From positions 1-59,423 of the IMG/VR virus record IMGVR_UViG_3300044723_010080: 59,423 nt of DNA. One strand, given 5' to 3'. Position 1 is the first letter of the stretch. Each line of letters begins with the position of its first letter. Positions 1 through 59,423 of this stretch are shown here, piece after piece. A program made the position numbers and the translations under genes. The stretch comes from a virus. Its lineage: Duplodnaviria > Caudoviricetes. The notes beneath the pieces were generated by a model. The model had not been told where the DNA came from. It was given only the letters and a program-made list of their open reading frames with translations, and did not search any database.

Positions 1-1089
1 ACAGATCCTATTGTACCACTTCACATTAAAGGTAATGTAGTTACTGAAGAACAAATGCTAGGTGGTTCAGGTAGCGGGATGCTCATTCTTGAAACAATAG
101 AGACACAACCGGAAGCCTCTGATGTAGGTAGACTCACTATCGGAATTCTCCCGTACAAGCAAAATGAAAACGGAAATTGGCTTGAAGGTAACTCATTTAT
201 TGCTGCTAGAACTGCTGATCTGCTTTTACAACCTGCAAATGGTAATGTATGTATAGGTACAACTGAAAGTTATGGATTTAGATTTTGTGTTGATGGTAGA
301 TCTCATTTTGTTCATGCGAGTGATGGTAGTGTTGCGACGATGACTCAAAACCGCAACACATCTAACGCTGGATTGTTTGGTAATGGTACAACTCTCGGTG
401 GATTTCAAGGTTCATTGAATTTGTGGACCAGCAACAGCATTGCTGAAACCGATCCGGGTGGATTAGCTGGTTGTTTGGTTGATGAATTTGTGTCACTCGA
501 TTTCACCGCTGCATACGCGAGTAACTCGACCACCACCGCAGGTTGGACATGTGGGAGAATCGGTACGATATTCGAAGGTTTGACTCAATATCAATCTGGA
601 CAACCCACCACTCAAAACCGAGCAACCTCTATGGGGTTTGCTGTGTCAACACCGGGTGGTACTGTAGAGGAGAGAATGCGTATAAAATCAGATGGACATC
701 ACATCTACAAAGCCACAAATTCAAGTCAGGATGACATGTGGACATTGCGGCGTGGATTTTATATTGGTGCAGACGTACGCAGACGTGTGAGGATCATACT
801 GAGTAATTACGAGGCTGTATATATACGGATTGCTGCACAAAGAACTAACTCTGGTGACAGCATGGTCTGGTATCATGGATATTTCAGTTACAACTTTAAC
901 GAGAGATATACAAATGCTATCGATAGTAGAATGAGTAGTGGTACAATCAGCATAACATCGGTTTCATCGATAAACGGTGGCCAGGCTTACTTCGACTTTG
1001 ATTTCAATGTATCTGCTAGCCCTGCTAAAGGAAGCATTGTTGTTGAGAGCGTCGCAGGGAATGCAACTGTACAAGTAACAACATATTAA
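1..1089 (+). CDS. Tail fibre-like protein, 5'-truncated by the window edge
   Basis: Frame is open from base 1 (TDPIVPLHIKG..., the tail of a GIGT repeat). Contains GNVCIGTT and ERMRI motifs shared with the neighbouring fibres. Confidence 0.75.
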   Translation, partial: TDPIVPLHIKGNVVTEEQMLGGSGSGMLILETIETQPEASDVGRLTIGILPYKQNENGNWLEGNSFIAARTADLLLQPANGNVCIGTTESYGFRFCVDGRSHFVHASDGSVATMTQNRNTSNAGLFGNGTTLGGFQGSLNLWTSNSIAETDPGGLAGCLVDEFVSLDFTAAYASNSTTTAGWTCGRIGTIFEGLTQYQSGQPTTQNRATSMGFAVSTPGGTVEERMRIKSDGHHIYKATNSSQDDMWTLRRGFYIGADVRRRVRIILSNYEAVYIRIAAQRTNSGDSMVWYHGYFSYNFNERYTNAIDSRMSSGTISITSVSSINGGQAYFDFDFNVSASPAKGSIVVESVAGNATVQVTTY

Positions 1090-1130
1090 ATCACACACCA
1101 AGATGACAGCAATTTGAATAAATAATCACG

Positions 1131-4121
1131 ATGAGCACACTAGAAGGAAAATCAATAGCAACAACATACAAGGACTTGTTACAGGTCAGCAACAACAACA
1201 TTGGTATAGACAGCACCATACGACCCATAGAAGATGGTGAAGGGACACAGAGTGCGTTGGCTCTGAGCACTGACACTGTGGAGATACGTGGATCCATCAT
1301 TCCATCAACCAACTCAACTTTTGATATTGGTAGTGCGGAACGCAAGATCAGACACTTGTACCTGAGCAGCAACTCGTTGTATGTGGGTGATTTGCAATTT
1401 TCTGAACAAGATGTACAAGAGATTAAGAATGTACGTGGAGGGGCATACGCAACAAGCGCTCAAGGAGCATTGGCTGAAACAGCCATACAACCAGGTGCGT
1501 TTGCGTTCAGCTTGTTATCCGAGATACCAACCACACTGGCTGGTTATGGTATCATGGATGCAGCCACAGCAGCACAAGGTGCGGCAGCAGACACAGCACT
1601 GGCCAAAGCCAGCACCGCGTTGCAACCAGGTGGTGTGAGCTTCACTGATGATCTGACCGACCGACCAACCACCATCGCTGGTTATGGTATCACAGATGCC
1701 TTCAATGGTAGCTTCAGCAATTTGACCGGTCGGCCCACAAGTCTAGCAGGATACGGTATCACAGACGCCGCCACCAGTGCACAAGGAGACAAAGCGGACA
1801 GCGCGTTGCAACCAGGTGCCAACATACCTTTTTCCAACGTGAGTGACAAACCAACGAGCTTGGCTGGTTATGGTATCACAGACGCAGCCACAAGTGCACA
1901 AGGAGACAAAGCGGACAGCGCGTTACAACCAGGGGTGAACATTCCATGGTCCACAGTGAGTGACAAACCCACAAGTCTTGGTGGTTATGGTATCTTGGAC
2001 GCTGCCACCAGTGCTCAAGGAGACAAAGCGGACAGCGCGTTGCAACCTGACACCAACATACATGTGAACACCATGCATGTTAGTGGAGGTAAAATTTATG
2101 GACCAGCCACAATGTACATCGACCCGGAAGCAATTGGCGACAACACCGGCAAGCTGGTGGTGCTAGGTGATTTGCAAGTGGATGGAGTCACAACAACCGT
2201 GAACAGCACAACTGTTTCAGTCAGTGGTAAAACTATAGAGCTGGCAGGCGGTGCCACACAAGTTTCAGAAGCAGATGGAGCGGGTGTGACAGTAGCAAGT
2301 AGTGATGCAAGTATGTTGTATAAAACAGTCACCGATTCATGGAATTTCAACAAACAATTAAACGTAACAGGTAATGTAGGCGTTGGTACCACGAATCCTG
2401 CTGCCAAGTTAGAGATTCAAACCTCTTCAACAGGTCAAGAGGGAATTGTTATTAGAAATTCTCTTGGTATCATTACATCTGAGATTGGTCACCTAGGTGA
2501 TGATTCTGCATTCTTATCCATAAAAGATAAAGATGGTAATAATCAATGCATATTGAGAAATAATGGAGATTCATATTTAAATGCATTGGAAGGTAATGTA
2601 GGTATTGGTACTAGTTCGCCTACGTCCATTAGTGGGTATACTGGTGCGACATTAGATAACTCCACCGATGGGAGCTTTATTGATCTTCAAAGCAACGGTG
2701 TAACGGCGTTTCGTTTCCTTACAAATGGTAGCGTAAATAACATTGAATCACGCACTGAGACACCTATCGTGTTTTTACTTAATTCTCAAGATCATACTAA
2801 TATGGTTGAAGCCATGCGCATCACCTCCGACGGCAATGTAGGTATTGGTACTACGAATCCTAATGCGAAGTTGGAAATAAGTGGAGGTGGAACTGGTGTA
2901 TGGTTAAAAACCAATAATTTAACAAATCGAGCTGATTCTACAATGGCAGGTCAAAATTATATTAATTTAACAGATCAATTGCCATCCGATGAAAATTCAT
3001 TTGAAATAGGGCCCGGATATATCAATTTAAACAGGGATGATAGTGTACCCATAAATCAATTATCTTTTGGCATGAACGGTACACTCGGAGCTGCCATAGA
3101 GGTAGGTGGGGGTACTCCTAGTTCACCAAACAACCAACACTCATTGAGGTTTAAGGTTGGTAGGGATAATCAAGATAACAAGGCGGGTATTGAAAGAATG
3201 CGTATCGACTCCAACGGCAATGTAGGTATTGGTACTACGAGTCCTGATAGTGAATTGCACGTAAACGATGGAGATAGTGCTTCTCAAATTTATATTACAA
3301 GTAGCGACAATTCACTTGCTGGGCTTTATTTAGGTGACCAAACACGTGGTTTTCGTGGCGGTGTAATATACAATAACTCTACTGATTCTCTAGGGTTATG
3401 GGGTTACGCTGCTACAGGTTTCACAGCTCAAAGAATGACCATCGACTCCGCAGGCAATGTTTTAGTGGGCGGCTCAAGTCAAAGCGGTACTGCTAATAAA
3501 GTTATGGTCAAAAGTGCAGATAAGTTTGGCCTATCTATTATTGACACTACTGCCCAAGCAATCGGAGTTGGCGGTGCATTAAATCTTGGAGGCAATTATC
3601 GTACGTCTGGAGATGCACAAGCGTTTACAAGAATTGCGGCGCTAAAAGACAATTCAGCCGATGGTAACTTTGCCTATAGCATGGGGTTTTATACTACTCC
3701 TAATGGTGGCACGTTTACAGAACGCATGCGTATCGACAGCTCGGGCAATGTAGGCGTTGGTACTACGAATCCTGATGCGAAGTTGCATGTTGAAGGTCAT
3801 ATGATCTCCAGTTCACATAAATCAGGTCTGATGTACACAGTAGCAAACAGCTCTGCGTACCAAGCTAGTCAAACCATAAGTGTGACATTGCCCAGTATCG
3901 CGGAAGGGAACACATATCATTATACTGTGACGCGTCACAAGGGTGCAGGAAACAGACAGATATCAACTGGATACATAAGTTTCAACGGTCAAGCCGGTGG
4001 CGGCATTCATCCATTGGTCAACACTGGTGTGGCTGATGTTGTGATCTCTGGAAACACAGTGTCCGTGACAAATAATACTGAACTAGCTGTATTGAAGATG
4101 ACTTTTCTCAGAGTCGCATAA
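1131..4121 (+). CDS. Long tail fibre protein (996 aa)
   Basis: PTSLAGYGITDA repeats, multiple GNVGIGTTxP...ERMRI modules, and the shared N-terminus MSTLxGKSI..TYKDLLQVSN. TAAATA lies 6 nt upstream of the ATG. Confidence 0.85.
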   Translation: MSTLEGKSIATTYKDLLQVSNNNIGIDSTIRPIEDGEGTQSALALSTDTVEIRGSIIPSTNSTFDIGSAERKIRHLYLSSNSLYVGDLQFSEQDVQEIKNVRGGAYATSAQGALAETAIQPGAFAFSLLSEIPTTLAGYGIMDAATAAQGAAADTALAKASTALQPGGVSFTDDLTDRPTTIAGYGITDAFNGSFSNLTGRPTSLAGYGITDAATSAQGDKADSALQPGANIPFSNVSDKPTSLAGYGITDAATSAQGDKADSALQPGVNIPWSTVSDKPTSLGGYGILDAATSAQGDKADSALQPDTNIHVNTMHVSGGKIYGPATMYIDPEAIGDNTGKLVVLGDLQVDGVTTTVNSTTVSVSGKTIELAGGATQVSEADGAGVTVASSDASMLYKTVTDSWNFNKQLNVTGNVGVGTTNPAAKLEIQTSSTGQEGIVIRNSLGIITSEIGHLGDDSAFLSIKDKDGNNQCILRNNGDSYLNALEGNVGIGTSSPTSISGYTGATLDNSTDGSFIDLQSNGVTAFRFLTNGSVNNIESRTETPIVFLLNSQDHTNMVEAMRITSDGNVGIGTTNPNAKLEISGGGTGVWLKTNNLTNRADSTMAGQNYINLTDQLPSDENSFEIGPGYINLNRDDSVPINQLSFGMNGTLGAAIEVGGGTPSSPNNQHSLRFKVGRDNQDNKAGIERMRIDSNGNVGIGTTSPDSELHVNDGDSASQIYITSSDNSLAGLYLGDQTRGFRGGVIYNNSTDSLGLWGYAATGFTAQRMTIDSAGNVLVGGSSQSGTANKVMVKSADKFGLSIIDTTAQAIGVGGALNLGGNYRTSGDAQAFTRIAALKDNSADGNFAYSMGFYTTPNGGTFTERMRIDSSGNVGVGTTNPDAKLHVEGHMISSSHKSGLMYTVANSSAYQASQTISVTLPSIAEGNTYHYTVTRHKGAGNRQISTGYISFNGQAGGGIHPLVNTGVADVVISGNTVSVTNNTELAVLKMTFLRVA
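1528..2049 (+). repeat. Intragenic PTSLAGYGITDAATSAQGDKADSALQPG repeats (~120-bp units)
   Basis: Near-identical DNA units such as caaggagacaaagcggacagcgcgtt occur at ~1781, ~1899 and ~2016. Confidence 0.85.
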
Positions 4122-4144
4122 CCTGTATGATTTAATTATAAAAA

Positions 4145-4228
4145 ATGAACAGTTACGAAACAGCCACACTCACACTGACCTCGATCAAACAAACACGTAT
4201 TGAAGCGTTAGAAAGCAAATTGACATGA
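4145..4228 (+). CDS. 27-aa mini-ORF or relic resembling the C-terminal coiled coil of a tail-fibre chaperone
   Basis: Translates MNSYETATLTLTSIKQTRIEALESKLT. Its TGA overlaps the next ATG (ATGA), and TRIEALESK resembles TRIENLENK at the end of the 6103 gene. Confidence 0.4.
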   Translation: MNSYETATLTLTSIKQTRIEALESKLT

Positions 4229-5805
4229 GCACATTACAAGGCAAGAGCATATTCAACACGTACAAAGACTTGCTACAAGTGAGCAACGGCAATGCGGGTG
4301 TGGATGACACTGCCAGATACATAGAAGACGGAGAAGGCACACCAAGCATCCTAAGCTTGAGCACCACTCGTGTAGGTATTGGTACTACGAATCCTAGTGC
4401 GAAGTTGGATATTTTTGGTTCTAATTCATCACTTAAATTTACTAGAGACGCAGGAGATAGAAGTGCAGAAATGTTATACGATGGAACTAAGTTTTTAATA
4501 AAAGCACCTCTTGGTGATCGCTTAAGTATAACTGATAGTTCTTCTAACGAATTATTGACTGTAAATCCAAACAGTGGCAATGTAGGTATCGGTACTACGA
4601 ATCCTGATGTTAAGCTTGATGTACATGGAGTGGGTTATTTCAGAACTCCTACAGGAGGAGCATTAATTTCATCGTGGAGCACTGGAGCTTCTACTGGGGA
4701 GAATCAACCTGTATTATTACTTAGAACAAATGAAACTAGTGATGCTGATCGCATAAAATTAAACTCAGACGGAAACTCCTATTTCTACGGCGGTAATGTA
4801 GGTATTGGTACTACGACTCCTGGCGCAAAATTAGAAATTTTAGATTCTTATCAAGGTTACGACTCAAGTACCACACCCAACAGGTCATTAGATGTTCGCA
4901 CTGATTCACCTCAGAATAGTTACAGTTCGATCGGATTGGAGAGCAGATCACCTAACAACACTGATGCATCAATATCCACAATCACATGTGTGCCAGTTGG
5001 TAATGGTAGTGGTGCTCTCGCGTTTGGTACTAGACATCAGTATAGCTTTAATGAAAGAATGCGCATCGACTCCAGCGGCAATGTAGGTATCGGTACCACA
5101 AGCCCGAGCTCAAGTTACAAACTACATGTCGCGGATCCAGATGAGTCCAGGATTCTCATACAACGAACCACGCCTAATGGTGATGTGAGTGGCATCACGC
5201 TTCATAGTGTTGCGGGTGAAAGTGCAGGAGTGACGTACAACAGCAGAACCGGAGACATTAGATTCATGACATACGATCAAATACCAGACAGTCACGGTGG
5301 TTTAGAACTGATGACCAACAACGGTGATGGTACTGGAAACAAAATCGGCTTGAGAGTCACACAAGGAATATGTCAGAAGCCAGGTAATCCAGCATTCTAT
5401 CACAGAAGTTCCGAAGGAGATGGCAATGGACTCTCAACAGGTTTCAGAGGTGGTGGTACTGTGTACCATAACACAGGCAATCATTACAATAATACCACCG
5501 GCAGATTCACAGCCCCTGTCGCTGGAGTGTATTTTTTCGCGTTGTGGGTGCAAGAGGAAGGTTATTATGGTGAATGGGGCAGTCCTTACGGTAGATTCAC
5601 GGTGAATGGTGTTGATGTTAGGTGGTTTGGTGGAGACACTATGCTCGATTCACAGACAAGTGGTGAGCAATATTTCAACATGCACGCTAGCATATATCTG
5701 AACGTAGGTGATTACGTACAAGCCTTTTTGTACGGAACTAATGACACAGTGAATACGAGTATCGAAGATTCCATGGGTGGATTCGAGGGATTTTTTATTG
5801 GATAA
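4225..5805 (+). CDS. Tail fibre with C-terminal C1q-like domain
   Basis: Shared N-terminus, GNVGIGT repeats and a C1q-type motif NTGNHYNNTTGRFTAPVAGVYFF. Confidence 0.8.
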   Translation: MSTLQGKSIFNTYKDLLQVSNGNAGVDDTARYIEDGEGTPSILSLSTTRVGIGTTNPSAKLDIFGSNSSLKFTRDAGDRSAEMLYDGTKFLIKAPLGDRLSITDSSSNELLTVNPNSGNVGIGTTNPDVKLDVHGVGYFRTPTGGALISSWSTGASTGENQPVLLLRTNETSDADRIKLNSDGNSYFYGGNVGIGTTTPGAKLEILDSYQGYDSSTTPNRSLDVRTDSPQNSYSSIGLESRSPNNTDASISTITCVPVGNGSGALAFGTRHQYSFNERMRIDSSGNVGIGTTSPSSSYKLHVADPDESRILIQRTTPNGDVSGITLHSVAGESAGVTYNSRTGDIRFMTYDQIPDSHGGLELMTNNGDGTGNKIGLRVTQGICQKPGNPAFYHRSSEGDGNGLSTGFRGGGTVYHNTGNHYNNTTGRFTAPVAGVYFFALWVQEEGYYGEWGSPYGRFTVNGVDVRWFGGDTMLDSQTSGEQYFNMHASIYLNVGDYVQAFLYGTNDTVNTSIEDSMGGFEGFFIG

Positions 5806-5821
5806 ACTATATATATTTACA

Positions 5822-6106
5822 ATGAACGAGATAATAATTACATTAACAGACACACAATTGAAAGGCTTGAGCCATGTTGCTCTGGACCCGCAAGAGTGGA
5901 TACAAAATGCCGCGGATAATCGTGCCAGGCAAGCCAATGACGAGATTGTTGATTTGACTGTGAAGCACTGCTTGGACAATGGTATACAGATACCCACCAG
6001 CAGAGAAGCTATTGTGACATACGCATTTGACAATGGTCTGGTCATCACGGCTGCTGAACAACAACAACAATTCTTGGCTAGCAAGCCAATGTCCGGCGCG
6101 GAATGA
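5822..6106 (+). CDS. Small fibre-associated protein (94 aa)
   Basis: ATG at 5822 follows the previous stop. MNEIIITLTDTQ...DPQEWIQNA..NRAR resembles small proteins that follow C1q fibres in marine phages. ATGA overlap with the next gene. Confidence 0.7.
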   Translation: MNEIIITLTDTQLKGLSHVALDPQEWIQNAADNRARQANDEIVDLTVKHCLDNGIQIPTSREAIVTYAFDNGLVITAAEQQQQFLASKPMSGAE

Positions 6107-8292
6107 CCTCATTAGCTGGCAGGACGCTGATCGACACATACCGAGATCTGTTGCAGATAAGCAACGGCAATGCGGGTGTGGATGACACTGCCAGATACAT
6201 AGAAGACGGAGAAGGAACACCAAGCATCTTGAGCTTGAGCACCACACGCGTGGGCGTGGGTACAGACACTCCGCAATACACATTGGATGTGGCGGGTGAC
6301 ATCAACATGACCGGCACGTTCAAAGTGAATGGTCAAGATGCTGTGTTCAGCAACTGGACGGTCGAGACAGACAACAGTTTGAGCAGATCCACCAACGTGA
6401 GCATCGTGGGAGATCTTGATGTGTCCGGTAGCATGTCTGTGGCCAATGTGCTCCAAGTGGCAAGCAACGGTGCAGTTGGAGGCGTGACACCCACGGTTGT
6501 GGGTCAAATCATAGCGTGGGATGGCGCCAAATGGGTTGTGGCAAACAACGCTGGTGCCAGCAGCAGCGGCAGCTCAAGCGAGGTACCAGCAGCGTTCAGT
6601 GCAGCTTTGACATCTGGTCAGAGTGTACACACCATAAATTTTCAACAAACATACGACTCTATACCATCCGTGGTGACAGATCTGCAGATCACTGGAGACG
6701 GAGACGTGATACCATATGTGATAACTGACGTGACCACATCAAGTCTCACAGTGACATTCACCGACAACATACCCAACAACAATTACAAGTTGAACATCTC
6801 ATTCGGTGGTCGTGATGTTTACTGGAGTCAGGATGTGTTGGACAGAATTAGTTACACGGCTGGCAATGTAGGTATTGGTACCACCATCCCTGTAGCAGAC
6901 CTTGAAGTTGCGGGTGTGATTCGTAGTTCATCTCCCCTTTTTCCCAATCGTCGCGCAGACTTTTTCGTCTCAAATAATGCGGACGGAAATTTGAATATAA
7001 ATTGTTATGATGACACATTATCAACATATCAACCTATATTCATCGACGCAAGTGAACTCTATTTAAATTCAAAAACCAACGGCAATGTAGGTATTGGTAC
7101 ATCGAATCCTGGTGCTAAGTTGGAAGTGCTTCAAGATTTGGATACATCTAGCGGGGCAAGTATATTAAAAGTAACTAACACTAGGTTAAATACTGGAACC
7201 TCTTCATCGGTTATTTCTTTAATTACTGACGAAGTCGATGGTAATACTGCTGATGAAAGAGTTCAGCTTGCGGGATCATATGACGGTACTAACGGTGGTA
7301 AATTAGATATACTTACAAATAATGGATTATCATTATCTCCTGTAGTCACCATTAAACACAACGGCAATGTGGGTATTGGTACCACCAGCCCAAATCACGT
7401 TCTACATGTACAAGGACCCAACGACACAACATTTGTAAACGGTAGATCCACTATGAATCTCACAGGTACAGATGCGTATGATCAAGATGCAGGTAGTGGT
7501 ATCAACTTTTGTGGGCGGTATCGATCGAATGGTGAAATCACCACTTTCGCGACAATTCATGCAGAACAAGAAAATGCAGATGGAAGTAGTTTCGACGGCT
7601 CGTTGGTGTTTGGTACAAGACGTACCGGAACTGGTTCGGAGAGTGATCTAGAGAGGATGCGCATCACGAGTCTCGGTGAACTCGCACTCAACACCACCTC
7701 TCCATGGTATGTGTACAATCAATCATCCGGGGAAGGAGCCATGAGCTATCTACCTCCGGTGTATGGTGCTCGGGCACCATGGGGCGCTACAAGCACTTCT
7801 GGTGGTAGTTTGATGATAAGCAATCATGCTGCTCATAGTTGGGCGAACGTTTACATCAATCGATTCGGTTACAGTTCTGGGTTGGATGGTAGGTTCATCG
7901 ATTTTATCATTAATGGAACCGGAGTTGGTGCATCGATCAGTATAAACAACACCGGTGATGGAGTCAATTACAACACAGGAAGTGACAGGCGACTCAAAGG
8001 TAACATTGTGGATATGACTGATGGTAAAGATGTGGTGATGCAGTTGAAACCACGACGGTTCATCTGGAAGAGCACTCATGCTGAGGGTGATGGATTCATA
8101 GCTGATGAATTGTCACAGGTGATTCCACATGCAGTGACCGGTGAACCAGACGCCACTAATGATGACGGTTCACCAAAATATCAAGGTGTTGATTACAGTA
8201 AAGTGGTTCCGGTGTTGACTGGTGCTTTGCAACAAGCATTACAAGAAATAGAACAACTCAAAACAAGGATAGAAAATTTAGAGAACAAATAA
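6103..8292 (+). CDS. Tail fibre with C-terminal peptidase S74 intramolecular chaperone
   Basis: SDRRLK...LKPRRFIWK...GFIADEL...VDYSKVVPVL followed by a coiled-coil end; GNVGIGT repeats. Confidence 0.85.
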   Translation: MTSLAGRTLIDTYRDLLQISNGNAGVDDTARYIEDGEGTPSILSLSTTRVGVGTDTPQYTLDVAGDINMTGTFKVNGQDAVFSNWTVETDNSLSRSTNVSIVGDLDVSGSMSVANVLQVASNGAVGGVTPTVVGQIIAWDGAKWVVANNAGASSSGSSSEVPAAFSAALTSGQSVHTINFQQTYDSIPSVVTDLQITGDGDVIPYVITDVTTSSLTVTFTDNIPNNNYKLNISFGGRDVYWSQDVLDRISYTAGNVGIGTTIPVADLEVAGVIRSSSPLFPNRRADFFVSNNADGNLNINCYDDTLSTYQPIFIDASELYLNSKTNGNVGIGTSNPGAKLEVLQDLDTSSGASILKVTNTRLNTGTSSSVISLITDEVDGNTADERVQLAGSYDGTNGGKLDILTNNGLSLSPVVTIKHNGNVGIGTTSPNHVLHVQGPNDTTFVNGRSTMNLTGTDAYDQDAGSGINFCGRYRSNGEITTFATIHAEQENADGSSFDGSLVFGTRRTGTGSESDLERMRITSLGELALNTTSPWYVYNQSSGEGAMSYLPPVYGARAPWGATSTSGGSLMISNHAAHSWANVYINRFGYSSGLDGRFIDFIINGTGVGASISINNTGDGVNYNTGSDRRLKGNIVDMTDGKDVVMQLKPRRFIWKSTHAEGDGFIADELSQVIPHAVTGEPDATNDDGSPKYQGVDYSKVVPVLTGALQQALQEIEQLKTRIENLENK

Positions 8293-8293
8293 C

Positions 8294-9514
8294 ATGAAAA
8301 ATCTATCAACACAAACGGCTATCATCAACAGTCTAGGAATTGGCACATCACCAGAAAGAGAATTACACATTAAATCAAGTAATGGTGCTCAAATTAAACT
8401 AGAATCAACTAGCTCAGCTGACTGGTCTGGTATACAGTTCGAAGGAGGTAACGGTGCTTTTGCTGGTTATTTAGGATTGGAGGACACAACTGGTACATTT
8501 TTTCATGACATATCAGGCAACAATTTTGAGCTTCGTGACACGGGTAGTGAGGTTGTTGTCGCTCCAACTGTTACAACCCCAGGTGCATTGTTACAAATTA
8601 CCAAAGACACAGCAACTGTATCATGTATAAGAGACTACGGAAACGGTCTGCAATGGGCTAAATTGTTGCAGCTCGGTAACGATCGATCTCGAGGAAGTTC
8701 AGAGACTGACAGAGCTGACGCGATACATGTGATAGCTAGTTGCACACAATTCTTGAGCGGCACAGGGTCATATATCTCAGGCGCAAACAGTGACTTTCAT
8801 CCAGATGGTGGTGCCTTCTGGGCATCACCGGCAATTTATAGATCCACCGGAGTCAGTGGCGGAACTTATCCATTTGACAAGTGGGGTGAGTTGATTTTAC
8901 AAGGCAGCTCATATGGCAGTAACTACAACATGGGCGTCACTGTTGCGACTTGGGATGGTGTTGATGGTGCCGAGCCACAAGCACGAGCCAGAATTTCGAA
9001 GGATGGAATACAATCTTTTAGTCAACCATTTGCATCCGTCAAGATGAACAGCGACAACAGTCAAGGTGGACAACTCAAAACTGTCGGTCCACCAGGTGGA
9101 GGTGCAGTTGTTGAGAGTAGTGATTTTGTAAATATAGAATTTGAAACAATTGAAGTGAACAGAGGCAATGTGTGGGATCCACAAAATTTCCGATTTGTTG
9201 CTCCTGTGGCTGGTGATTATCAAATATCATTCAACAGTAACATTGCTGTATGGAACATGGAAAGTCCTCCGAGTCTTGATGATAGTAGATACTTTTCTGT
9301 TTATGTAGTTAAGAATGGAGTCATGTGGGCCAGAGCCTACAACAGCAAGCTAACGAGTGATACATTCGAGAGATGGACACATGTGAGTCTCACGTATGAC
9401 ATACCATTACAAGCTAACGATTACCTGAGTATCGCTATTTGGTGCAACGGTGGTTATATCTGGGCTGATAGTGATGGTAATTACACAACAGCCAGTTTTA
9501 GATTGTTAGGATGA
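8294..9514 (+). CDS. Fibre/receptor-binding protein with C1q-like C-terminus
   Basis: LGIGTSP N-terminal module and NRGNVWDPQNFRFVAPVAGDYQISF C1q-type motif. Confidence 0.75.
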   Translation: MKNLSTQTAIINSLGIGTSPERELHIKSSNGAQIKLESTSSADWSGIQFEGGNGAFAGYLGLEDTTGTFFHDISGNNFELRDTGSEVVVAPTVTTPGALLQITKDTATVSCIRDYGNGLQWAKLLQLGNDRSRGSSETDRADAIHVIASCTQFLSGTGSYISGANSDFHPDGGAFWASPAIYRSTGVSGGTYPFDKWGELILQGSSYGSNYNMGVTVATWDGVDGAEPQARARISKDGIQSFSQPFASVKMNSDNSQGGQLKTVGPPGGGAVVESSDFVNIEFETIEVNRGNVWDPQNFRFVAPVAGDYQISFNSNIAVWNMESPPSLDDSRYFSVYVVKNGVMWARAYNSKLTSDTFERWTHVSLTYDIPLQANDYLSIAIWCNGGYIWADSDGNYTTASFRLLG

Positions 9515-9555
9515 TGTCATGATATTTTTGGCATGTCCGAATAAATAATTATGAT

Positions 9556-11256
9556 ATGGCCAAGAATTTCACAGATTTCCAAGAGATAACCGGAGTTTAC
9601 ACAGCACCAACATCAGTTGATGGTGTCACAGCCGGTGTAACTGACACACAAGCCTCCTCGGGCATGTACCTGGTAGGGTACGAGATTGACGAACCACACG
9701 GTGAACGTCGATACACAATAGAAAGCGTGTTGCTGGCTGCCAGTGCTTATCATGTTGGATTGGAGAATGTTGACAACGAGAGCAAACAATACATGTTCAA
9801 CAACAGCAATTTCACAGGTTCCACAAGTGCAGACAGCATGATCATTCGTGGAGACTTGACAGTCGAGGGTGAGAATGTTGTGTTGAACACCACCATTAAC
9901 AGCACCAGTGCGCTGAGCATCGAGAGTTGGAGTCCTAGTTCTGATCTGATCACTCTGGAAGTGAATCAACGTGGACCAGGAGCTGTTGCTAGATTTTTAG
10001 AAGATGATAATTTGGTGATGGATATCGCGTCTAACGGTAACGTGGGTATTGGTGTTCAGGCCAGTGAAGATGTCACTCTGACCGTGCTTGGTGATATAAG
10101 TGCACGCGGCGACATACACACATCTGGTGCGATCAATGGTCGATATGTACAGCAAGATGGTGCCAAACTGGACAATTTACAACCATGGGCTGATGTGACT
10201 GCTCTGAATTTGAGTGATGTTGAAGCTCGGATGACCTGGCTAGCAGCCAATGCACCTGAACACGCGGGCATCACACCGGAAAAAGGATTTGATTTGCTGG
10301 AAGATGGATCAAGTTACAAAAAACCACCCACCGTGATGACAACTAATGCTCCTGCAATTGGTGATTACTCAATCGAGAAAATACAAAGCGTCGAGTACCA
10401 AGCTGACAAAACAGGTGATCATAGCGCGGATATCATTTTCAATGACATTCCAGATGGACCATGGACACAGGATGTACACAGCACGTATGTGAAAGTAACC
10501 AGCGCCAATCATGATCGATTGACAAGTTTACGTGGAGTTGAATCCATGCTGTTTGCTGGTGATGATGGTGTGGATCTGAATCCATCACATATCGCTGGTG
10601 CTTATCATGCCGCGTATCCGGATTTTTGGAGTTCGGCTGATGAAATCGAATACAGAAACATAGTGCTTCCTCAACTTAGCGACATACACACTGTACTTTC
10701 AACAAGCAGTGCTGAATGGAACAGTGCTGATGACCGGCTAGACAATCGTATGGATGAGTGGATATCCACATACAATACTGTTCATACACAAAGTGGTTAC
10801 TGGTATGATACTAGTACTAATTACGGATTGAGCGGTAATTTATGGAATGATGCTGCATATAACTGGTCGCTGAGTGGTGAAGAAATTTTCGAAACTGTTA
10901 ATATTGTGTTTACAAAAGGTCCCAATTGGGACAGCACATACACAACTGTTACGACTGCTAGCTCCAACTGGCATGACACATATACTAGTGTCAATACAAC
11001 CAGTTCATCATGGGATGCTAGTGTGAAAAACACACCAAATTTAGATTTGTCTCCACGTGAATTACCAGCTGGTGAAGCAGACTTGAAGAAGGTCAATATC
11101 ACAGAGAGTCTCACTGCACAAGACGAAGTTAGACTTGGTGGAGAAGTGTTTGTGTTGAGCGCTGGAGAATGGAAGCCAGGACTCACAACTGAAATTAATG
11201 TCGGTGGTGATGTTTTAGTATATGTTGACGGGTTACTAGTCGATATCAGGACATAA
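9556..11256 (+). CDS. Virion structural/fibre protein with Trp-periodic coiled-coil repeats
   Basis: GNVGIG motif, W-periodic S/T-rich repeats, and DGAKLD plus a C-terminal GGDVLVYVDGLL motif shared with the 43003 gene. Confidence 0.7.
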   Translation: MAKNFTDFQEITGVYTAPTSVDGVTAGVTDTQASSGMYLVGYEIDEPHGERRYTIESVLLAASAYHVGLENVDNESKQYMFNNSNFTGSTSADSMIIRGDLTVEGENVVLNTTINSTSALSIESWSPSSDLITLEVNQRGPGAVARFLEDDNLVMDIASNGNVGIGVQASEDVTLTVLGDISARGDIHTSGAINGRYVQQDGAKLDNLQPWADVTALNLSDVEARMTWLAANAPEHAGITPEKGFDLLEDGSSYKKPPTVMTTNAPAIGDYSIEKIQSVEYQADKTGDHSADIIFNDIPDGPWTQDVHSTYVKVTSANHDRLTSLRGVESMLFAGDDGVDLNPSHIAGAYHAAYPDFWSSADEIEYRNIVLPQLSDIHTVLSTSSAEWNSADDRLDNRMDEWISTYNTVHTQSGYWYDTSTNYGLSGNLWNDAAYNWSLSGEEIFETVNIVFTKGPNWDSTYTTVTTASSNWHDTYTSVNTTSSSWDASVKNTPNLDLSPRELPAGEADLKKVNITESLTAQDEVRLGGEVFVLSAGEWKPGLTTEINVGGDVLVYVDGLLVDIRT

Positions 11257-11259
11257 TAA

Positions 11260-11340
11260 ATGAGTGATATAATCATAACATTTGGCAGGCAATTCAAGAG
11301 AGTAAGAAAGACCACAACCACATCTAACAACTCTGACTAA
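11260..11340 (+). CDS. 26-aa peptide sharing a T[FL]GRQF motif with the downstream gene
   Basis: MSDIIITFGRQFKRVRKTTTTSNNSD fills the intergenic gap. The motif matches MPVYTLGRQFS of the next gene with synonymous DNA changes. Confidence 0.5.
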   Translation: MSDIIITFGRQFKRVRKTTTTSNNSD

Positions 11341-11368
11341 CTTTCAGTGCATATCGATAAATATTGAT

Positions 11369-11902
11369 ATGCCTGTATACACATTAGGTAGACAATTCTC
11401 TTTTAAATTCAGAGGTGAAACACCAGACCCAATTGGTGGTACAGGTAGTACCAGCCTCACCGGTGTTTCTGGAATGGATTCAGACGGTGATGGATACAAT
11501 GATGAGTTGGATGCATTTTGGAACGATCCAACAGAATGGCTTGATACAGATGCTGACGGTGTGGGTGATAACGCAGATCAATTTCCAAACGACCCGGCCG
11601 AGACAATTGATACAGATGGTGATGGTGTTGGAGATAATGCCGATGTGTTTCCACAATCATCTACCGAATGGCAGGATTCTGACGCAGATGGTGTTGGTGA
11701 CAACACAGATTTGTATCCGTTGGATCCGACAAGATCTCTAACATTCAACATCACATTGACTGGGTTGGAGCAAGATATAAAATTATCAGACATCGACACA
11801 GTCGGTACAATGGCTTTCGCGACTGACACACAGAAGTTAATGGTGTTCAACAACACAACAGGTCTGGCTCAATGGTCTGAATACAACAGTGAGGAAGAAT
11901 AA
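11369..11902 (+). CDS. Thrombospondin type 3-like Ca2+-binding repeat protein
   Basis: Four D(S/T)D(G/A)DG..D..D.(F/Y)..DP-type repeats of 23 aa; C-terminal GTMAFATDT module. Confidence 0.75.
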   Translation: MPVYTLGRQFSFKFRGETPDPIGGTGSTSLTGVSGMDSDGDGYNDELDAFWNDPTEWLDTDADGVGDNADQFPNDPAETIDTDGDGVGDNADVFPQSSTEWQDSDADGVGDNTDLYPLDPTRSLTFNITLTGLEQDIKLSDIDTVGTMAFATDTQKLMVFNNTTGLAQWSEYNSEEE

Positions 11903-11910
11903 ATAATGTT

Positions 11911-13368
11911 ATGAGTGTGTTGATTACATGTACAAGTGATGATAGACCGGGCAGTCCGAGCAACGGTGACTTGTTGTATGAAACAGACACCAACAAGTTG
12001 ATATTTTATTATGACGGTTGGATAACATACGGGCAATCCAACACATCAACAGGTGGCGAGACACCCACGATCGTTTTTACAGATGGTGAATCATCTTTAA
12101 TTCAATCGTTGTCAAGCGAGAGTCAAACAGGAGACATGTTTCTTGACACATCACCTGGACTCAATGAACTGAGTGTGTTGACCAACACGACCAGCTCCAT
12201 ATTCCAGTTTGATAATCTCAACACCAACAGAATATCTGCAAGGTTTCTCAGAACAGAGAAAAGCAGACCTACCATGTTATCTATTGATCAATACATAACT
12301 GGTGTTGATCAAAATATTTCACAAATGTTGTCAGCCGGTGACATAACAACAACATCCGCAACACCGGATCTATTTTATGTGTATGACGACGATTTGAATA
12401 GTAATCGAGTTGTGGTGTTCGGCAAGCTCAATGATACACAAGCCAATCTGTTTCAATCTCAAACAGATATTGACATGAAGGCTGTAGCTCAAACAACAAC
12501 ACAGCAGTTGAGCACACAACCGATTGATCATGCCGTGACAAGTGTTAGTTCTGTAGATTCAAATGACGAGACACATGGTGTGTACAATCCTGTCAATTCA
12601 GGTGTGTATGGCTTCAAAACAAACAAGTTGTCACACAACACAAGTTTCAACATGACTTGTTCGAGTGATGGTGTGCGTAATTACTCTGGTAGATACATAG
12701 CAACAGGTAATGGATGGGTGGAAAACTCAGCAGGACCATACAGTTTTGACATGTGGTTTTATTTATTGCCATCAATACCTGCTCACACAAACAGGCAGTT
12801 GTTTGGATATAGTAGTAATCAATTAGTATGTACTATAGATGACGCGGGTTCATATTTGAGCACCACCGGTTCATATTTTGATACTTTTCAAACAGCTCCA
12901 GGCAGTGTGGAGTTAAACAGATGGCATCGAGTAACAAACACAAGAGATGAAGACGGTAATGGCAACACATATCTAGATGGTCAATTGGTACACACATACA
13001 TATACACAGGTAACATGTATTTGAGAGAGATGGCTGGTGACCCGGCTTATAGCTACAATAACAATTACATGCACGGTTATGTGTATAGTATTGGTGGATG
13101 GAAACGTGCTCTGACTAGTGATGAAATATCAAGCATGAACGATCCAACAAACACACACAAACACACACCTTACTTCTGGTTGTTTCCATCGATCGAGAAA
13201 GATGTAGCATCAGCAAGGTACAATAAATGTAGAAACGTGATGAATGTGTACACACCAAATACTTCGATTGTGCAGTATCAAACTGACCCAACCAACAGGT
13301 CCGTAACAGTCAGTAACTTTGATCAATTTGAGCAACAACAACTTTATATTGAACAATCACCCTTTTAA
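11911..13368 (+). CDS. Virion appendage protein with LamG/concanavalin A-like domain
   Basis: N-terminal RPGSPSNGDLLYETDTNKL..Y..GW attachment module; SFDMWF...WHRVT...YLDG...RALTSDEI LamG pattern. Confidence 0.75.
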   Translation: MSVLITCTSDDRPGSPSNGDLLYETDTNKLIFYYDGWITYGQSNTSTGGETPTIVFTDGESSLIQSLSSESQTGDMFLDTSPGLNELSVLTNTTSSIFQFDNLNTNRISARFLRTEKSRPTMLSIDQYITGVDQNISQMLSAGDITTTSATPDLFYVYDDDLNSNRVVVFGKLNDTQANLFQSQTDIDMKAVAQTTTQQLSTQPIDHAVTSVSSVDSNDETHGVYNPVNSGVYGFKTNKLSHNTSFNMTCSSDGVRNYSGRYIATGNGWVENSAGPYSFDMWFYLLPSIPAHTNRQLFGYSSNQLVCTIDDAGSYLSTTGSYFDTFQTAPGSVELNRWHRVTNTRDEDGNGNTYLDGQLVHTYIYTGNMYLREMAGDPAYSYNNNYMHGYVYSIGGWKRALTSDEISSMNDPTNTHKHTPYFWLFPSIEKDVASARYNKCRNVMNVYTPNTSIVQYQTDPTNRSVTVSNFDQFEQQQLYIEQSPF

Positions 13369-13373
13369 CGATC

Positions 13374-14522
13374 ATGACAACAACCAACATAACAACTTAT
13401 AAAACAGGCACAACACAAGAGATTTTGAATCTTGATCCGAGTACACCTGGTACAATCGCAATAGCAACAGACACAAACAGCATGTTTATCTCTAACGGTA
13501 CAGGCTGGAGTGAGACTGTAGTTAACAAGAGATTAGGTTTACAATATTCATTAACCAACGGTGACACAATAGGTGAAACACCAATCTTGCATTTTGATGC
13601 AAACAATAGGAACACTTTGTTGAATGCAACAGGTTCCACATGTGTTGATGGAGATGAGGTTGCTATTTGGAATAGTTTGAAGAGTTCAGAGAGGCTTATA
13701 CAAGATGTACATTCAAGACCAACATATGTATCACAAAACGCGAACAACAAACCAGGCGTCAATTGTGATCCAAGAGACGGCATGTTTCTCGACACCTCAA
13801 TAACACCCAAGCGGTCTGGTTCATTTTCATTCATACTTGTGTATACACCTACAAGAGAAGATCATGAGCGTGTGTATACAGGTCCTGGTGATAGTTCAAC
13901 CTCTAACAACGTCGGTGGTAGATATTCATACAGTAAATTTCAAACTAGATACAGCACATCATTTCACGAACTTCTGTTCGCATCAGATTACAATCGATCA
14001 CCAGACAGGACAAGTGACACTATATATGCATCATTATATCAATACACAAGTGACGAGACTATGAGAATGTATCATGCTGGTGGATACATGGGTTATTTTG
14101 CTCAGCTTGATGGACGTTATGATAAGACTTTGTTGAGTGATGATAATTCTGTAGATGATTACTTTCATTACAACGAGAATTACAGAGGCAAACCTCAAAT
14201 ATTGAGTGTGCGTGTGAACGCGACACAAGGTAGTGACCCGACTTACATGAGCACAATACTACACACTTGGCACAATCAATGGCTCAACAGTGGTCGTAAC
14301 ATTTTCAACGGCAATATAAGCACTCCGAATCCAACATTACATAAGATGAGTATCGGTGGATATGGTGTACTTGATACACCTGGAGCATATTTGAGCCCCA
14401 ACATGTATCACGAGTTGTTGGTTTTTGGTAGTTATTTGAGTGACAAGGATCTAAACACACTCGGCACACAATTGTATCAAAAATGGGGTACTCGTTTCTG
14501 GGATTTAACATTCGAAATTTAA
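13374..14522 (+). CDS. LamG-like paralog 1 (putative lectin/adhesion protein)
   Basis: ATDT N-terminal module, PILHFDA motif and C-terminal ELLVF..LSD...LG..L..KW. Confidence 0.65.
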   Translation: MTTTNITTYKTGTTQEILNLDPSTPGTIAIATDTNSMFISNGTGWSETVVNKRLGLQYSLTNGDTIGETPILHFDANNRNTLLNATGSTCVDGDEVAIWNSLKSSERLIQDVHSRPTYVSQNANNKPGVNCDPRDGMFLDTSITPKRSGSFSFILVYTPTREDHERVYTGPGDSSTSNNVGGRYSYSKFQTRYSTSFHELLFASDYNRSPDRTSDTIYASLYQYTSDETMRMYHAGGYMGYFAQLDGRYDKTLLSDDNSVDDYFHYNENYRGKPQILSVRVNATQGSDPTYMSTILHTWHNQWLNSGRNIFNGNISTPNPTLHKMSIGGYGVLDTPGAYLSPNMYHELLVFGSYLSDKDLNTLGTQLYQKWGTRFWDLTFEI

Positions 14523-14528
14523 TTTATC

Positions 14529-15644
14529 ATGGCTATACAAACACAACAAATATCAAAATATGTGCGAGACACAGAACACAACATTCTGAGATCAGACAAA
14601 TCCATTTCCGGTGTGTGGTCATTCGCTGTTGACACAGGCAATATATTCTTGACATATCAAGGCTCGTTGATACAATGGAACCCACGTGACAAAAAGTTGA
14701 CCAATTACACCATCGGATCATATGATTACACATGTCAACCGATCATACACATCGATGCATCTGACATCACAACATTGAAAAATCATAATTTTCAAACTCC
14801 AGAAGATGGTCATAGTGTTGTTCAAGCCACTAGTGTTGCTCGTGGTGGTGCTGCACTATTCGAACAATTGACAGGTTCAAAAAGTCCAGTGTTCAGACAA
14901 AATGAGCTAGGGTCCAGTTTGCATGCGATTCGATTCAGCAACGGTGCGTACATGAACACTGACTCAACATTCAACACCACAACACACCATGGTGCGTTCA
15001 CTGTCATGATGGTGTTGAGATTCTTACCTACATTCGCTAATTTTGATGCACATGGAAAAACAGACACCATACCAGGTACAAACGAGTGGTTACTTGATAA
15101 CATGAACCCAGGTGCTAGTTTTAACACTGGCCTTTTTCATGGTACAGTTTCACGCAGATCAACACTTCATCAATCAAACATTGGCGCAGGGATGAGATGG
15201 TCTGCAACCAATCATAGCTGGCGTGTTGAACCTGGAATCAGCGGCAACGGTTTGTATCAAATTGACAATCAAGAAGGTGACTGGGAGAATAGAATGTGGC
15301 AAAATTATGTTAACCCTCTAGAGGCATACAACAGCAATCCGCTCACAGACACAATCATCTTGTGTTTCGAGTTTCCAGACACTCGTGATGATCCACGTGG
15401 TTCTCACTTCATCAGAGTGTCTACTGGTGGTCGTGCTCGTACGTATTCCATGTGGGTATATTATCCGAGCTTGATCAAAGGATTCACGGTGGGGAATTGG
15501 AACGGTTGGTTCACTGGCAGTGGTGGTCATTTCGATCTAGGAGAGATGCTCGTTTTCAACAATGCGTTTGACCGATCATCCATGAACACACTCGGTACAC
15601 ATCTGTCAAACAAATGGAACGCCACATGGATTAATTTCGAATAA
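14529..15644 (+). CDS. LamG-like paralog 2
   Basis: AVDT module, PIIHIDA motif and EMLVFN...LGTHLSNKW. Confidence 0.65.
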   Translation: MAIQTQQISKYVRDTEHNILRSDKSISGVWSFAVDTGNIFLTYQGSLIQWNPRDKKLTNYTIGSYDYTCQPIIHIDASDITTLKNHNFQTPEDGHSVVQATSVARGGAALFEQLTGSKSPVFRQNELGSSLHAIRFSNGAYMNTDSTFNTTTHHGAFTVMMVLRFLPTFANFDAHGKTDTIPGTNEWLLDNMNPGASFNTGLFHGTVSRRSTLHQSNIGAGMRWSATNHSWRVEPGISGNGLYQIDNQEGDWENRMWQNYVNPLEAYNSNPLTDTIILCFEFPDTRDDPRGSHFIRVSTGGRARTYSMWVYYPSLIKGFTVGNWNGWFTGSGGHFDLGEMLVFNNAFDRSSMNTLGTHLSNKWNATWINFE

Positions 15645-16762
15645 TGAACATTTCAGACGTCACACAATACATCTCTGATACAGCAGCTAACATCTTGTCT
15701 AGCGATCCGGCAAGCACACGTGTTGGGGTGGCAACGGACACAGATCAACTGTTCATTTCAGATGGCACAAAGTGGACATCACAATCGAGCACCAACACAT
15801 TCAACAAACCATGGGCGTTGGCCACGGGCGACATACTCTCACAAACACCACTGCTACAGTTTGACGCAAGTTTGTTATCATCTCTGACCAACAACACAGG
15901 TAACGCTCCATCGGTTGGTGATCCGATCGCAATCTGGAAATCGCTTCGCAACAACAGTCAGTTCATCGAGAAACGAGCAATCAACCAACCAACATACAGT
16001 ACCAACGCGACTTCCAGAAACACTGCTGGTGTGCTGTTTGATGGCGTGTCCAACATGTCAATAGACAGGAGCATGGGCTCTCTAATAAATTTACCAATAA
16101 CGGTTTTCACCGTGTACACACCAACACGCGATTCTCGTACCATGCGTGTGCATGACGGATCCAGTAGCACCACTGTTTTGCCTGGAGGACGTTACTCAAG
16201 ATCTGAACTCGGTAACCATACCAATTATGTGTGGAGCAATCGTGAGCTACGCGGACAGGTCAGCCATAACGCGACTTACTTTTCCGGTTGTATTGAGTTA
16301 TCACATCAACACAGCAATCAATACGAATATCAGAGGATAGGAACCAGCATCAACAACTCGATAACATACCCACAATACAATTACAGTGCCGGTGATTTGT
16401 TTGACCATCGTAACAACAATTTTCTAGGCAAAACACAGATTCATGTTTTTCAGATCAATCAACATGAATTTCACACGTTGAGACAACCATACATCGATGT
16501 GATCAACACTCATCTCACATGGAGTCCTGTGATCGATAGTGACAAAGCTTACGAGGTTACCACACAGTACACGGATCGTGGATTCAACATGAACTCAATA
16601 CAACTTGGTAATCAGAGTTCATACAACACTGTACATGAACTGATGATATTCAATCAACATCTTCCACAACATGAATTGGGAATGATTGGTGCTCACTTGT
16701 TTGACAAATGGTGTGACACAGATCAAACGTTACTCAAATTCAACAACGGTATACACACATGA
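15644..16762 (+). CDS. LamG-like paralog 3
   Basis: ATDT module, PLLQFDA motif and ELMIFN...IGAHLFDKW. Confidence 0.65.
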   Translation: MNISDVTQYISDTAANILSSDPASTRVGVATDTDQLFISDGTKWTSQSSTNTFNKPWALATGDILSQTPLLQFDASLLSSLTNNTGNAPSVGDPIAIWKSLRNNSQFIEKRAINQPTYSTNATSRNTAGVLFDGVSNMSIDRSMGSLINLPITVFTVYTPTRDSRTMRVHDGSSSTTVLPGGRYSRSELGNHTNYVWSNRELRGQVSHNATYFSGCIELSHQHSNQYEYQRIGTSINNSITYPQYNYSAGDLFDHRNNNFLGKTQIHVFQINQHEFHTLRQPYIDVINTHLTWSPVIDSDKAYEVTTQYTDRGFNMNSIQLGNQSSYNTVHELMIFNQHLPQHELGMIGAHLFDKWCDTDQTLLKFNNGIHT

Positions 16763-17817
16763 CAACACAAAACATATCCAAATACATTTCAGACACCAAA
16801 AGAAACATTCTGACAGCTGATGTGTCCGACAACACATTTGCACATGCAATTGACACAAACGAGCTGCTGCTCAAACGTGATGGTAGCTGGATCGAGTGGA
16901 GATTCGATCACAACACAGGTTTCTATCAACTGCCAGGCACCAGCATTGTTCTCAATCACACACCTCTGACACATCTGGATATATCCAACACAAACACAAA
17001 GATACACAACAGTGATGGTGTTGACGCTAGAAACATATCATCGTCAATCGATCGTGTATATGCTCAAGCTGGATCATGGAGCATGTCGAACAACAACGAT
17101 CAAGCACCACCATCATATCACGACAATCTGATAAACAACATGCCAGGTTTACGATTCCTCTCATACAACAGTTTGGTTACCACTGATCATCATGTGAGAC
17201 AACGTGTGTATCATGGCAATTTCACGGCATTCATCGTGGTTGAGTTACGCAAATATTACGAAAGTTTAGACTCTAATGAGCTACACGACAGCATGGATCG
17301 TATCATTGATGGTATGTTTTGGGGGTCACATGCGGTGCACATTGGTATCGATGGTATTGGTGGTAACAACATAGGTTTGTGGTATGATCGTACTTATTCC
17401 GGAACAACCGGTTATCTGTACATCAGGCCCATGGGCTTGGGCATGCATAATAGTCATCACGTTCAAATAAGAAGCGACAATGAACCGTTTGTCAGTGGCA
17501 CGGATCTCTCCACCTCACCAATGGTCATATGCTCACAATATCACTCAGCATACAATGGTGTTGGATACTCGAACGAGTCTAGTGAGGTTGATTTTGACCC
17601 CACGAGTAGCATAGCGTCAGTCAACGTGTGTAACTATCAAACTTACACTGCACAATCCGTCACCTTCACACACACACTCAATGGTCTCAGATTTGGAGGC
17701 AAGGGTGGTTTCAATCTAGGTGAGTACATGTTGTTCAACAGTGCATTATCCACTGATGAGATAAACAGCGTTGGATCACATCTAGCAACAAAATGGGGCA
17801 GCGTTTGGCAATCATGA
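16759..17817 (+). CDS. LamG-like paralog 4
   Basis: AIDT module, PLTHLDI motif and EYMLFN...VGSHLATKW. Confidence 0.65.
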   Translation: MTTQNISKYISDTKRNILTADVSDNTFAHAIDTNELLLKRDGSWIEWRFDHNTGFYQLPGTSIVLNHTPLTHLDISNTNTKIHNSDGVDARNISSSIDRVYAQAGSWSMSNNNDQAPPSYHDNLINNMPGLRFLSYNSLVTTDHHVRQRVYHGNFTAFIVVELRKYYESLDSNELHDSMDRIIDGMFWGSHAVHIGIDGIGGNNIGLWYDRTYSGTTGYLYIRPMGLGMHNSHHVQIRSDNEPFVSGTDLSTSPMVICSQYHSAYNGVGYSNESSEVDFDPTSSIASVNVCNYQTYTAQSVTFTHTLNGLRFGGKGGFNLGEYMLFNSALSTDEINSVGSHLATKWGSVWQS

Positions 17818-18077
17818 AATACATAATATCACAATCATTAACACATGCACTCTCCACTGTGTCACATATAGAGAGCAATTTAAATCTCACAAAAAACGAA
17901 CATGTAATTACATACGCAGAACCAGAGCTCATCTCTAATACATCACACGAATTGAGTGGTCACTACGTGATACCAATCGCAGATTTCGGGTGGTTGAAAT
18001 GTGATCAACTGTTCGATTCTCAACTGCTAGTCGATCAAGATATCACGTGGTTTGATACAGTCTCAACATCAGAATGA
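17814..18077 (+). CDS. Hypothetical protein (87 aa)
   Basis: ATG at 17814 overlaps the previous TGA (ATGA); last gene of the operon. Confidence 0.6.
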   Translation: MKYIISQSLTHALSTVSHIESNLNLTKNEHVITYAEPELISNTSHELSGHYVIPIADFGWLKCDQLFDSQLLVDQDITWFDTVSTSE

Positions 18078-18470
18078 TTATCGGTAGTTTTCTCCTGGAG
18101 AAGCCGTACACCTACAATGCACCTATATAACAGCTACAGGCAACATTGAGGTAGGTAGTCATTTCCTGTATGAATCCACTACACTAGAGCGTCACTCGTT
18201 TGAGATCTAAACTTTATGGAGAATCCCGACCTATAAACTCCGGTCTTACGACCGCTTAGACATGCCGACTTTCGTCGCGGTTCGGTGCTATGCGATTTCT
18301 TAAATCGCCGTTTTTCATCTGCCGCTCAGCAGGTGTGTTTGATTTAGCTTTGCCTCTTCCAGCAGTTCTCTCTGCCGAGTTACATACCATCTTGGAGTCA
18401 ACCACTACTCACGCTCGTGTACCGAAAACGCTGATGGGTATGCTGTAGCGTTGTTTCACACTTGTGCACT
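18078..18470 (-). ncRNA. Candidate large structured non-coding RNA (~390 nt), family unknown
   Basis: No ORF of 60 aa or more in the 441-bp gap. Many hairpins, including GNRA tetraloops on the minus strand (CGAC-GAAA-GUCG at 18266-18277; CGGUC-GUAA-GACCG at 18241-18254). Long-range helix 18443-18449/18133-18139. Promoter-like sequence upstream. Ends are approximate. Confidence 0.6.
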
Positions 18471-18476
18471 ATATAT

Positions 18477-18504
18477 ATGATAGTATACAAAAACTAGAAA
18501 TCAA
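18477..18504 (-). promoter_or_regulatory. Putative sigma70-like promoter for the candidate ncRNA
   Basis: Minus strand reads TTGATT-N16-TATCAT, back-to-back with the TAAATA element of the gp15-like gene. Confidence 0.4.
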
Positions 18505-18518
18505 CCATAAATAACTAC

Positions 18519-19592
18519 ATGCGCAGCAGTCCATTTTATTTTGAAGTTAAAGATGCCATCACACAATTTGTAGCAGCTTTCAATGATATCGTGATAAAGA
18601 GACACGATAAGTACAGAGACACAAGATCACACGTCAAGGTTAGATATGTGTATTCACCGAAACAACGTGTGATACATGACTTAACAAACAAGGCTAGGCA
18701 CATAACATTACCGGTGGTGGCTGTAAGTACATCTGGTATATCAAGAGACGAGAGCAGAGTGTTCAATAAATTATACGGTACATACCAGTCAGAGCAAGAA
18801 CGGCATCCGAGTTTTCCACGTACAGACAAAGCAGCTGTAACATACAATATACCTCAACCAGTACCAATAAACATAAGCGTCAATATGAGCATAATGGCAA
18901 GGTATCAAACAGACATCGAACAAATTTTGAGTAATTTTATACCATACAATGATCCATACATAATGATATCATGGAAAGTACCAGCTCCGTTTTTTCCAAC
19001 AGAACAGGAGATAAGATCTGAAGTATTATGGAGCGGGGACATTTCAATGGATTATCCGGAGCAACTCTCAAGCACCGAACCTTATAGACTGAGCTGTGAC
19101 ACGAGCTTCACTATAAAAACCTGGTTGTTCAAGAGAGCTAGCAATCAACCAATAAGCAACATATACAAAATAACAACAAACACCACACCAGTTTTGAATT
19201 TTGATGATTTAGATGGCGATACTCAAACATCAACAGACAACACCTTCGGACCACCGTTAACAGCAGCTCCATACATAACACATGTTGGTGAGTATGGCGA
19301 CATGAGATCTGTCATGGGATATAATTTTCAAAGCACAACAAACGTTTATCTCTCATCTACAGAGATTAATCAGTTGAGTGGTATACAAGTTGATCCACAT
19401 GGCTCTCGACAAATATCCACACATTTTCCTGCATTCACTGGTGTACCTGTTGATTTTGAAGTAGTTAACGACAATATCATCAACATAGACACAACAATTT
19501 TGAATGATAATAAATCAACAGATGTTTTAATACTAAACGCCGGAGGTTATGGTTCGATCAATTTATCTGATCATCATCAACAATTAATATAA
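18519..19592 (+). CDS. T4 gp15-like tail sheath stabilizer/terminator
   Basis: FVAAFNDIVIKR...YSPKQR...ITLP...RDESR...PVPINI...EQILSNFIPY matches the gp15 family pattern. Confidence 0.8.
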   Translation: MRSSPFYFEVKDAITQFVAAFNDIVIKRHDKYRDTRSHVKVRYVYSPKQRVIHDLTNKARHITLPVVAVSTSGISRDESRVFNKLYGTYQSEQERHPSFPRTDKAAVTYNIPQPVPINISVNMSIMARYQTDIEQILSNFIPYNDPYIMISWKVPAPFFPTEQEIRSEVLWSGDISMDYPEQLSSTEPYRLSCDTSFTIKTWLFKRASNQPISNIYKITTNTTPVLNFDDLDGDTQTSTDNTFGPPLTAAPYITHVGEYGDMRSVMGYNFQSTTNVYLSSTEINQLSGIQVDPHGSRQISTHFPAFTGVPVDFEVVNDNIINIDTTILNDNKSTDVLILNAGGYGSINLSDHHQQLI

Positions 19593-19642
19593 AAAAATAA
19601 ACATTTGAACACAACATACTGTAGTGTAAACAAGGTTACATG

Positions 19643-19650
19643 TATAAATA
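19643..19650 (+). promoter_or_regulatory. T4-type late promoter TATAAATA
   Basis: Exact T4 late consensus 6 nt before the ATG at 19657. TAAATA cores also occur at 1119, 9542, 11358, 11900, 18508, 33139, 38339, 42991, 47852 and 57235. Confidence 0.75.
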
Positions 19651-19656
19651 TTAATA

Positions 19657-22600
19657 ATGGCCAAATGTAACAACAACATAACTGTTGCGAGTCTCCCTAC
19701 ATGTGACAATGTGAACGAGAATGATTATCTCATCGTGTATAATAATGATAGTACATGTAAAGTTAAGTTCTCAGATTTTGTTTTTGGTGCAGAGAATCTT
19801 GATTTTTATCCAGATCTCGAAGAATTGATTTTAAATGTTGAATCGTTGAATAGTGTTGTTATACCTGGTTCAGCAAATTGGAACAGTGTTTACACAACAG
19901 TTCAATTGAATTCAGCTGGTTGGGAATCTCTAGCAGATGGAGATGTGCCTACCTTACTGCAACAAGTCAGAGAAAATGGTGGAAGATGGGATGATGTTGC
20001 TTCAACAGTGAGTAACACTAGTGGTTCATGGGACAGTACCACAGCATTAGTAAATCAAAAATATAGTACTTGGGATCGGGTGGCTATTGAGTTTGACTCA
20101 AGTAAAGACAATTGGGATTCAGCTTACAACGCAACAAGAGACGGTATACAAGCGATATACGAAGCTCTCGCGATGATCGAGACACAGCCATGGTATGAGT
20201 ATCTAACAATCAATACAGGTGATGGTGATGGTGATGGTACAGGTATTGGTGGAGTTAATTATGCAGCATTTCATTCACTGTATACAACTGTTGAACTCAA
20301 CAGCGCGAGCTGGGAGGAGAGCTTTGAAATATCAACACTTTCAGCGCGAGTAGATGATCTAGAACAAACCATAATGGATGGATATCCATTCCTGTCATTA
20401 CAAGGTGGTACGGTCACAGGTCGTGTCAATATATCAGATGATTTGTATGTTACAGGTGATATTCGCGCGACTGGTGATCTATATGTTAATAAGAATAGTA
20501 TTGTCTTCTCAGACGATCAAACATGGAGCAGTGATGACGCGACACATAGTAAACAAGTGTTCAACAACTACTCTGAGTTGAGTGCTGCTTTTGAAGCCAC
20601 AACAAATCTTGTCAATGAAAATAATGCTACCTGGGAACAAGCGAGTAACACGGTTTTAGAAAATGAAATACGCTGGAACAGTGCATATGAGAGAATACAG
20701 AGTTCAGCGAGTAGTTGGGATCAAGCGGTAAGTTCTGTAAATGCCAACAGAGATGATTGGTCATGGGCTTATAACACAGTCACAACAAGTAAAATAGCAT
20801 GGGATCAAGCTGCTGACAAAATAAATGCATCTGAAGATGAGTGGGATTACGCTTACCGTGCAGTATTATCTGGATCAATAAATTGGAACAACACAAGCAA
20901 TGTTGTGACAGATAATGCAGATGATTGGACCGACACACATGATATTGTTGTAGCCAAGCAATCAGATTGGGATCAGGCATACAACATTGTTGTGGCCAAC
21001 AGTAACAGTTGGAATGACGTAACAACACGTGTCTCATCAGATGCTAGCAAATGGGATCAAATATACACAATAGTCACAGCGAATAGCGCTAAATGGAGTG
21101 ACCAACCAGACGTCACATTATTAACAGGATTGTTGGCCAAACAAACATTTTGGGATCAAGCATACACAATAGTCACAGCAAACAGCGCTGATTGGTCAGA
21201 TCAACCTGATGTGACATCATTGTTAACCAAACAAGCGTTTTGGGATCAAACATACACGATAGTAACAGCGAACAGCTCATATTGGAGTGATTCGATAAGA
21301 CAATTACAAGTCGATATAGATGACTTAACTGTAGAAGTCGGTGACGTTGCAACAATCGTCAGAACCAATAGTGCTGAGTGGTTCTCTCCTCCAGAATTAA
21401 CAGCTATTGTTAGTACTGGAAGCGCGAACTGGAATCAAACATACAGCTGGATGTTATCTGATAGTCCTACAAATAATACCACATACAATCAGAGCACATT
21501 TGTGAATGTGTCAGGAGACGCAATGACCGGCAGTTTGAGTGTTGATGCGGATGTATCAGTACACGACAATCTAAAAATTTACGAAGGTAAAATAATATTT
21601 GGTGATGGTCAAGTGTTTCATGGTGTAGTACATGACCCTCTCGCTACAGAAGAATTAACAAAACAAAACGTTAAAGATTTCAAAAGTGTTTACAATGTTG
21701 TTCATAACAACAGTGGTGATTGGTTCTCACCACCTGAACTAACCGCGTTGATTGAAGACACACACAGTGTAGTGTCGATGAACAGCGCTAGTTGGGAAGA
21801 AAGTCACGAAATCGAACAATTCGCTAGCTACATACGTGGCGTGAGTGGTGGATGGGAAGACACACACAACTGGGTGGAGCAAACCAGCGCTACAAACAAT
21901 CCAACATACAATCAAGCAACTTTTGTAAACGTGTCTGGTGACACTATGACAGGTGATTTGAATGTTGATGCTAATGTTAATATACATGATGATATCAATC
22001 TAGTTGAAGGTAGTATAATATTCGGAGACGGTCAATATTTTCATGGTGTGACACACGATCCAGCTGCAATTGAAGAACTGAACAAGCAGCACGTTAGAGA
22101 TTTTAAAGATGTACAGTCTGTTGTGTCTACCAACAGTGGTGACTGGTTCTCACCACCAGAACTAACAGCGCTTGTCAATGCAACCCATCTGACAGTTAAT
22201 ACAAACAGTGGTAGTTGGAGTGATGCATACAACACACTATCAACCGCTAGCGCTGAATGGGATGTCGCGTACAGTTATGTCACGACCGAGAGTGCCACAA
22301 ACAACACAGCATACAACAGATCAACTTTTGTAAATGTGTCTGGAGACACAATGACAGGACCTTTATGTGCTGAACAGAACATACACATATTGGATGGAGA
22401 TCTGGTATTTGGTGATGACGGTGTGGCACACGGTCATGAGCATACCCCGGGTGAGATTGAAGTGCTATCCAAACAAGATTTACGAAATCTCAAGGGTGTG
22501 TACAGTACAGTATTTATAAATAGTGGCAACTGGTTCACACCACCTGAAATCATAACATTACTCAACTCTAGTAGTGCAAATTGGAACTATGCATATGATA

Positions 22601-25600
22601 CTGTTGTAGCACGTGAAGAGGACTGGGATGCAACAGCACAACGCGTTGAACTATCCGGTGATCATTGGGACCATGCTCACACTATAGTGCTTGTCAACAG
22701 CGCCAACTGGAATGCGACATATAGTAGAGTTTACACATCCGGTGACAACTGGGATTCAACGTATCACCGAGTTGATCAATCAGCTGACAACTGGGATCAA
22801 ACACATACAGATGTTGAAGCAAGTAAGGGTAGATGGACAGCCGCTGCTAGTTGGGTAGAGTCAGAGAGTGCAACAAACAACAGCGATTACAACAGAACAA
22901 CTTTTGTGAATGTGACTGGTGACACAATCACCGGTGATCTTGATGTGAATGGTAGATTACATGCAGCCAGTGACTTGAACATAACTGCAGGTAGTTTGTT
23001 GTTTGGTGATGGTGATTGGGATCATGATATTTATCACGCGCCAGAAAATCTTGAAAGTCTATCTAAACAAGATGTAAGGAACTTCAAGAACGTTTACACA
23101 GATGTAAGTGAAACTAGTGCTAATTGGAATAGCACATACAGCTGGATTCAAACTGACAGTGCAACCAACAACAGTGATTACAACAGAACAACATTTGTAA
23201 ATGTTACCGGTGACACCATAACCGGTGATCTAGATATCACAGGTAAAATAACAAGTAACGAGGCATACTTCACCAGCATCACAGCTGTTAGCAGCTTTGT
23301 TGATGTGATCGACATCAAGGTACGTGAGCTCAGCGGATATGATATCATCGACGGAGATTTGAGTGTTGACGGTGATGTTAGTGCCCAGAGCAATTTATAT
23401 GTAACAGATGGTAGGATCACGTTTGGTGATAATCATTTAGCACATGGTTTTGAGCATGCACCAGAAGAAATTGAACATCTAACCAAGCATGATGTGCGTG
23501 ATTTCAAAAGCACATACAGCACAGTTTACACAAACAGTGCGGATTGGGTAGACTCAATGTCCCTCGTCCGAAGCTCTAGTGCAAACTGGGAGAGTGCATA
23601 TAACAGTGTATTAACAACCAGTGCCGACTGGAACAGCACACGTAACAGTGTCAACACAACCAGTGCCAATTGGGATAGTGTTTACACAGATGTTAGTGTC
23701 AACAGTGCAGATTGGAACAGCACACATGCAAGTGTGTTAACGACAAGTGCTAATTGGAACAATGTTTACACAGATGTAAGCGTCAACAGCGCGGATTGGA
23801 ACAGTACGAGACTTAGTGTCAACACAACCAGTGCCAATTGGAACAATGTTTACACTGATGTCAGCGAGACAAGCGGTGATTGGAACAGCACACGTTTGAG
23901 TGTCAATAGTACAAGTGCCGAGTGGAACAGTGTGTATAGTTTTGTTAACACTGACAGTGCAACCAACAACAGTGATTACAACAGAACCACATATGTAAAC
24001 ACATCCGGAGACACAATCACCGGTGATCTGGATATAACAGGTCATGTTGAGATTACAGAGAGAATCGGCTTAGGGGATGACTTGAATTTAACTACTGGAA
24101 ATATTTTGTTTGGTGATGGTGATTGGGATCATGGTATTTATCACGCGCCAGAAAATCTTGAGAGTTTAACCAAGCAAGATGTAAGGAACTTCAAGAATGT
24201 TTACACAGATGTTAGTGAAACAAGCGCTGAGTGGAACAGTGTGTATAGTTTTGTCAACGCTGATAGTGCCACTAACAACAGCGATTACAACAGAACCACA
24301 TTTGTAAACACATCCGGTGACACCATAACTGGTGATTTGGACATCACAGGTCATCTATCTGGTACAACAGCTGTATTCACCAGCATAACTGCATTGAGTA
24401 GTTTTGTTGATGTTATTGACATCAAGGTTAGAGAGCTCAGCGGCTATGACATCATTGATGGAGATTTGAGTGTTGGTGGTGATGTAAGTGCGGAGAATGA
24501 TCTGTATGTGACTGACGGTAAAATAACTTTTGGTGACAATCACTTGGCACATGGTTTTGAGCATGCTCCGGAGGAGATTGAACACCTCACCAAGCACGAT
24601 GTACGTGACTTCAAAAGCACACGTTTGAGTGTTTACTCAACAAGTGCGGATTGGAACAGCACACGCAACAGTGTTTATGGAGCTAGTGCCAATTGGAACA
24701 ATGTTTACACAGATGTGAGTGTAAACAGCGCGGATTGGAACAGTACAAGACTCAGTGTCAACACAACCAGTGCCAATTGGAACAATGTATATACTGATGT
24801 AAGTGAAACAAGCGGTGATTGGAACAGCACACGCAACAGTGTCAACACAACCAGTGCCAATTGGGATAATGTTTACACTGATGTAAGTGAAACCAGCGCT
24901 AGTTGGGACAGTGTATACAATTTTGTCAACGCTGATAGCGCTACTAACAACAGTGATTACAACAGAACAACATTTGTAAACACATCCGGTGACACCATAA
25001 CTGGTGATCTTGACATCACAGGTAAACTCACAGGTAATGAAGCGTACTTCACGAGTATAACAGCTGTTAGTAGTTTTGTTGATGTAATTGACATCAAGGT
25101 ACGTGAGCTCAGCGGATATGATATCATCGACGGAGATTTGAGTGTTGGTGGCAAAACAACAATTGATACAGATTTGTTTATTACACACGGTGACATAACA
25201 TTTGGAGATAGTGGATTGGCGCACGAACATGAACATACACCTGAAGAAATCGAGCATCTCACAAAGTATGACGTTAGAGATTTCAAGAGTACACGTCTAA
25301 GCGTTTACACAACAAGTGGTGACTGGGACAGCACACATGCAAGTGTGTTTGATACTAGCGCCAGCTGGGACAGTGTTTATAGTTTTGTCAACACCGATAG
25401 TGCTACAAACAACAGTGATTACAACAGAACTACTTTTGTTAATGTTACAGGTGATCTGATGACCGGTCCGTTGAGTAGCACAGACAATATACATGTTCTA
25501 GAAGGTAAAATAATATTTGGTGATGATGGGTTCACACATGGTCATGACCACACACCAGAGGATTTAGAAGATTTCACCAAGCGCGATTTAAGAGATTTCA

Positions 25601-28600
25601 AAAGCACATACACAAGCGTGTATGACACTAGTGCCAACTGGGACAGTGTGCATGCTAGTGTGTTAGCAACAAGCGGTGATTGGGACAGCACACATACAAG
25701 CGTGTATGACACTAGTGCCAACTGGGACAGTGTGCATGCGAGTGTACTTGCAACAAGCACAAATTGGGACAATGTTTACACAGATGTTAGTGAAACAAGT
25801 GCCGAGTGGGACAGTGTGTATAGTTTTGTCAACGCTGACAGTGCAACCAACAACAGTGATTACAACAGAACCACATTTGTCAACGTAACTGGTGACACCA
25901 TAACCGGTGATCTTGACATTCAAGGTCATTTAACTGGTACAACAGCTGTTTTCACGAGTATAACAGCTTTGAGTAGTGTTGTTGACGTTATTGATATCAA
26001 AGCTAGAGAGCTAAGCGGGTATGATATTATTGATGGTAATTTGAGTGTTGATGGTGATGTCAGCGTGCAAAATGACCTATATATAACTGATGGTCGTCTA
26101 ACATTTGGTGATAATCATATGGTGCACGGGTTTGCTCATGCACCGGAAGAGATTGAAGATCTTACCAAGTATGATGTGCGTGATTTCAAAAGCACACGAT
26201 TGAGTGTATATACAACTAGCGGGAATTGGGACAGTGTACATGCTAGTGTGTTGACAACCAGTAGCAATTGGGACAGTGTTTACAACTGGGTTCATGCTGA
26301 CAGTGCAACCAACAACAGCGATTACAACAGAACCACATATGTTAATGTCTCTGGTGACTTGATGACCGGTCCGTTGAGCTCAACTGACAATATACATTTG
26401 CTGGAAGGGGAGCTTGTTTTTGGTGATGATGGGTTCACACATGGACATGACCACACACCGGAAGATATTGAAAGATTCACAAAACGTGATCTTAAAGATT
26501 TCAAAAGCACATATACTAGTGTATATGACACTAGTGCCAACTGGGATAGTGTGCACGCTAGCGTGTTAGCAACAAGTGCAGAGTGGGACAGTGTGTATAG
26601 TTTTGTCAACACTGACAGTGCCACCAACAACAGCGATTACAACAGAACCACATATGTCAATGTTACAGGTGACACCATAACCGGTAGCTTGAGTGTTGTA
26701 GAAAATTTTGATGTAGATGGTAATACAAGACTTAGAGGAGACTTAATTGTTGACGGTGATGTTTGGTTCACAGCTGGGAATCAAGGTGGTAAAGTCACAA
26801 TAAACCTCGGTGATAATGATACAGATAATATTGTATTTAACGCAGATGTAGATAGTAATATCGCGCCTGATAAGGACGTGACATACACTCTAGGTACCAC
26901 AGCAAACCAATGGAAGACATTACATGTGCAAGATGTTGAGGCATCTAATGATATAACAGCTGATAATAATTTATATATAACACACGGGGATTTGATATTT
27001 GGTGACAGTGGTTACGATCATGGACATGAACACACCCCGGAAGAAGTTGAACATCTGAACAAGTTTGATGTTAGAAACTTCAAGAGCACACATCTAAGTG
27101 TGTTTAATACAAGCGCCAATTGGGACAATGTTTACACTGATGTGAGTGTCAACAGTGCTGATTGGAACAGCACCCGTAACAGTGTACATGCTACTAGCGC
27201 TAGTTGGGATAGTGTGTATAGTTTTGTCAACGCTGATAGTGCTACTAACAACAGTGATTACAACAGGACAACATATGTCAATGTGACAGGTGACACAATA
27301 ACTGGTCACTTGAATGTTTCAGACAGAGTCGAGTTATCAAACGACTTGAATTTATTGACCGGTAGTGTTTTGTTTGGTGATGGTGATTGGGAACATGATA
27401 GTTACCATGCTTCAGAAAATCTTGAGAGTTTAACCAAACAAGATGTAAAGAATTTTAAGAATGTTTACACAGATGTAAGCGAGACAAGTGCCAGTTGGGA
27501 CAGTGTGTATAGTTTTGTCAACGCTGATAGTGCTACTAACAACAGTGATTACAACAGAACTACTTTTGTTAATGTTACAGGTGACACCATAACTGGTGAT
27601 CTGGATATAACTGGTAAGATCACGAGTAACGAGGCTTACTTCACCAGCTTGACAGCAGTTAGTAGCTTTGTTGACGTTATTGATATTAAAGTCCGGGAGC
27701 TCAGCGGATATGACATCATTGACGGAGATCTTAGTGTTGGTGGTGATGTAAGTGCTGAGAACAATTTATATGTAACGGACGGTAAGATCACATTTGGTGA
27801 CAATCACTTGGCGCATGGCTTTGTACATGCACCAGAAGAAATTGAACATCTAACCAAATATGACGTAAGAGATTTCAAGAGCACATACAGCACAGTATAT
27901 ACAAACAGTGCACGTTGGGGACAGGCATATACATTCCTGAATCAGAACAGTGCTAATTGGGAGAGTACATATCAAAGTGTGTTGACTACAAGTGCCAACT
28001 GGGACAATGTTTACACAGATGTTAGTGTCAACAGTGCCGATTGGATGAGTACATACGCGAGTGTGTATAACACCAGCGGCAATTGGGACAGTACGCATGC
28101 GAGTGTGTTAGCCAATAGTGCTAATTGGGATAGTGTGTACAGTTGGGTCAAAGCGGACAGCGCCACCAACAACAGCGCATATAATGAAACAACATATGTT
28201 AATGTGGCCGGCGACACCATAACAGGTAGTCTAGAAGTACAACAAGAGATTATAACCATGAACATCAACTCCGGTGCACCGGAAAATCGATTGTTGTTGT
28301 TAGGAGGTTCTCAATGGGACAATGGAGCAAGAATCGAATTGTACGGTGCAAACAACTCTAACAGTGTACTTGATGGACGTGTACATATACACAGCAACGA
28401 TCTGTTCGTTGGAGATGTCTATGATGCTGTTGATGGAAACGCTCCATGGATGTTTCGAATAAATGTTGATCAGGAACAAGTGATGATTGGTGGTCTCAAT
28501 CCAATTGATGATAGTATGTTATCAATACACGGCAAGACAACTATTGATGGTGATACAAAAATCACCGGGGATGTCACAACTAGCAACGTTGTGTTTAATG

Positions 28601-31600
28601 GTACTGGCGCGTCGGAAACATTAACCAAACAAGATGTAAAGAATTTTAAAAATGTTTATACAGATGTTAGTGTCAACAGCGCGGATTGGAACAGCACACG
28701 CAACAGTGTTTATGGAGCTAGCGCCAATTGGAACAATGTTTACACAGATGTTAGTGTCAACAGCGCGGATTGGAACAGCACACGCAACAGTGTTTATGGA
28801 GCTAGCGCCAATTGGAACAATGTTTACACAGATGTAAGCGAGACAAGTGCCAGTTGGGACAGCGTGTATAGTTTTGTCAACGCTGATAGTGCTACTAACA
28901 ACAGTGATTACAACAGAACCACATACGTAAATACATCAGGTGACACAATAACCGGTGATTTGGACATCACAGGTAAAATCACGAGCAATGAAGCATATTT
29001 CACCAGCTTGACAGCTGTGAGCAGCTTTGTAGATGTTATTGACATCAAGGTACGTGAACTGAGTGGCTATGATATCATCGACGGAGATTTGAGTGTTGGT
29101 GGTGATGTAAGTGCGGAAAATAATTTATATGTAACGGACGGAAAAATAACGTTTGGTGATAATCATTTAGCACATGGTTTTGTACATGCGCCAGAAGAAA
29201 TTGAACATCTTACCAAGCATGATGTGCGTGATTTCAAGAGCACATACAGCACAGTGTACACAAACAGTGCGTTATGGACGTCCAGTTTTGATCAAGTAAG
29301 AGCATTGAGTGCTAATTGGGAAAGTACATACATAACCATGTTAACCAACAGCGGTAACTGGTTCAACACACATTTGACAGTTAATGAACTCAGTGCTAAT
29401 TGGAACAGTACATACGCGAGTGTGTATAGTACCAGCGGCAATTGGGACAGTACGCATGCGAGTGTGTTAGCCAATAGTGCTAATTGGGATAGTGTGTACA
29501 GTTGGGTCAAAGCGGACAGCGCCACCAACAACAGCGCATATAATCATGCTACATACGTTGATATTACAGGTGATGTGATGACAGGTGGTCTTGAAGTGCA
29601 GCAAGGTATAGTCACACAAATGATCCGATCTAACGACCCAACTAAAAAATTGGGGTTATATGGAGGTTCAGGTGTAGATGATGGAGCTAGGATAGAGATA
29701 CTAGGAGGTAATCAAGGCAATAGTAGTAACGACAACAGAATACAATTACATGCAGATGATATTTTTGTTGGTGATGTTTTTGATCCAATAGACAACAACA
29801 ATCCTTGGGTGTTCAGAATTAAAGTTGACGATCAAAATATTGTCATTGGTGGTTTAAATCCAATTGATAATAGTGTTTTAACAGTACACGGATACACAAC
29901 AATCGATGGTGATGCACGTGTTACAGGTAATATCAAAGTTGGTGACATAACGTTCAATGGTACAGGAGAGATTGAAAACTTGACCAAACTAGATGTACGC
30001 AATTTCAAAAGCACATACACCAGCGTGTATGATACAAGTGCCAATTGGGATAGCGTGCATGCAAGCGTGTTGGCTACCAGTGCCGATTGGAACAGTACAT
30101 ACACCAGTGTATATGAAACAAGCGCGCTGTGGGACAGTGTTTATAATAGTGTTTTTGAAACAAGCGGAGATTGGAACAGCACACGAACAAGTGTATTTGA
30201 AACGAGTGCTGATTGGAATAGTACACGTACCAGTGTTTTTGAAACAAGCGGAGATTGGAACAGCACACGAACAAGTGTATTTGAAACGAGTGCTGATTGG
30301 AATAGTGTGTATAATTGGGTTCAAGCTGATAGTGCCACTAACAACAGTGATTACAACAGAACCACATACGTTAATGTAACCGGCGACGCAATCACAGGTG
30401 ACTTGGATATTTCAAATCGTGTGTCAGCGTATGAAGGTTATTTTACTAGTTTGACAGCCGTGAGCAGTTTTGTAGATGTTATCGACATCAAAGTACGTGA
30501 ACTGAGTGGTTATGATATTATCGATGGTGATTTACGAGTTGATGGAGACACAACAGTTGATAGATTGTTGTTAGGAGAAGATAAAGATCCGTTGACAGAA
30601 TTCACTGGCGGTCAAACACTCAACATAACAAATGATGATGATAGTAGAGTGTCTAGCAAATACAAATATACACACGCTGTTAACGTTTATGGCACTAGCA
30701 ACTTTTTGATAAATGGTGTTGAGTTCCAGGCCGAGACACAAGGTTACGGATCCAACTGGTCAATATCAGATTCAACCGGTAACGCGTTGCATTTAGAAAC
30801 AACATCTGTATCAGGTTATGTTGGTGAGATGCTAGCAGACAATCATAGATACATTGTTGACACACAAACAATAACATTGTCAGGTCTTGCGACCGGTAGA
30901 AAATATGCATTCACCATGTATAACCAAGCTTGGTCGACAGACAATGTACCTAAACGTGCTTTGATATCAAGTGACAGTGACACATCAATTGTACCGGTTG
31001 ATCAAAATGAGTTTGTTGGTTCGACCGATGGTCAAATTGTTGAATATGTTTTTGTAGCTCATGACGATGTTGTTACAATATCAATCACACCAGATCCAGA
31101 CTCATCTTGGAATTTATATGCGTTTAGTAATCGGGAGGTTTGGAGTTATGGTACTGAAACATTAACAAGCTTAGATGTATCAAATTTTAAAAGTACATAC
31201 ACAAGCGTGTACGAAACAAGTGCTAGCTGGGACAGTGTGTATAGTTTTGTCAACGCTGATAGTGCTACTAACAACAGTGATTACAACAGAACGACATATG
31301 TTAATGTCTCTGGGGACACAATAACAGGAAGTCTGAGCGTGCAACAAGACATAACGATTGATGGTACAACCATGTTGAGTGGTGAGATGTTCATCGACGG
31401 ACATGCCACATTCAACAACGGTGTCACAGCGGAAAACAATGTGTACATCAAGGGTGATCTGAGAGTTGATGGTAATGTTTGGTTGTTGGCTGGGGTTGGT
31501 GATGTTATAAATGTAGGTGAGAGTGCAGATGATGTTGTTGTATTTCAAGCACCTGTTGATAGTGGTATTGTACCTTTTGAGACCGGTGTGCACAATCTAG

Positions 31601-33111
31601 GCTCACCTGACAAAGCTTGGAAAAATGTTTATGCTGACGCTATCGTGCTTGATGATATATCGCTACTACCTGAAGATGTTAGATCGATACAAGGTGCTGG
31701 AAGCATTGTCTCAACGAACAGTGGATACTGGAACGATGGATACACACATACAACTAGACTCACCAGTGAGACTGAAATTTTAACAGACAGGGTCGATTCA
31801 TTGTATCATTACACAATAAACAATTTTGACAAGAGTGTTGTCACATACGAGCCTCGATTGGATCAGTATATTGAAGATGAGATGGTACCAGGATCAATGA
31901 TGCTTGGTGATGTTGTGATAATTGCAGCAGAGAACACAGCATATCTTTTGTCTAAAAATGATGGTAGTTCAGTAGATGATTGGACACCAGTTCGCGCCAA
32001 ACCAAACACACTATTTTACAAGACAAATCTTTTGGATGGTAATGTTGTTGATAGTATAGACATGACGAGATACAAATCTGCGAAGTACACTATAGAAATA
32101 GAGGCAGCTGATCAAATAATGTTCACTGAGATCAGCATGATAACAAACGGAATCAACGGCAAGTTGGTTGAGTATTGTATCAATCATACAACAGATGAAC
32201 CATTTATCGAGTTTGAAGTCAACATGAACAGTCAGACATCCGAGTGTGAATTGATCATGAAAGAGATTCCTAACATACAGACATTATGGGATCCCGGGGT
32301 GTTAACTGCTAAATCATTCACATGGCTTGATGCTGCAGATTCAAGCAAGATTGAACTGGATAGCTTGAACACATTCACCAAGTGGCGCAACAGCGGAAAG
32401 ACAGATTTGTACATGTGGGCACATGCAGGATCTGAACCAGAGTATGTCACCACTGGACCTGAACAACTCAACAACCGCAATGTGTTGAAGTTCACCGGAA
32501 ACACAGACTTTATCGAATCTGCATACGAAGATGGTGAATCACGCGGCAAGTGGAACGAGGATCCAGTTGTTTGGTATCTGGTTTTCAAACCCACGGGTGT
32601 TGATAACTTTCATGATTACTTGCTGTGGTTCGAACAAAGCACCGGGCAGAATCTAGCGATCGTACCAGGAGATAATGATGAATTTTACGGTCGTGTGTGG
32701 ATGAAAACAAATGAATTAGGCAATGGTCCATATCCATTCACCAAGTCGTTCAGTCCAACAGACTTAATAAATCAATGGAACATATTTGAGTTAGAGATCA
32801 ATCCTGTGACACAAAAATCATCGATGTATTTGAATGGTCATTTGATTCAAGAGGATGTGGATATGGATTATGAATTTTTGAAAACATCGGAACATAAATT
32901 CAAGCTACATGCTAATTGGATCGGTAGTCAATTCACAGACGGTTACTTGGCAGAATTTTTAGTGTTGGAGGATTATCAACGCGTACAAACAGAAGGTTAC
33001 CTTGCATGGAAGTGGGGACTCGCTGATAAACTACCTGATAATCATACATACAAGAACAGAGCGCCACAAGCACCATGCGTGTTCAAAGGCAACAGAACTA
33101 ATCTTTTTTAA
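19657..33111 (+). CDS. Giant (4484 aa) repetitive fibre protein with C-terminal LamG-like domain
   Basis: 14-aa W-periodic TSANW repeats and recurring DSATNNSDYNRTT, VIDIKVRELSGYDIIDG and His-rich FGD modules. C-terminal WLDAAD...EGYLAWKWGL. Confidence 0.85.
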   Translation: MAKCNNNITVASLPTCDNVNENDYLIVYNNDSTCKVKFSDFVFGAENLDFYPDLEELILNVESLNSVVIPGSANWNSVYTTVQLNSAGWESLADGDVPTLLQQVRENGGRWDDVASTVSNTSGSWDSTTALVNQKYSTWDRVAIEFDSSKDNWDSAYNATRDGIQAIYEALAMIETQPWYEYLTINTGDGDGDGTGIGGVNYAAFHSLYTTVELNSASWEESFEISTLSARVDDLEQTIMDGYPFLSLQGGTVTGRVNISDDLYVTGDIRATGDLYVNKNSIVFSDDQTWSSDDATHSKQVFNNYSELSAAFEATTNLVNENNATWEQASNTVLENEIRWNSAYERIQSSASSWDQAVSSVNANRDDWSWAYNTVTTSKIAWDQAADKINASEDEWDYAYRAVLSGSINWNNTSNVVTDNADDWTDTHDIVVAKQSDWDQAYNIVVANSNSWNDVTTRVSSDASKWDQIYTIVTANSAKWSDQPDVTLLTGLLAKQTFWDQAYTIVTANSADWSDQPDVTSLLTKQAFWDQTYTIVTANSSYWSDSIRQLQVDIDDLTVEVGDVATIVRTNSAEWFSPPELTAIVSTGSANWNQTYSWMLSDSPTNNTTYNQSTFVNVSGDAMTGSLSVDADVSVHDNLKIYEGKIIFGDGQVFHGVVHDPLATEELTKQNVKDFKSVYNVVHNNSGDWFSPPELTALIEDTHSVVSMNSASWEESHEIEQFASYIRGVSGGWEDTHNWVEQTSATNNPTYNQATFVNVSGDTMTGDLNVDANVNIHDDINLVEGSIIFGDGQYFHGVTHDPAAIEELNKQHVRDFKDVQSVVSTNSGDWFSPPELTALVNATHLTVNTNSGSWSDAYNTLSTASAEWDVAYSYVTTESATNNTAYNRSTFVNVSGDTMTGPLCAEQNIHILDGDLVFGDDGVAHGHEHTPGEIEVLSKQDLRNLKGVYSTVFINSGNWFTPPEIITLLNSSSANWNYAYDTVVAREEDWDATAQRVELSGDHWDHAHTIVLVNSANWNATYSRVYTSGDNWDSTYHRVDQSADNWDQTHTDVEASKGRWTAAASWVESESATNNSDYNRTTFVNVTGDTITGDLDVNGRLHAASDLNITAGSLLFGDGDWDHDIYHAPENLESLSKQDVRNFKNVYTDVSETSANWNSTYSWIQTDSATNNSDYNRTTFVNVTGDTITGDLDITGKITSNEAYFTSITAVSSFVDVIDIKVRELSGYDIIDGDLSVDGDVSAQSNLYVTDGRITFGDNHLAHGFEHAPEEIEHLTKHDVRDFKSTYSTVYTNSADWVDSMSLVRSSSANWESAYNSVLTTSADWNSTRNSVNTTSANWDSVYTDVSVNSADWNSTHASVLTTSANWNNVYTDVSVNSADWNSTRLSVNTTSANWNNVYTDVSETSGDWNSTRLSVNSTSAEWNSVYSFVNTDSATNNSDYNRTTYVNTSGDTITGDLDITGHVEITERIGLGDDLNLTTGNILFGDGDWDHGIYHAPENLESLTKQDVRNFKNVYTDVSETSAEWNSVYSFVNADSATNNSDYNRTTFVNTSGDTITGDLDITGHLSGTTAVFTSITALSSFVDVIDIKVRELSGYDIIDGDLSVGGDVSAENDLYVTDGKITFGDNHLAHGFEHAPEEIEHLTKHDVRDFKSTRLSVYSTSADWNSTRNSVYGASANWNNVYTDVSVNSADWNSTRLSVNTTSANWNNVYTDVSETSGDWNSTRNSVNTTSANWDNVYTDVSETSASWDSVYNFVNADSATNNSDYNRTTFVNTSGDTITGDLDITGKLTGNEAYFTSITAVSSFVDVIDIKVRELSGYDIIDGDLSVGGKTTIDTDLFITHGDITFGDSGLAHEHEHTPEEIEHLTKYDVRDFKSTRLSVYTTSGDWDSTHASVFDTSASWDSVYSFVNTDSATNNSDYNRTTFVNVTGDLMTGPLSSTDNIHVLEGKIIFGDDGFTHGHDHTPEDLEDFTKRDLRDFKSTYTSVYDTSANWDSVHASVLATSGDWDSTHTSVYDTSANWDSVHASVLATSTNWDNVYTDVSETSAEWDSVYSFVNADSATNNSDYNRTTFVNVTGDTITGDLDIQGHLTGTTAVFTSITALSSVVDVIDIKARELSGYDIIDGNLSVDGDVSVQNDLYITDGRLTFGDNHMVHGFAHAPEEIEDLTKYDVRDFKSTRLSVYTTSGNWDSVHASVLTTSSNWDSVYNWVHADSATNNSDYNRTTYVNVSGDLMTGPLSSTDNIHLLEGELVFGDDGFTHGHDHTPEDIERFTKRDLKDFKSTYTSVYDTSANWDSVHASVLATSAEWDSVYSFVNTDSATNNSDYNRTTYVNVTGDTITGSLSVVENFDVDGNTRLRGDLIVDGDVWFTAGNQGGKVTINLGDNDTDNIVFNADVDSNIAPDKDVTYTLGTTANQWKTLHVQDVEASNDITADNNLYITHGDLIFGDSGYDHGHEHTPEEVEHLNKFDVRNFKSTHLSVFNTSANWDNVYTDVSVNSADWNSTRNSVHATSASWDSVYSFVNADSATNNSDYNRTTYVNVTGDTITGHLNVSDRVELSNDLNLLTGSVLFGDGDWEHDSYHASENLESLTKQDVKNFKNVYTDVSETSASWDSVYSFVNADSATNNSDYNRTTFVNVTGDTITGDLDITGKITSNEAYFTSLTAVSSFVDVIDIKVRELSGYDIIDGDLSVGGDVSAENNLYVTDGKITFGDNHLAHGFVHAPEEIEHLTKYDVRDFKSTYSTVYTNSARWGQAYTFLNQNSANWESTYQSVLTTSANWDNVYTDVSVNSADWMSTYASVYNTSGNWDSTHASVLANSANWDSVYSWVKADSATNNSAYNETTYVNVAGDTITGSLEVQQEIITMNINSGAPENRLLLLGGSQWDNGARIELYGANNSNSVLDGRVHIHSNDLFVGDVYDAVDGNAPWMFRINVDQEQVMIGGLNPIDDSMLSIHGKTTIDGDTKITGDVTTSNVVFNGTGASETLTKQDVKNFKNVYTDVSVNSADWNSTRNSVYGASANWNNVYTDVSVNSADWNSTRNSVYGASANWNNVYTDVSETSASWDSVYSFVNADSATNNSDYNRTTYVNTSGDTITGDLDITGKITSNEAYFTSLTAVSSFVDVIDIKVRELSGYDIIDGDLSVGGDVSAENNLYVTDGKITFGDNHLAHGFVHAPEEIEHLTKHDVRDFKSTYSTVYTNSALWTSSFDQVRALSANWESTYITMLTNSGNWFNTHLTVNELSANWNSTYASVYSTSGNWDSTHASVLANSANWDSVYSWVKADSATNNSAYNHATYVDITGDVMTGGLEVQQGIVTQMIRSNDPTKKLGLYGGSGVDDGARIEILGGNQGNSSNDNRIQLHADDIFVGDVFDPIDNNNPWVFRIKVDDQNIVIGGLNPIDNSVLTVHGYTTIDGDARVTGNIKVGDITFNGTGEIENLTKLDVRNFKSTYTSVYDTSANWDSVHASVLATSADWNSTYTSVYETSALWDSVYNSVFETSGDWNSTRTSVFETSADWNSTRTSVFETSGDWNSTRTSVFETSADWNSVYNWVQADSATNNSDYNRTTYVNVTGDAITGDLDISNRVSAYEGYFTSLTAVSSFVDVIDIKVRELSGYDIIDGDLRVDGDTTVDRLLLGEDKDPLTEFTGGQTLNITNDDDSRVSSKYKYTHAVNVYGTSNFLINGVEFQAETQGYGSNWSISDSTGNALHLETTSVSGYVGEMLADNHRYIVDTQTITLSGLATGRKYAFTMYNQAWSTDNVPKRALISSDSDTSIVPVDQNEFVGSTDGQIVEYVFVAHDDVVTISITPDPDSSWNLYAFSNREVWSYGTETLTSLDVSNFKSTYTSVYETSASWDSVYSFVNADSATNNSDYNRTTYVNVSGDTITGSLSVQQDITIDGTTMLSGEMFIDGHATFNNGVTAENNVYIKGDLRVDGNVWLLAGVGDVINVGESADDVVVFQAPVDSGIVPFETGVHNLGSPDKAWKNVYADAIVLDDISLLPEDVRSIQGAGSIVSTNSGYWNDGYTHTTRLTSETEILTDRVDSLYHYTINNFDKSVVTYEPRLDQYIEDEMVPGSMMLGDVVIIAAENTAYLLSKNDGSSVDDWTPVRAKPNTLFYKTNLLDGNVVDSIDMTRYKSAKYTIEIEAADQIMFTEISMITNGINGKLVEYCINHTTDEPFIEFEVNMNSQTSECELIMKEIPNIQTLWDPGVLTAKSFTWLDAADSSKIELDSLNTFTKWRNSGKTDLYMWAHAGSEPEYVTTGPEQLNNRNVLKFTGNTDFIESAYEDGESRGKWNEDPVVWYLVFKPTGVDNFHDYLLWFEQSTGQNLAIVPGDNDEFYGRVWMKTNELGNGPYPFTKSFSPTDLINQWNIFELEINPVTQKSSMYLNGHLIQEDVDMDYEFLKTSEHKFKLHANWIGSQFTDGYLAEFLVLEDYQRVQTEGYLAWKWGLADKLPDNHTYKNRAPQAPCVFKGNRTNLF
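28651..28833 (+). repeat. 84-bp near-perfect tandem duplication within the giant gene
   Basis: The unit acagatgttagtgtcaacagcgcggattgg...gctagcgccaattggaacaatgttta is repeated. Confidence 0.85.
30148..30306 (+). repeat. 84-bp tandem duplication within the giant gene
   Basis: The unit agtgtttttgaaacaagcggagattggaacagcacacgaacaagtgtatttgaaacgagtgctgattggaatagt occurs twice. Confidence 0.85.
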
Positions 33112-33149
33112 AATATAGAAAAATCATTTAACAAACAATAAATAATCAC

Positions 33150-35012
33150 ATGGCACTACAAAAAGACTTCAAAGTAAAAGATACAATTAACGTCGGGGTG
33201 TCCGGTTTGTTTGGTTCCGGTATACGGATCGGCGACGGATCCACTTTCCCATCAGCAATTCCAGCTATTGACGCTTGGGGGCCCATCTTGTCAGGTGGTT
33301 ATGATATTTCAGACTTCTTCGGAGATGGAGTTGACAACATCAAGGAAGGTAGTGATACACAAGGTACCTTTCAGTTCCAGACTCAGAATGATGCTTGGAC
33401 ATTTGAACGTACCAATGATCCTACCGACGATATTTGGACCGATGTAGAAGTATTAGGATTACAAGGATATGACAGTCCTACATTCACAAATTTAACACTA
33501 AGTGGTACAAACGGTGTAGCATACTTAAGCGCAGCGCAAGAGCTGATCATCGATCCGATCAAATCCGGTGAAAACAAAGATGGTATTGGTGGATCAGTTC
33601 GAATCAAAGGTGATTTGTATGTTGATGGTACCACAACCACGATCAACAGCAGCACGGTAAGTCTCAGTGACGCAGTTGTGCAGCTCGGTTATGGTGAAGA
33701 TGCGTTTCTTGATGCTGATGGTAAAGTACCAACCGGTGGAGTAGGTGTACAAGCAGGAGCAATCACTGACGCCACAATACTTTACAAAGGTACAAACGGA
33801 TGGGAAATCAATGGTAACTCGTTGACATCACTTGTTGATTTCAACGTTGGAGCAAGTGGTGATCTTTTCCAAGTAGACGCTTCCAACGGCGATGTGTATA
33901 CAGACGGTACTTTGAGCGTCAATGGTAACACAACACTCAGTGGTGCATTCACAATTGTAAGTCCAGATGGTGCTGACGCTGCTACAAAATTGAGCATCAC
34001 ACAAGCCGGTGCGATTGATGGTGAGAGCACATTGAACATTGCTGGTCTTGCCACATTTGAGAATGATGGTACTAATGGTGAAACAGTAGCGATCAGCTCG
34101 CTTGGAGGTGTGAGTCTCAGTGGAGATTTACGCGTTGATGACCATGGTAATAGTGATACCAATCATTTCTTGGTTGACAACAACACCGGAGAGACCACAA
34201 TCGCTAGCGCCACGATCAGTGATTTGACCAACGATCGTATCGTTATTGTTGGTTCTAGCAAACAACTGGAAGATTCTATCGACTTTACGTTTAATGGTAC
34301 AGCACTCAATGTAGGTCAAGGTAAATTCACAGCTGACACCACCGGTAACGTTGTTGCTGATGGTAATGTGAGTATCAATGGAACAACAAGCCTGAGTGGT
34401 GATCTCACGATCAGCACTGACGGACCTGATGATGTTGAAAAATTCAGCGTGACACAGGCTACTGGTAATGTTCATACAGAAGGTGCAATCACAGCTGTCG
34501 GATCAGCAACATTGAGTGGTGATCTGGTTATCAAAACCACTGCAACAAACAACACAGTTTTCACTGTTGACGATGCTAATGGTAATGTAACCACACAAGG
34601 AACACTTGAAGTTGAAGGTGAAACAACTCTCAATGATGTGTTGACACTGAGTGGTCATGATCTAACCGCCAGCAGCAAAACAGCAGTTTACACAGGAGTC
34701 ACAGTTGCAGCTGGAGCTGCGGACAGTTACATCGCGACACTACCAGCCACAAATCTCAACAGCGCCAAATACATCGTCACTGTTGATGGTGGTACTGGAA
34801 AGAGTGTGATTGAGTTGTTAGTAGCTCAAACTGACGCCGGAGCTGTTGATGGTACAGCTTATGGTCAGGTTGATGTAAAGGCTAATCAATCAGACGATGC
34901 ACAATTACAAGACATCACAGTTGCTCTCGACGGATCAACAATTGGTATATCTGTAACAGGTGCAGGTGCTGACACAGCAGTGACAGTCTTTGCTACAGGT
35001 TATTACAACTAA
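33150..35012 (+). CDS. Virion structural/fibre protein (620 aa)
   Basis: N-terminal DFKVKD, GDLYVDGTTTTINS, beta-rich repeats and a C-terminal SAKY-type domain. TAAATA upstream. Confidence 0.7.
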   Translation: MALQKDFKVKDTINVGVSGLFGSGIRIGDGSTFPSAIPAIDAWGPILSGGYDISDFFGDGVDNIKEGSDTQGTFQFQTQNDAWTFERTNDPTDDIWTDVEVLGLQGYDSPTFTNLTLSGTNGVAYLSAAQELIIDPIKSGENKDGIGGSVRIKGDLYVDGTTTTINSSTVSLSDAVVQLGYGEDAFLDADGKVPTGGVGVQAGAITDATILYKGTNGWEINGNSLTSLVDFNVGASGDLFQVDASNGDVYTDGTLSVNGNTTLSGAFTIVSPDGADAATKLSITQAGAIDGESTLNIAGLATFENDGTNGETVAISSLGGVSLSGDLRVDDHGNSDTNHFLVDNNTGETTIASATISDLTNDRIVIVGSSKQLEDSIDFTFNGTALNVGQGKFTADTTGNVVADGNVSINGTTSLSGDLTISTDGPDDVEKFSVTQATGNVHTEGAITAVGSATLSGDLVIKTTATNNTVFTVDDANGNVTTQGTLEVEGETTLNDVLTLSGHDLTASSKTAVYTGVTVAAGAADSYIATLPATNLNSAKYIVTVDGGTGKSVIELLVAQTDAGAVDGTAYGQVDVKANQSDDAQLQDITVALDGSTIGISVTGAGADTAVTVFATGYYN

Positions 35013-35032
35013 TTCAGTTTAGATAGTGCTTT

Positions 35033-35065
35033 AAAAAAGACCGGCGGAAACGTCGGTCTTTTTTT
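35033..35065 (+). terminator. Rho-independent (bidirectional-looking) terminator
   Basis: A-tract, then the hairpin agaccggcg-gaaa-cgtcggtct, then a T-tract. Confidence 0.85.
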
Positions 35066-35088
35066 GTGCGCATACGATAAGTAATAAT

Positions 35089-35107
35089 GTAGGGGACAGT
35101 GAACCTA
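35089..35107 (+). promoter_or_regulatory. Conserved 5'-leader hairpin motif, copy 1
   Basis: gtaggggacagtgaaccta starts 5 nt after TAAGTA (35078-35083) and directly abuts the ATG at 35108. 17/19 identical to copy 2. Confidence 0.6.
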
Positions 35108-38100
35108 ATGACAGTTGAAGATAAAAATTTTAACATAAAGAACGGATTGAGTGTGGGTACCGGTAAACATCAGGTACTGGACAGCAATGCGCGTATAACA
35201 GCCAACTACTTCACGCTGAACACGGGAGGTAGATATTTGAGTGCTGGTGTGGATCTATATGATTTGATCTCGACACAAGGTGTACCCCCTGTTTCAACAA
35301 ATGCATGGAATTACACACATGATCGAGTGTTGCAACATGGTGACATTTGGGACAGTGTATACAGCTGGGTACAATCCGACAGCTCAACAAACAACACAAC
35401 ATACAATCATACTAACTATATAAACATCACCGGTGGTAGGGTTGTGAATGACTTTGCTGTTGGTGGTGAAACATACTTGGAAGGTAGTTTGAGAGTGGAT
35501 GGACATGCATATCTGAGTGCTGCTATGTATATAGAAAATGATACATATGTGATGGGTAATTTGAGGGTTGATGGCGATGTGTGGTTGGCAGTCGAAGGAG
35601 TGTATCCTAAAACAGTTTATGTAGGCGCGACAAATGATGATAATATAGTGTTTGTTGCTGATGTGAGCAGCAATTTTATACCCGATAGCGACATCACATA
35701 TGATCTGGGCACGAATGAGCAACAATGGTACAATCTGTATGTACAAGACATTAGTGCCAGTCAAAATGTTTGGGTGGGTAACGATTTGATGGTCAGTGGC
35801 AACGGCACCATTGGTACTGACTTCCGTGTGAGTGGACACACAACTATTGCTGGTGACACGGTGCTCAGTGGCACATTGGATGTCAAAGAGTTCACAACAT
35901 TACACGATGATCTGAGTGTCATTGGTGACATGTACGTTGATGGTAATGTTTTCTTGAGTGGCGGGCAGAGTGGTGACATATATCTTGGCACCGGAGATGA
36001 TGACAATGTTGTATTCAATGCTGACGTTGACAGCGGAATTAAACCTGATGACGACGTGACATATGATCTCGGTACAAGCACGCAACAATGGAGAGAGCTA
36101 TTTGTACAAGACATCAGTGCAAGTAATGACGTTTTTGTTGATAACGACCTGTTGGTGAGTGCTAATGGTACTATTGGTACTGATTTCCGTGTCAGCGGAC
36201 ACACAACTGTTGGTGGTGATACTGTTTTGAGTGGCACATTGGATGTTAATAACTTTGCTACATTTTTTGATGATGTCAGCGTGCGTGGCGATCTGTATGT
36301 GGATGGTAACGCATATTTGAGTGCTGGTGCGGATGGTAACATATATGTTGGTGATGTTGACACAGATAATATTGTTTTCAGAGCTGATATCAACAGTTCA
36401 TTGATACCACAAACCCATCATGCATTTAACATCGGTACAGATGACAAACACTGGGACACACTGTATGTGCGTGATGTGAGTGCAAACGGTGACGTCAAAA
36501 TAACTGATACATTGTTTGTGGACAAAATCAAACCTGACAATGAGACGCGTGACACTGTAGACATAAACGCTGGTACGATCAATCTACAACACGGTGCAGA
36601 TATTTATTATGGTTCTGGAATGTCCATCACCTCCAATCAAATACGCTTCAATAGTGATCGATTTCTCTTTGGTGACACAAGAGAAACTGCTGATGGTTGG
36701 CGGCCATGGGTGTTACAAATTGATGTAGACAATCAACATATGTTGATTGATGCTGCGATCACAGCGAAACTAGATGCAACATTTGAACAGAACTTGACCG
36801 TGCTTGGAAGCACCACACTTGGTAATAACAACACAGACAATATAGTGTTTGTTGCTGATGTTGACAGTAACATCATACCTGATGATGATACAACATACGA
36901 TCTAGGCACAAGTGAACAGCAATGGCGTGAGTTGTTTGTACAAGACATCAGTGCCAGCCGTGACGTTTGGATTGACAACGATTTGATGGTCAGCGGCAAC
37001 GGCACTATTGGTACTGACTTTCGTGTGAGTGGTCATATGACCGTGAGTGGTAACACTGTGTTGAGTGGTACGCTTGATGTTGATGATGCAACATACATTT
37101 ATGACACACTGGATGTGGAGCTGAAAACAACACTTCATGATGATTTACTAGTAAGTGGTAACACACATATTGTAGGAGATTTACGTGTGGATGGTAACGC
37201 TTATTTGAGTGCTGGTGTAGATGGTATCATAAATGTAGGTGATACTAACACAGACAACGTTGTATTCCACGCTGATATTGACAGTGGGTTAATACCTAAT
37301 AAAGATGTGACATACGATTTAGGTACATCACCACAACAGTGGCGTGAGCTGTTTGTACAAGACATTAGTGCATCACGTGACATCTGGATTGACAATGATT
37401 TGATGGTCAGCGGCAACGGCACAATAGGGGAAGATTTTCGTGTGAGCGGTCACACAACTGTGGGTGGCGACACGGTGCTCAGCGGCACGTTGGATGTTGA
37501 TGGTGCCACGACATTACATGATGATTTGTTTGTGAGCGGTCACACAACTGTGGGTGGCGACACGGTGCTCAGCGGCACGTTGGATGTAGAGCAAGATACC
37601 ACTATACATGGCCACGTAAGTGCAGTTAGTGGTATGTCGTTGACAGGGAATCTTACTGCTGATGATGATGTTTATATCAAAGGTAGTATCATTGTCGAGG
37701 GTCATGCTTATTTTGGTTTCGGTTCCAATACCAATCAAATAACATTGGGTGACCCGAGTGTGGATGAAGTGATCTTTCAAGCTGATGTTGGTAGTGATAT
37801 TTTACCATATCCAACAAATACATACAATATAGGAAGCTTATCCAAGAGATGGTTGACAATATACGCTCACGACCTGGATGTATACAATCAAATTTATACC
37901 AGAGGAAATATAATTACAAATTCGAGTATAATACAACGCAAACCACCAGATCAAAACCCGAGTGATATTGAAACGGTACAAGACATATGGAAAGGATACA
38001 ACGGTCAAACAGGGTTTGCAGAAATCTCAATACCTACTTTTGATTGTACAAAATATCAATCGGTACAGTTTGTTGTGATGGTCAAAGATGAGATAGGTAC

Positions 38101-38302
38101 GAGTATAACTACAGTTAATGCTGATTTTGTATGCAACGGGACAACAATAGACGGTACAGTGTACGGTGATGTAAATGTAGGTACAATGGAACCATTACAA
38201 AATATCACATGTGTGATGAATAGCGATAAATATGAATTGAGACTCACAATATCCAAGTATGCTAAAGCTGTTGTCAGAGGTACAGCTATATATTTACAAT
38301 AA
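35108..38302 (+). CDS. Repetitive virion fibre protein (~1064 aa)
   Basis: N-terminal KNFNIKNGL and repeated DNIVF.ADVDS..IPD.D.TYDLGT..QQW modules. ATG at 35108 preferred over GTG at 35099. Confidence 0.75.
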   Translation: MTVEDKNFNIKNGLSVGTGKHQVLDSNARITANYFTLNTGGRYLSAGVDLYDLISTQGVPPVSTNAWNYTHDRVLQHGDIWDSVYSWVQSDSSTNNTTYNHTNYINITGGRVVNDFAVGGETYLEGSLRVDGHAYLSAAMYIENDTYVMGNLRVDGDVWLAVEGVYPKTVYVGATNDDNIVFVADVSSNFIPDSDITYDLGTNEQQWYNLYVQDISASQNVWVGNDLMVSGNGTIGTDFRVSGHTTIAGDTVLSGTLDVKEFTTLHDDLSVIGDMYVDGNVFLSGGQSGDIYLGTGDDDNVVFNADVDSGIKPDDDVTYDLGTSTQQWRELFVQDISASNDVFVDNDLLVSANGTIGTDFRVSGHTTVGGDTVLSGTLDVNNFATFFDDVSVRGDLYVDGNAYLSAGADGNIYVGDVDTDNIVFRADINSSLIPQTHHAFNIGTDDKHWDTLYVRDVSANGDVKITDTLFVDKIKPDNETRDTVDINAGTINLQHGADIYYGSGMSITSNQIRFNSDRFLFGDTRETADGWRPWVLQIDVDNQHMLIDAAITAKLDATFEQNLTVLGSTTLGNNNTDNIVFVADVDSNIIPDDDTTYDLGTSEQQWRELFVQDISASRDVWIDNDLMVSGNGTIGTDFRVSGHMTVSGNTVLSGTLDVDDATYIYDTLDVELKTTLHDDLLVSGNTHIVGDLRVDGNAYLSAGVDGIINVGDTNTDNVVFHADIDSGLIPNKDVTYDLGTSPQQWRELFVQDISASRDIWIDNDLMVSGNGTIGEDFRVSGHTTVGGDTVLSGTLDVDGATTLHDDLFVSGHTTVGGDTVLSGTLDVEQDTTIHGHVSAVSGMSLTGNLTADDDVYIKGSIIVEGHAYFGFGSNTNQITLGDPSVDEVIFQADVGSDILPYPTNTYNIGSLSKRWLTIYAHDLDVYNQIYTRGNIITNSSIIQRKPPDQNPSDIETVQDIWKGYNGQTGFAEISIPTFDCTKYQSVQFVVMVKDEIGTSITTVNADFVCNGTTIDGTVYGDVNVGTMEPLQNITCVMNSDKYELRLTISKYAKAVVRGTAIYLQ

Positions 38303-38349
38303 ACGGAGAATTTAATGTGGAAAAAGAAAAACATAACATAAATATTATA

Positions 38350-38368
38350 GTAGGGGATAGGGAACCTA
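38350..38368 (+). promoter_or_regulatory. Conserved 5'-leader hairpin motif, copy 2
   Basis: gtaggggatagggaaccta starts 5 nt after TAAATA (38339-38344) and ends 4 nt before the ATG at 38373. Confidence 0.6.
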
Positions 38369-38372
38369 AAAA

Positions 38373-39854
38373 ATGGCAGCAGATATAGAATTTAACGTTA
38401 GAAACGGCATGACCGTAGGCTCAAGCAAGCACTTGGTGCTTGACGTTAATGGTGCGCTTAGTGGTAGTGACATAACTTGCACAACCGGTCAAATTTTAAG
38501 TGGTGGATCAGATCTCTTCACTGTTCTGGATAATCTTGGATACTTGACGACTGCAGATAGCACAAACTGGGACAGTGTTTACACAAGTGTTTCTAACACC
38601 AGCAGTCAATGGAACACGGCGTACACATGGGGTGACCATTCACAACAAAACTATTTAACAGATTACACAGTCACAGTGCATGATGTGACCGGGCATGAAG
38701 GTAGTATTGAAATATCCGAGAGTCAAATAACCGATTTACAAAATTACGCCACACAGGCATATGTAACAAATGCCATATCAGATGTGATCAGTGGTGCACC
38801 AGAAGCATTAAACACGCTAAACGAGCTGGCGAGTGCATTGAATGATGACGCAGATTTTGCTGGTACTATAACAAGTAGCATCGCTACAAAATGGACTCAA
38901 GATGACGACAAGATAGCCAACTGGGATAATACATACACTAGTGTTTCAACTACCAGCAGTCAATGGAACTCAGCATATAATTGGGGTGACCATTCACAAC
39001 AAAACTATTTAACAGATTACACAGTCACAGTGCATGATGTGACCGGGCATGAAGGTAGTATTGAAATCACTGAGAGCCAAATAACAGATCTGCAATCATA
39101 TTTGTTAGCAAGTGATATTGTGAGTGCAGATAATTGGAGTCTAGCATACACAACTGTAACCGCCAACAGTGCCAGCTGGGATCATAGTAGTGCTGGTTAT
39201 TTGACCAGTTACACAGAAACTGACCCTGTTTTCACATCGCACGCAGCCAACAATATCACCACACAAAAAATAACCAACTGGGACAACACGTATACAGATG
39301 TTAGTACCAACAGTGCCAGCTGGGATCATAGTAGTGCTGGTTATTTGACCAGTGAGACAACCACAACACTGAGCTTATCATCAGAATCAGACACATTGAT
39401 ATACACTGATGAGGATGGAAGTGAGACGCAAATTTCTCTAGCAGCTTACACAGGTGAAGGTGTATCCGCAATTGCTGATGCTACTGACACCACCTTTACA
39501 TCCCTGAGTGGTGGTGATGTGTTGGTGTATGTGAATGGTGGTACTCAAAAATGGCAAAACAAAAAAGATCGTGCTTCATTGGAAGACATGTACAACTATG
39601 CTAACGCCAATTTTTACAGCGAGATGACCTACTCGATCACTGATCAATTGACAGGTGTGTATGTGTGGGTGACTAGCAACAAAACCACAGCTTTGTTCGA
39701 GCGTGATCTGACTTACAATGCAAGTGGACAATTGACCAGTGTGGTCACACGTGATGTGCAAGGAACCGGAGGTAGCACTCGTGCCACACTCACAAAAAAT
39801 CTAGCATACACTGCCACTGGAGCATTGAGCTCCACAACCAGGAGCTATAGTTAA
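38373..39854 (+). CDS. Tail fibre protein (493 aa)
   Basis: GAPEALNTLNELASALNDDADFAGTIT phage fibre motif, WGDHS repeats, and N-terminal FNVRNGM paralogous to the 35108 gene. Confidence 0.8.
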   Translation: MAADIEFNVRNGMTVGSSKHLVLDVNGALSGSDITCTTGQILSGGSDLFTVLDNLGYLTTADSTNWDSVYTSVSNTSSQWNTAYTWGDHSQQNYLTDYTVTVHDVTGHEGSIEISESQITDLQNYATQAYVTNAISDVISGAPEALNTLNELASALNDDADFAGTITSSIATKWTQDDDKIANWDNTYTSVSTTSSQWNSAYNWGDHSQQNYLTDYTVTVHDVTGHEGSIEITESQITDLQSYLLASDIVSADNWSLAYTTVTANSASWDHSSAGYLTSYTETDPVFTSHAANNITTQKITNWDNTYTDVSTNSASWDHSSAGYLTSETTTTLSLSSESDTLIYTDEDGSETQISLAAYTGEGVSAIADATDTTFTSLSGGDVLVYVNGGTQKWQNKKDRASLEDMYNYANANFYSEMTYSITDQLTGVYVWVTSNKTTALFERDLTYNASGQLTSVVTRDVQGTGGSTRATLTKNLAYTATGALSSTTRSYS

Positions 39855-40687
39855 TGGCAAATAACGTAAACATCACAGCACCGCTGATTCAAAACGGTTC
39901 ACGTATACAATTGTACAACATCACCAAAAGTGTTCAGCTTTACAACGATGAACCAACAATCTCTGAATCCAACACATTCAGTCACACTGTTGATCTGGAC
40001 GGCACTGATGTAGATGCAGGTAACACCATCCGCATGCGAGTCACATGTCAAGCGTCCACCACCGCGTTGTTGCCACTAGAAGTTATTGGTGTGATAAACA
40101 GTGCAGGTTTGGAATTTCCACAATCACAACAAGATGACACAGTTTACAACAGCATTGGTATTGATGGTAGTATATTTGATTCATCAACTGGAGGAGACAA
40201 CACCACAGGCTTGACCATGACACCGGATGATGGAACAAACATATTGATAAATCTATCTGACACGGTGCCACCATATCAAGTGACCGCTCAGCAAATATAC
40301 AGTTACTTCGCATATTTACAAACCACATCAACCGGAATAACAACATTTTACAACGCCATCACACCAGTTGATGGTCTCAATTTTCGTATCAATGCCAGTG
40401 AAGTGAATCTCAGGATACAAAACACTGGCACAAATGACATCAATCTGATGGGTGGTAGATTGTTTCGCTCCGATGAAACGAGTATAATACACACAGACAG
40501 CTCACAGAGTTACGGCACCATCACACACGACACAGGATTCTTGTTGCAGTTCATACAACCACAAGTGGAAGCGGCTCTGGGCAACTCGGTCGCCAGTGCC
40601 ACAGACATGGCCACAGTGAAATCGGACGTTGCTTCGATCAAATCAAACCCCAATCTCAACTTGCTAACAGCATTTTACACATCATGA
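39854..40687 (+). CDS. Structural protein; paralog of the C-terminal domain of the next gene
   Basis: Shares QLYNxTK, IRxRxTCQA, GIDGS, THDTGFLLQ and TVKSDV with the 40684 gene. Confidence 0.7.
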   Translation: MANNVNITAPLIQNGSRIQLYNITKSVQLYNDEPTISESNTFSHTVDLDGTDVDAGNTIRMRVTCQASTTALLPLEVIGVINSAGLEFPQSQQDDTVYNSIGIDGSIFDSSTGGDNTTGLTMTPDDGTNILINLSDTVPPYQVTAQQIYSYFAYLQTTSTGITTFYNAITPVDGLNFRINASEVNLRIQNTGTNDINLMGGRLFRSDETSIIHTDSSQSYGTITHDTGFLLQFIQPQVEAALGNSVASATDMATVKSDVASIKSNPNLNLLTAFYTS

Positions 40688-42987
40688 GTTTCACAGAGTC
40701 AAGCGGAACAATTACACAGACAGGTACTGACACTAATCTTAGTGGTCTAACTGGTGTTACGGGAGTTACTGTCGTTGATAATGGTAGCCACAAAACTTAT
40801 CACCTTGATGGTAAAAAACTAAGAATCGATGGTACTTTGACGATTGACCCACAGGTGGAATGTTTGCTTTTTGAACGACAAGATTTAGACATAGCTGGCA
40901 CATTAAATTTTGGTGTAACTGCAGTCATTGGTGGTGCTACTAGATATTCTCGTGCTATTGGTTTAATATCCCATGATATAGGGTATGCTAGGTTCTTGGT
41001 GCTAAGTGGAGGCACTTTAAATTGGAACGGAGGTGCAATGAAGTTAACTGGTGGTTGTGACTTCAAAGACGGATCAAATGTAAGCATCACAAATGGAATA
41101 ATAATTTCCACCAGCACTACGAGCCAAAGACTCCGAATGAATACTGCTAATTGCTCAGTGGATGGACTCAGTATTGACGGCAATGCGCGCCTTGATGTGA
41201 TGAAGAAATTTGTAAGTTTCACCGGATACGAATGCAGTTTTGCTAATTTTGGAACATTTCAAAAGGTCGGCACTTCACATGACGGGACTGATGACCCTTT
41301 TGTGCTTACAAATTTTGATGCCCAAGGCATTGACTCCGCAAATGGTAGTTTTATTGGGAGCAGTTTTGCCGGTGCGAAAATTGAGTTTGTAAACATGGGC
41401 TATGGTGGCGATTTTGTTATCTCGCATGATTCTTGGCCCGCAGGTGCTGTTACCACCTTATATAAGGATGTTAAACTGAAAATCGTGGATACTAATGTTG
41501 CGAATGTAGCAGGGGCAAAATATTGGGCGAGGGATACAGACAATGGAAGCAGGACAACCCAAGGGGTATGGAGAGACTCTACCTTAAACCCTAGCGAAAA
41601 CTTCTCAAACGACAGAACTTACACGGGGTCTGTTGACGCGAATGGAGAAGCAACTGAACGATTACTAACTCGTGCTTGTTACGGAGGAACTTCTTCAGGC
41701 GGTATTTACAATGGTGGCACAACAATCGACTATCGTGGCGAGACTACTGACAATACAGATGTTTTTACTTTTTATGTAGCAAGCTACGGACACACATTGA
41801 ATAGCACCTCCCCATCGTGCATAGGTAAAGGAGTGCTGACACAGCAGGTGGTTTTGTTTGATGATGTGTTTTTAACCGAGTCTACTAAATCCGTTGTGGA
41901 TGCTTATACAACAATTGATAATACACAAGAATTTTACGATAGAGCAAAGTCCTACCTAGTCGACAACTACGCAGGTGAAACTTCTACAATCGTAACTCGA
42001 TCAGGAAATGAAATTGACCTTGGTTCTTATAATTTGGTTATCGATGCAACTGCTTCGTCAGCGTTCGCTCTTAACGGGTCAACCATCACGATCAAAGCGA
42101 CCACTTTCACGGGTGATTTAACGACCACAGGTACGATCACATTGTCGAATGGAGCGAGCGTTTTAGGTACATATACAGACGCGAATGGAACGAACATCAT
42201 CTTGCCTTGGTCTGTTACTAATGTCGAAGCTACTGCGACCCTACAGCTTTACAATGTGACTAAAGACTTGGAGATTGTGAATCAAGTAGTACCAGGTACA
42301 GCTAATACGAAAGTATCTACCAGCGGAACTTACACGACCTCACAGATTGCATCAGGGGACAACATTCGTTTACGCATTACTTGCCAAGCTGAAGCCGCCG
42401 CTTTCCTACCGTATGAATCGTTTGGCGTGGCATCATCCGCTGGTATCTCGTTTAGAGCGAATCAGCAACCCGATACAATTTACAACAACAACGGCATTGA
42501 TGGTAGTGCCACCACAATCACCAGTGCATTCTCAGCTGATTACACAAATTTACAAATTGATTCATCTGAAACAGACGGTGTTGTGACGGTTCAAGAGATA
42601 TACGCTTTCTATGTGTACAGCGTCACAACCAGTGATGGTATTGACAACTTCTTCGGAGCGATCACTCCAATTGATAGCATGAATTATCGTATCAACACAG
42701 ATGTTGTTGATCTGAAGATACAGAACACCACAAGTGTTGACACCATACTCAAAGGTGGTAGACTGTACAGAGATGACAACACCAGTGTGATCGACACTGA
42801 CTCTAGCACTGGAGCCGGCACCGGTAGCTTCACACATGACACTGGGTTCTTGTTACAATACTTACAACCACAAGTGGAGAACGCGGTCGACGGTGCCGGG
42901 TTGGCGAGCGGAACAGACATGACCACAGTCAAATCAGACGTACAATCAATCAAAAACAACACAAGTGTGATACCAGGACTGTTATAA
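40684..42987 (+). CDS. Structural protein with beta-rich N-terminal region
   Basis: 767-aa ORF with ATGA overlap; C-terminal ~260 aa paralogous to the 39854 gene. Confidence 0.7.
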   Translation: MSFTESSGTITQTGTDTNLSGLTGVTGVTVVDNGSHKTYHLDGKKLRIDGTLTIDPQVECLLFERQDLDIAGTLNFGVTAVIGGATRYSRAIGLISHDIGYARFLVLSGGTLNWNGGAMKLTGGCDFKDGSNVSITNGIIISTSTTSQRLRMNTANCSVDGLSIDGNARLDVMKKFVSFTGYECSFANFGTFQKVGTSHDGTDDPFVLTNFDAQGIDSANGSFIGSSFAGAKIEFVNMGYGGDFVISHDSWPAGAVTTLYKDVKLKIVDTNVANVAGAKYWARDTDNGSRTTQGVWRDSTLNPSENFSNDRTYTGSVDANGEATERLLTRACYGGTSSGGIYNGGTTIDYRGETTDNTDVFTFYVASYGHTLNSTSPSCIGKGVLTQQVVLFDDVFLTESTKSVVDAYTTIDNTQEFYDRAKSYLVDNYAGETSTIVTRSGNEIDLGSYNLVIDATASSAFALNGSTITIKATTFTGDLTTTGTITLSNGASVLGTYTDANGTNIILPWSVTNVEATATLQLYNVTKDLEIVNQVVPGTANTKVSTSGTYTTSQIASGDNIRLRITCQAEAAAFLPYESFGVASSAGISFRANQQPDTIYNNNGIDGSATTITSAFSADYTNLQIDSSETDGVVTVQEIYAFYVYSVTTSDGIDNFFGAITPIDSMNYRINTDVVDLKIQNTTSVDTILKGGRLYRDDNTSVIDTDSSTGAGTGSFTHDTGFLLQYLQPQVENAVDGAGLASGTDMTTVKSDVQSIKNNTSVIPGLL

Positions 42988-43002
42988 GCATAAATATTTA
43001 CG

Positions 43003-45162
43003 ATGACAACAGAACACAAAGATTTAGAATATTTGAAAGGTCGATTTGAAGATGGAGATCGCCCCACTGGTGACGACTTCGCACGATTGATCGACAGTTG
43101 TCACAACACCCGACATTTGACCGACACAACCATCACTGGCACACTGAGTGTGCAAGGTGGTTTGACAGTTGATGGAAGCATCAACACACGTGATGTTGCT
43201 GCAGATGGAGCCAAGCTGGACAGCTTGGATTCCTTTGTGAGATCCAACAGTGACAGTTGGGAAGAGTCTGAACATATACTGGCTGTCAGTTCCACAGTTG
43301 AAACTGTTTCTAGCGTGTTGACGAGTAACATAAACACTCTGAACCACACGTTGAGTGTGTACATTGATGATAATGTATCAGCAGTGAATACAAATATAGA
43401 TTCAGTGTCGAGTGTTGTGGATGAAAACAATAACAACCTGACCAACTTGATACAATCAAATCACGCAGATATCAACCTCAGGGTTGATGCTTTGAATGTA
43501 ACACTTAGTGACACTACATCAAATCTGAATGATGTGACAACAGTGGTAGCAACAAACAGTGCCAGCTGGAACGATCACACTGACATAACCAACTTGATTA
43601 GCAATTTGAATCAGGTAACAACCACGGTAGCATCAAACAGTGGTGATTGGAGTGTAGATGTGAACACAGACACCAATCGATTGGTTGACATGTTAGATGT
43701 AGATGCATCAAATATACAACATGACAATGTACTGAAGTATAATAGTTCAGATCAAACTTGGTATGCAGCTAATGATTTACATGGTGAAGGACATCATGAA
43801 GATACATTCATAGAACTACACGACACACCAGTTAATTATGCAGCCGGACAAGCAGGAGATTTTGTTAAACTAAACAGCACAAATAATGGTCTAGATTTTG
43901 TCAGCCATGATACTGATGGTTGGGATCAAGTAAAGGCAACTGTAGCATCAAACAGTGCCAGCTGGAACGATCATACAGACATAACCAATTTGACCAACAC
44001 GGTGGTTACAAACAGTGCCAGCTGGAACGATCATACAGATGTGACGCAACTCACAACAGATATAACTAATGTGACCAGCACGGTGGCTACAAACAGTGCC
44101 AGCTGGAACGATCACACTGACATAACCGATCTAACCAGCACGGTTGCTACAAACAGTGCCAGCTGGAACGATCATACAGATGTGACGCAACTCACAACAG
44201 GTTTGAGTGATGTGACCAGCACGGTGGCTACAAACAGTGCCAGCTGGAACGATCATACAGATGTGACGCAACTCACAACAGGTTTGAGTGATGTGACCAG
44301 CACGGTGGCTACAAACAGTGCCAGCTGGAACGATCATACTGACATAACCAATTTGACCAGCACGGTGGCTACAAACAGTGCCAGCTGGAACGATCATACT
44401 GACATAACCAATTTGACCAGCACGGTTGCTACAAACAGTGCCAGCTGGAACGATCATACTGACATAACCGATCTAACCAACACGGTTGCTACAAACAGTG
44501 CCAGCTGGGCGGTACTGGACGATCAAGGTAAATTACTAACACAACAAATACCAGAGCTGAGTATCACACAAACCTACACAGTGCAAAATACGGAGGAAGT
44601 TGCGAGCTTGAATCCAGCTGAAGGTATACAGAGAGGTGATGTTATTATCGTGACAAGCACATATGATAATTTAATAGCTAAACAAGATAATCCATCTGGT
44701 GCATATAACTCAACAACAAAAACATACTCCGGTTATAGTAAGTTGGCTAGACCGGATGCATATGTCACATCAGTGAATGATATGTACGGAAATGTGACAA
44801 TTGAATCTGATGACATTTCTGATAATGATAATGATAATAAATGGGTGAGTCAATCTCAAATTGATCAATGGGACAATAGCTTGAGTTTAACTGGTGGTGA
44901 GTTGATTGGTAATTTAAATACCACCGCGAGTTATCTATCCGGAGGTACAGCTCTGCATGATATATTTTCAACTAACACAACCGTTAACGGTGATCAACAA
45001 GTCAATGGCGACTCAAATGTTTCCGGATCAATAACAACAACTTCTATTACAAGTGATATATACACTACAAATGGGCAGACTGGTATAACAGAGAATGTTA
45101 ATATTGGAGGTCATGTCTTACATATAGTCAATGGAATAATAGTAGGTTTAACTGATGAGTGA
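43003..45162 (+). CDS. Fibre/whisker-like protein with 20/27-aa tandem repeats
   Basis: N-terminal LKGRFEDGDRPTGDDFARLIDS and (T)VATNSASWNDHTD repeats; lies immediately upstream of the gp13-like gene. Confidence 0.75.
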   Translation: MTTEHKDLEYLKGRFEDGDRPTGDDFARLIDSCHNTRHLTDTTITGTLSVQGGLTVDGSINTRDVAADGAKLDSLDSFVRSNSDSWEESEHILAVSSTVETVSSVLTSNINTLNHTLSVYIDDNVSAVNTNIDSVSSVVDENNNNLTNLIQSNHADINLRVDALNVTLSDTTSNLNDVTTVVATNSASWNDHTDITNLISNLNQVTTTVASNSGDWSVDVNTDTNRLVDMLDVDASNIQHDNVLKYNSSDQTWYAANDLHGEGHHEDTFIELHDTPVNYAAGQAGDFVKLNSTNNGLDFVSHDTDGWDQVKATVASNSASWNDHTDITNLTNTVVTNSASWNDHTDVTQLTTDITNVTSTVATNSASWNDHTDITDLTSTVATNSASWNDHTDVTQLTTGLSDVTSTVATNSASWNDHTDVTQLTTGLSDVTSTVATNSASWNDHTDITNLTSTVATNSASWNDHTDITNLTSTVATNSASWNDHTDITDLTNTVATNSASWAVLDDQGKLLTQQIPELSITQTYTVQNTEEVASLNPAEGIQRGDVIIVTSTYDNLIAKQDNPSGAYNSTTKTYSGYSKLARPDAYVTSVNDMYGNVTIESDDISDNDNDNKWVSQSQIDQWDNSLSLTGGELIGNLNTTASYLSGGTALHDIFSTNTTVNGDQQVNGDSNVSGSITTTSITSDIYTTNGQTGITENVNIGGHVLHIVNGIIVGLTDE
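43949..44508 (+). repeat. Tandem array of 60/81-bp units containing caaacagtgccagctggaacgatca
   Basis: About nine copies of the core, with 60- or 81-bp spacing. Confidence 0.9.
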
Positions 45163-46150
45163 CGATAAACAAACAGCTGTAAAACCTCTAAGCTCATTTT
45201 ATAGTACAAACTTAAGCCCTATTGTTAACTCGTACGAGAAACTTGCAACACGTATTGCATACACATTGGGTTATCCTCAAATAAATATCGAAGCGCATCA
45301 AAACCAGGTGTTTGATAACATAAGCATCGCTATTGAAATGTTTAGCAAGTTTGCTGGATACACGGAAGAGTTATTGACATTCAATTCAGAGCTATATGAG
45401 CCTGGTAGAGGCATGAGGATGGATGTATTATTCACCGCAACGGAGCAATTAAAAAACACAACTCCATCTGAGGATAATACCATGCTTGACACTTCATTGT
45501 ATGAAATCGGTAAAACCACAATAGGATCAAGTCCTACAAATTTTGCCGTTTCATATGAAAATGGTCAACCAAACATGAAAGGTTATGATTATTTGACAGA
45601 CAATTACCGGAAAGTGGTTGATATATTTGCATTTGAAGAAGGTAGCTCGAGTGGTATAAACACATTATTCACGATTGAGCAGACATTAGCTCAACAAACA
45701 TATTTTAGCTACGCATTAGGTAAATATGGATTTGATCTAATAAGTTGGTTCACACTTAAAAATTGGCTTGATATGAGACGAAAACTATTATCACAAGATT
45801 ATTATTATAGATTTGATGATAGAAGTCAAACTATGTATTTAACACCAGAACCTAATACTGGTAGTTCGCGTGCTAGTTTTTATGGTATAGTAGGCGCATA
45901 CGTTGAGCGACCTGTACATCAACTTGTGAGTGAACCTTGGGTGTATCAGTATTCACTCGCTTTGACAAAAATAAACATTGGTCGTATACGAGGAAAATAT
46001 AGTGGTACAAATCTATTTGGTGGTGGGGCACCGAATTATTCCGAACTTTTAACAGAAGGTAATACAGAAAAAGAAAAATTAGAAACAAAATTATATGAAG
46101 GTGTTCCGGGTTTTGGAGATGGACAACCTCCATTATTTTTTGTTGGATGA
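45155..46150 (+). CDS. T4 gp13-like neck protein
   Basis: LGYPQINIE..Q..DNI..AIE and WV.QY.LAL.K...G....KYSG..L.GG match the gp13 pattern. Confidence 0.8.
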   Translation: MSDDKQTAVKPLSSFYSTNLSPIVNSYEKLATRIAYTLGYPQINIEAHQNQVFDNISIAIEMFSKFAGYTEELLTFNSELYEPGRGMRMDVLFTATEQLKNTTPSEDNTMLDTSLYEIGKTTIGSSPTNFAVSYENGQPNMKGYDYLTDNYRKVVDIFAFEEGSSSGINTLFTIEQTLAQQTYFSYALGKYGFDLISWFTLKNWLDMRRKLLSQDYYYRFDDRSQTMYLTPEPNTGSSRASFYGIVGAYVERPVHQLVSEPWVYQYSLALTKINIGRIRGKYSGTNLFGGGAPNYSELLTEGNTEKEKLETKLYEGVPGFGDGQPPLFFVG

Positions 46151-46151
46151 T

Positions 46152-46511
46152 ATGGATTATATATATAAAATAAAAGTAACACGTGTTGTTGATGGTGATA
46201 CAATCGACGCAGAGATCGACCTAGGATTCGATTTAAAATTAAACAAACGCATCCGGTTACACGGCATAAACACCCCAGAAACACGTACCAGAGACGCAGA
46301 GGAAAAGAAAAGAGGATTGGCTGCTAAAGCTTTTCTCCAACATGTAGTTGATGAACAGAACAGTATCCTGTTTCTCAAATCACTAGACCAAGGCAAGTTT
46401 GGAAGATGCATTGGTGTGTTATTCGAGCAAGATTTTGATGACCAGAGCATAAATGATCTATTAATACAAGAAGGACACGCTGTAGAGTATTCCGGAGGTA
46501 AGAGAGATTAA
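46152..46511 (+). CDS. Thermonuclease (SNase-like) family protein
   Basis: RVVDGDTID..IDLGF...RIRLHGINTPE...GKFGR...LIQEGHAV.Y.GG. ATG at 46152 follows the gp13 stop. Confidence 0.85.
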   Translation: MDYIYKIKVTRVVDGDTIDAEIDLGFDLKLNKRIRLHGINTPETRTRDAEEKKRGLAAKAFLQHVVDEQNSILFLKSLDQGKFGRCIGVLFEQDFDDQSINDLLIQEGHAVEYSGGKRD

Positions 46512-46977
46512 AAAAAAGCCACACAAAAAATACAAAGAATTCCGACAAGGTGTCTACAAGCCTGTAAATGCTTTGAAGTTCAAAGGAGCAAAACATCCGA
46601 GATATCTAAGTAGCTGGGAATTAAAATTTTTTAAGTGGTGCGATCGTAATCCATTTGTTGTTCAATGGTCCAGTGAGAGTGTGCATATACCGTATATTTC
46701 TCCGGTTGACGGTAAAATGCATAGATATTTAGTTGACAACACGGTGCACATAAAAGAGGGTGACAAACTAGTTAAATATTTGATCGAGATCAAACCAAGC
46801 AAACAAACAAGACCACCAACCAAACACGGTAATAAAAAAACATCAACAGTTGTTTATGAGAATGTACAATGGAATGTGAACCAAGCAAAATGGACCAGCG
46901 CGCGTAACTGGGCCAAGAAAAATGGTTATATCTTTCAGATAGTTACAGAAAAAGACTTCAGTCTATTCACAAGATAA
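46507..46977 (+). CDS. T4 gp4-like head completion protein (TnsA-like nuclease fold), probable non-canonical start
   Basis: RQGVYKPVN..KFKG...SSWE..F..WCD.NP....WSSE...IPY..P.D...HRY..D...IEIKP. The conserved N-terminal part lies upstream of TTG 46573, and ATT at 46507 follows GGAGGT. Confidence 0.8.
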   Translation: MKKKPHKKYKEFRQGVYKPVNALKFKGAKHPRYLSSWELKFFKWCDRNPFVVQWSSESVHIPYISPVDGKMHRYLVDNTVHIKEGDKLVKYLIEIKPSKQTRPPTKHGNKKTSTVVYENVQWNVNQAKWTSARNWAKKNGYIFQIVTEKDFSLFTR

Positions 46978-47015
46978 CCCTGGAAAAACAGGAGCATATA
47001 ATAAGTATTTAAGTA

Positions 47016-47702
47016 ATGCATGCAAAACTACTAATTGAAACAACCGATCCGACGGAATTCGAATACATTATTGAGGAGAAAAATTCTAAGAGCCCAGCCA
47101 ATATATATATAAAAGGGCCATATGCTATGGCGGAGGGTGTCAATAAGAACAAGAGAAGCTACTGCCCGCAAGAAATGGCAGCTGAAGTCAAGAGGTATAC
47201 TGAGCAGATGATAAACACAAAACGTGCATTAGGTGAGTTGAATCACCCGACCAGCGCGGATGTCGATTTAGAGAGAGCATGTCACTTAGTTGAGGAACTG
47301 GTGCCATCCGGTGGTGATTCCAACGTGTATATAGGTAAATCCAAGGTGTTATCAACACCGAGTGGATTGATTGTACAATCGTTGATAAGAGATGGATGTA
47401 GTGTTGGTATGAGTACAAGATCGTTAGGAAAACTGGTACCCATGGAGGATAACAGTGATGTCAGCCGTGTAAAGGACATGAGACTTGTGGCGATTGATTG
47501 TGTAGCAGACCCAAGTTTCGGGGAGGCTTTTGTTAATGGTATACTTGAGAGTAAACAGTATGTATTAGATAGTTACGGTCAGTATGTTGAAGCATATGAT
47601 AGACTTGAGAACGGACTTAATAACTTGCCAAAGAAAGATGTAGAGTTATATATTAAAGATAGTATTATGAGCTTTCTGAATGAGATAAAAGGAAAAATTT
47701 AA
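47016..47702 (+). CDS. T4 gp21-like prohead protease
   Basis: NKNKRSY, ALGELNHP, GMSTRSLG and DCVADPS motifs. Confidence 0.9.
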   Translation: MHAKLLIETTDPTEFEYIIEEKNSKSPANIYIKGPYAMAEGVNKNKRSYCPQEMAAEVKRYTEQMINTKRALGELNHPTSADVDLERACHLVEELVPSGGDSNVYIGKSKVLSTPSGLIVQSLIRDGCSVGMSTRSLGKLVPMEDNSDVSRVKDMRLVAIDCVADPSFGEAFVNGILESKQYVLDSYGQYVEAYDRLENGLNNLPKKDVELYIKDSIMSFLNEIKGKI

Positions 47703-47703
47703 A

Positions 47704-47871
47704 ATGAGTAAACAAAATATATCAAATCAATCCAAACAAATAACTCAATTTGTACAGCATCTGAACAACAAAAATTACTCAGAAGCTAATAAATCACTAC
47801 AAAAAACTATAGAAAGTAAACTGATTAACAAGATAAGTCAGTATAAAAACATAAATATTTTCAAACAATGA
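47704..47871 (+). CDS. Small prohead core-like protein (55 aa; below the ORF-track cutoff)
   Basis: MSKQNISNQSKQITQFVQHLNNKNYSEANKSLQKTIESKLINKI... fills the gap exactly, with an ATGA overlap into the gp22-like gene. Confidence 0.65.
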   Translation: MSKQNISNQSKQITQFVQHLNNKNYSEANKSLQKTIESKLINKISQYKNINIFKQ

Positions 47872-48797
47872 GCGATAATCAAATAACAGAACAGTTAAAA
47901 AAGGTTGCATCTGATGTACTTTCAGAAGAAGTACTCCAAGAAATTGAAGCAGCTTTCAATGAATCAGTACAAGCCAAAGCTGACCAACTCGCACAACTGC
48001 GTGTTGAAAAGGCTCTTGTTGAACAGGATGAAGAGCATGCGGTCAAGCTTGAAAAACTACTTGAAGCTATCGATAAAGACCACACATCAAAACTGAACAA
48101 GGTTGTTGAAGCTATTGATAGTAACCATACAGCTAAGCTCAAGACTATAATCGAGAGGTTTCGTAAAGAGATCGATAGTGATGCAAAGATGTTCAAGGAA
48201 GGTTTGGTAGGTAACATTAGTGATTATCTTGATCTATATATTGAGAAAAATTTACCAGTAGAAGATATAAAAGAAGCGGTACGTAACAAACATGCAATGA
48301 GCATACTTGAAAGCTTGCGCAAATCGCTCAGTATTGATAAAATTATGGCAACAGAATCTGTACGCGAGGCAGTTATTGATGGTAAGAAACAAATTGATGA
48401 AGCAACACAACAAATCGAGGTGTTGCAGGAGCAAAATAAAAAATTGCAATACAATCTAAATGCGAAAGAAGCAAATCTAGCTCTCGATAGACTCACTGAA
48501 GGGTTACCAGCAACGAAAAGAAGACACATGATGAAAGTGTTTGACGGTAAAACAGCTGAGTTTATAAATGAAAATTTTCAATACACATTGGATATGTTCG
48601 AGAAAAGTGAAAAAGACAAACTCGATACACTCAAAGAACAAGCCACTGAGAACAAAACAGTCGCTGATCGTCCGATAACTGAGACTAAGAAGGTTGTCAG
48701 AGAGAGTGTTGAGACTCAAATTGAGCAAACAGATCCAAACAATAAACAAGACAAAGGACTTTTTGATAACTACATGGGTGAACTCACCCGGTGGTAA
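47868..48797 (+). CDS. T4 gp22-like prohead scaffolding protein
   Basis: Acidic coiled-coil protein between the protease and MCP; ISDYLDLYIE motif and C-terminal YM.EL. Confidence 0.8.
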   Translation: MSDNQITEQLKKVASDVLSEEVLQEIEAAFNESVQAKADQLAQLRVEKALVEQDEEHAVKLEKLLEAIDKDHTSKLNKVVEAIDSNHTAKLKTIIERFRKEIDSDAKMFKEGLVGNISDYLDLYIEKNLPVEDIKEAVRNKHAMSILESLRKSLSIDKIMATESVREAVIDGKKQIDEATQQIEVLQEQNKKLQYNLNAKEANLALDRLTEGLPATKRRHMMKVFDGKTAEFINENFQYTLDMFEKSEKDKLDTLKEQATENKTVADRPITETKKVVRESVETQIEQTDPNNKQDKGLFDNYMGELTRW

Positions 48798-48846
48798 TCT
48801 GTTGAGGCAAATTATAGCCTGAGTAATATAGGAAAACATTAGAATA

Positions 48847-50292
48847 ATGTCACAGGTAAAACCCGCACAATCATATATCGATCAAGAACGCGCAGGCGTA
48901 CTTCTTGAGAAATGGGCACCAGTACTTGATTATAGCTCTGACAATGTCAAAGCCATAACTGATGATCATTCTCGTTTAAACACTGCGATCCTCTTGGAAA
49001 ACCAAGAGACATGGTGCTTGAAAGAGAACTCATACGCTGGTTCGGCTCTCGGTGGTGCTTCCAACTTCGGTGGAATCACTGCTCCTGGAGGCCCTGGAGA
49101 TGCATACGCCACTGGTGATCATCGTCTCCCCAAGATCTTGATACCGATGATTCGTCGTACATTCCCTGAACTTATCACTAATGAGATCGTAGGCGTTCAA
49201 CCCATGAGCGGTCCTGTTGGACTCGCTTTTGCGATGCGTTACAAATATGAGACAGATAGTCTTGGTTCCACTGGAATCGACGGACACACATCTGGTAAAA
49301 CTCAAACTGGTAACGACGGACAGCCCCGCACAAACGATGCTCAAGAAGTTGGATATCAACTTCTCGACACTCGTTTCACAGGAGCTAGTTCGGCTGACCT
49401 TGGAGGCAACAACTTCACTGACAACCTTGGTGAATTCGTTGCTGAAGATGGCGGTATCGCTAAAGCACTCAAGGATTACGAGCTCACCGGTAACATTCCA
49501 CAGATGGTCGTCTCTTTTGAGAAGACTGCTGTTGAAGCTGGTACTCGTAGACTTGCTGCTCGTTGGAGTGTAGAACTTGAGCAAGACCTCAAGAACATGA
49601 ACGGAATTGATATCGATACTGAATTAACAAACGCTATGTCGTATGAAATTCAGGCCGAAATCGACCGTGAAATGCTCATGAGAATGGTTCAAGTGGCTGC
49701 TAACAATGCTGCTGGTGGTAAAGGTGTAAGCACCTGGAGCCCAGCTAGTGCTGATGGCCGTTGGATGGCTGAGCGTAATCGTGACCTGTATGCCAAGATC
49801 ATTGTTGAAGCGAATCGTATCGCTATCCGCAATCGTCGTGGTGCTGCTAACTTCTTAGTTGCAACACCTCGTGTTTGTGCGATTCTTGAAATGCTCCCTG
49901 AGTTTCAGTGGATGCAAGTTCAAGGCAGCGTGAACACCCAACCAGTAGGAATTGCTCGTGTTGGAAATCTTGGTGGACGGTTCAACGTTTATCGCGACAC
50001 ACGTACTGAAGCTCAATACGAAGACAGCAAACGCTCTTCTCGTCTTGAGTACATCCTCTTAGGATATAAAGGACCTGAGTTTTATGACACAGGTATCATT
50101 TATTGTCCGTACATCCCAGTGATGGTACAGAGGACAGTTGGTCCTAATGACTTTGCTCCACGCGTTGGTCTTTTGACCCGTTATGGTGTTGTTGATAACA
50201 TCTTCGGAGCTGAGCTTTACTACCACGTGATCGTCATTAAGAATCTCGGTGATTCGTTCACACCCGGCACTCAGTCGGTGTACTTCGGATAA
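48847..50292 (+). CDS. T4 gp23-like major capsid protein
   Basis: LLEKWAPVL, AILLENQE, LIPMIRR, GVQPMSGPVGL.FAMR, ELEQDLK, EIDRE, YCPYIP and TRYG motifs. Confidence 0.95.
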   Translation: MSQVKPAQSYIDQERAGVLLEKWAPVLDYSSDNVKAITDDHSRLNTAILLENQETWCLKENSYAGSALGGASNFGGITAPGGPGDAYATGDHRLPKILIPMIRRTFPELITNEIVGVQPMSGPVGLAFAMRYKYETDSLGSTGIDGHTSGKTQTGNDGQPRTNDAQEVGYQLLDTRFTGASSADLGGNNFTDNLGEFVAEDGGIAKALKDYELTGNIPQMVVSFEKTAVEAGTRRLAARWSVELEQDLKNMNGIDIDTELTNAMSYEIQAEIDREMLMRMVQVAANNAAGGKGVSTWSPASADGRWMAERNRDLYAKIIVEANRIAIRNRRGAANFLVATPRVCAILEMLPEFQWMQVQGSVNTQPVGIARVGNLGGRFNVYRDTRTEAQYEDSKRSSRLEYILLGYKGPEFYDTGIIYCPYIPVMVQRTVGPNDFAPRVGLLTRYGVVDNIFGAELYYHVIVIKNLGDSFTPGTQSVYFG

Positions 50293-50352
50293 TCTTAGAT
50301 TAGTCTCAATAGAGCCGGTGAAATGATACATCCGGCGATAAAAAACTTTTTT

Positions 50353-50388
50353 CGACTCTTACAGGTGATGCTGAAGAGTCGTTTTTTT
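50353..50388 (+). terminator. Rho-independent terminator after the MCP gene
   Basis: Stem cgactctt...aagagtcg followed by T7, between convergent genes. Confidence 0.8.
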
Positions 50389-50392
50389 GTCT

Positions 50393-51334
50393 CTATTGCT
50401 TGGATGTCTTTGTGTGCATCACGAATGGATCAACTAGATCCTGACATTCGCGAGCAATCAGCGCTACATTAGACGCTCTCACTGGATTGATATCGATACC
50501 ACCTCTTCTCGCGTACAAGCATGTGACTACGAGTTCTTCTGGTGATAGAACATCGTACAATCTCTTGTAGACGGTCTCACAAATCTCTTCATGGAAGTGA
50601 CACTCATCTCTAAACGAAACGATGTATTTTAACAAACTATCACTTGTAACATGTGTCTGGCCTTTATACATGATATAGATATCACCCCAATCCGGTTGGC
50701 TTGTAACACGACAATTACTTTTCAGCAAGCTACTATGCCATCTAACTTCACTAGAGTTAACACCGTTTTTATCGTCTAACTCTTCTAACTCCAACAACTC
50801 AGGTGTTTCACTATATGTATCCAGCACCATCTCCCCTAATTGCTCTTGTGTGAACATACCTTCTAAGGTAGTATATGCATACGGATCTAGCACTTGATCT
50901 CCCTTAGCTATGAAGTTAGCAGGTTGCGTGTGTACATGTACTGTTGTTTCAAGTAGTGCTGAAAGGTCCTCTGTAGCTTTCTGGTCTATAAAATCCAACA
51001 CATCGACTGGTTGTTCACCACACTTAAACATGTTAAATGAATTGAAGTATAGCTTAATACTCTTACTCTCGACAATATATTTACTGTCACACGGGTAGAC
51101 CACTTTCGCGACACCAGCTACCGGCATGCCATTGTTTGTCAATGCACTAACTTCATATGCATTCCATGTATCGTAACCAACAAACGGTAAATCATCATCT
51201 GTTATATCTAGATGCTTCCTGTTGTTTGATCTCGGTTCACTCACCAATAGTGTAGGGTCGTATTGATCCTTATATTCGGAGGTTTGACCGAGGTGTTTAG
51301 ATATTCTGGAATTGTCTAATGTCGCTGTTTTCAT
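50393..51334 (-). CDS. queF: NADPH-dependent 7-cyano-7-deazaguanine (preQ0) reductase, bimodular type
   Basis: YDPTLL..PR, W.AYE.S, VESKSIKLYFNSFN, LKSNCRVTSQPDWG, FHE..CE and RRGGIDINP motifs. Confidence 0.92.
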   Translation of the reverse strand: MKTATLDNSRISKHLGQTSEYKDQYDPTLLVSEPRSNNRKHLDITDDDLPFVGYDTWNAYEVSALTNNGMPVAGVAKVVYPCDSKYIVESKSIKLYFNSFNMFKCGEQPVDVLDFIDQKATEDLSALLETTVHVHTQPANFIAKGDQVLDPYAYTTLEGMFTQEQLGEMVLDTYSETPELLELEELDDKNGVNSSEVRWHSSLLKSNCRVTSQPDWGDIYIMYKGQTHVTSDSLLKYIVSFRDECHFHEEICETVYKRLYDVLSPEELVVTCLYARRGGIDINPVRASNVALIARECQDLVDPFVMHTKTSKQ

Positions 51335-51884
51335 ATTGTATTGTTTCTAAAATTGTTCCCATTCTGTCTTCAACTGTACCAGACAGTCTTACCACTTTGT
51401 CCATCCAGTAGTAATCCTGTGCAAACAAGTCTTCATAACGATTAATTATGTCTTGTCTAAAATTTAAATCAACACTTCTCGTACCGTCAGCTACTAATGG
51501 TACATCCTCCGGTTGTGTGTAAAATATAACATCAATTTTATCTATCAGTAAATTGAGTAGATTGCATGCATATGTAGTTATCCATTCACTCACCTTGCCC
51601 ATTCTTGCTAGACATGACGTGTACACATAGCCATCTAATATACATCTATCGAGCAACATGTCATGTTTGAGTGTATGGTTGTTCAGATGTTCATTCAATA
51701 TCATCAATTGTGTGATATCATTTCCATCTAAATTAATTTTATGACCTTCACGCTTCACCTTTCTTGTCACCTCCTGCACAAAATTGAAATTATGAAATGC
51801 CTCATTTATACCTTTCAACTCTGAACATCTGGACAGTAACGTCGATTTACCTGTGCATTGTGCTCCTGTGAATCCGATTAACAT
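51297..51884 (-). CDS. P-loop nucleotide kinase-like protein (AAA_28/dNMP kinase type)
   Basis: N-terminal GAQCTGKS, LLDRCILD and DGTRS motifs. Confidence 0.75.
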   Translation of the reverse strand: MLIGFTGAQCTGKSTLLSRCSELKGINEAFHNFNFVQEVTRKVKREGHKINLDGNDITQLMILNEHLNNHTLKHDMLLDRCILDGYVYTSCLARMGKVSEWITTYACNLLNLLIDKIDVIFYTQPEDVPLVADGTRSVDLNFRQDIINRYEDLFAQDYYWMDKVVRLSGTVEDRMGTILETIQYENSDIRQFQNI

Positions 51885-51890
51885 ATTTCT

Positions 51891-51919
51891 ATTATAGTAT
51901 ACATGATATTATTTTTCAA
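51891..51919 (-). promoter_or_regulatory. Sigma70-type promoter, leaderless configuration
   Basis: TTGAAA-N17-TATAAT, then 6 nt, then the ATG at 51884. Confidence 0.7.
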
Positions 51920-52250
51920 CAACATTTTCCGGATAGTTACTCCGATCATCCATCTCAGTGAGATTTTTTTCAGTCCACATAGCACATAACAAATTCCATA
52001 CAACCGCAGCAGCATGATCTTCATCTTGTTCACCTTTCCACCATGCATGTAAATGTCGATTTGCACAATCAAAATACACACTCAACGGCATGCCCTTGCA
52101 CCAATTGTTCTCACCATATTTGTTGGCCCCGTCAAGATAACGTCTCATAACACGTCTCAACTCTTCCTGAGGGACCAATGACATTCTGAGTTTACCTTCA
52201 CCAGTGTCACGTTGAGCACCAGTGTCAAATTTTCTATTTTTTTGTTTCAT
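51909..52250 (-). CDS. dATP/dGTP diphosphohydrolase domain protein (DUF5664-like)
   Basis: FDTGAQRD...GK.R.SL.P...GANKYGENNW.KG...RH...W..G..DEDH.AAV.WN. ATG at 52250 overlaps the upstream TGA. Confidence 0.8.
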   Translation of the reverse strand: MKQKNRKFDTGAQRDTGEGKLRMSLVPQEELRRVMRRYLDGANKYGENNWCKGMPLSVYFDCANRHLHAWWKGEQDEDHAAAVVWNLLCAMWTEKNLTEMDDRSNYPENVVEK

Positions 52251-52789
52251 CAATGTAACACGATCCCGGTTTCTGACCACAGATCAACCTTACATATTTT
52301 AAGTCTATCTTTTGAGCATGTGAAGTATTTTATATTACCATCTGTATCTCTCACTCGAGTTAGATCTTTAGGATCTATCTCAACACATGTGATCAAATCG
52401 ATACCATTGTAACCATCATCATATGATGAGCTGTACAATCCATCTGGATGTTCATAACCAACAATGGCTCCGAACTTTTTTCTCCATATAAATTTATAGT
52501 GTACTATGTCTCCAAGTTCAAATGTTTTCTTAATATTCAGTGTTCCAGATATATCTACATGTTTACATTTTTTGGCAGATATGATTCTACGTTTGTATTG
52601 ATGATTACTATCAACAATACACTTCAAACGTTTGTTTAAATTTATTATTTCATATCTAAGCCTTTCACCAGAACCGATTATCGAAACAACTTCTCCGAAT
52701 CCTTTCCGAGCCGGTATATCTTCCTTGTATTTGACATACGAACCAACTTCAACTGGTTTGTCATGAAATATTTTTATTCTACTCAGCAT
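52250..52789 (-). CDS. Hypothetical protein with two SH3-like repeats
   Basis: VEVGSYVKYK..FGEVV and FELGDIVHYK..FGAIV are internal repeats. Start at 52789 was chosen to minimise overlap. Confidence 0.55.
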   Translation of the reverse strand: MLSRIKIFHDKPVEVGSYVKYKEDIPARKGFGEVVSIIGSGERLRYEIINLNKRLKCIVDSNHQYKRRIISAKKCKHVDISGTLNIKKTFELGDIVHYKFIWRKKFGAIVGYEHPDGLYSSSYDDGYNGIDLITCVEIDPKDLTRVRDTDGNIKYFTCSKDRLKICKVDLWSETGIVLH

Positions 52790-53042
52790 CAGCGTAAATA
52801 TAATCAATATACATATTGACAGTATCCTGTATTGTTCTTTTCTGTAGTCGTTCAATCGACCGGTCGTATCGCGCGATCGGGTCATTCAATTCGTCAAAGA
52901 AATCTAACGCGTTTTGACCTTCGAGATTTATTTCAACTTTTATATTATGATCCAATGTTATATGGTGTTCTGTTTTGATCGTGGCGCAAGATGATAAAAT
53001 TATAATCTTTAAAAATAAAAATACGCTAATAATTCTCATCAA
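52779..53042 (-). CDS. Putative lipoprotein, YnbE-like
   Basis: Hydrophobic signal ending LSSC, followed by IKTEHHITLDHNIKVEI...ALDFFDEL. Confidence 0.55.
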   Translation of the reverse strand: MMRIISVFLFLKIIILSSCATIKTEHHITLDHNIKVEINLEGQNALDFFDELNDPIARYDRSIERLQKRTIQDTVNMYIDYIYADAE

Positions 53043-53586
53043 TGGACAGGTTAATAAAATCTATCCATAATTGTGTAGCCATTTGATGTAAATAGCAACT
53101 TAGTACTTTTGCTCCCGGGAAAGTGTTACTAACTGATCTCTCGATAATGATCTCACCATCATCAACTCTAGATGTTACATGATGGATGACACAACCAACA
53201 CGCGTGTACCGCTCCGGGTATTCACATTCAAACACACGCCTCTGAGGGTCGGCACCCTTGAGTTCCGGGTATTGTCTTATCAACCCCGGATGAAGATTAT
53301 ATATTGTATGATCTTTACATATACTCTTGGGTATTATTCTCATCCAACCATGTAACGTCACGATGGCATCACTCCATATGATTCTACTATAATCTTGTAC
53401 CTCCGGGCGATCCTTAACATAAACAATATCCACATTGTTAAGTAACTTTTTATTTATGTCTTTATCTCCCGGTGATTTGTTTGTAACTACTCGATCCGGG
53501 TACCGTCCTATACTTTTAGATATATTGTATATCTCGTTACCTGTGTGACTAAAAAACGCCACCCATTTTTTATTATCAAATAACAT
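53026..53586 (-). CDS. PurN-like formyltransferase (candidate preQ1 formyltransferase, DpdN-like)
   Basis: LHGWMRIIP, YNLHPGL..YPELKG and GCVIH.VT..VDDG formyltransferase motifs; clustered with queF. Confidence 0.8.
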   Translation of the reverse strand: MLFDNKKWVAFFSHTGNEIYNISKSIGRYPDRVVTNKSPGDKDINKKLLNNVDIVYVKDRPEVQDYSRIIWSDAIVTLHGWMRIIPKSICKDHTIYNLHPGLIRQYPELKGADPQRRVFECEYPERYTRVGCVIHHVTSRVDDGEIIIERSVSNTFPGAKVLSCYLHQMATQLWIDFINLSIDENY

Positions 53587-53589
53587 TTT

Positions 53590-54423
53590 CTATCTTCTCA
53601 ATATTTTCTTGAACATTTTTGTGTTGTAATTCAGATCGTCTATTTGATCATCCGTCATTTCATAGTCAATTAAATCTGCGAGCAACGTGCTAGGTTTGTG
53701 TCGCAAGCCGAGATCATCATTGTATCTGTATCCTTTGATAGCTGCCACCACTGGATTGCTCGTGTCACAGCTTTTTATGTTGTGTATGTTATTATCAACA
53801 TACCATCTGAACTCATTAGCGAGACTACAACCTAACAGGTGATGTGGTTTGTCCCATCTCCATATACCTTCATCAATAAGCTGCCGGATGAATCTTATTC
53901 TACCGGATCGCATTTTAGCTAACCTGGGTGGATCAGTTGTGTTCGCACAATATCCTGTGTGTTGATAATATGAATAATCAAAACTAATCGCTACATATTC
54001 TGCATTATCAGACATGAACCGGTAACATTCAACTAAATCGTTCCAATCCTTGCCCTGTACCACTCCTATTTTAAGAGCACCATCACCCAAAGCATTACTA
54101 TTATCAGTGTATCTCAACATCCAATCATTCCATGCATCACATGTTTTCTCACAATCCTCTAGAACATCCGGTACTATATAGTAGTTTGGTTTCAATTTGT
54201 CGATCCACCCACAATATTTTTTTGGATCAAACGCTTTTTTCAATTCAAATATACTATTATCAAGTAACACTGGCGTGTCGGAGCAACTTCTCACATTTTT
54301 AAAAAAATCATAATATCTAGGATGTGTTTCAAATAAATGAACCAGTGCGTACGCATAATCATTATAAGTTAAGGAATGTTCCAACATTGATATTGGACTT
54401 TCATGTGACACTTCAATAAACAT
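53590..54423 (-). CDS. Divergent TGT/DpdA-like 7-deazaguanine transglycosylase
   Basis: TIM-barrel TGT-like motifs LLDNS, IVPDV, GVVQG, HHLLG and SCDTS.P; clustered with queF. ATG at 54423 sits at the predicted start of the promoter. Confidence 0.7.
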   Translation of the reverse strand: MFIEVSHESPISMLEHSLTYNDYAYALVHLFETHPRYYDFFKNVRSCSDTPVLLDNSIFELKKAFDPKKYCGWIDKLKPNYYIVPDVLEDCEKTCDAWNDWMLRYTDNSNALGDGALKIGVVQGKDWNDLVECYRFMSDNAEYVAISFDYSYYQHTGYCANTTDPPRLAKMRSGRIRFIRQLIDEGIWRWDKPHHLLGCSLANEFRWYVDNNIHNIKSCDTSNPVVAAIKGYRYNDDLGLRHKPSTLLADLIDYEMTDDQIDDLNYNTKMFKKILRR

Positions 54424-54429
54424 AATATT

Positions 54430-54458
54430 ATTATAAATGATCTTGTTGCATATGTCAA
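54430..54458 (-). promoter_or_regulatory. Consensus sigma70 promoter for the modification operon
   Basis: TTGACA-N17-TATAAT exact consensus, 6 nt before the ATG at 54423. Confidence 0.85.
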
Positions 54459-54484
54459 CAACAAACATTATAATTTTATAAATA
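54446..54484 (+). promoter_or_regulatory. Overlapping divergent sigma70-like promoter plus T4 late element for clpC
   Basis: TTGCAT-N17-TATAAT (54446-54474) followed by TATAAATA (54477-54484). Confidence 0.6.
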
Positions 54485-54487
54485 AAT

Positions 54488-56971
54488 ATGAACATGAACG
54501 AACAACCAGAGCTTTCCGTTGGGGGCAGAAGGGTGATGATGCACGCCAAAAAACTGGCACGTGATTACCAACATGATTTCATTACAACAGAACATGTGTT
54601 GTTGAGCATAATGGAGAGTGACCGTGTGCCTAAAGGCATCAAGATAATGCAAACGGTACACAAGATAGAGATCGATAGTTTCAGATCCTTTGTCACATCA
54701 AATTTAAAAAAGTACAGAGGACCCAAAAAACCGGATCTACATGATATTGAACCTAGCAGCCGCATGTTGAAAATGTTATCATACGCTAGCTGTATAGCAC
54801 AAGAGATGGATGCAACTTTGGTTGATATTGATCATTTGCTGCTCAGTATACTTGTTAGTGACACTGGTAGTGGTAACAATCTATTCAAATTGAAAAATAT
54901 AGATGTTGATGTGTTATATGAAGATATATACTCACGTGTGTGTCCCAAAAAAGTAAACAACCGTAAACGCACCAAAAGTCGAGCGATTCCGGGAGGAGGT
55001 AGTGATAGTGATGATGTGGGTGATCACACGGAGAGTGTGATTGAAACATATGCAAACAATCTCACCAGACAAGCCAGTAGAGGTGAGCTAGATCCAGTGA
55101 TTGGTAGAGATGAAGATGTTCAATCGATGATTGAAGTGTTGAGTAGAAGGACAAAAAACAACCCGGTTCTGATTGGTGAGCCAGGAGTGGGTAAGACAGC
55201 AGTTGTTGAATTGCTGGCTCAACGAATATCGAAACAAATTGTACCAAGCAATTTGAGAAACAAACAGATATACACACTGGATCTTGCACAACTGGTTGCA
55301 GGTACCATTTATCGTGGACAATTCGAGGAGCGATTGAAAGAGGTTATCAACTATGTACAAACACACAAAGATATAATATTGTTCATCGATGAACTACACA
55401 TGCTTGTTGGAGCCGGAAGCACCAGTGGTAGTATGGATGCAAGTAACATTCTAAAACCAGCATTGGCCAGAGGCAAGTTGAGTTGCATTGGAGCGACCAC
55501 CATACAGGAATACAAGGAACATATCGAGAATGATGGTGCGTTAGACCGGAGGTTTCAATCGATCATCGTGGATGAACCTACAATTCCAGACACCATTGAA
55601 ATACTACGTGGTATAAAAAGCAAGTATGAAGAGTTTCATAATGTGAAATACAACAAGGGTGTGCTGACAGAGATGGTCAATTTGTGTGACCGTTATTTGA
55701 CTGACAAACGTTTCCCTGACAAAGCCATTGATATACTGGATGAGGTTGGAGCCCGTGTGAAGATCGAGCGATACAAAACACAGCTAATTGAAGATTTGAT
55801 CGAGCAGATCGAACAGACCATAAACAACAAGAACAGATGTGTTGAGAATCAGCAATTTGATGTGGCTTTAGGTTATCGAGACACAGAATTTGAGTTGTGT
55901 GATAGACTGGATGAACACATCAAGGAGCAACAACTGATAGAGCAAAAGAAAGCTCGACCGGTGAAGATCGAACTATCTCAGGTGAGAGATTTGATCAGCA
56001 CAAAATCTGGTGTGCCAATATCGTGTCTCGAGCAGAACGAAGCAGAAACGTTACGTAAATTGGCTCAGAGTGTGAAGTGTCGAGTGATTGGTCAAGATGA
56101 TGGTATTGATCGTATCTGCAATGCTGTTAAACGCAATCGAGCTGGAGTGAGTGATCCTAACAAACCCATATGTTCGCTGTTGTTTTTAGGACCCACAGGT
56201 GTGGGAAAAACACATCTCGCGAGAGTGTTAGGCGAGCAAATGTTTCATGAAGGTAATTTCAAGCAATATGACATGAGCGAGTTCAGTGAGAAACACAGTG
56301 TGAGCAAACTGATTGGTAGTCCACCAGGTTATATAGGCTTCGGAGATGGTGGAGATTTGACTGAGTTTGTGCGGTTCAATCCATATAGCGTGTTGTTGTT
56401 TGATGAGATTGAGAAGGCACACCCTGAAGTGTTACAATTGTTTCTGCAGATATTTGAATATGGTCAATTGACCGACAGCGAAGGTGTTGATGTGAATTTC
56501 AAGAACACAATAATCGTGATGACAAGCAACATAGGAGCACACAAGTTCGAGAAGATGAACGGTGTTGGTTTCTCTCCAACAAACAACGACACACATTCAG
56601 GTGTGATGGAGGTGTTACAAAAAACATACGCACCAGAATTTCTCAACAGAATTGATGAGACTGTGGTGTTCAACAAGCTCACTGACAAGCACGTGACACA
56701 AGTGACATGCTTGTTGTTACGTCAATTACGAACCAATCTGAGAAAAAACATCAAATGTCGATTGTCATACGACGACCAAGTTGTTGACAAACTCGTGAAG
56801 CTCAACAATGACACCATGTATGGTGCACGTCCGTTGAGGAGACTCATAACTGAGCATGTGGAAACACCACTGGCGGATGTGTTGATAGATCATCCAGGAG
56901 ATGTGAAAGCGGTGCGATTGTTTGTCAATCAAGAAGATCAAATATCTTTCGACGTGACTCACAGTAACTAG
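54488..56971 (+). CDS. clpC: ATP-dependent Clp protease ATPase subunit, ClpC type
   Basis: Two Clp_N repeats, Walker A GEPGVGKT and GPTGVGKT, FIDELH and LFDEIEKAH, a UVR-like middle domain, and a VGF ClpP-docking-like loop. The start may be 54494. Confidence 0.85.
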   Translation: MNMNEQPELSVGGRRVMMHAKKLARDYQHDFITTEHVLLSIMESDRVPKGIKIMQTVHKIEIDSFRSFVTSNLKKYRGPKKPDLHDIEPSSRMLKMLSYASCIAQEMDATLVDIDHLLLSILVSDTGSGNNLFKLKNIDVDVLYEDIYSRVCPKKVNNRKRTKSRAIPGGGSDSDDVGDHTESVIETYANNLTRQASRGELDPVIGRDEDVQSMIEVLSRRTKNNPVLIGEPGVGKTAVVELLAQRISKQIVPSNLRNKQIYTLDLAQLVAGTIYRGQFEERLKEVINYVQTHKDIILFIDELHMLVGAGSTSGSMDASNILKPALARGKLSCIGATTIQEYKEHIENDGALDRRFQSIIVDEPTIPDTIEILRGIKSKYEEFHNVKYNKGVLTEMVNLCDRYLTDKRFPDKAIDILDEVGARVKIERYKTQLIEDLIEQIEQTINNKNRCVENQQFDVALGYRDTEFELCDRLDEHIKEQQLIEQKKARPVKIELSQVRDLISTKSGVPISCLEQNEAETLRKLAQSVKCRVIGQDDGIDRICNAVKRNRAGVSDPNKPICSLLFLGPTGVGKTHLARVLGEQMFHEGNFKQYDMSEFSEKHSVSKLIGSPPGYIGFGDGGDLTEFVRFNPYSVLLFDEIEKAHPEVLQLFLQIFEYGQLTDSEGVDVNFKNTIIVMTSNIGAHKFEKMNGVGFSPTNNDTHSGVMEVLQKTYAPEFLNRIDETVVFNKLTDKHVTQVTCLLLRQLRTNLRKNIKCRLSYDDQVVDKLVKLNNDTMYGARPLRRLITEHVETPLADVLIDHPGDVKAVRLFVNQEDQISFDVTHSN

Positions 56972-57230
56972 CCAGCTCTCGAGCCACTTGTTTCTCCACC
57001 CGCTCCACAAATTGTGATGTGACCGCAGGTGGTTCACCATATTTGCGTTGATACTCCACTATCACGTTCAATATCACATCCTCTTTGTAGCAATCAAGCA
57101 CGTGTTTCAAGTCATGAGCCACTTCACCATTACACTCACACTCGTAACAGATTGGACAGTGATTGTCCTTGACAGATCTGTTGGATGCATATTGATCCAT
57201 ATAATCAGATAACGAAAGTGTAAACTTCAT
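56925..57230 (-). CDS. Hypothetical protein with CxxC/Cys-His cluster
   Basis: 101-aa ORF (HCPICYECEC...H..H..DC) filling the gap. Confidence 0.55.
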   Translation of the reverse strand: MKFTLSLSDYMDQYASNRSVKDNHCPICYECECNGEVAHDLKHVLDCYKEDVILNVIVEYQRKYGEPPAVTSQFVERVEKQVARELASYCESRRKIFDLLD

Positions 57231-57245
57231 CGACTAAATATTTAT

Positions 57246-57680
57246 ATGGGACCCATACTCAACACTATAATTGGTGCCGGTTTGAAGCTCGGAGTGAATC
57301 TGATCAACGCTTGGATCGAACAAAAGAGACAAGATCAGATGTTGCTAGCCGCACGAGATGACAAGATCATCCGTGCCATGTTGCAGGGTCAGATGGAACA
57401 AGCCAGTGACCCATTTGTGAAAAGCACGCGACGTGTGTTGTTTTTGAGCATCACATTCACCATGTGTTTTCTCATGATCTATTACGCGTTGAACCCCAAC
57501 ATAACATATGACGTGATCGTGCCACATGGTGAGAGTGCCAGATGGGGCATCTTGAGCTGGATATTCGGAGGCAAGGATTGGGAGCTGGTGCAAATGACCG
57601 GTGGACTGTTGCTCACCAGTTTTTTTGACCTGTGTTTCATGGTGATTGGGTTTTACGCTGTGCCTAGCAAGAGACGCTGA
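57246..57680 (+). CDS. Membrane protein, possible holin
   Basis: Two to three hydrophobic segments, basic C-terminus (SKRR), and a late-type TAAATA 5 nt before the ATG. Confidence 0.5.
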   Translation: MGPILNTIIGAGLKLGVNLINAWIEQKRQDQMLLAARDDKIIRAMLQGQMEQASDPFVKSTRRVLFLSITFTMCFLMIYYALNPNITYDVIVPHGESARWGILSWIFGGKDWELVQMTGGLLLTSFFDLCFMVIGFYAVPSKRR

Positions 57681-58211
57681 TCAATCACGCACCTGGAACG
57701 TTTCCACAAGCTTGTCCACCACCGCGTTGCTATCACCCAGATCGATTGGTGGCTCCACTGGTAGTTCCACTTCAGACCCCGTGGAGACATCACCGTAACC
57801 ATACTCTCCATATATATCATCATGATCCGCATCCGCATCAATCTCCAGTGCCTCTGGCTCCGGAGCCACCGGTGGTGTCCAGTCACTTGCTTCTCGTTTG
57901 TATATGTCCGTGAATATGATGCTGAGCAATTGTTGAGTGTGCTCATGTTGTGAGGCTCGATCCACAAAGTCGGTCACGTCCTGTCGAGTGAACTTGCCAA
58001 TCAATTGACCTATCGGATCCGACAAACTGGCGTAACACTTGTGAGGAATATAATCATTAGCAATGGTGGCACAATCACGTATCACGTAATATGCGCTTTT
58101 GTTCTTGATCTCCACACCAGTGTCCGGTTTGTTCATGGCAACCGTGGCAAACTTGAGCAAGTTGCGTTCTTTGATCTTGCACGTGGCAAGCACCTTGAGC
58201 TCAAACTCCAT
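57681..58211 (-). CDS. Hypothetical protein with acidic C-terminus
   Basis: 176-aa ORF abutting both neighbours. Confidence 0.65.
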   Translation of the reverse strand: MEFELKVLATCKIKERNLLKFATVAMNKPDTGVEIKNKSAYYVIRDCATIANDYIPHKCYASLSDPIGQLIGKFTRQDVTDFVDRASQHEHTQQLLSIIFTDIYKREASDWTPPVAPEPEALEIDADADHDDIYGEYGYGDVSTGSEVELPVEPPIDLGDSNAVVDKLVETFQVRD

Positions 58212-58406
58212 CTATTTCTTACGTGTGTTTTTGACCGTGAGCTGTTCAATCTTGTCATTCAATTGATCAACCACTGTCTTGATGTGTTGCAGCGTGGCTT
58301 TGTATTCATTCACATCGGCGTTGTGTCTCAACTGCATGAGCTCTGCGCGCAACGCGTCATTCTCTTCATACAGTTTGTTTATCTTGTCTATCTCCCATTG
58401 CTTCAT
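58212..58406 (-). CDS. Small coiled-coil protein
   Basis: Heptad pattern; TATAAATA (58413-58420, minus strand) 6 nt upstream of the ATG. Confidence 0.65.
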   Translation of the reverse strand: MKQWEIDKINKLYEENDALRAELMQLRHNADVNEYKATLQHIKTVVDQLNDKIEQLTVKNTRKK

Positions 58407-58493
58407 AAAGTGTATTTATAACGAACCACAGCGCCGCAGGCGCTTCCGGTTGTAAATTTGTGCGGAGCCGCAGGCTCCCGCCGCCGATGCCGC

Positions 58494-58877
58494 TCATTCC
58501 CGTTCATGTTCCGATGGTGGGTCCGCTGACCGTTGCTTGCCAGGTGCTTTGGGGGCCCATCTGGCACTGGCCCAGGCGCTCATGATGCTGGCAAACAACA
58601 CCAATCCAATGATGGTGGCGAAAGTGGGTATCACTTGTGGCTGATCTCCTATGAGACTCTGTCTTTCAGTTGCAGATATGGTGCCATCTCCATCTTGATC
58701 CACTTGTTGCACTGTGATTGGTGGGATGTTGCGGTGTGGGGCGGTTTGAGATGTTGTGTTTTTTTGCTGCTGCGCAGGGTCGCGCTTGAGACTGCAACCC
58801 ACACATGTGGCAAACATCCACAACATGATCATCACGAACAGCATCAGCTTGAGCACAGGTTTGAAGTGTTGGTCCAT
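58494..58877 (-). CDS. Lipoprotein with EF-hand-like loop and C-terminal TM helix
   Basis: Signal peptide ending CVGC, DQDGDGTISATE loop, TM IPTFATIIGLVLFASIMSAW, and TAAATA 8 nt upstream. Confidence 0.6.
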   Translation of the reverse strand: MDQHFKPVLKLMLFVMIMLWMFATCVGCSLKRDPAQQQKNTTSQTAPHRNIPPITVQQVDQDGDGTISATERQSLIGDQPQVIPTFATIIGLVLFASIMSAWASARWAPKAPGKQRSADPPSEHERE

Positions 58878-59049
58878 ATCAGCAATATTTAGTGTGGGTT
58901 CCCCTGTATGGCAACACCTGGGGAGCGCGCGAAAAAAAATTTTGGCATGCGTACCCCTTAAAACACGTGTTTGCAGCTACACTGGTGGTTTCTCGCACGC
59001 CCTTGTTCTACAGAGCAGGTTGGCTCTAGGAGCAGGTTGTAAATGAAGA

Positions 59050-59076
59050 ACGGGGGCGCTTTTGGCAACCCCCGTC
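59050..59076 (-). terminator. Putative terminator for the minus-strand gene at the window end
   Basis: acggggg...cccccgt stem followed on the minus strand by TCTTCATTT. Confidence 0.55.
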
Positions 59077-59100
59077 CTGGATCAGTTATGGAATGGAAAG

Positions 59101-59418
59101 TTATGCGTCAGGAAAGCATTTGACTCCTGATTCAGCCTCTGCCAGTTCACCTTTCAAATTGCTCAGCTGGACTGAAAGCTTTTGTATACGAGCCACTAGA
59201 TAGTTCTTGCGTCGTTCGTTGCTGTCTGGAGCAGCCTCTCTACTAACATATCCTTCTCTGAACAGATCGATGTTGTTGTTGTACTTGCGCTCGATCAGGC
59301 CAGCTAGATACTTGTGATAAAAGCTTTTTGATTTGCCGGTCTTGTTGCAGATGACTCGATAGTTGTTCAGGTCGATCTGTACATCGTTCAAGTTCTTGTC
59401 TTTGAGAGTGTAGAACAC
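59101..59418 (-). CDS. Hypothetical protein (possibly 5'-truncated)
   Basis: 105-aa ORF reaching the window edge; C-terminal coiled coil. Confidence 0.55.
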   Translation of the reverse strand: MFYTLKDKNLNDVQIDLNNYRVICNKTGKSKSFYHKYLAGLIERKYNNNIDLFREGYVSREAAPDSNERRKNYLVARIQKLSVQLSNLKGELAEAESGVKCFPDA

Positions 59419-59423
59419 TTTGG

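What the first reader, a model, noticed from the sequence alone, without database searches (positions are those of the whole stretch)
18078..18470. Unassigned ~390-nt highly structured RNA, divergent from the tail terminator gene
Seen: this is the only large ORF-free gap in 45 kb of tightly packed structural genes. On the minus strand it folds into many helices: CGAC-GAAA-GUCG (18266-77), CGGUC-GUAA-GACCG (18241-54), GCGAUUU/AAAUCGC (18292-308), CUGCU/GGCAG (18319-32), CGGCAG/CUGCUG (18360-77) and CAUACC(C)AUC/GAUGGUAUG (18433-42 with 18383-91). A 5'-3' helix GCUACAG/CUGUAGC (18443-49 with 18133-39) has its 3' strand in the loop of another stem (18144-52 with 18110-19), which would form a pseudoknot. 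The GNRA loops read only on the minus strand, and a promoter-like TTGATT-N16-TATCAT lies upstream. I could not find tRNA, tmRNA, RNase P, hammerhead or group I signatures. Inference: a novel large phage ncRNA, such as a ribozyme, scaffold or host-factor decoy.
Basis: partly seen in the sequence, partly recalled or inferred. Interest (0 to 1): 0.88.

Follow-up and report, generated by a model that had tools for sequence, protein, structure and literature searches.

The report
New large structured marine-phage RNA gene
The gap in front of the tail gene gp15 holds a gene for a roughly 390-base, intricately folded non-coding RNA with its own promoter; it is shared by one lineage of uncultivated marine T4-like phages, matches no described RNA family, and its function is unknown.

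Summary
The finding is real. Window 18085-18470, minus strand, is the conserved core of a non-coding RNA gene.

- **Spread:** I found 48 distinct full-length copies in marine viral and metagenome contigs. They are about 77% identical in DNA where the neighbouring gp15 protein is only 56% identical.
- **Fold:** A curated fold of 84 pairs in 16 helices, two of them pseudoknots, is 97.6% paired. 44 pairs show compensatory changes, against 10-14 in slid controls.
- **Strand:** G-U cells outnumber A-C cells 400 to 24, which fixes the minus strand.
- **Promoter:** A sigma-70-type promoter sits at the RNA's 5' end in 40 of 40 copies with enough flank.
- **Autonomy:** In one relative (L101) the RNA-plus-promoter cassette is inverted, so it is a self-contained gene.
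- **Not a known family:** There is no Rfam 15 match, no conserved ORF and no nearby tRNA.

Two 15-nt direct repeats that bracket one hairpin co-evolve and remain unexplained. Function is unknown; a trans-acting folded RNA is the most likely reading.

This scan noted the same family twice before, on other DNA.

The parts
18085..18470 (-). Conserved core of the ncRNA gene. The 5' end is predicted at about 18470; the true 3' end is unknown and may lie left of 18085.
   Evidence: nhmmer match 18086-18474. 48 distinct full-length homologues. Covariation.
18499..18504 (-). -35 element TTGATT of the RNA promoter
   Evidence: TTGATT, TTGACT or TTGCAT in 40 of 40 relatives.
18477..18482 (-). -10 element TATCAT of the RNA promoter (16-nt spacer). 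It places the start about 7 nt downstream, at the foot of P1.
18440..18470 (-). P1 (5 bp, all 5 pairs covary) enclosing hairpin P1a (18447-18462, conserved GAAACA loop)
   Evidence: helices 1-2; coordinates.
18386..18438 (-). P2 three-way domain: P2 (CCAUC/GAUGG), P2a (18411-18431), P2b (18395-18410)
   Evidence: helices 3-5. The P2a tip is replaced in L070/L075 and in L100, L103 and L104.
18359..18378 (-). P3 hairpin UCGGCAG-AGAGAA-CUGCUGG. It has two invariant G-U pairs flanking a covarying C-G/U-A pair.
   Evidence: helix 6. In L101 another pair also covaries.
18336..18358 (-). Linker. Window 18353-18355 (alignment columns 124-126) pairs with the P10 loop (pseudoknot PKb). It is followed by the nearly invariant single strand AAGCUAAAUYAAAC.
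   Evidence: helix 7: G-U 22/G-C 15/A-U 4; A-U 36/G-C 6/U-A 1; C-G 33/U-A 9.
18319..18332 (-). P4 hairpin. On the + strand it reads as a hairpin followed by a U-rich run.
   Evidence: helix 8.
18292..18318 (-). Invariant GAAAAACGGC followed by P5 hairpin (18292-18308). On the + strand this reads as a hairpin followed by CGUUUUU.
   Evidence: (helix 9).
18264..18288 (-). Invariant GCACCGAAC followed by P7 (variable hairpin, all 5 pairs covary). The C/U just before P7 pairs with G/A in the P8b loop (pseudoknot PKa).
   Evidence: helices 10-11: U-A 34, C-G 9.
18205..18261 (-). P8 three-way domain: P8 (8 bp, 7 covary), P8a (18242-18253), and P8b (18218-18241) with a conserved 17-nt loop UUUAUAGGUCRGGAUUC
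   Evidence: helices 12-14.
18195..18204 (-). P9 short hairpin CUC-loop-GAG
   Evidence: helix 15.
18154..18168 (-). Direct repeat R1 (RNA sense CAGGAAAUGACUACC)
18115..18148 (-). P10 hairpin (11 curated pairs). Its loop forms PKb. The foot strand AUGY can pair either with GCAU inside P10 or with GCAU just after P7.
   Evidence: helix 16.
18083..18097 (-). Direct repeat R2 (RNA sense CAGGAGAAAACUACC), at the 3' edge of the conserved core
18507..18513 (+). ATAAATA, a T4-late-promoter-like core 5 nt before the gp15 ATG (18519). It lies back to back with the RNA promoter. This is context, not part of the RNA.
   Evidence: Sequence. A conserved TTATTTAT in RNA sense appears. That this is the T4 late consensus is from my own knowledge.
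18519..19592 (+). gp15-like tail sheath stabiliser gene, the conserved neighbour
   Evidence: phrog_227, E = 1.3e-17. Synteny.

Best explanation
Window 18085-18470 (minus strand) is an autonomous gene for a large, compactly folded, pseudoknotted non-coding RNA. Host-type (sigma-70) RNA polymerase reads it from the RNA's own promoter, which lies back to back with the late promoter of gp15. The RNA works through its fold, in trans, and not as an antisense or cis-regulatory sequence.

Shown:
- strong sequence conservation;
- a covariation-supported fold of 16 helices, including two pseudoknots;
- the coding strand;
- a conserved promoter;
- absence of an ORF;
- independence of the cassette's orientation.

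Inferred:
- Early or host-polymerase timing, from the promoter type.
- Action in trans as a scaffold, a decoy, or a self-assembling or two-state RNA. This rests on the many invariant unpaired stretches, the competing GCAU/AUGY pairings, and the twin co-evolving repeats.

The biochemical function is not known.
For: - **Conservation:** 77% DNA identity over 279-281 nt to relatives whose gp15 is 56% identical. There are 85 + 5 fetched loci with the element, many of them the same contig fetched twice, giving 43 + 5 distinct full-length sequences.
- **Structure:** On 43 sequences, 84 pairs are 97.6% paired against 33.8-39.5% when slid. 44 pairs carry double changes against 10-14. The covariation score is 0.362 against 0.045-0.094. 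0 of 500 shuffles reach the observed score. Five more divergent members keep 70-77 of the 84 pairs.
- **Strand:** 400 G-U against 24 A-C cells, or 97.6% against 87.1% canonical. In helices that RNAalifold predicts on both strands, 32 against 12.
- **Promoter:** TTGNNN-N15-17-TANNNT is present in 40 of 40.
- **Autonomy:** In L101 the RNA with its TTGAAA-N17-TATAAT promoter is inverted, between the same neighbours.
- **Not coding:** There are stops in all frames, and the 49-aa ORF is intact in 5 of 43.
- **Weak hint of expression:** All four metatranscriptome libraries laid, from four studies, hold contigs that match the element. In three of them a single contig of 405-433 nt covers most of it. 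These are contigs only, with no strand information, and DNA carry-over is not excluded.
Against: - The single-sequence folding energy is not better than shuffles (z = -0.78).
- No read-level, strand-specific evidence of the transcript or of its ends is available. One low-depth contig in an RNA library crosses the predicted start (X5, 18382-18514).
- No conserved intrinsic terminator closes the gene.
- Part of the G-U excess is built in, because the curated fold started from RNAalifold run on the minus strand.
- P4 and P5 are strand-neutral and look like terminators on the + strand.
- Function and trans action are inference only.
Confidence: 0.85

Rival explanations
1. The element serves the + strand. 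It would be a terminator region for the upstream late genes and/or a structured leader of gp15, and the apparent minus-strand RNA would be a by-product.
For: Two terminator-like hairpins with U-runs lie on the + strand, at 18292-18308 and 18316-18335 (2 found against 0.8 expected). The + strand GCCGTTTTT is invariant in 43 of 43. P4 and P5 show no strand bias in wobble pairs.
Against: - Across the whole fold there are 400 G-U against 24 A-C cells.
- P3 has two invariant G-U pairs around a covarying pair, which would be C-A mismatches on the + strand.
- A conserved promoter points leftward in 40 of 40.
- In L101 the cassette is inverted, so these hairpins lose their U-tails in the direction of the late genes while the fold and promoter are kept.
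- A side role of P4/P5 as + strand terminators in the other copies is not excluded.
Confidence: 0.05
2. It is a cis-antisense regulator or transcriptional insulator. Leftward transcription from the sigma-70 promoter would run into the convergent late genes and silence or delimit them, and the fold would only stabilise the RNA.
For: The RNA is convergent with the upstream late gene, whose stop codon ends at 18077, 8 nt from the conserved core. No conserved terminator is seen. Contigs in two RNA libraries run 43-64 nt past the 3' edge of the core.
Against: - The conserved part overlaps no ORF.
- The flanks beyond it are not conserved, and the upstream neighbour differs between lineages (ORFs of 85 to 968 aa).
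- The L101 inversion removes the antisense relation but keeps the RNA.
- Sixteen covarying helices, pseudoknots and long invariant single strands are far more than a stabiliser would need.
Confidence: 0.06
3. It is a DNA-level element, such as a replication origin, packaging site or recombination site. The two co-evolving direct repeats would act as iteron-like protein sites around an inverted repeat.
For: Direct repeats at 18083-18097 and 18154-18168 evolve in concert and flank the P10 inverted repeat. The element sits at a point where gene content varies.
Against: Covariation passes through G-U intermediates on one strand only. A conserved promoter reads into the element. There are long-range pseudoknot covariations. 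A match is present in every RNA library laid.
Confidence: 0.03
4. It is a decayed or unusually coded protein gene.
For: The gap length of 441 nt would fit an ORF of about 145 aa. Some relatives have an ORF of 125-150 aa directly upstream of gp15.
Against: There are stops in all six frames. There is no similarity to those ORFs. Indels are not multiples of three, and the longest local ORF is intact in 5 of 43. The substitution pattern is that of paired RNA.
Confidence: 0.01

Closest known systems
ROOL and GOLLD RNAs (large ornate RNAs of phages and prophages)
   Same: Phage-encoded, several hundred nucleotides long, with many covariation-supported helices and pseudoknots, long invariant unpaired stretches, no ORF and unknown function. 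The description of ROOL and GOLLD is taken from passages of PMC12286853.
   Different: There is no match to their Rfam models. This RNA is smaller (about 390 nt, against 'many members exceeding 800' for GOLLD). It lies inside the late structural module next to gp15, not near tRNA islands (0 tRNAs in the window and in 34 loci). Self-assembly has not been tested.
OLE and HEARO (IscB omega) RNAs, raiA
   Same: Large bacterial structured RNAs defined by comparative analysis.
   Different: There is no Rfam match. No partner gene such as IscB lies beside it (ORF maps). That OLE and HEARO are tied to particular partner proteins is from my own knowledge.
phi29-type packaging RNA (pRNA)
   Same: A phage-encoded structured RNA made from a host-type promoter. 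A role in virion assembly would fit the location in the morphogenesis module. The loop-linker pairing PKb could in principle be intermolecular, like pRNA's loop-loop contacts. The pRNA properties are recalled, not from a call.
   Different: There is no sequence or model similarity (Rfam negative). The phage type is different (T4-like myovirus). Nothing here shows binding to a virion part.
Candidate structured RNAs of Fremin, Bhatt and Kyrpides 2023 (PMC10690425)
   Same: That screen covered the same source, intergenic regions of IMG/VR contigs scored by covariation, so pieces of this RNA may be among its 8,495 DNA-virus candidates.
   Different: Their candidates are 29-151 nt long (section 2.1), so the whole 390-nt RNA cannot be one of them. 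The text I read (outline, section 2.1, passages) names no candidate upstream of gp15.

Membership tests
Any Rfam 15 family (includes GOLLD, ROOL, OLE, HEARO, RNase P, tmRNA, group I/II introns, 6S, IMES, small ribozymes) | Match to the family covariance model at its gathering score | tested here: not met
   0 matches on the whole window. At E <= 10 on 17900-18650 there is only a chance-level Toga_5_CRE hit (13.4 bits against 120). At E <= 10 on 8 further loci there are 3 unrelated weak hits, none of them to a large structured RNA family.
Large ornate phage ncRNAs (the loose kind that holds ROOL and GOLLD) | More than 300 nt with an extensive covariation-supported fold and pseudoknots, and no ORF | tested here: met
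   84 pairs in 16 helices, 44 with double changes, and two pseudoknots. No conserved ORF.
Large ornate phage ncRNAs (the loose kind that holds ROOL and GOLLD) | Often encoded beside tRNA islands | tested here: not met
   ARAGORN finds 0 genes in the window and 0 in 34 related loci. The RNA sits beside gp15 instead.
Large ornate phage ncRNAs (the loose kind that holds ROOL and GOLLD) | RNA-only homo-oligomeric assembly | not testable with these tools
   This needs native gels, mass photometry or cryo-EM. No hairpin loop that switches between palindromes was seen by eye.
tRNA / tmRNA | Cloverleaf or tRNA-like domain with tag reading frame | tested here: not met
   ARAGORN.
cis-antisense RNA | The functional part overlaps a gene on the other strand | tested here: not met
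   The core 18085-18470 lies between the stop codon that ends at 18077 and the ATG at 18519. The orientation is reversed in L101 without loss of the RNA.
Intrinsic terminator or leader on the + strand | Hairpin plus U-run, or a fold supported on the + strand | tested here: inconclusive
   Two terminator-like sites lie on the + strand. The fold as a whole is a minus-strand fold. A side role for P4/P5 cannot be excluded.
CsrA/RsmA-titrating sRNAs | Many GGA motifs exposed in hairpin loops | tested here: inconclusive
   R1, R2 and the P8b loop carry CnGGA-type motifs. I counted six GGA in about 390 nt by eye, which is what chance gives, and the host is unknown. The CsrA consensus is recalled, not from a call.
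Protein-coding gene | Open frame kept in relatives | tested here: not met

The most novel reading that the evidence does not exclude
This is a new class of ornate phage RNA whose working principle is architectural. Two 15-18-nt direct repeats bracket the P10 hairpin and change in lockstep. The base before GGA is the same in both repeats in 48 of 48 sequences, across 9 inferred switches. Two copies of GCAU also compete for one AUGY strand. Together these point to a two-state or self-pairing (possibly multimeric) RNA. Its fixed place beside the neck and tail genes suggests an assembly RNA in the manner of phi29 pRNA, now in T4-like phages.
Probability: 0.15. Interest if true: 0.92.

Novelty: new member of a known kind. 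Interest (0 to 1): 0.8.

Why it matters
Large, intricately folded non-coding RNAs without a known function are rare, and each new class has so far led to unexpected biology or structure. ROOL, GOLLD and OLE turned out to form RNA-only assemblies (PMC12286853, abstract and passages read).

This one is well defined. It has sharp boundaries, its own promoter, 48 distinct sequences and two pseudoknots. It is also small enough for chemical probing and cryo-EM.

It occurs in phages found widely in marine and estuarine samples, and matching contigs turn up in metatranscriptome libraries.

Its position inside the virion-assembly gene block differs from the other large phage RNAs, which tend to lie near tRNA genes. 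Its lockstep direct repeats are a kind of covariation that ordinary base pairing does not explain. Both features are directly testable in vitro without a cultured host.

Tried and rejected
- **Known RNA families.** Rfam 15 at gathering score and at E <= 10, and ARAGORN, gave nothing.
- **Similar DNA in cultured phages or E. coli.** blastn found no match in 50,697 phage records or in E. coli genomes.
- **Cellular or prophage copies.** Two pattern scans of 185,579 species genomes gave 0 and 1 stretches. The single one (L099) shares only about 47 nt and lies inside a 421-aa bacterial ORF, so I count it as chance.
- **Coding.** Rejected.
- **A decayed homologue of the ORF that relatives carry upstream of gp15.** Rejected. 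Those ORFs are unrelated: a phosphoribosyltransferase-like protein in L003-L007 and a small protein in L001/L002. The phosphoribosyltransferase label is my reading of the translation, not a search result.
Rejected.
- **RNAalifold's long-range GCACC/GGUGC helix, and CCG with the GG of R2.** These pairs are invariant or mismatched, so they are neither supported nor used.
- **A partner strand for the repeats R1/R2.**
  - No alignment column covaries as a complement of the variable base.
  - RNAduplex finds no consistent site. R2 with UUCUCC of P8b appears in about half the sequences only, and the P2b loop in a few.
  - There is no third copy or complement in the window. Beyond the two copies in the element itself, matches in two records of 147 and 98 kb are at control level.
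- **Neighbouring proteins.** PHROGs gave only gp15 (phrog_227), one weak clamp-loader-like hit and one family of unknown function, nothing RNA-related.
- **Read laying.** Flanks without cover, and the places where contigs stop matching at 18082-18084, say nothing. The contigs run on with unlike sequence, so they come from relatives with different flanks.
- **The sigma-70-like pattern within the window alone.** It is not enriched (4 matches against 1.9 expected). The promoter claim rests on conservation.
- **Literature.** Four full-text searches found no description of this RNA. The supplementary lists of PMC10690425 were closed, so I cannot say whether fragments of it are catalogued there.

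Full report
**1. What is at the coordinates.**
The window is a 59-kb fragment of an uncultivated virus (CheckV estimate 39% complete). It carries + strand structural genes packed end to end. The stretch 18078-18518 is the only gap longer than about 170 nt between + strand ORFs from 1 to 47.7 kb, and it has stops in all six frames. To its right lies a gp15-like tail sheath stabiliser gene (phrog_227, E = 1.3e-17), and after that a 4484-aa ORF.

Taken alone, the sequence does not fold better than chance:

| Strand | MFE (kcal/mol) | z-score | Shuffles folding as well |
|---|---|---|---|
| minus | -110.9 | -0.78 | 16 of 100 |
| plus | -98.4 | +0.26 | 58 of 100 |

.

**2. Relatives.**
gp15 homologues brought in 8 loci. 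In three of them (gp15 55-57% identical in protein) blastn aligns 279-281 nt of the gap at 77% DNA identity. The non-coding stretch is therefore better kept than the protein gene beside it. The five loci with gp15 at 40-41% carry an unrelated ORF directly upstream of gp15 and no element.

Conserved motifs then retrieved more copies:
- from viral contigs;
- from metagenome contigs: 51 stretches.

An nhmmer profile finds the element in 85 + 5 fetched loci, once per locus. Many of these are one contig fetched from two collections. They give 43 + 5 distinct full-length sequences of 372-407 nt with sharp ends.

Two scans of one genome for each of 185,579 prokaryote species gave no true copy. The nearest cultured phages are T4-like cyanophages, pelagiphages and Methylophilales phages, and they share only 28% identity in gp15.

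**3. Structure.**
RNAalifold on 26 sequences in minus-strand sense predicts 70 pairs, 38 of them with compensatory double changes. I curated 84 pairs in 16 helices on the 43-sequence alignment A2 and counted them:

| Measure | Observed | Control |
|---|---|---|
| Cells paired | 97.6% | 33.8-39.5% when the 3' partners are slid by 1-3 columns |
| Pairs with changes on both sides | 44 | 10-14 (slid) |
| Covariation score | 0.362 | 0.045-0.094 (slid) |
| Shuffles reaching the observed score | 0 of 500 | – |

The five most divergent members, added later with a crude alignment, still keep 70-77 of the 84 pairs. They also add covariation in pairs that were invariant before, for example in P3 of L101.

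Mutual-information analysis found long-range pairs that RNAalifold had missed:
- **PKa.** The C/U just before P7 pairs with G/A in the conserved P8b loop (U-A 34, C-G 9).
- **PKb.** Three bases of the linker after P3 pair with the P10 loop (three pair types).
- **A competing pairing.** GCAU after P7 pairs with AUGY at the foot of P10 and is 100% canonical (C-G 32, U-A 11). It competes with the identical GCAU inside P10.

Long stretches are invariant yet unpaired: AAGCUAAAUYAAAC, GAAAAACGGC, GCACCGAAC and the 17-nt P8b loop.

**4. Strand.**
In the curated fold there are 400 G-U cells and 24 A-C cells. That is 97.6% canonical on the minus strand and 87.1% on the plus strand. Part of this is built in, because the fold came from a minus-strand prediction.

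Three further observations support the minus strand:
- In helices that RNAalifold predicts on both strands, the count is still 32 to 12.
- P3 has two invariant G-U pairs on either side of a covarying C-G/U-A pair.
- Several pairs run G-C / G-U / A-U.

**5. Promoter and autonomy.**
In all 40 distinct sequences with enough flank, a TTGNNN element lies 15-17 nt from a TANNNT element, ending about 7 nt before the foot of P1:

| Element | Variants (count) |
|---|---|
| -35 | TTGATT 26, TTGACT 13, TTGCAT 1 |
| -10 | TATAAT 13, TATCAT 12, TATTAT 6, TAAAAT 6, TAATAT 3 |

In the window these are 18504-18499 and 18482-18477, which gives a start near 18470. The same promoter type, TTGACA-N17-TATAAT, stands before the minus-strand operon at 54430-54458.

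On the + strand, ATAAATA lies 5 nt before the gp15 ATG. I recognise this as the T4 late-promoter core from my own knowledge. The RNA gene and gp15 are therefore divergent units with back-to-back promoters.

Among 71 loci with at least 900 nt on that side:
- 62 have a co-oriented gp15 homologue within 1200 nt;
- 7 more have one within 1671 nt;
- one has none in the DNA held;
- one, L101, has the RNA inverted.

In L101 the RNA (3601-3992) lies between the same neighbours but points the same way as gp15. It keeps its own TTGAAA-N17-TATAAT promoter at its 5' end, inside the end of the upstream ORF. The cassette is thus a self-contained gene, and its antisense orientation to the late genes is not needed.

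**6. The repeats.**
Two direct repeats bracket P10. On the + strand they lie at 18154-18168 (R1) and 18083-18097 (R2), and they are 80% alike. They change in concert across the family:
- Within one sequence the two copies agree at 8.47 of 13 variable positions.
- Between sequences less than 80% alike they agree at 5.52 of 13.
- 0 of 10,000 permutations reach the observed value.

The base before GGA is the same in both copies in 48 of 48 sequences (U/U 33, C/C 12, A/A 3). A tree built without the repeats needs 9 changes of state, of which well-supported branches force at least 4 for U/U and 2 each for C/C and A/A. No mixed state was seen.

No other column covaries as its complement. No third copy or complement exists in the window. 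Beyond the two copies in the element itself, matches in two larger records are at control level.

I considered three explanations:
- An antiparallel 4-bp CnGG:CnGG helix closing the P10 domain. Here n would face an invariant G, giving tandem G-C, G-U or G-A.
- Twin sites for one partner.
- Homo-base pairing.

None is shown, and I leave the repeats unexplained.

**7. Expression.**
A k-mer index lists 20 RNA-library runs holding 22-46% of the element's sampled words. I laid four, from four studies. Each holds contigs that match the element:

| Run | Contig length (nt) | Window range covered |
|---|---|---|
| X1 | 433 | 18082-18450 |
| X2 | 424 | 18082-18472 |
| X5 | 405 | 18063-18424 |
| X6 | 247 | 18207-18453 |

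None of these four contigs runs past the predicted start. One low-depth 151-nt contig in X5 does cross it.

These are assembled contigs with no strand information, and DNA carry-over is possible. This is a weak hint of an abundant RNA of about 400 nt and nothing more.

**8. How it most likely works.**
- **Shown:** an autonomous, promoter-bearing, non-coding, minus-strand gene whose fold is under strong selection.
- **Inferred from the promoter type:** it is read by host-type polymerase, hence probably early.
- **Inferred from the architecture:** it acts through its three-dimensional fold in trans. The grounds are the many helices, the two pseudoknots, the long invariant single strands, the competing pairings and the indifference to orientation.

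Whether it is a scaffold, a decoy, a ribozyme or a self-assembling particle cannot be told with these tools.

Late + strand read-through would make its complement in 89 of the 90 fetched loci, which could switch it off late in infection. This is speculation. P4 and P5 may also double as + strand terminators.

**9. Comparison and novelty.**
No Rfam 15 family matches. In kind, the closest things are ROOL and GOLLD (passages of PMC12286853). This RNA shares no model with them, is smaller, and sits in the virion-assembly block rather than beside tRNA genes.

Four full-text searches found no description. The IMG/VR-wide screen of Fremin et al. (PMC10690425; I read the outline, section 2.1 and passages) reports candidates of 29-151 nt only. 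It may list fragments in supplements that I could not open.

Within this scan the same family was noted and followed up twice before on other DNA (e1-5843742, e1-5843756). Their readings were a pseudoknotted RNA of about 390 nt with its own promoter, upstream of gp15, matching no known family. These agree with what I tested here independently.

- the inverted cassette in L101;
- the lockstep repeats;
- the competing GCAU/AUGY pairing;

**10. Limits.**
- Alignments are MAFFT-based, not structure-based, and the region between P9 and R1 is poorly aligned and left unfolded.
- No R-scape statistics could be run.
- The 3' end, the timing, the host and the function are unknown.

Noticed in passing
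L101:3560-4030: This is the only one of the 90 fetched loci in which the RNA cassette, with its own TTGAAA-N17-TATAAT promoter, is inverted and co-oriented with gp15. The promoter lies inside the 3' end of the upstream 125-aa ORF.
   Followed up: partly
window 18083-18097 and 18154-18168: Two direct repeats inside the RNA co-evolve. The base before GGA is identical in both copies in 48 of 48 sequences, across 9 inferred switches, and no complementary partner was found.
   Followed up: partly
L070 and L075 (alignment A2 columns 46-66); L100, L103, L104: The otherwise nearly invariant tip of P2a (UUUUCGGUACACGAG) is replaced by other sequence while the basal helix is kept by compensatory changes. 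That motif is therefore dispensable in some lineages.
   Followed up: no
window 19657-33111: A single 4484-aa ORF follows gp15. The first stage has already noted it (e1-6297410).
   Followed up: no
window 54430-54458 (minus strand): A perfect TTGACA-N17-TATAAT lies in front of the minus-strand operon 50393-54549. This is the same promoter type as the RNA's, and it agrees with note e1-6297406.
   Followed up: no
L003-L007, directly upstream of gp15: The more distant relatives (gp15 40-41% identical) carry an ORF of about 150 aa in the place where this lineage has the RNA. By eye its translation looks like a phosphoribosyltransferase.
   Followed up: no
L001:2655-2960 and equivalents: Many relatives have an extra ORF of 100-140 aa between the RNA promoter and gp15. 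It has no PHROG match, and the window lacks it.
   Followed up: no
L099:245-295: A stretch of about 47 nt nearly identical to the P8b hairpin and loop lies inside a 421-aa ORF of a bacterial MAG contig. I take it as chance (about 0.03 expected for the pattern, by my own estimate).
   Followed up: partly
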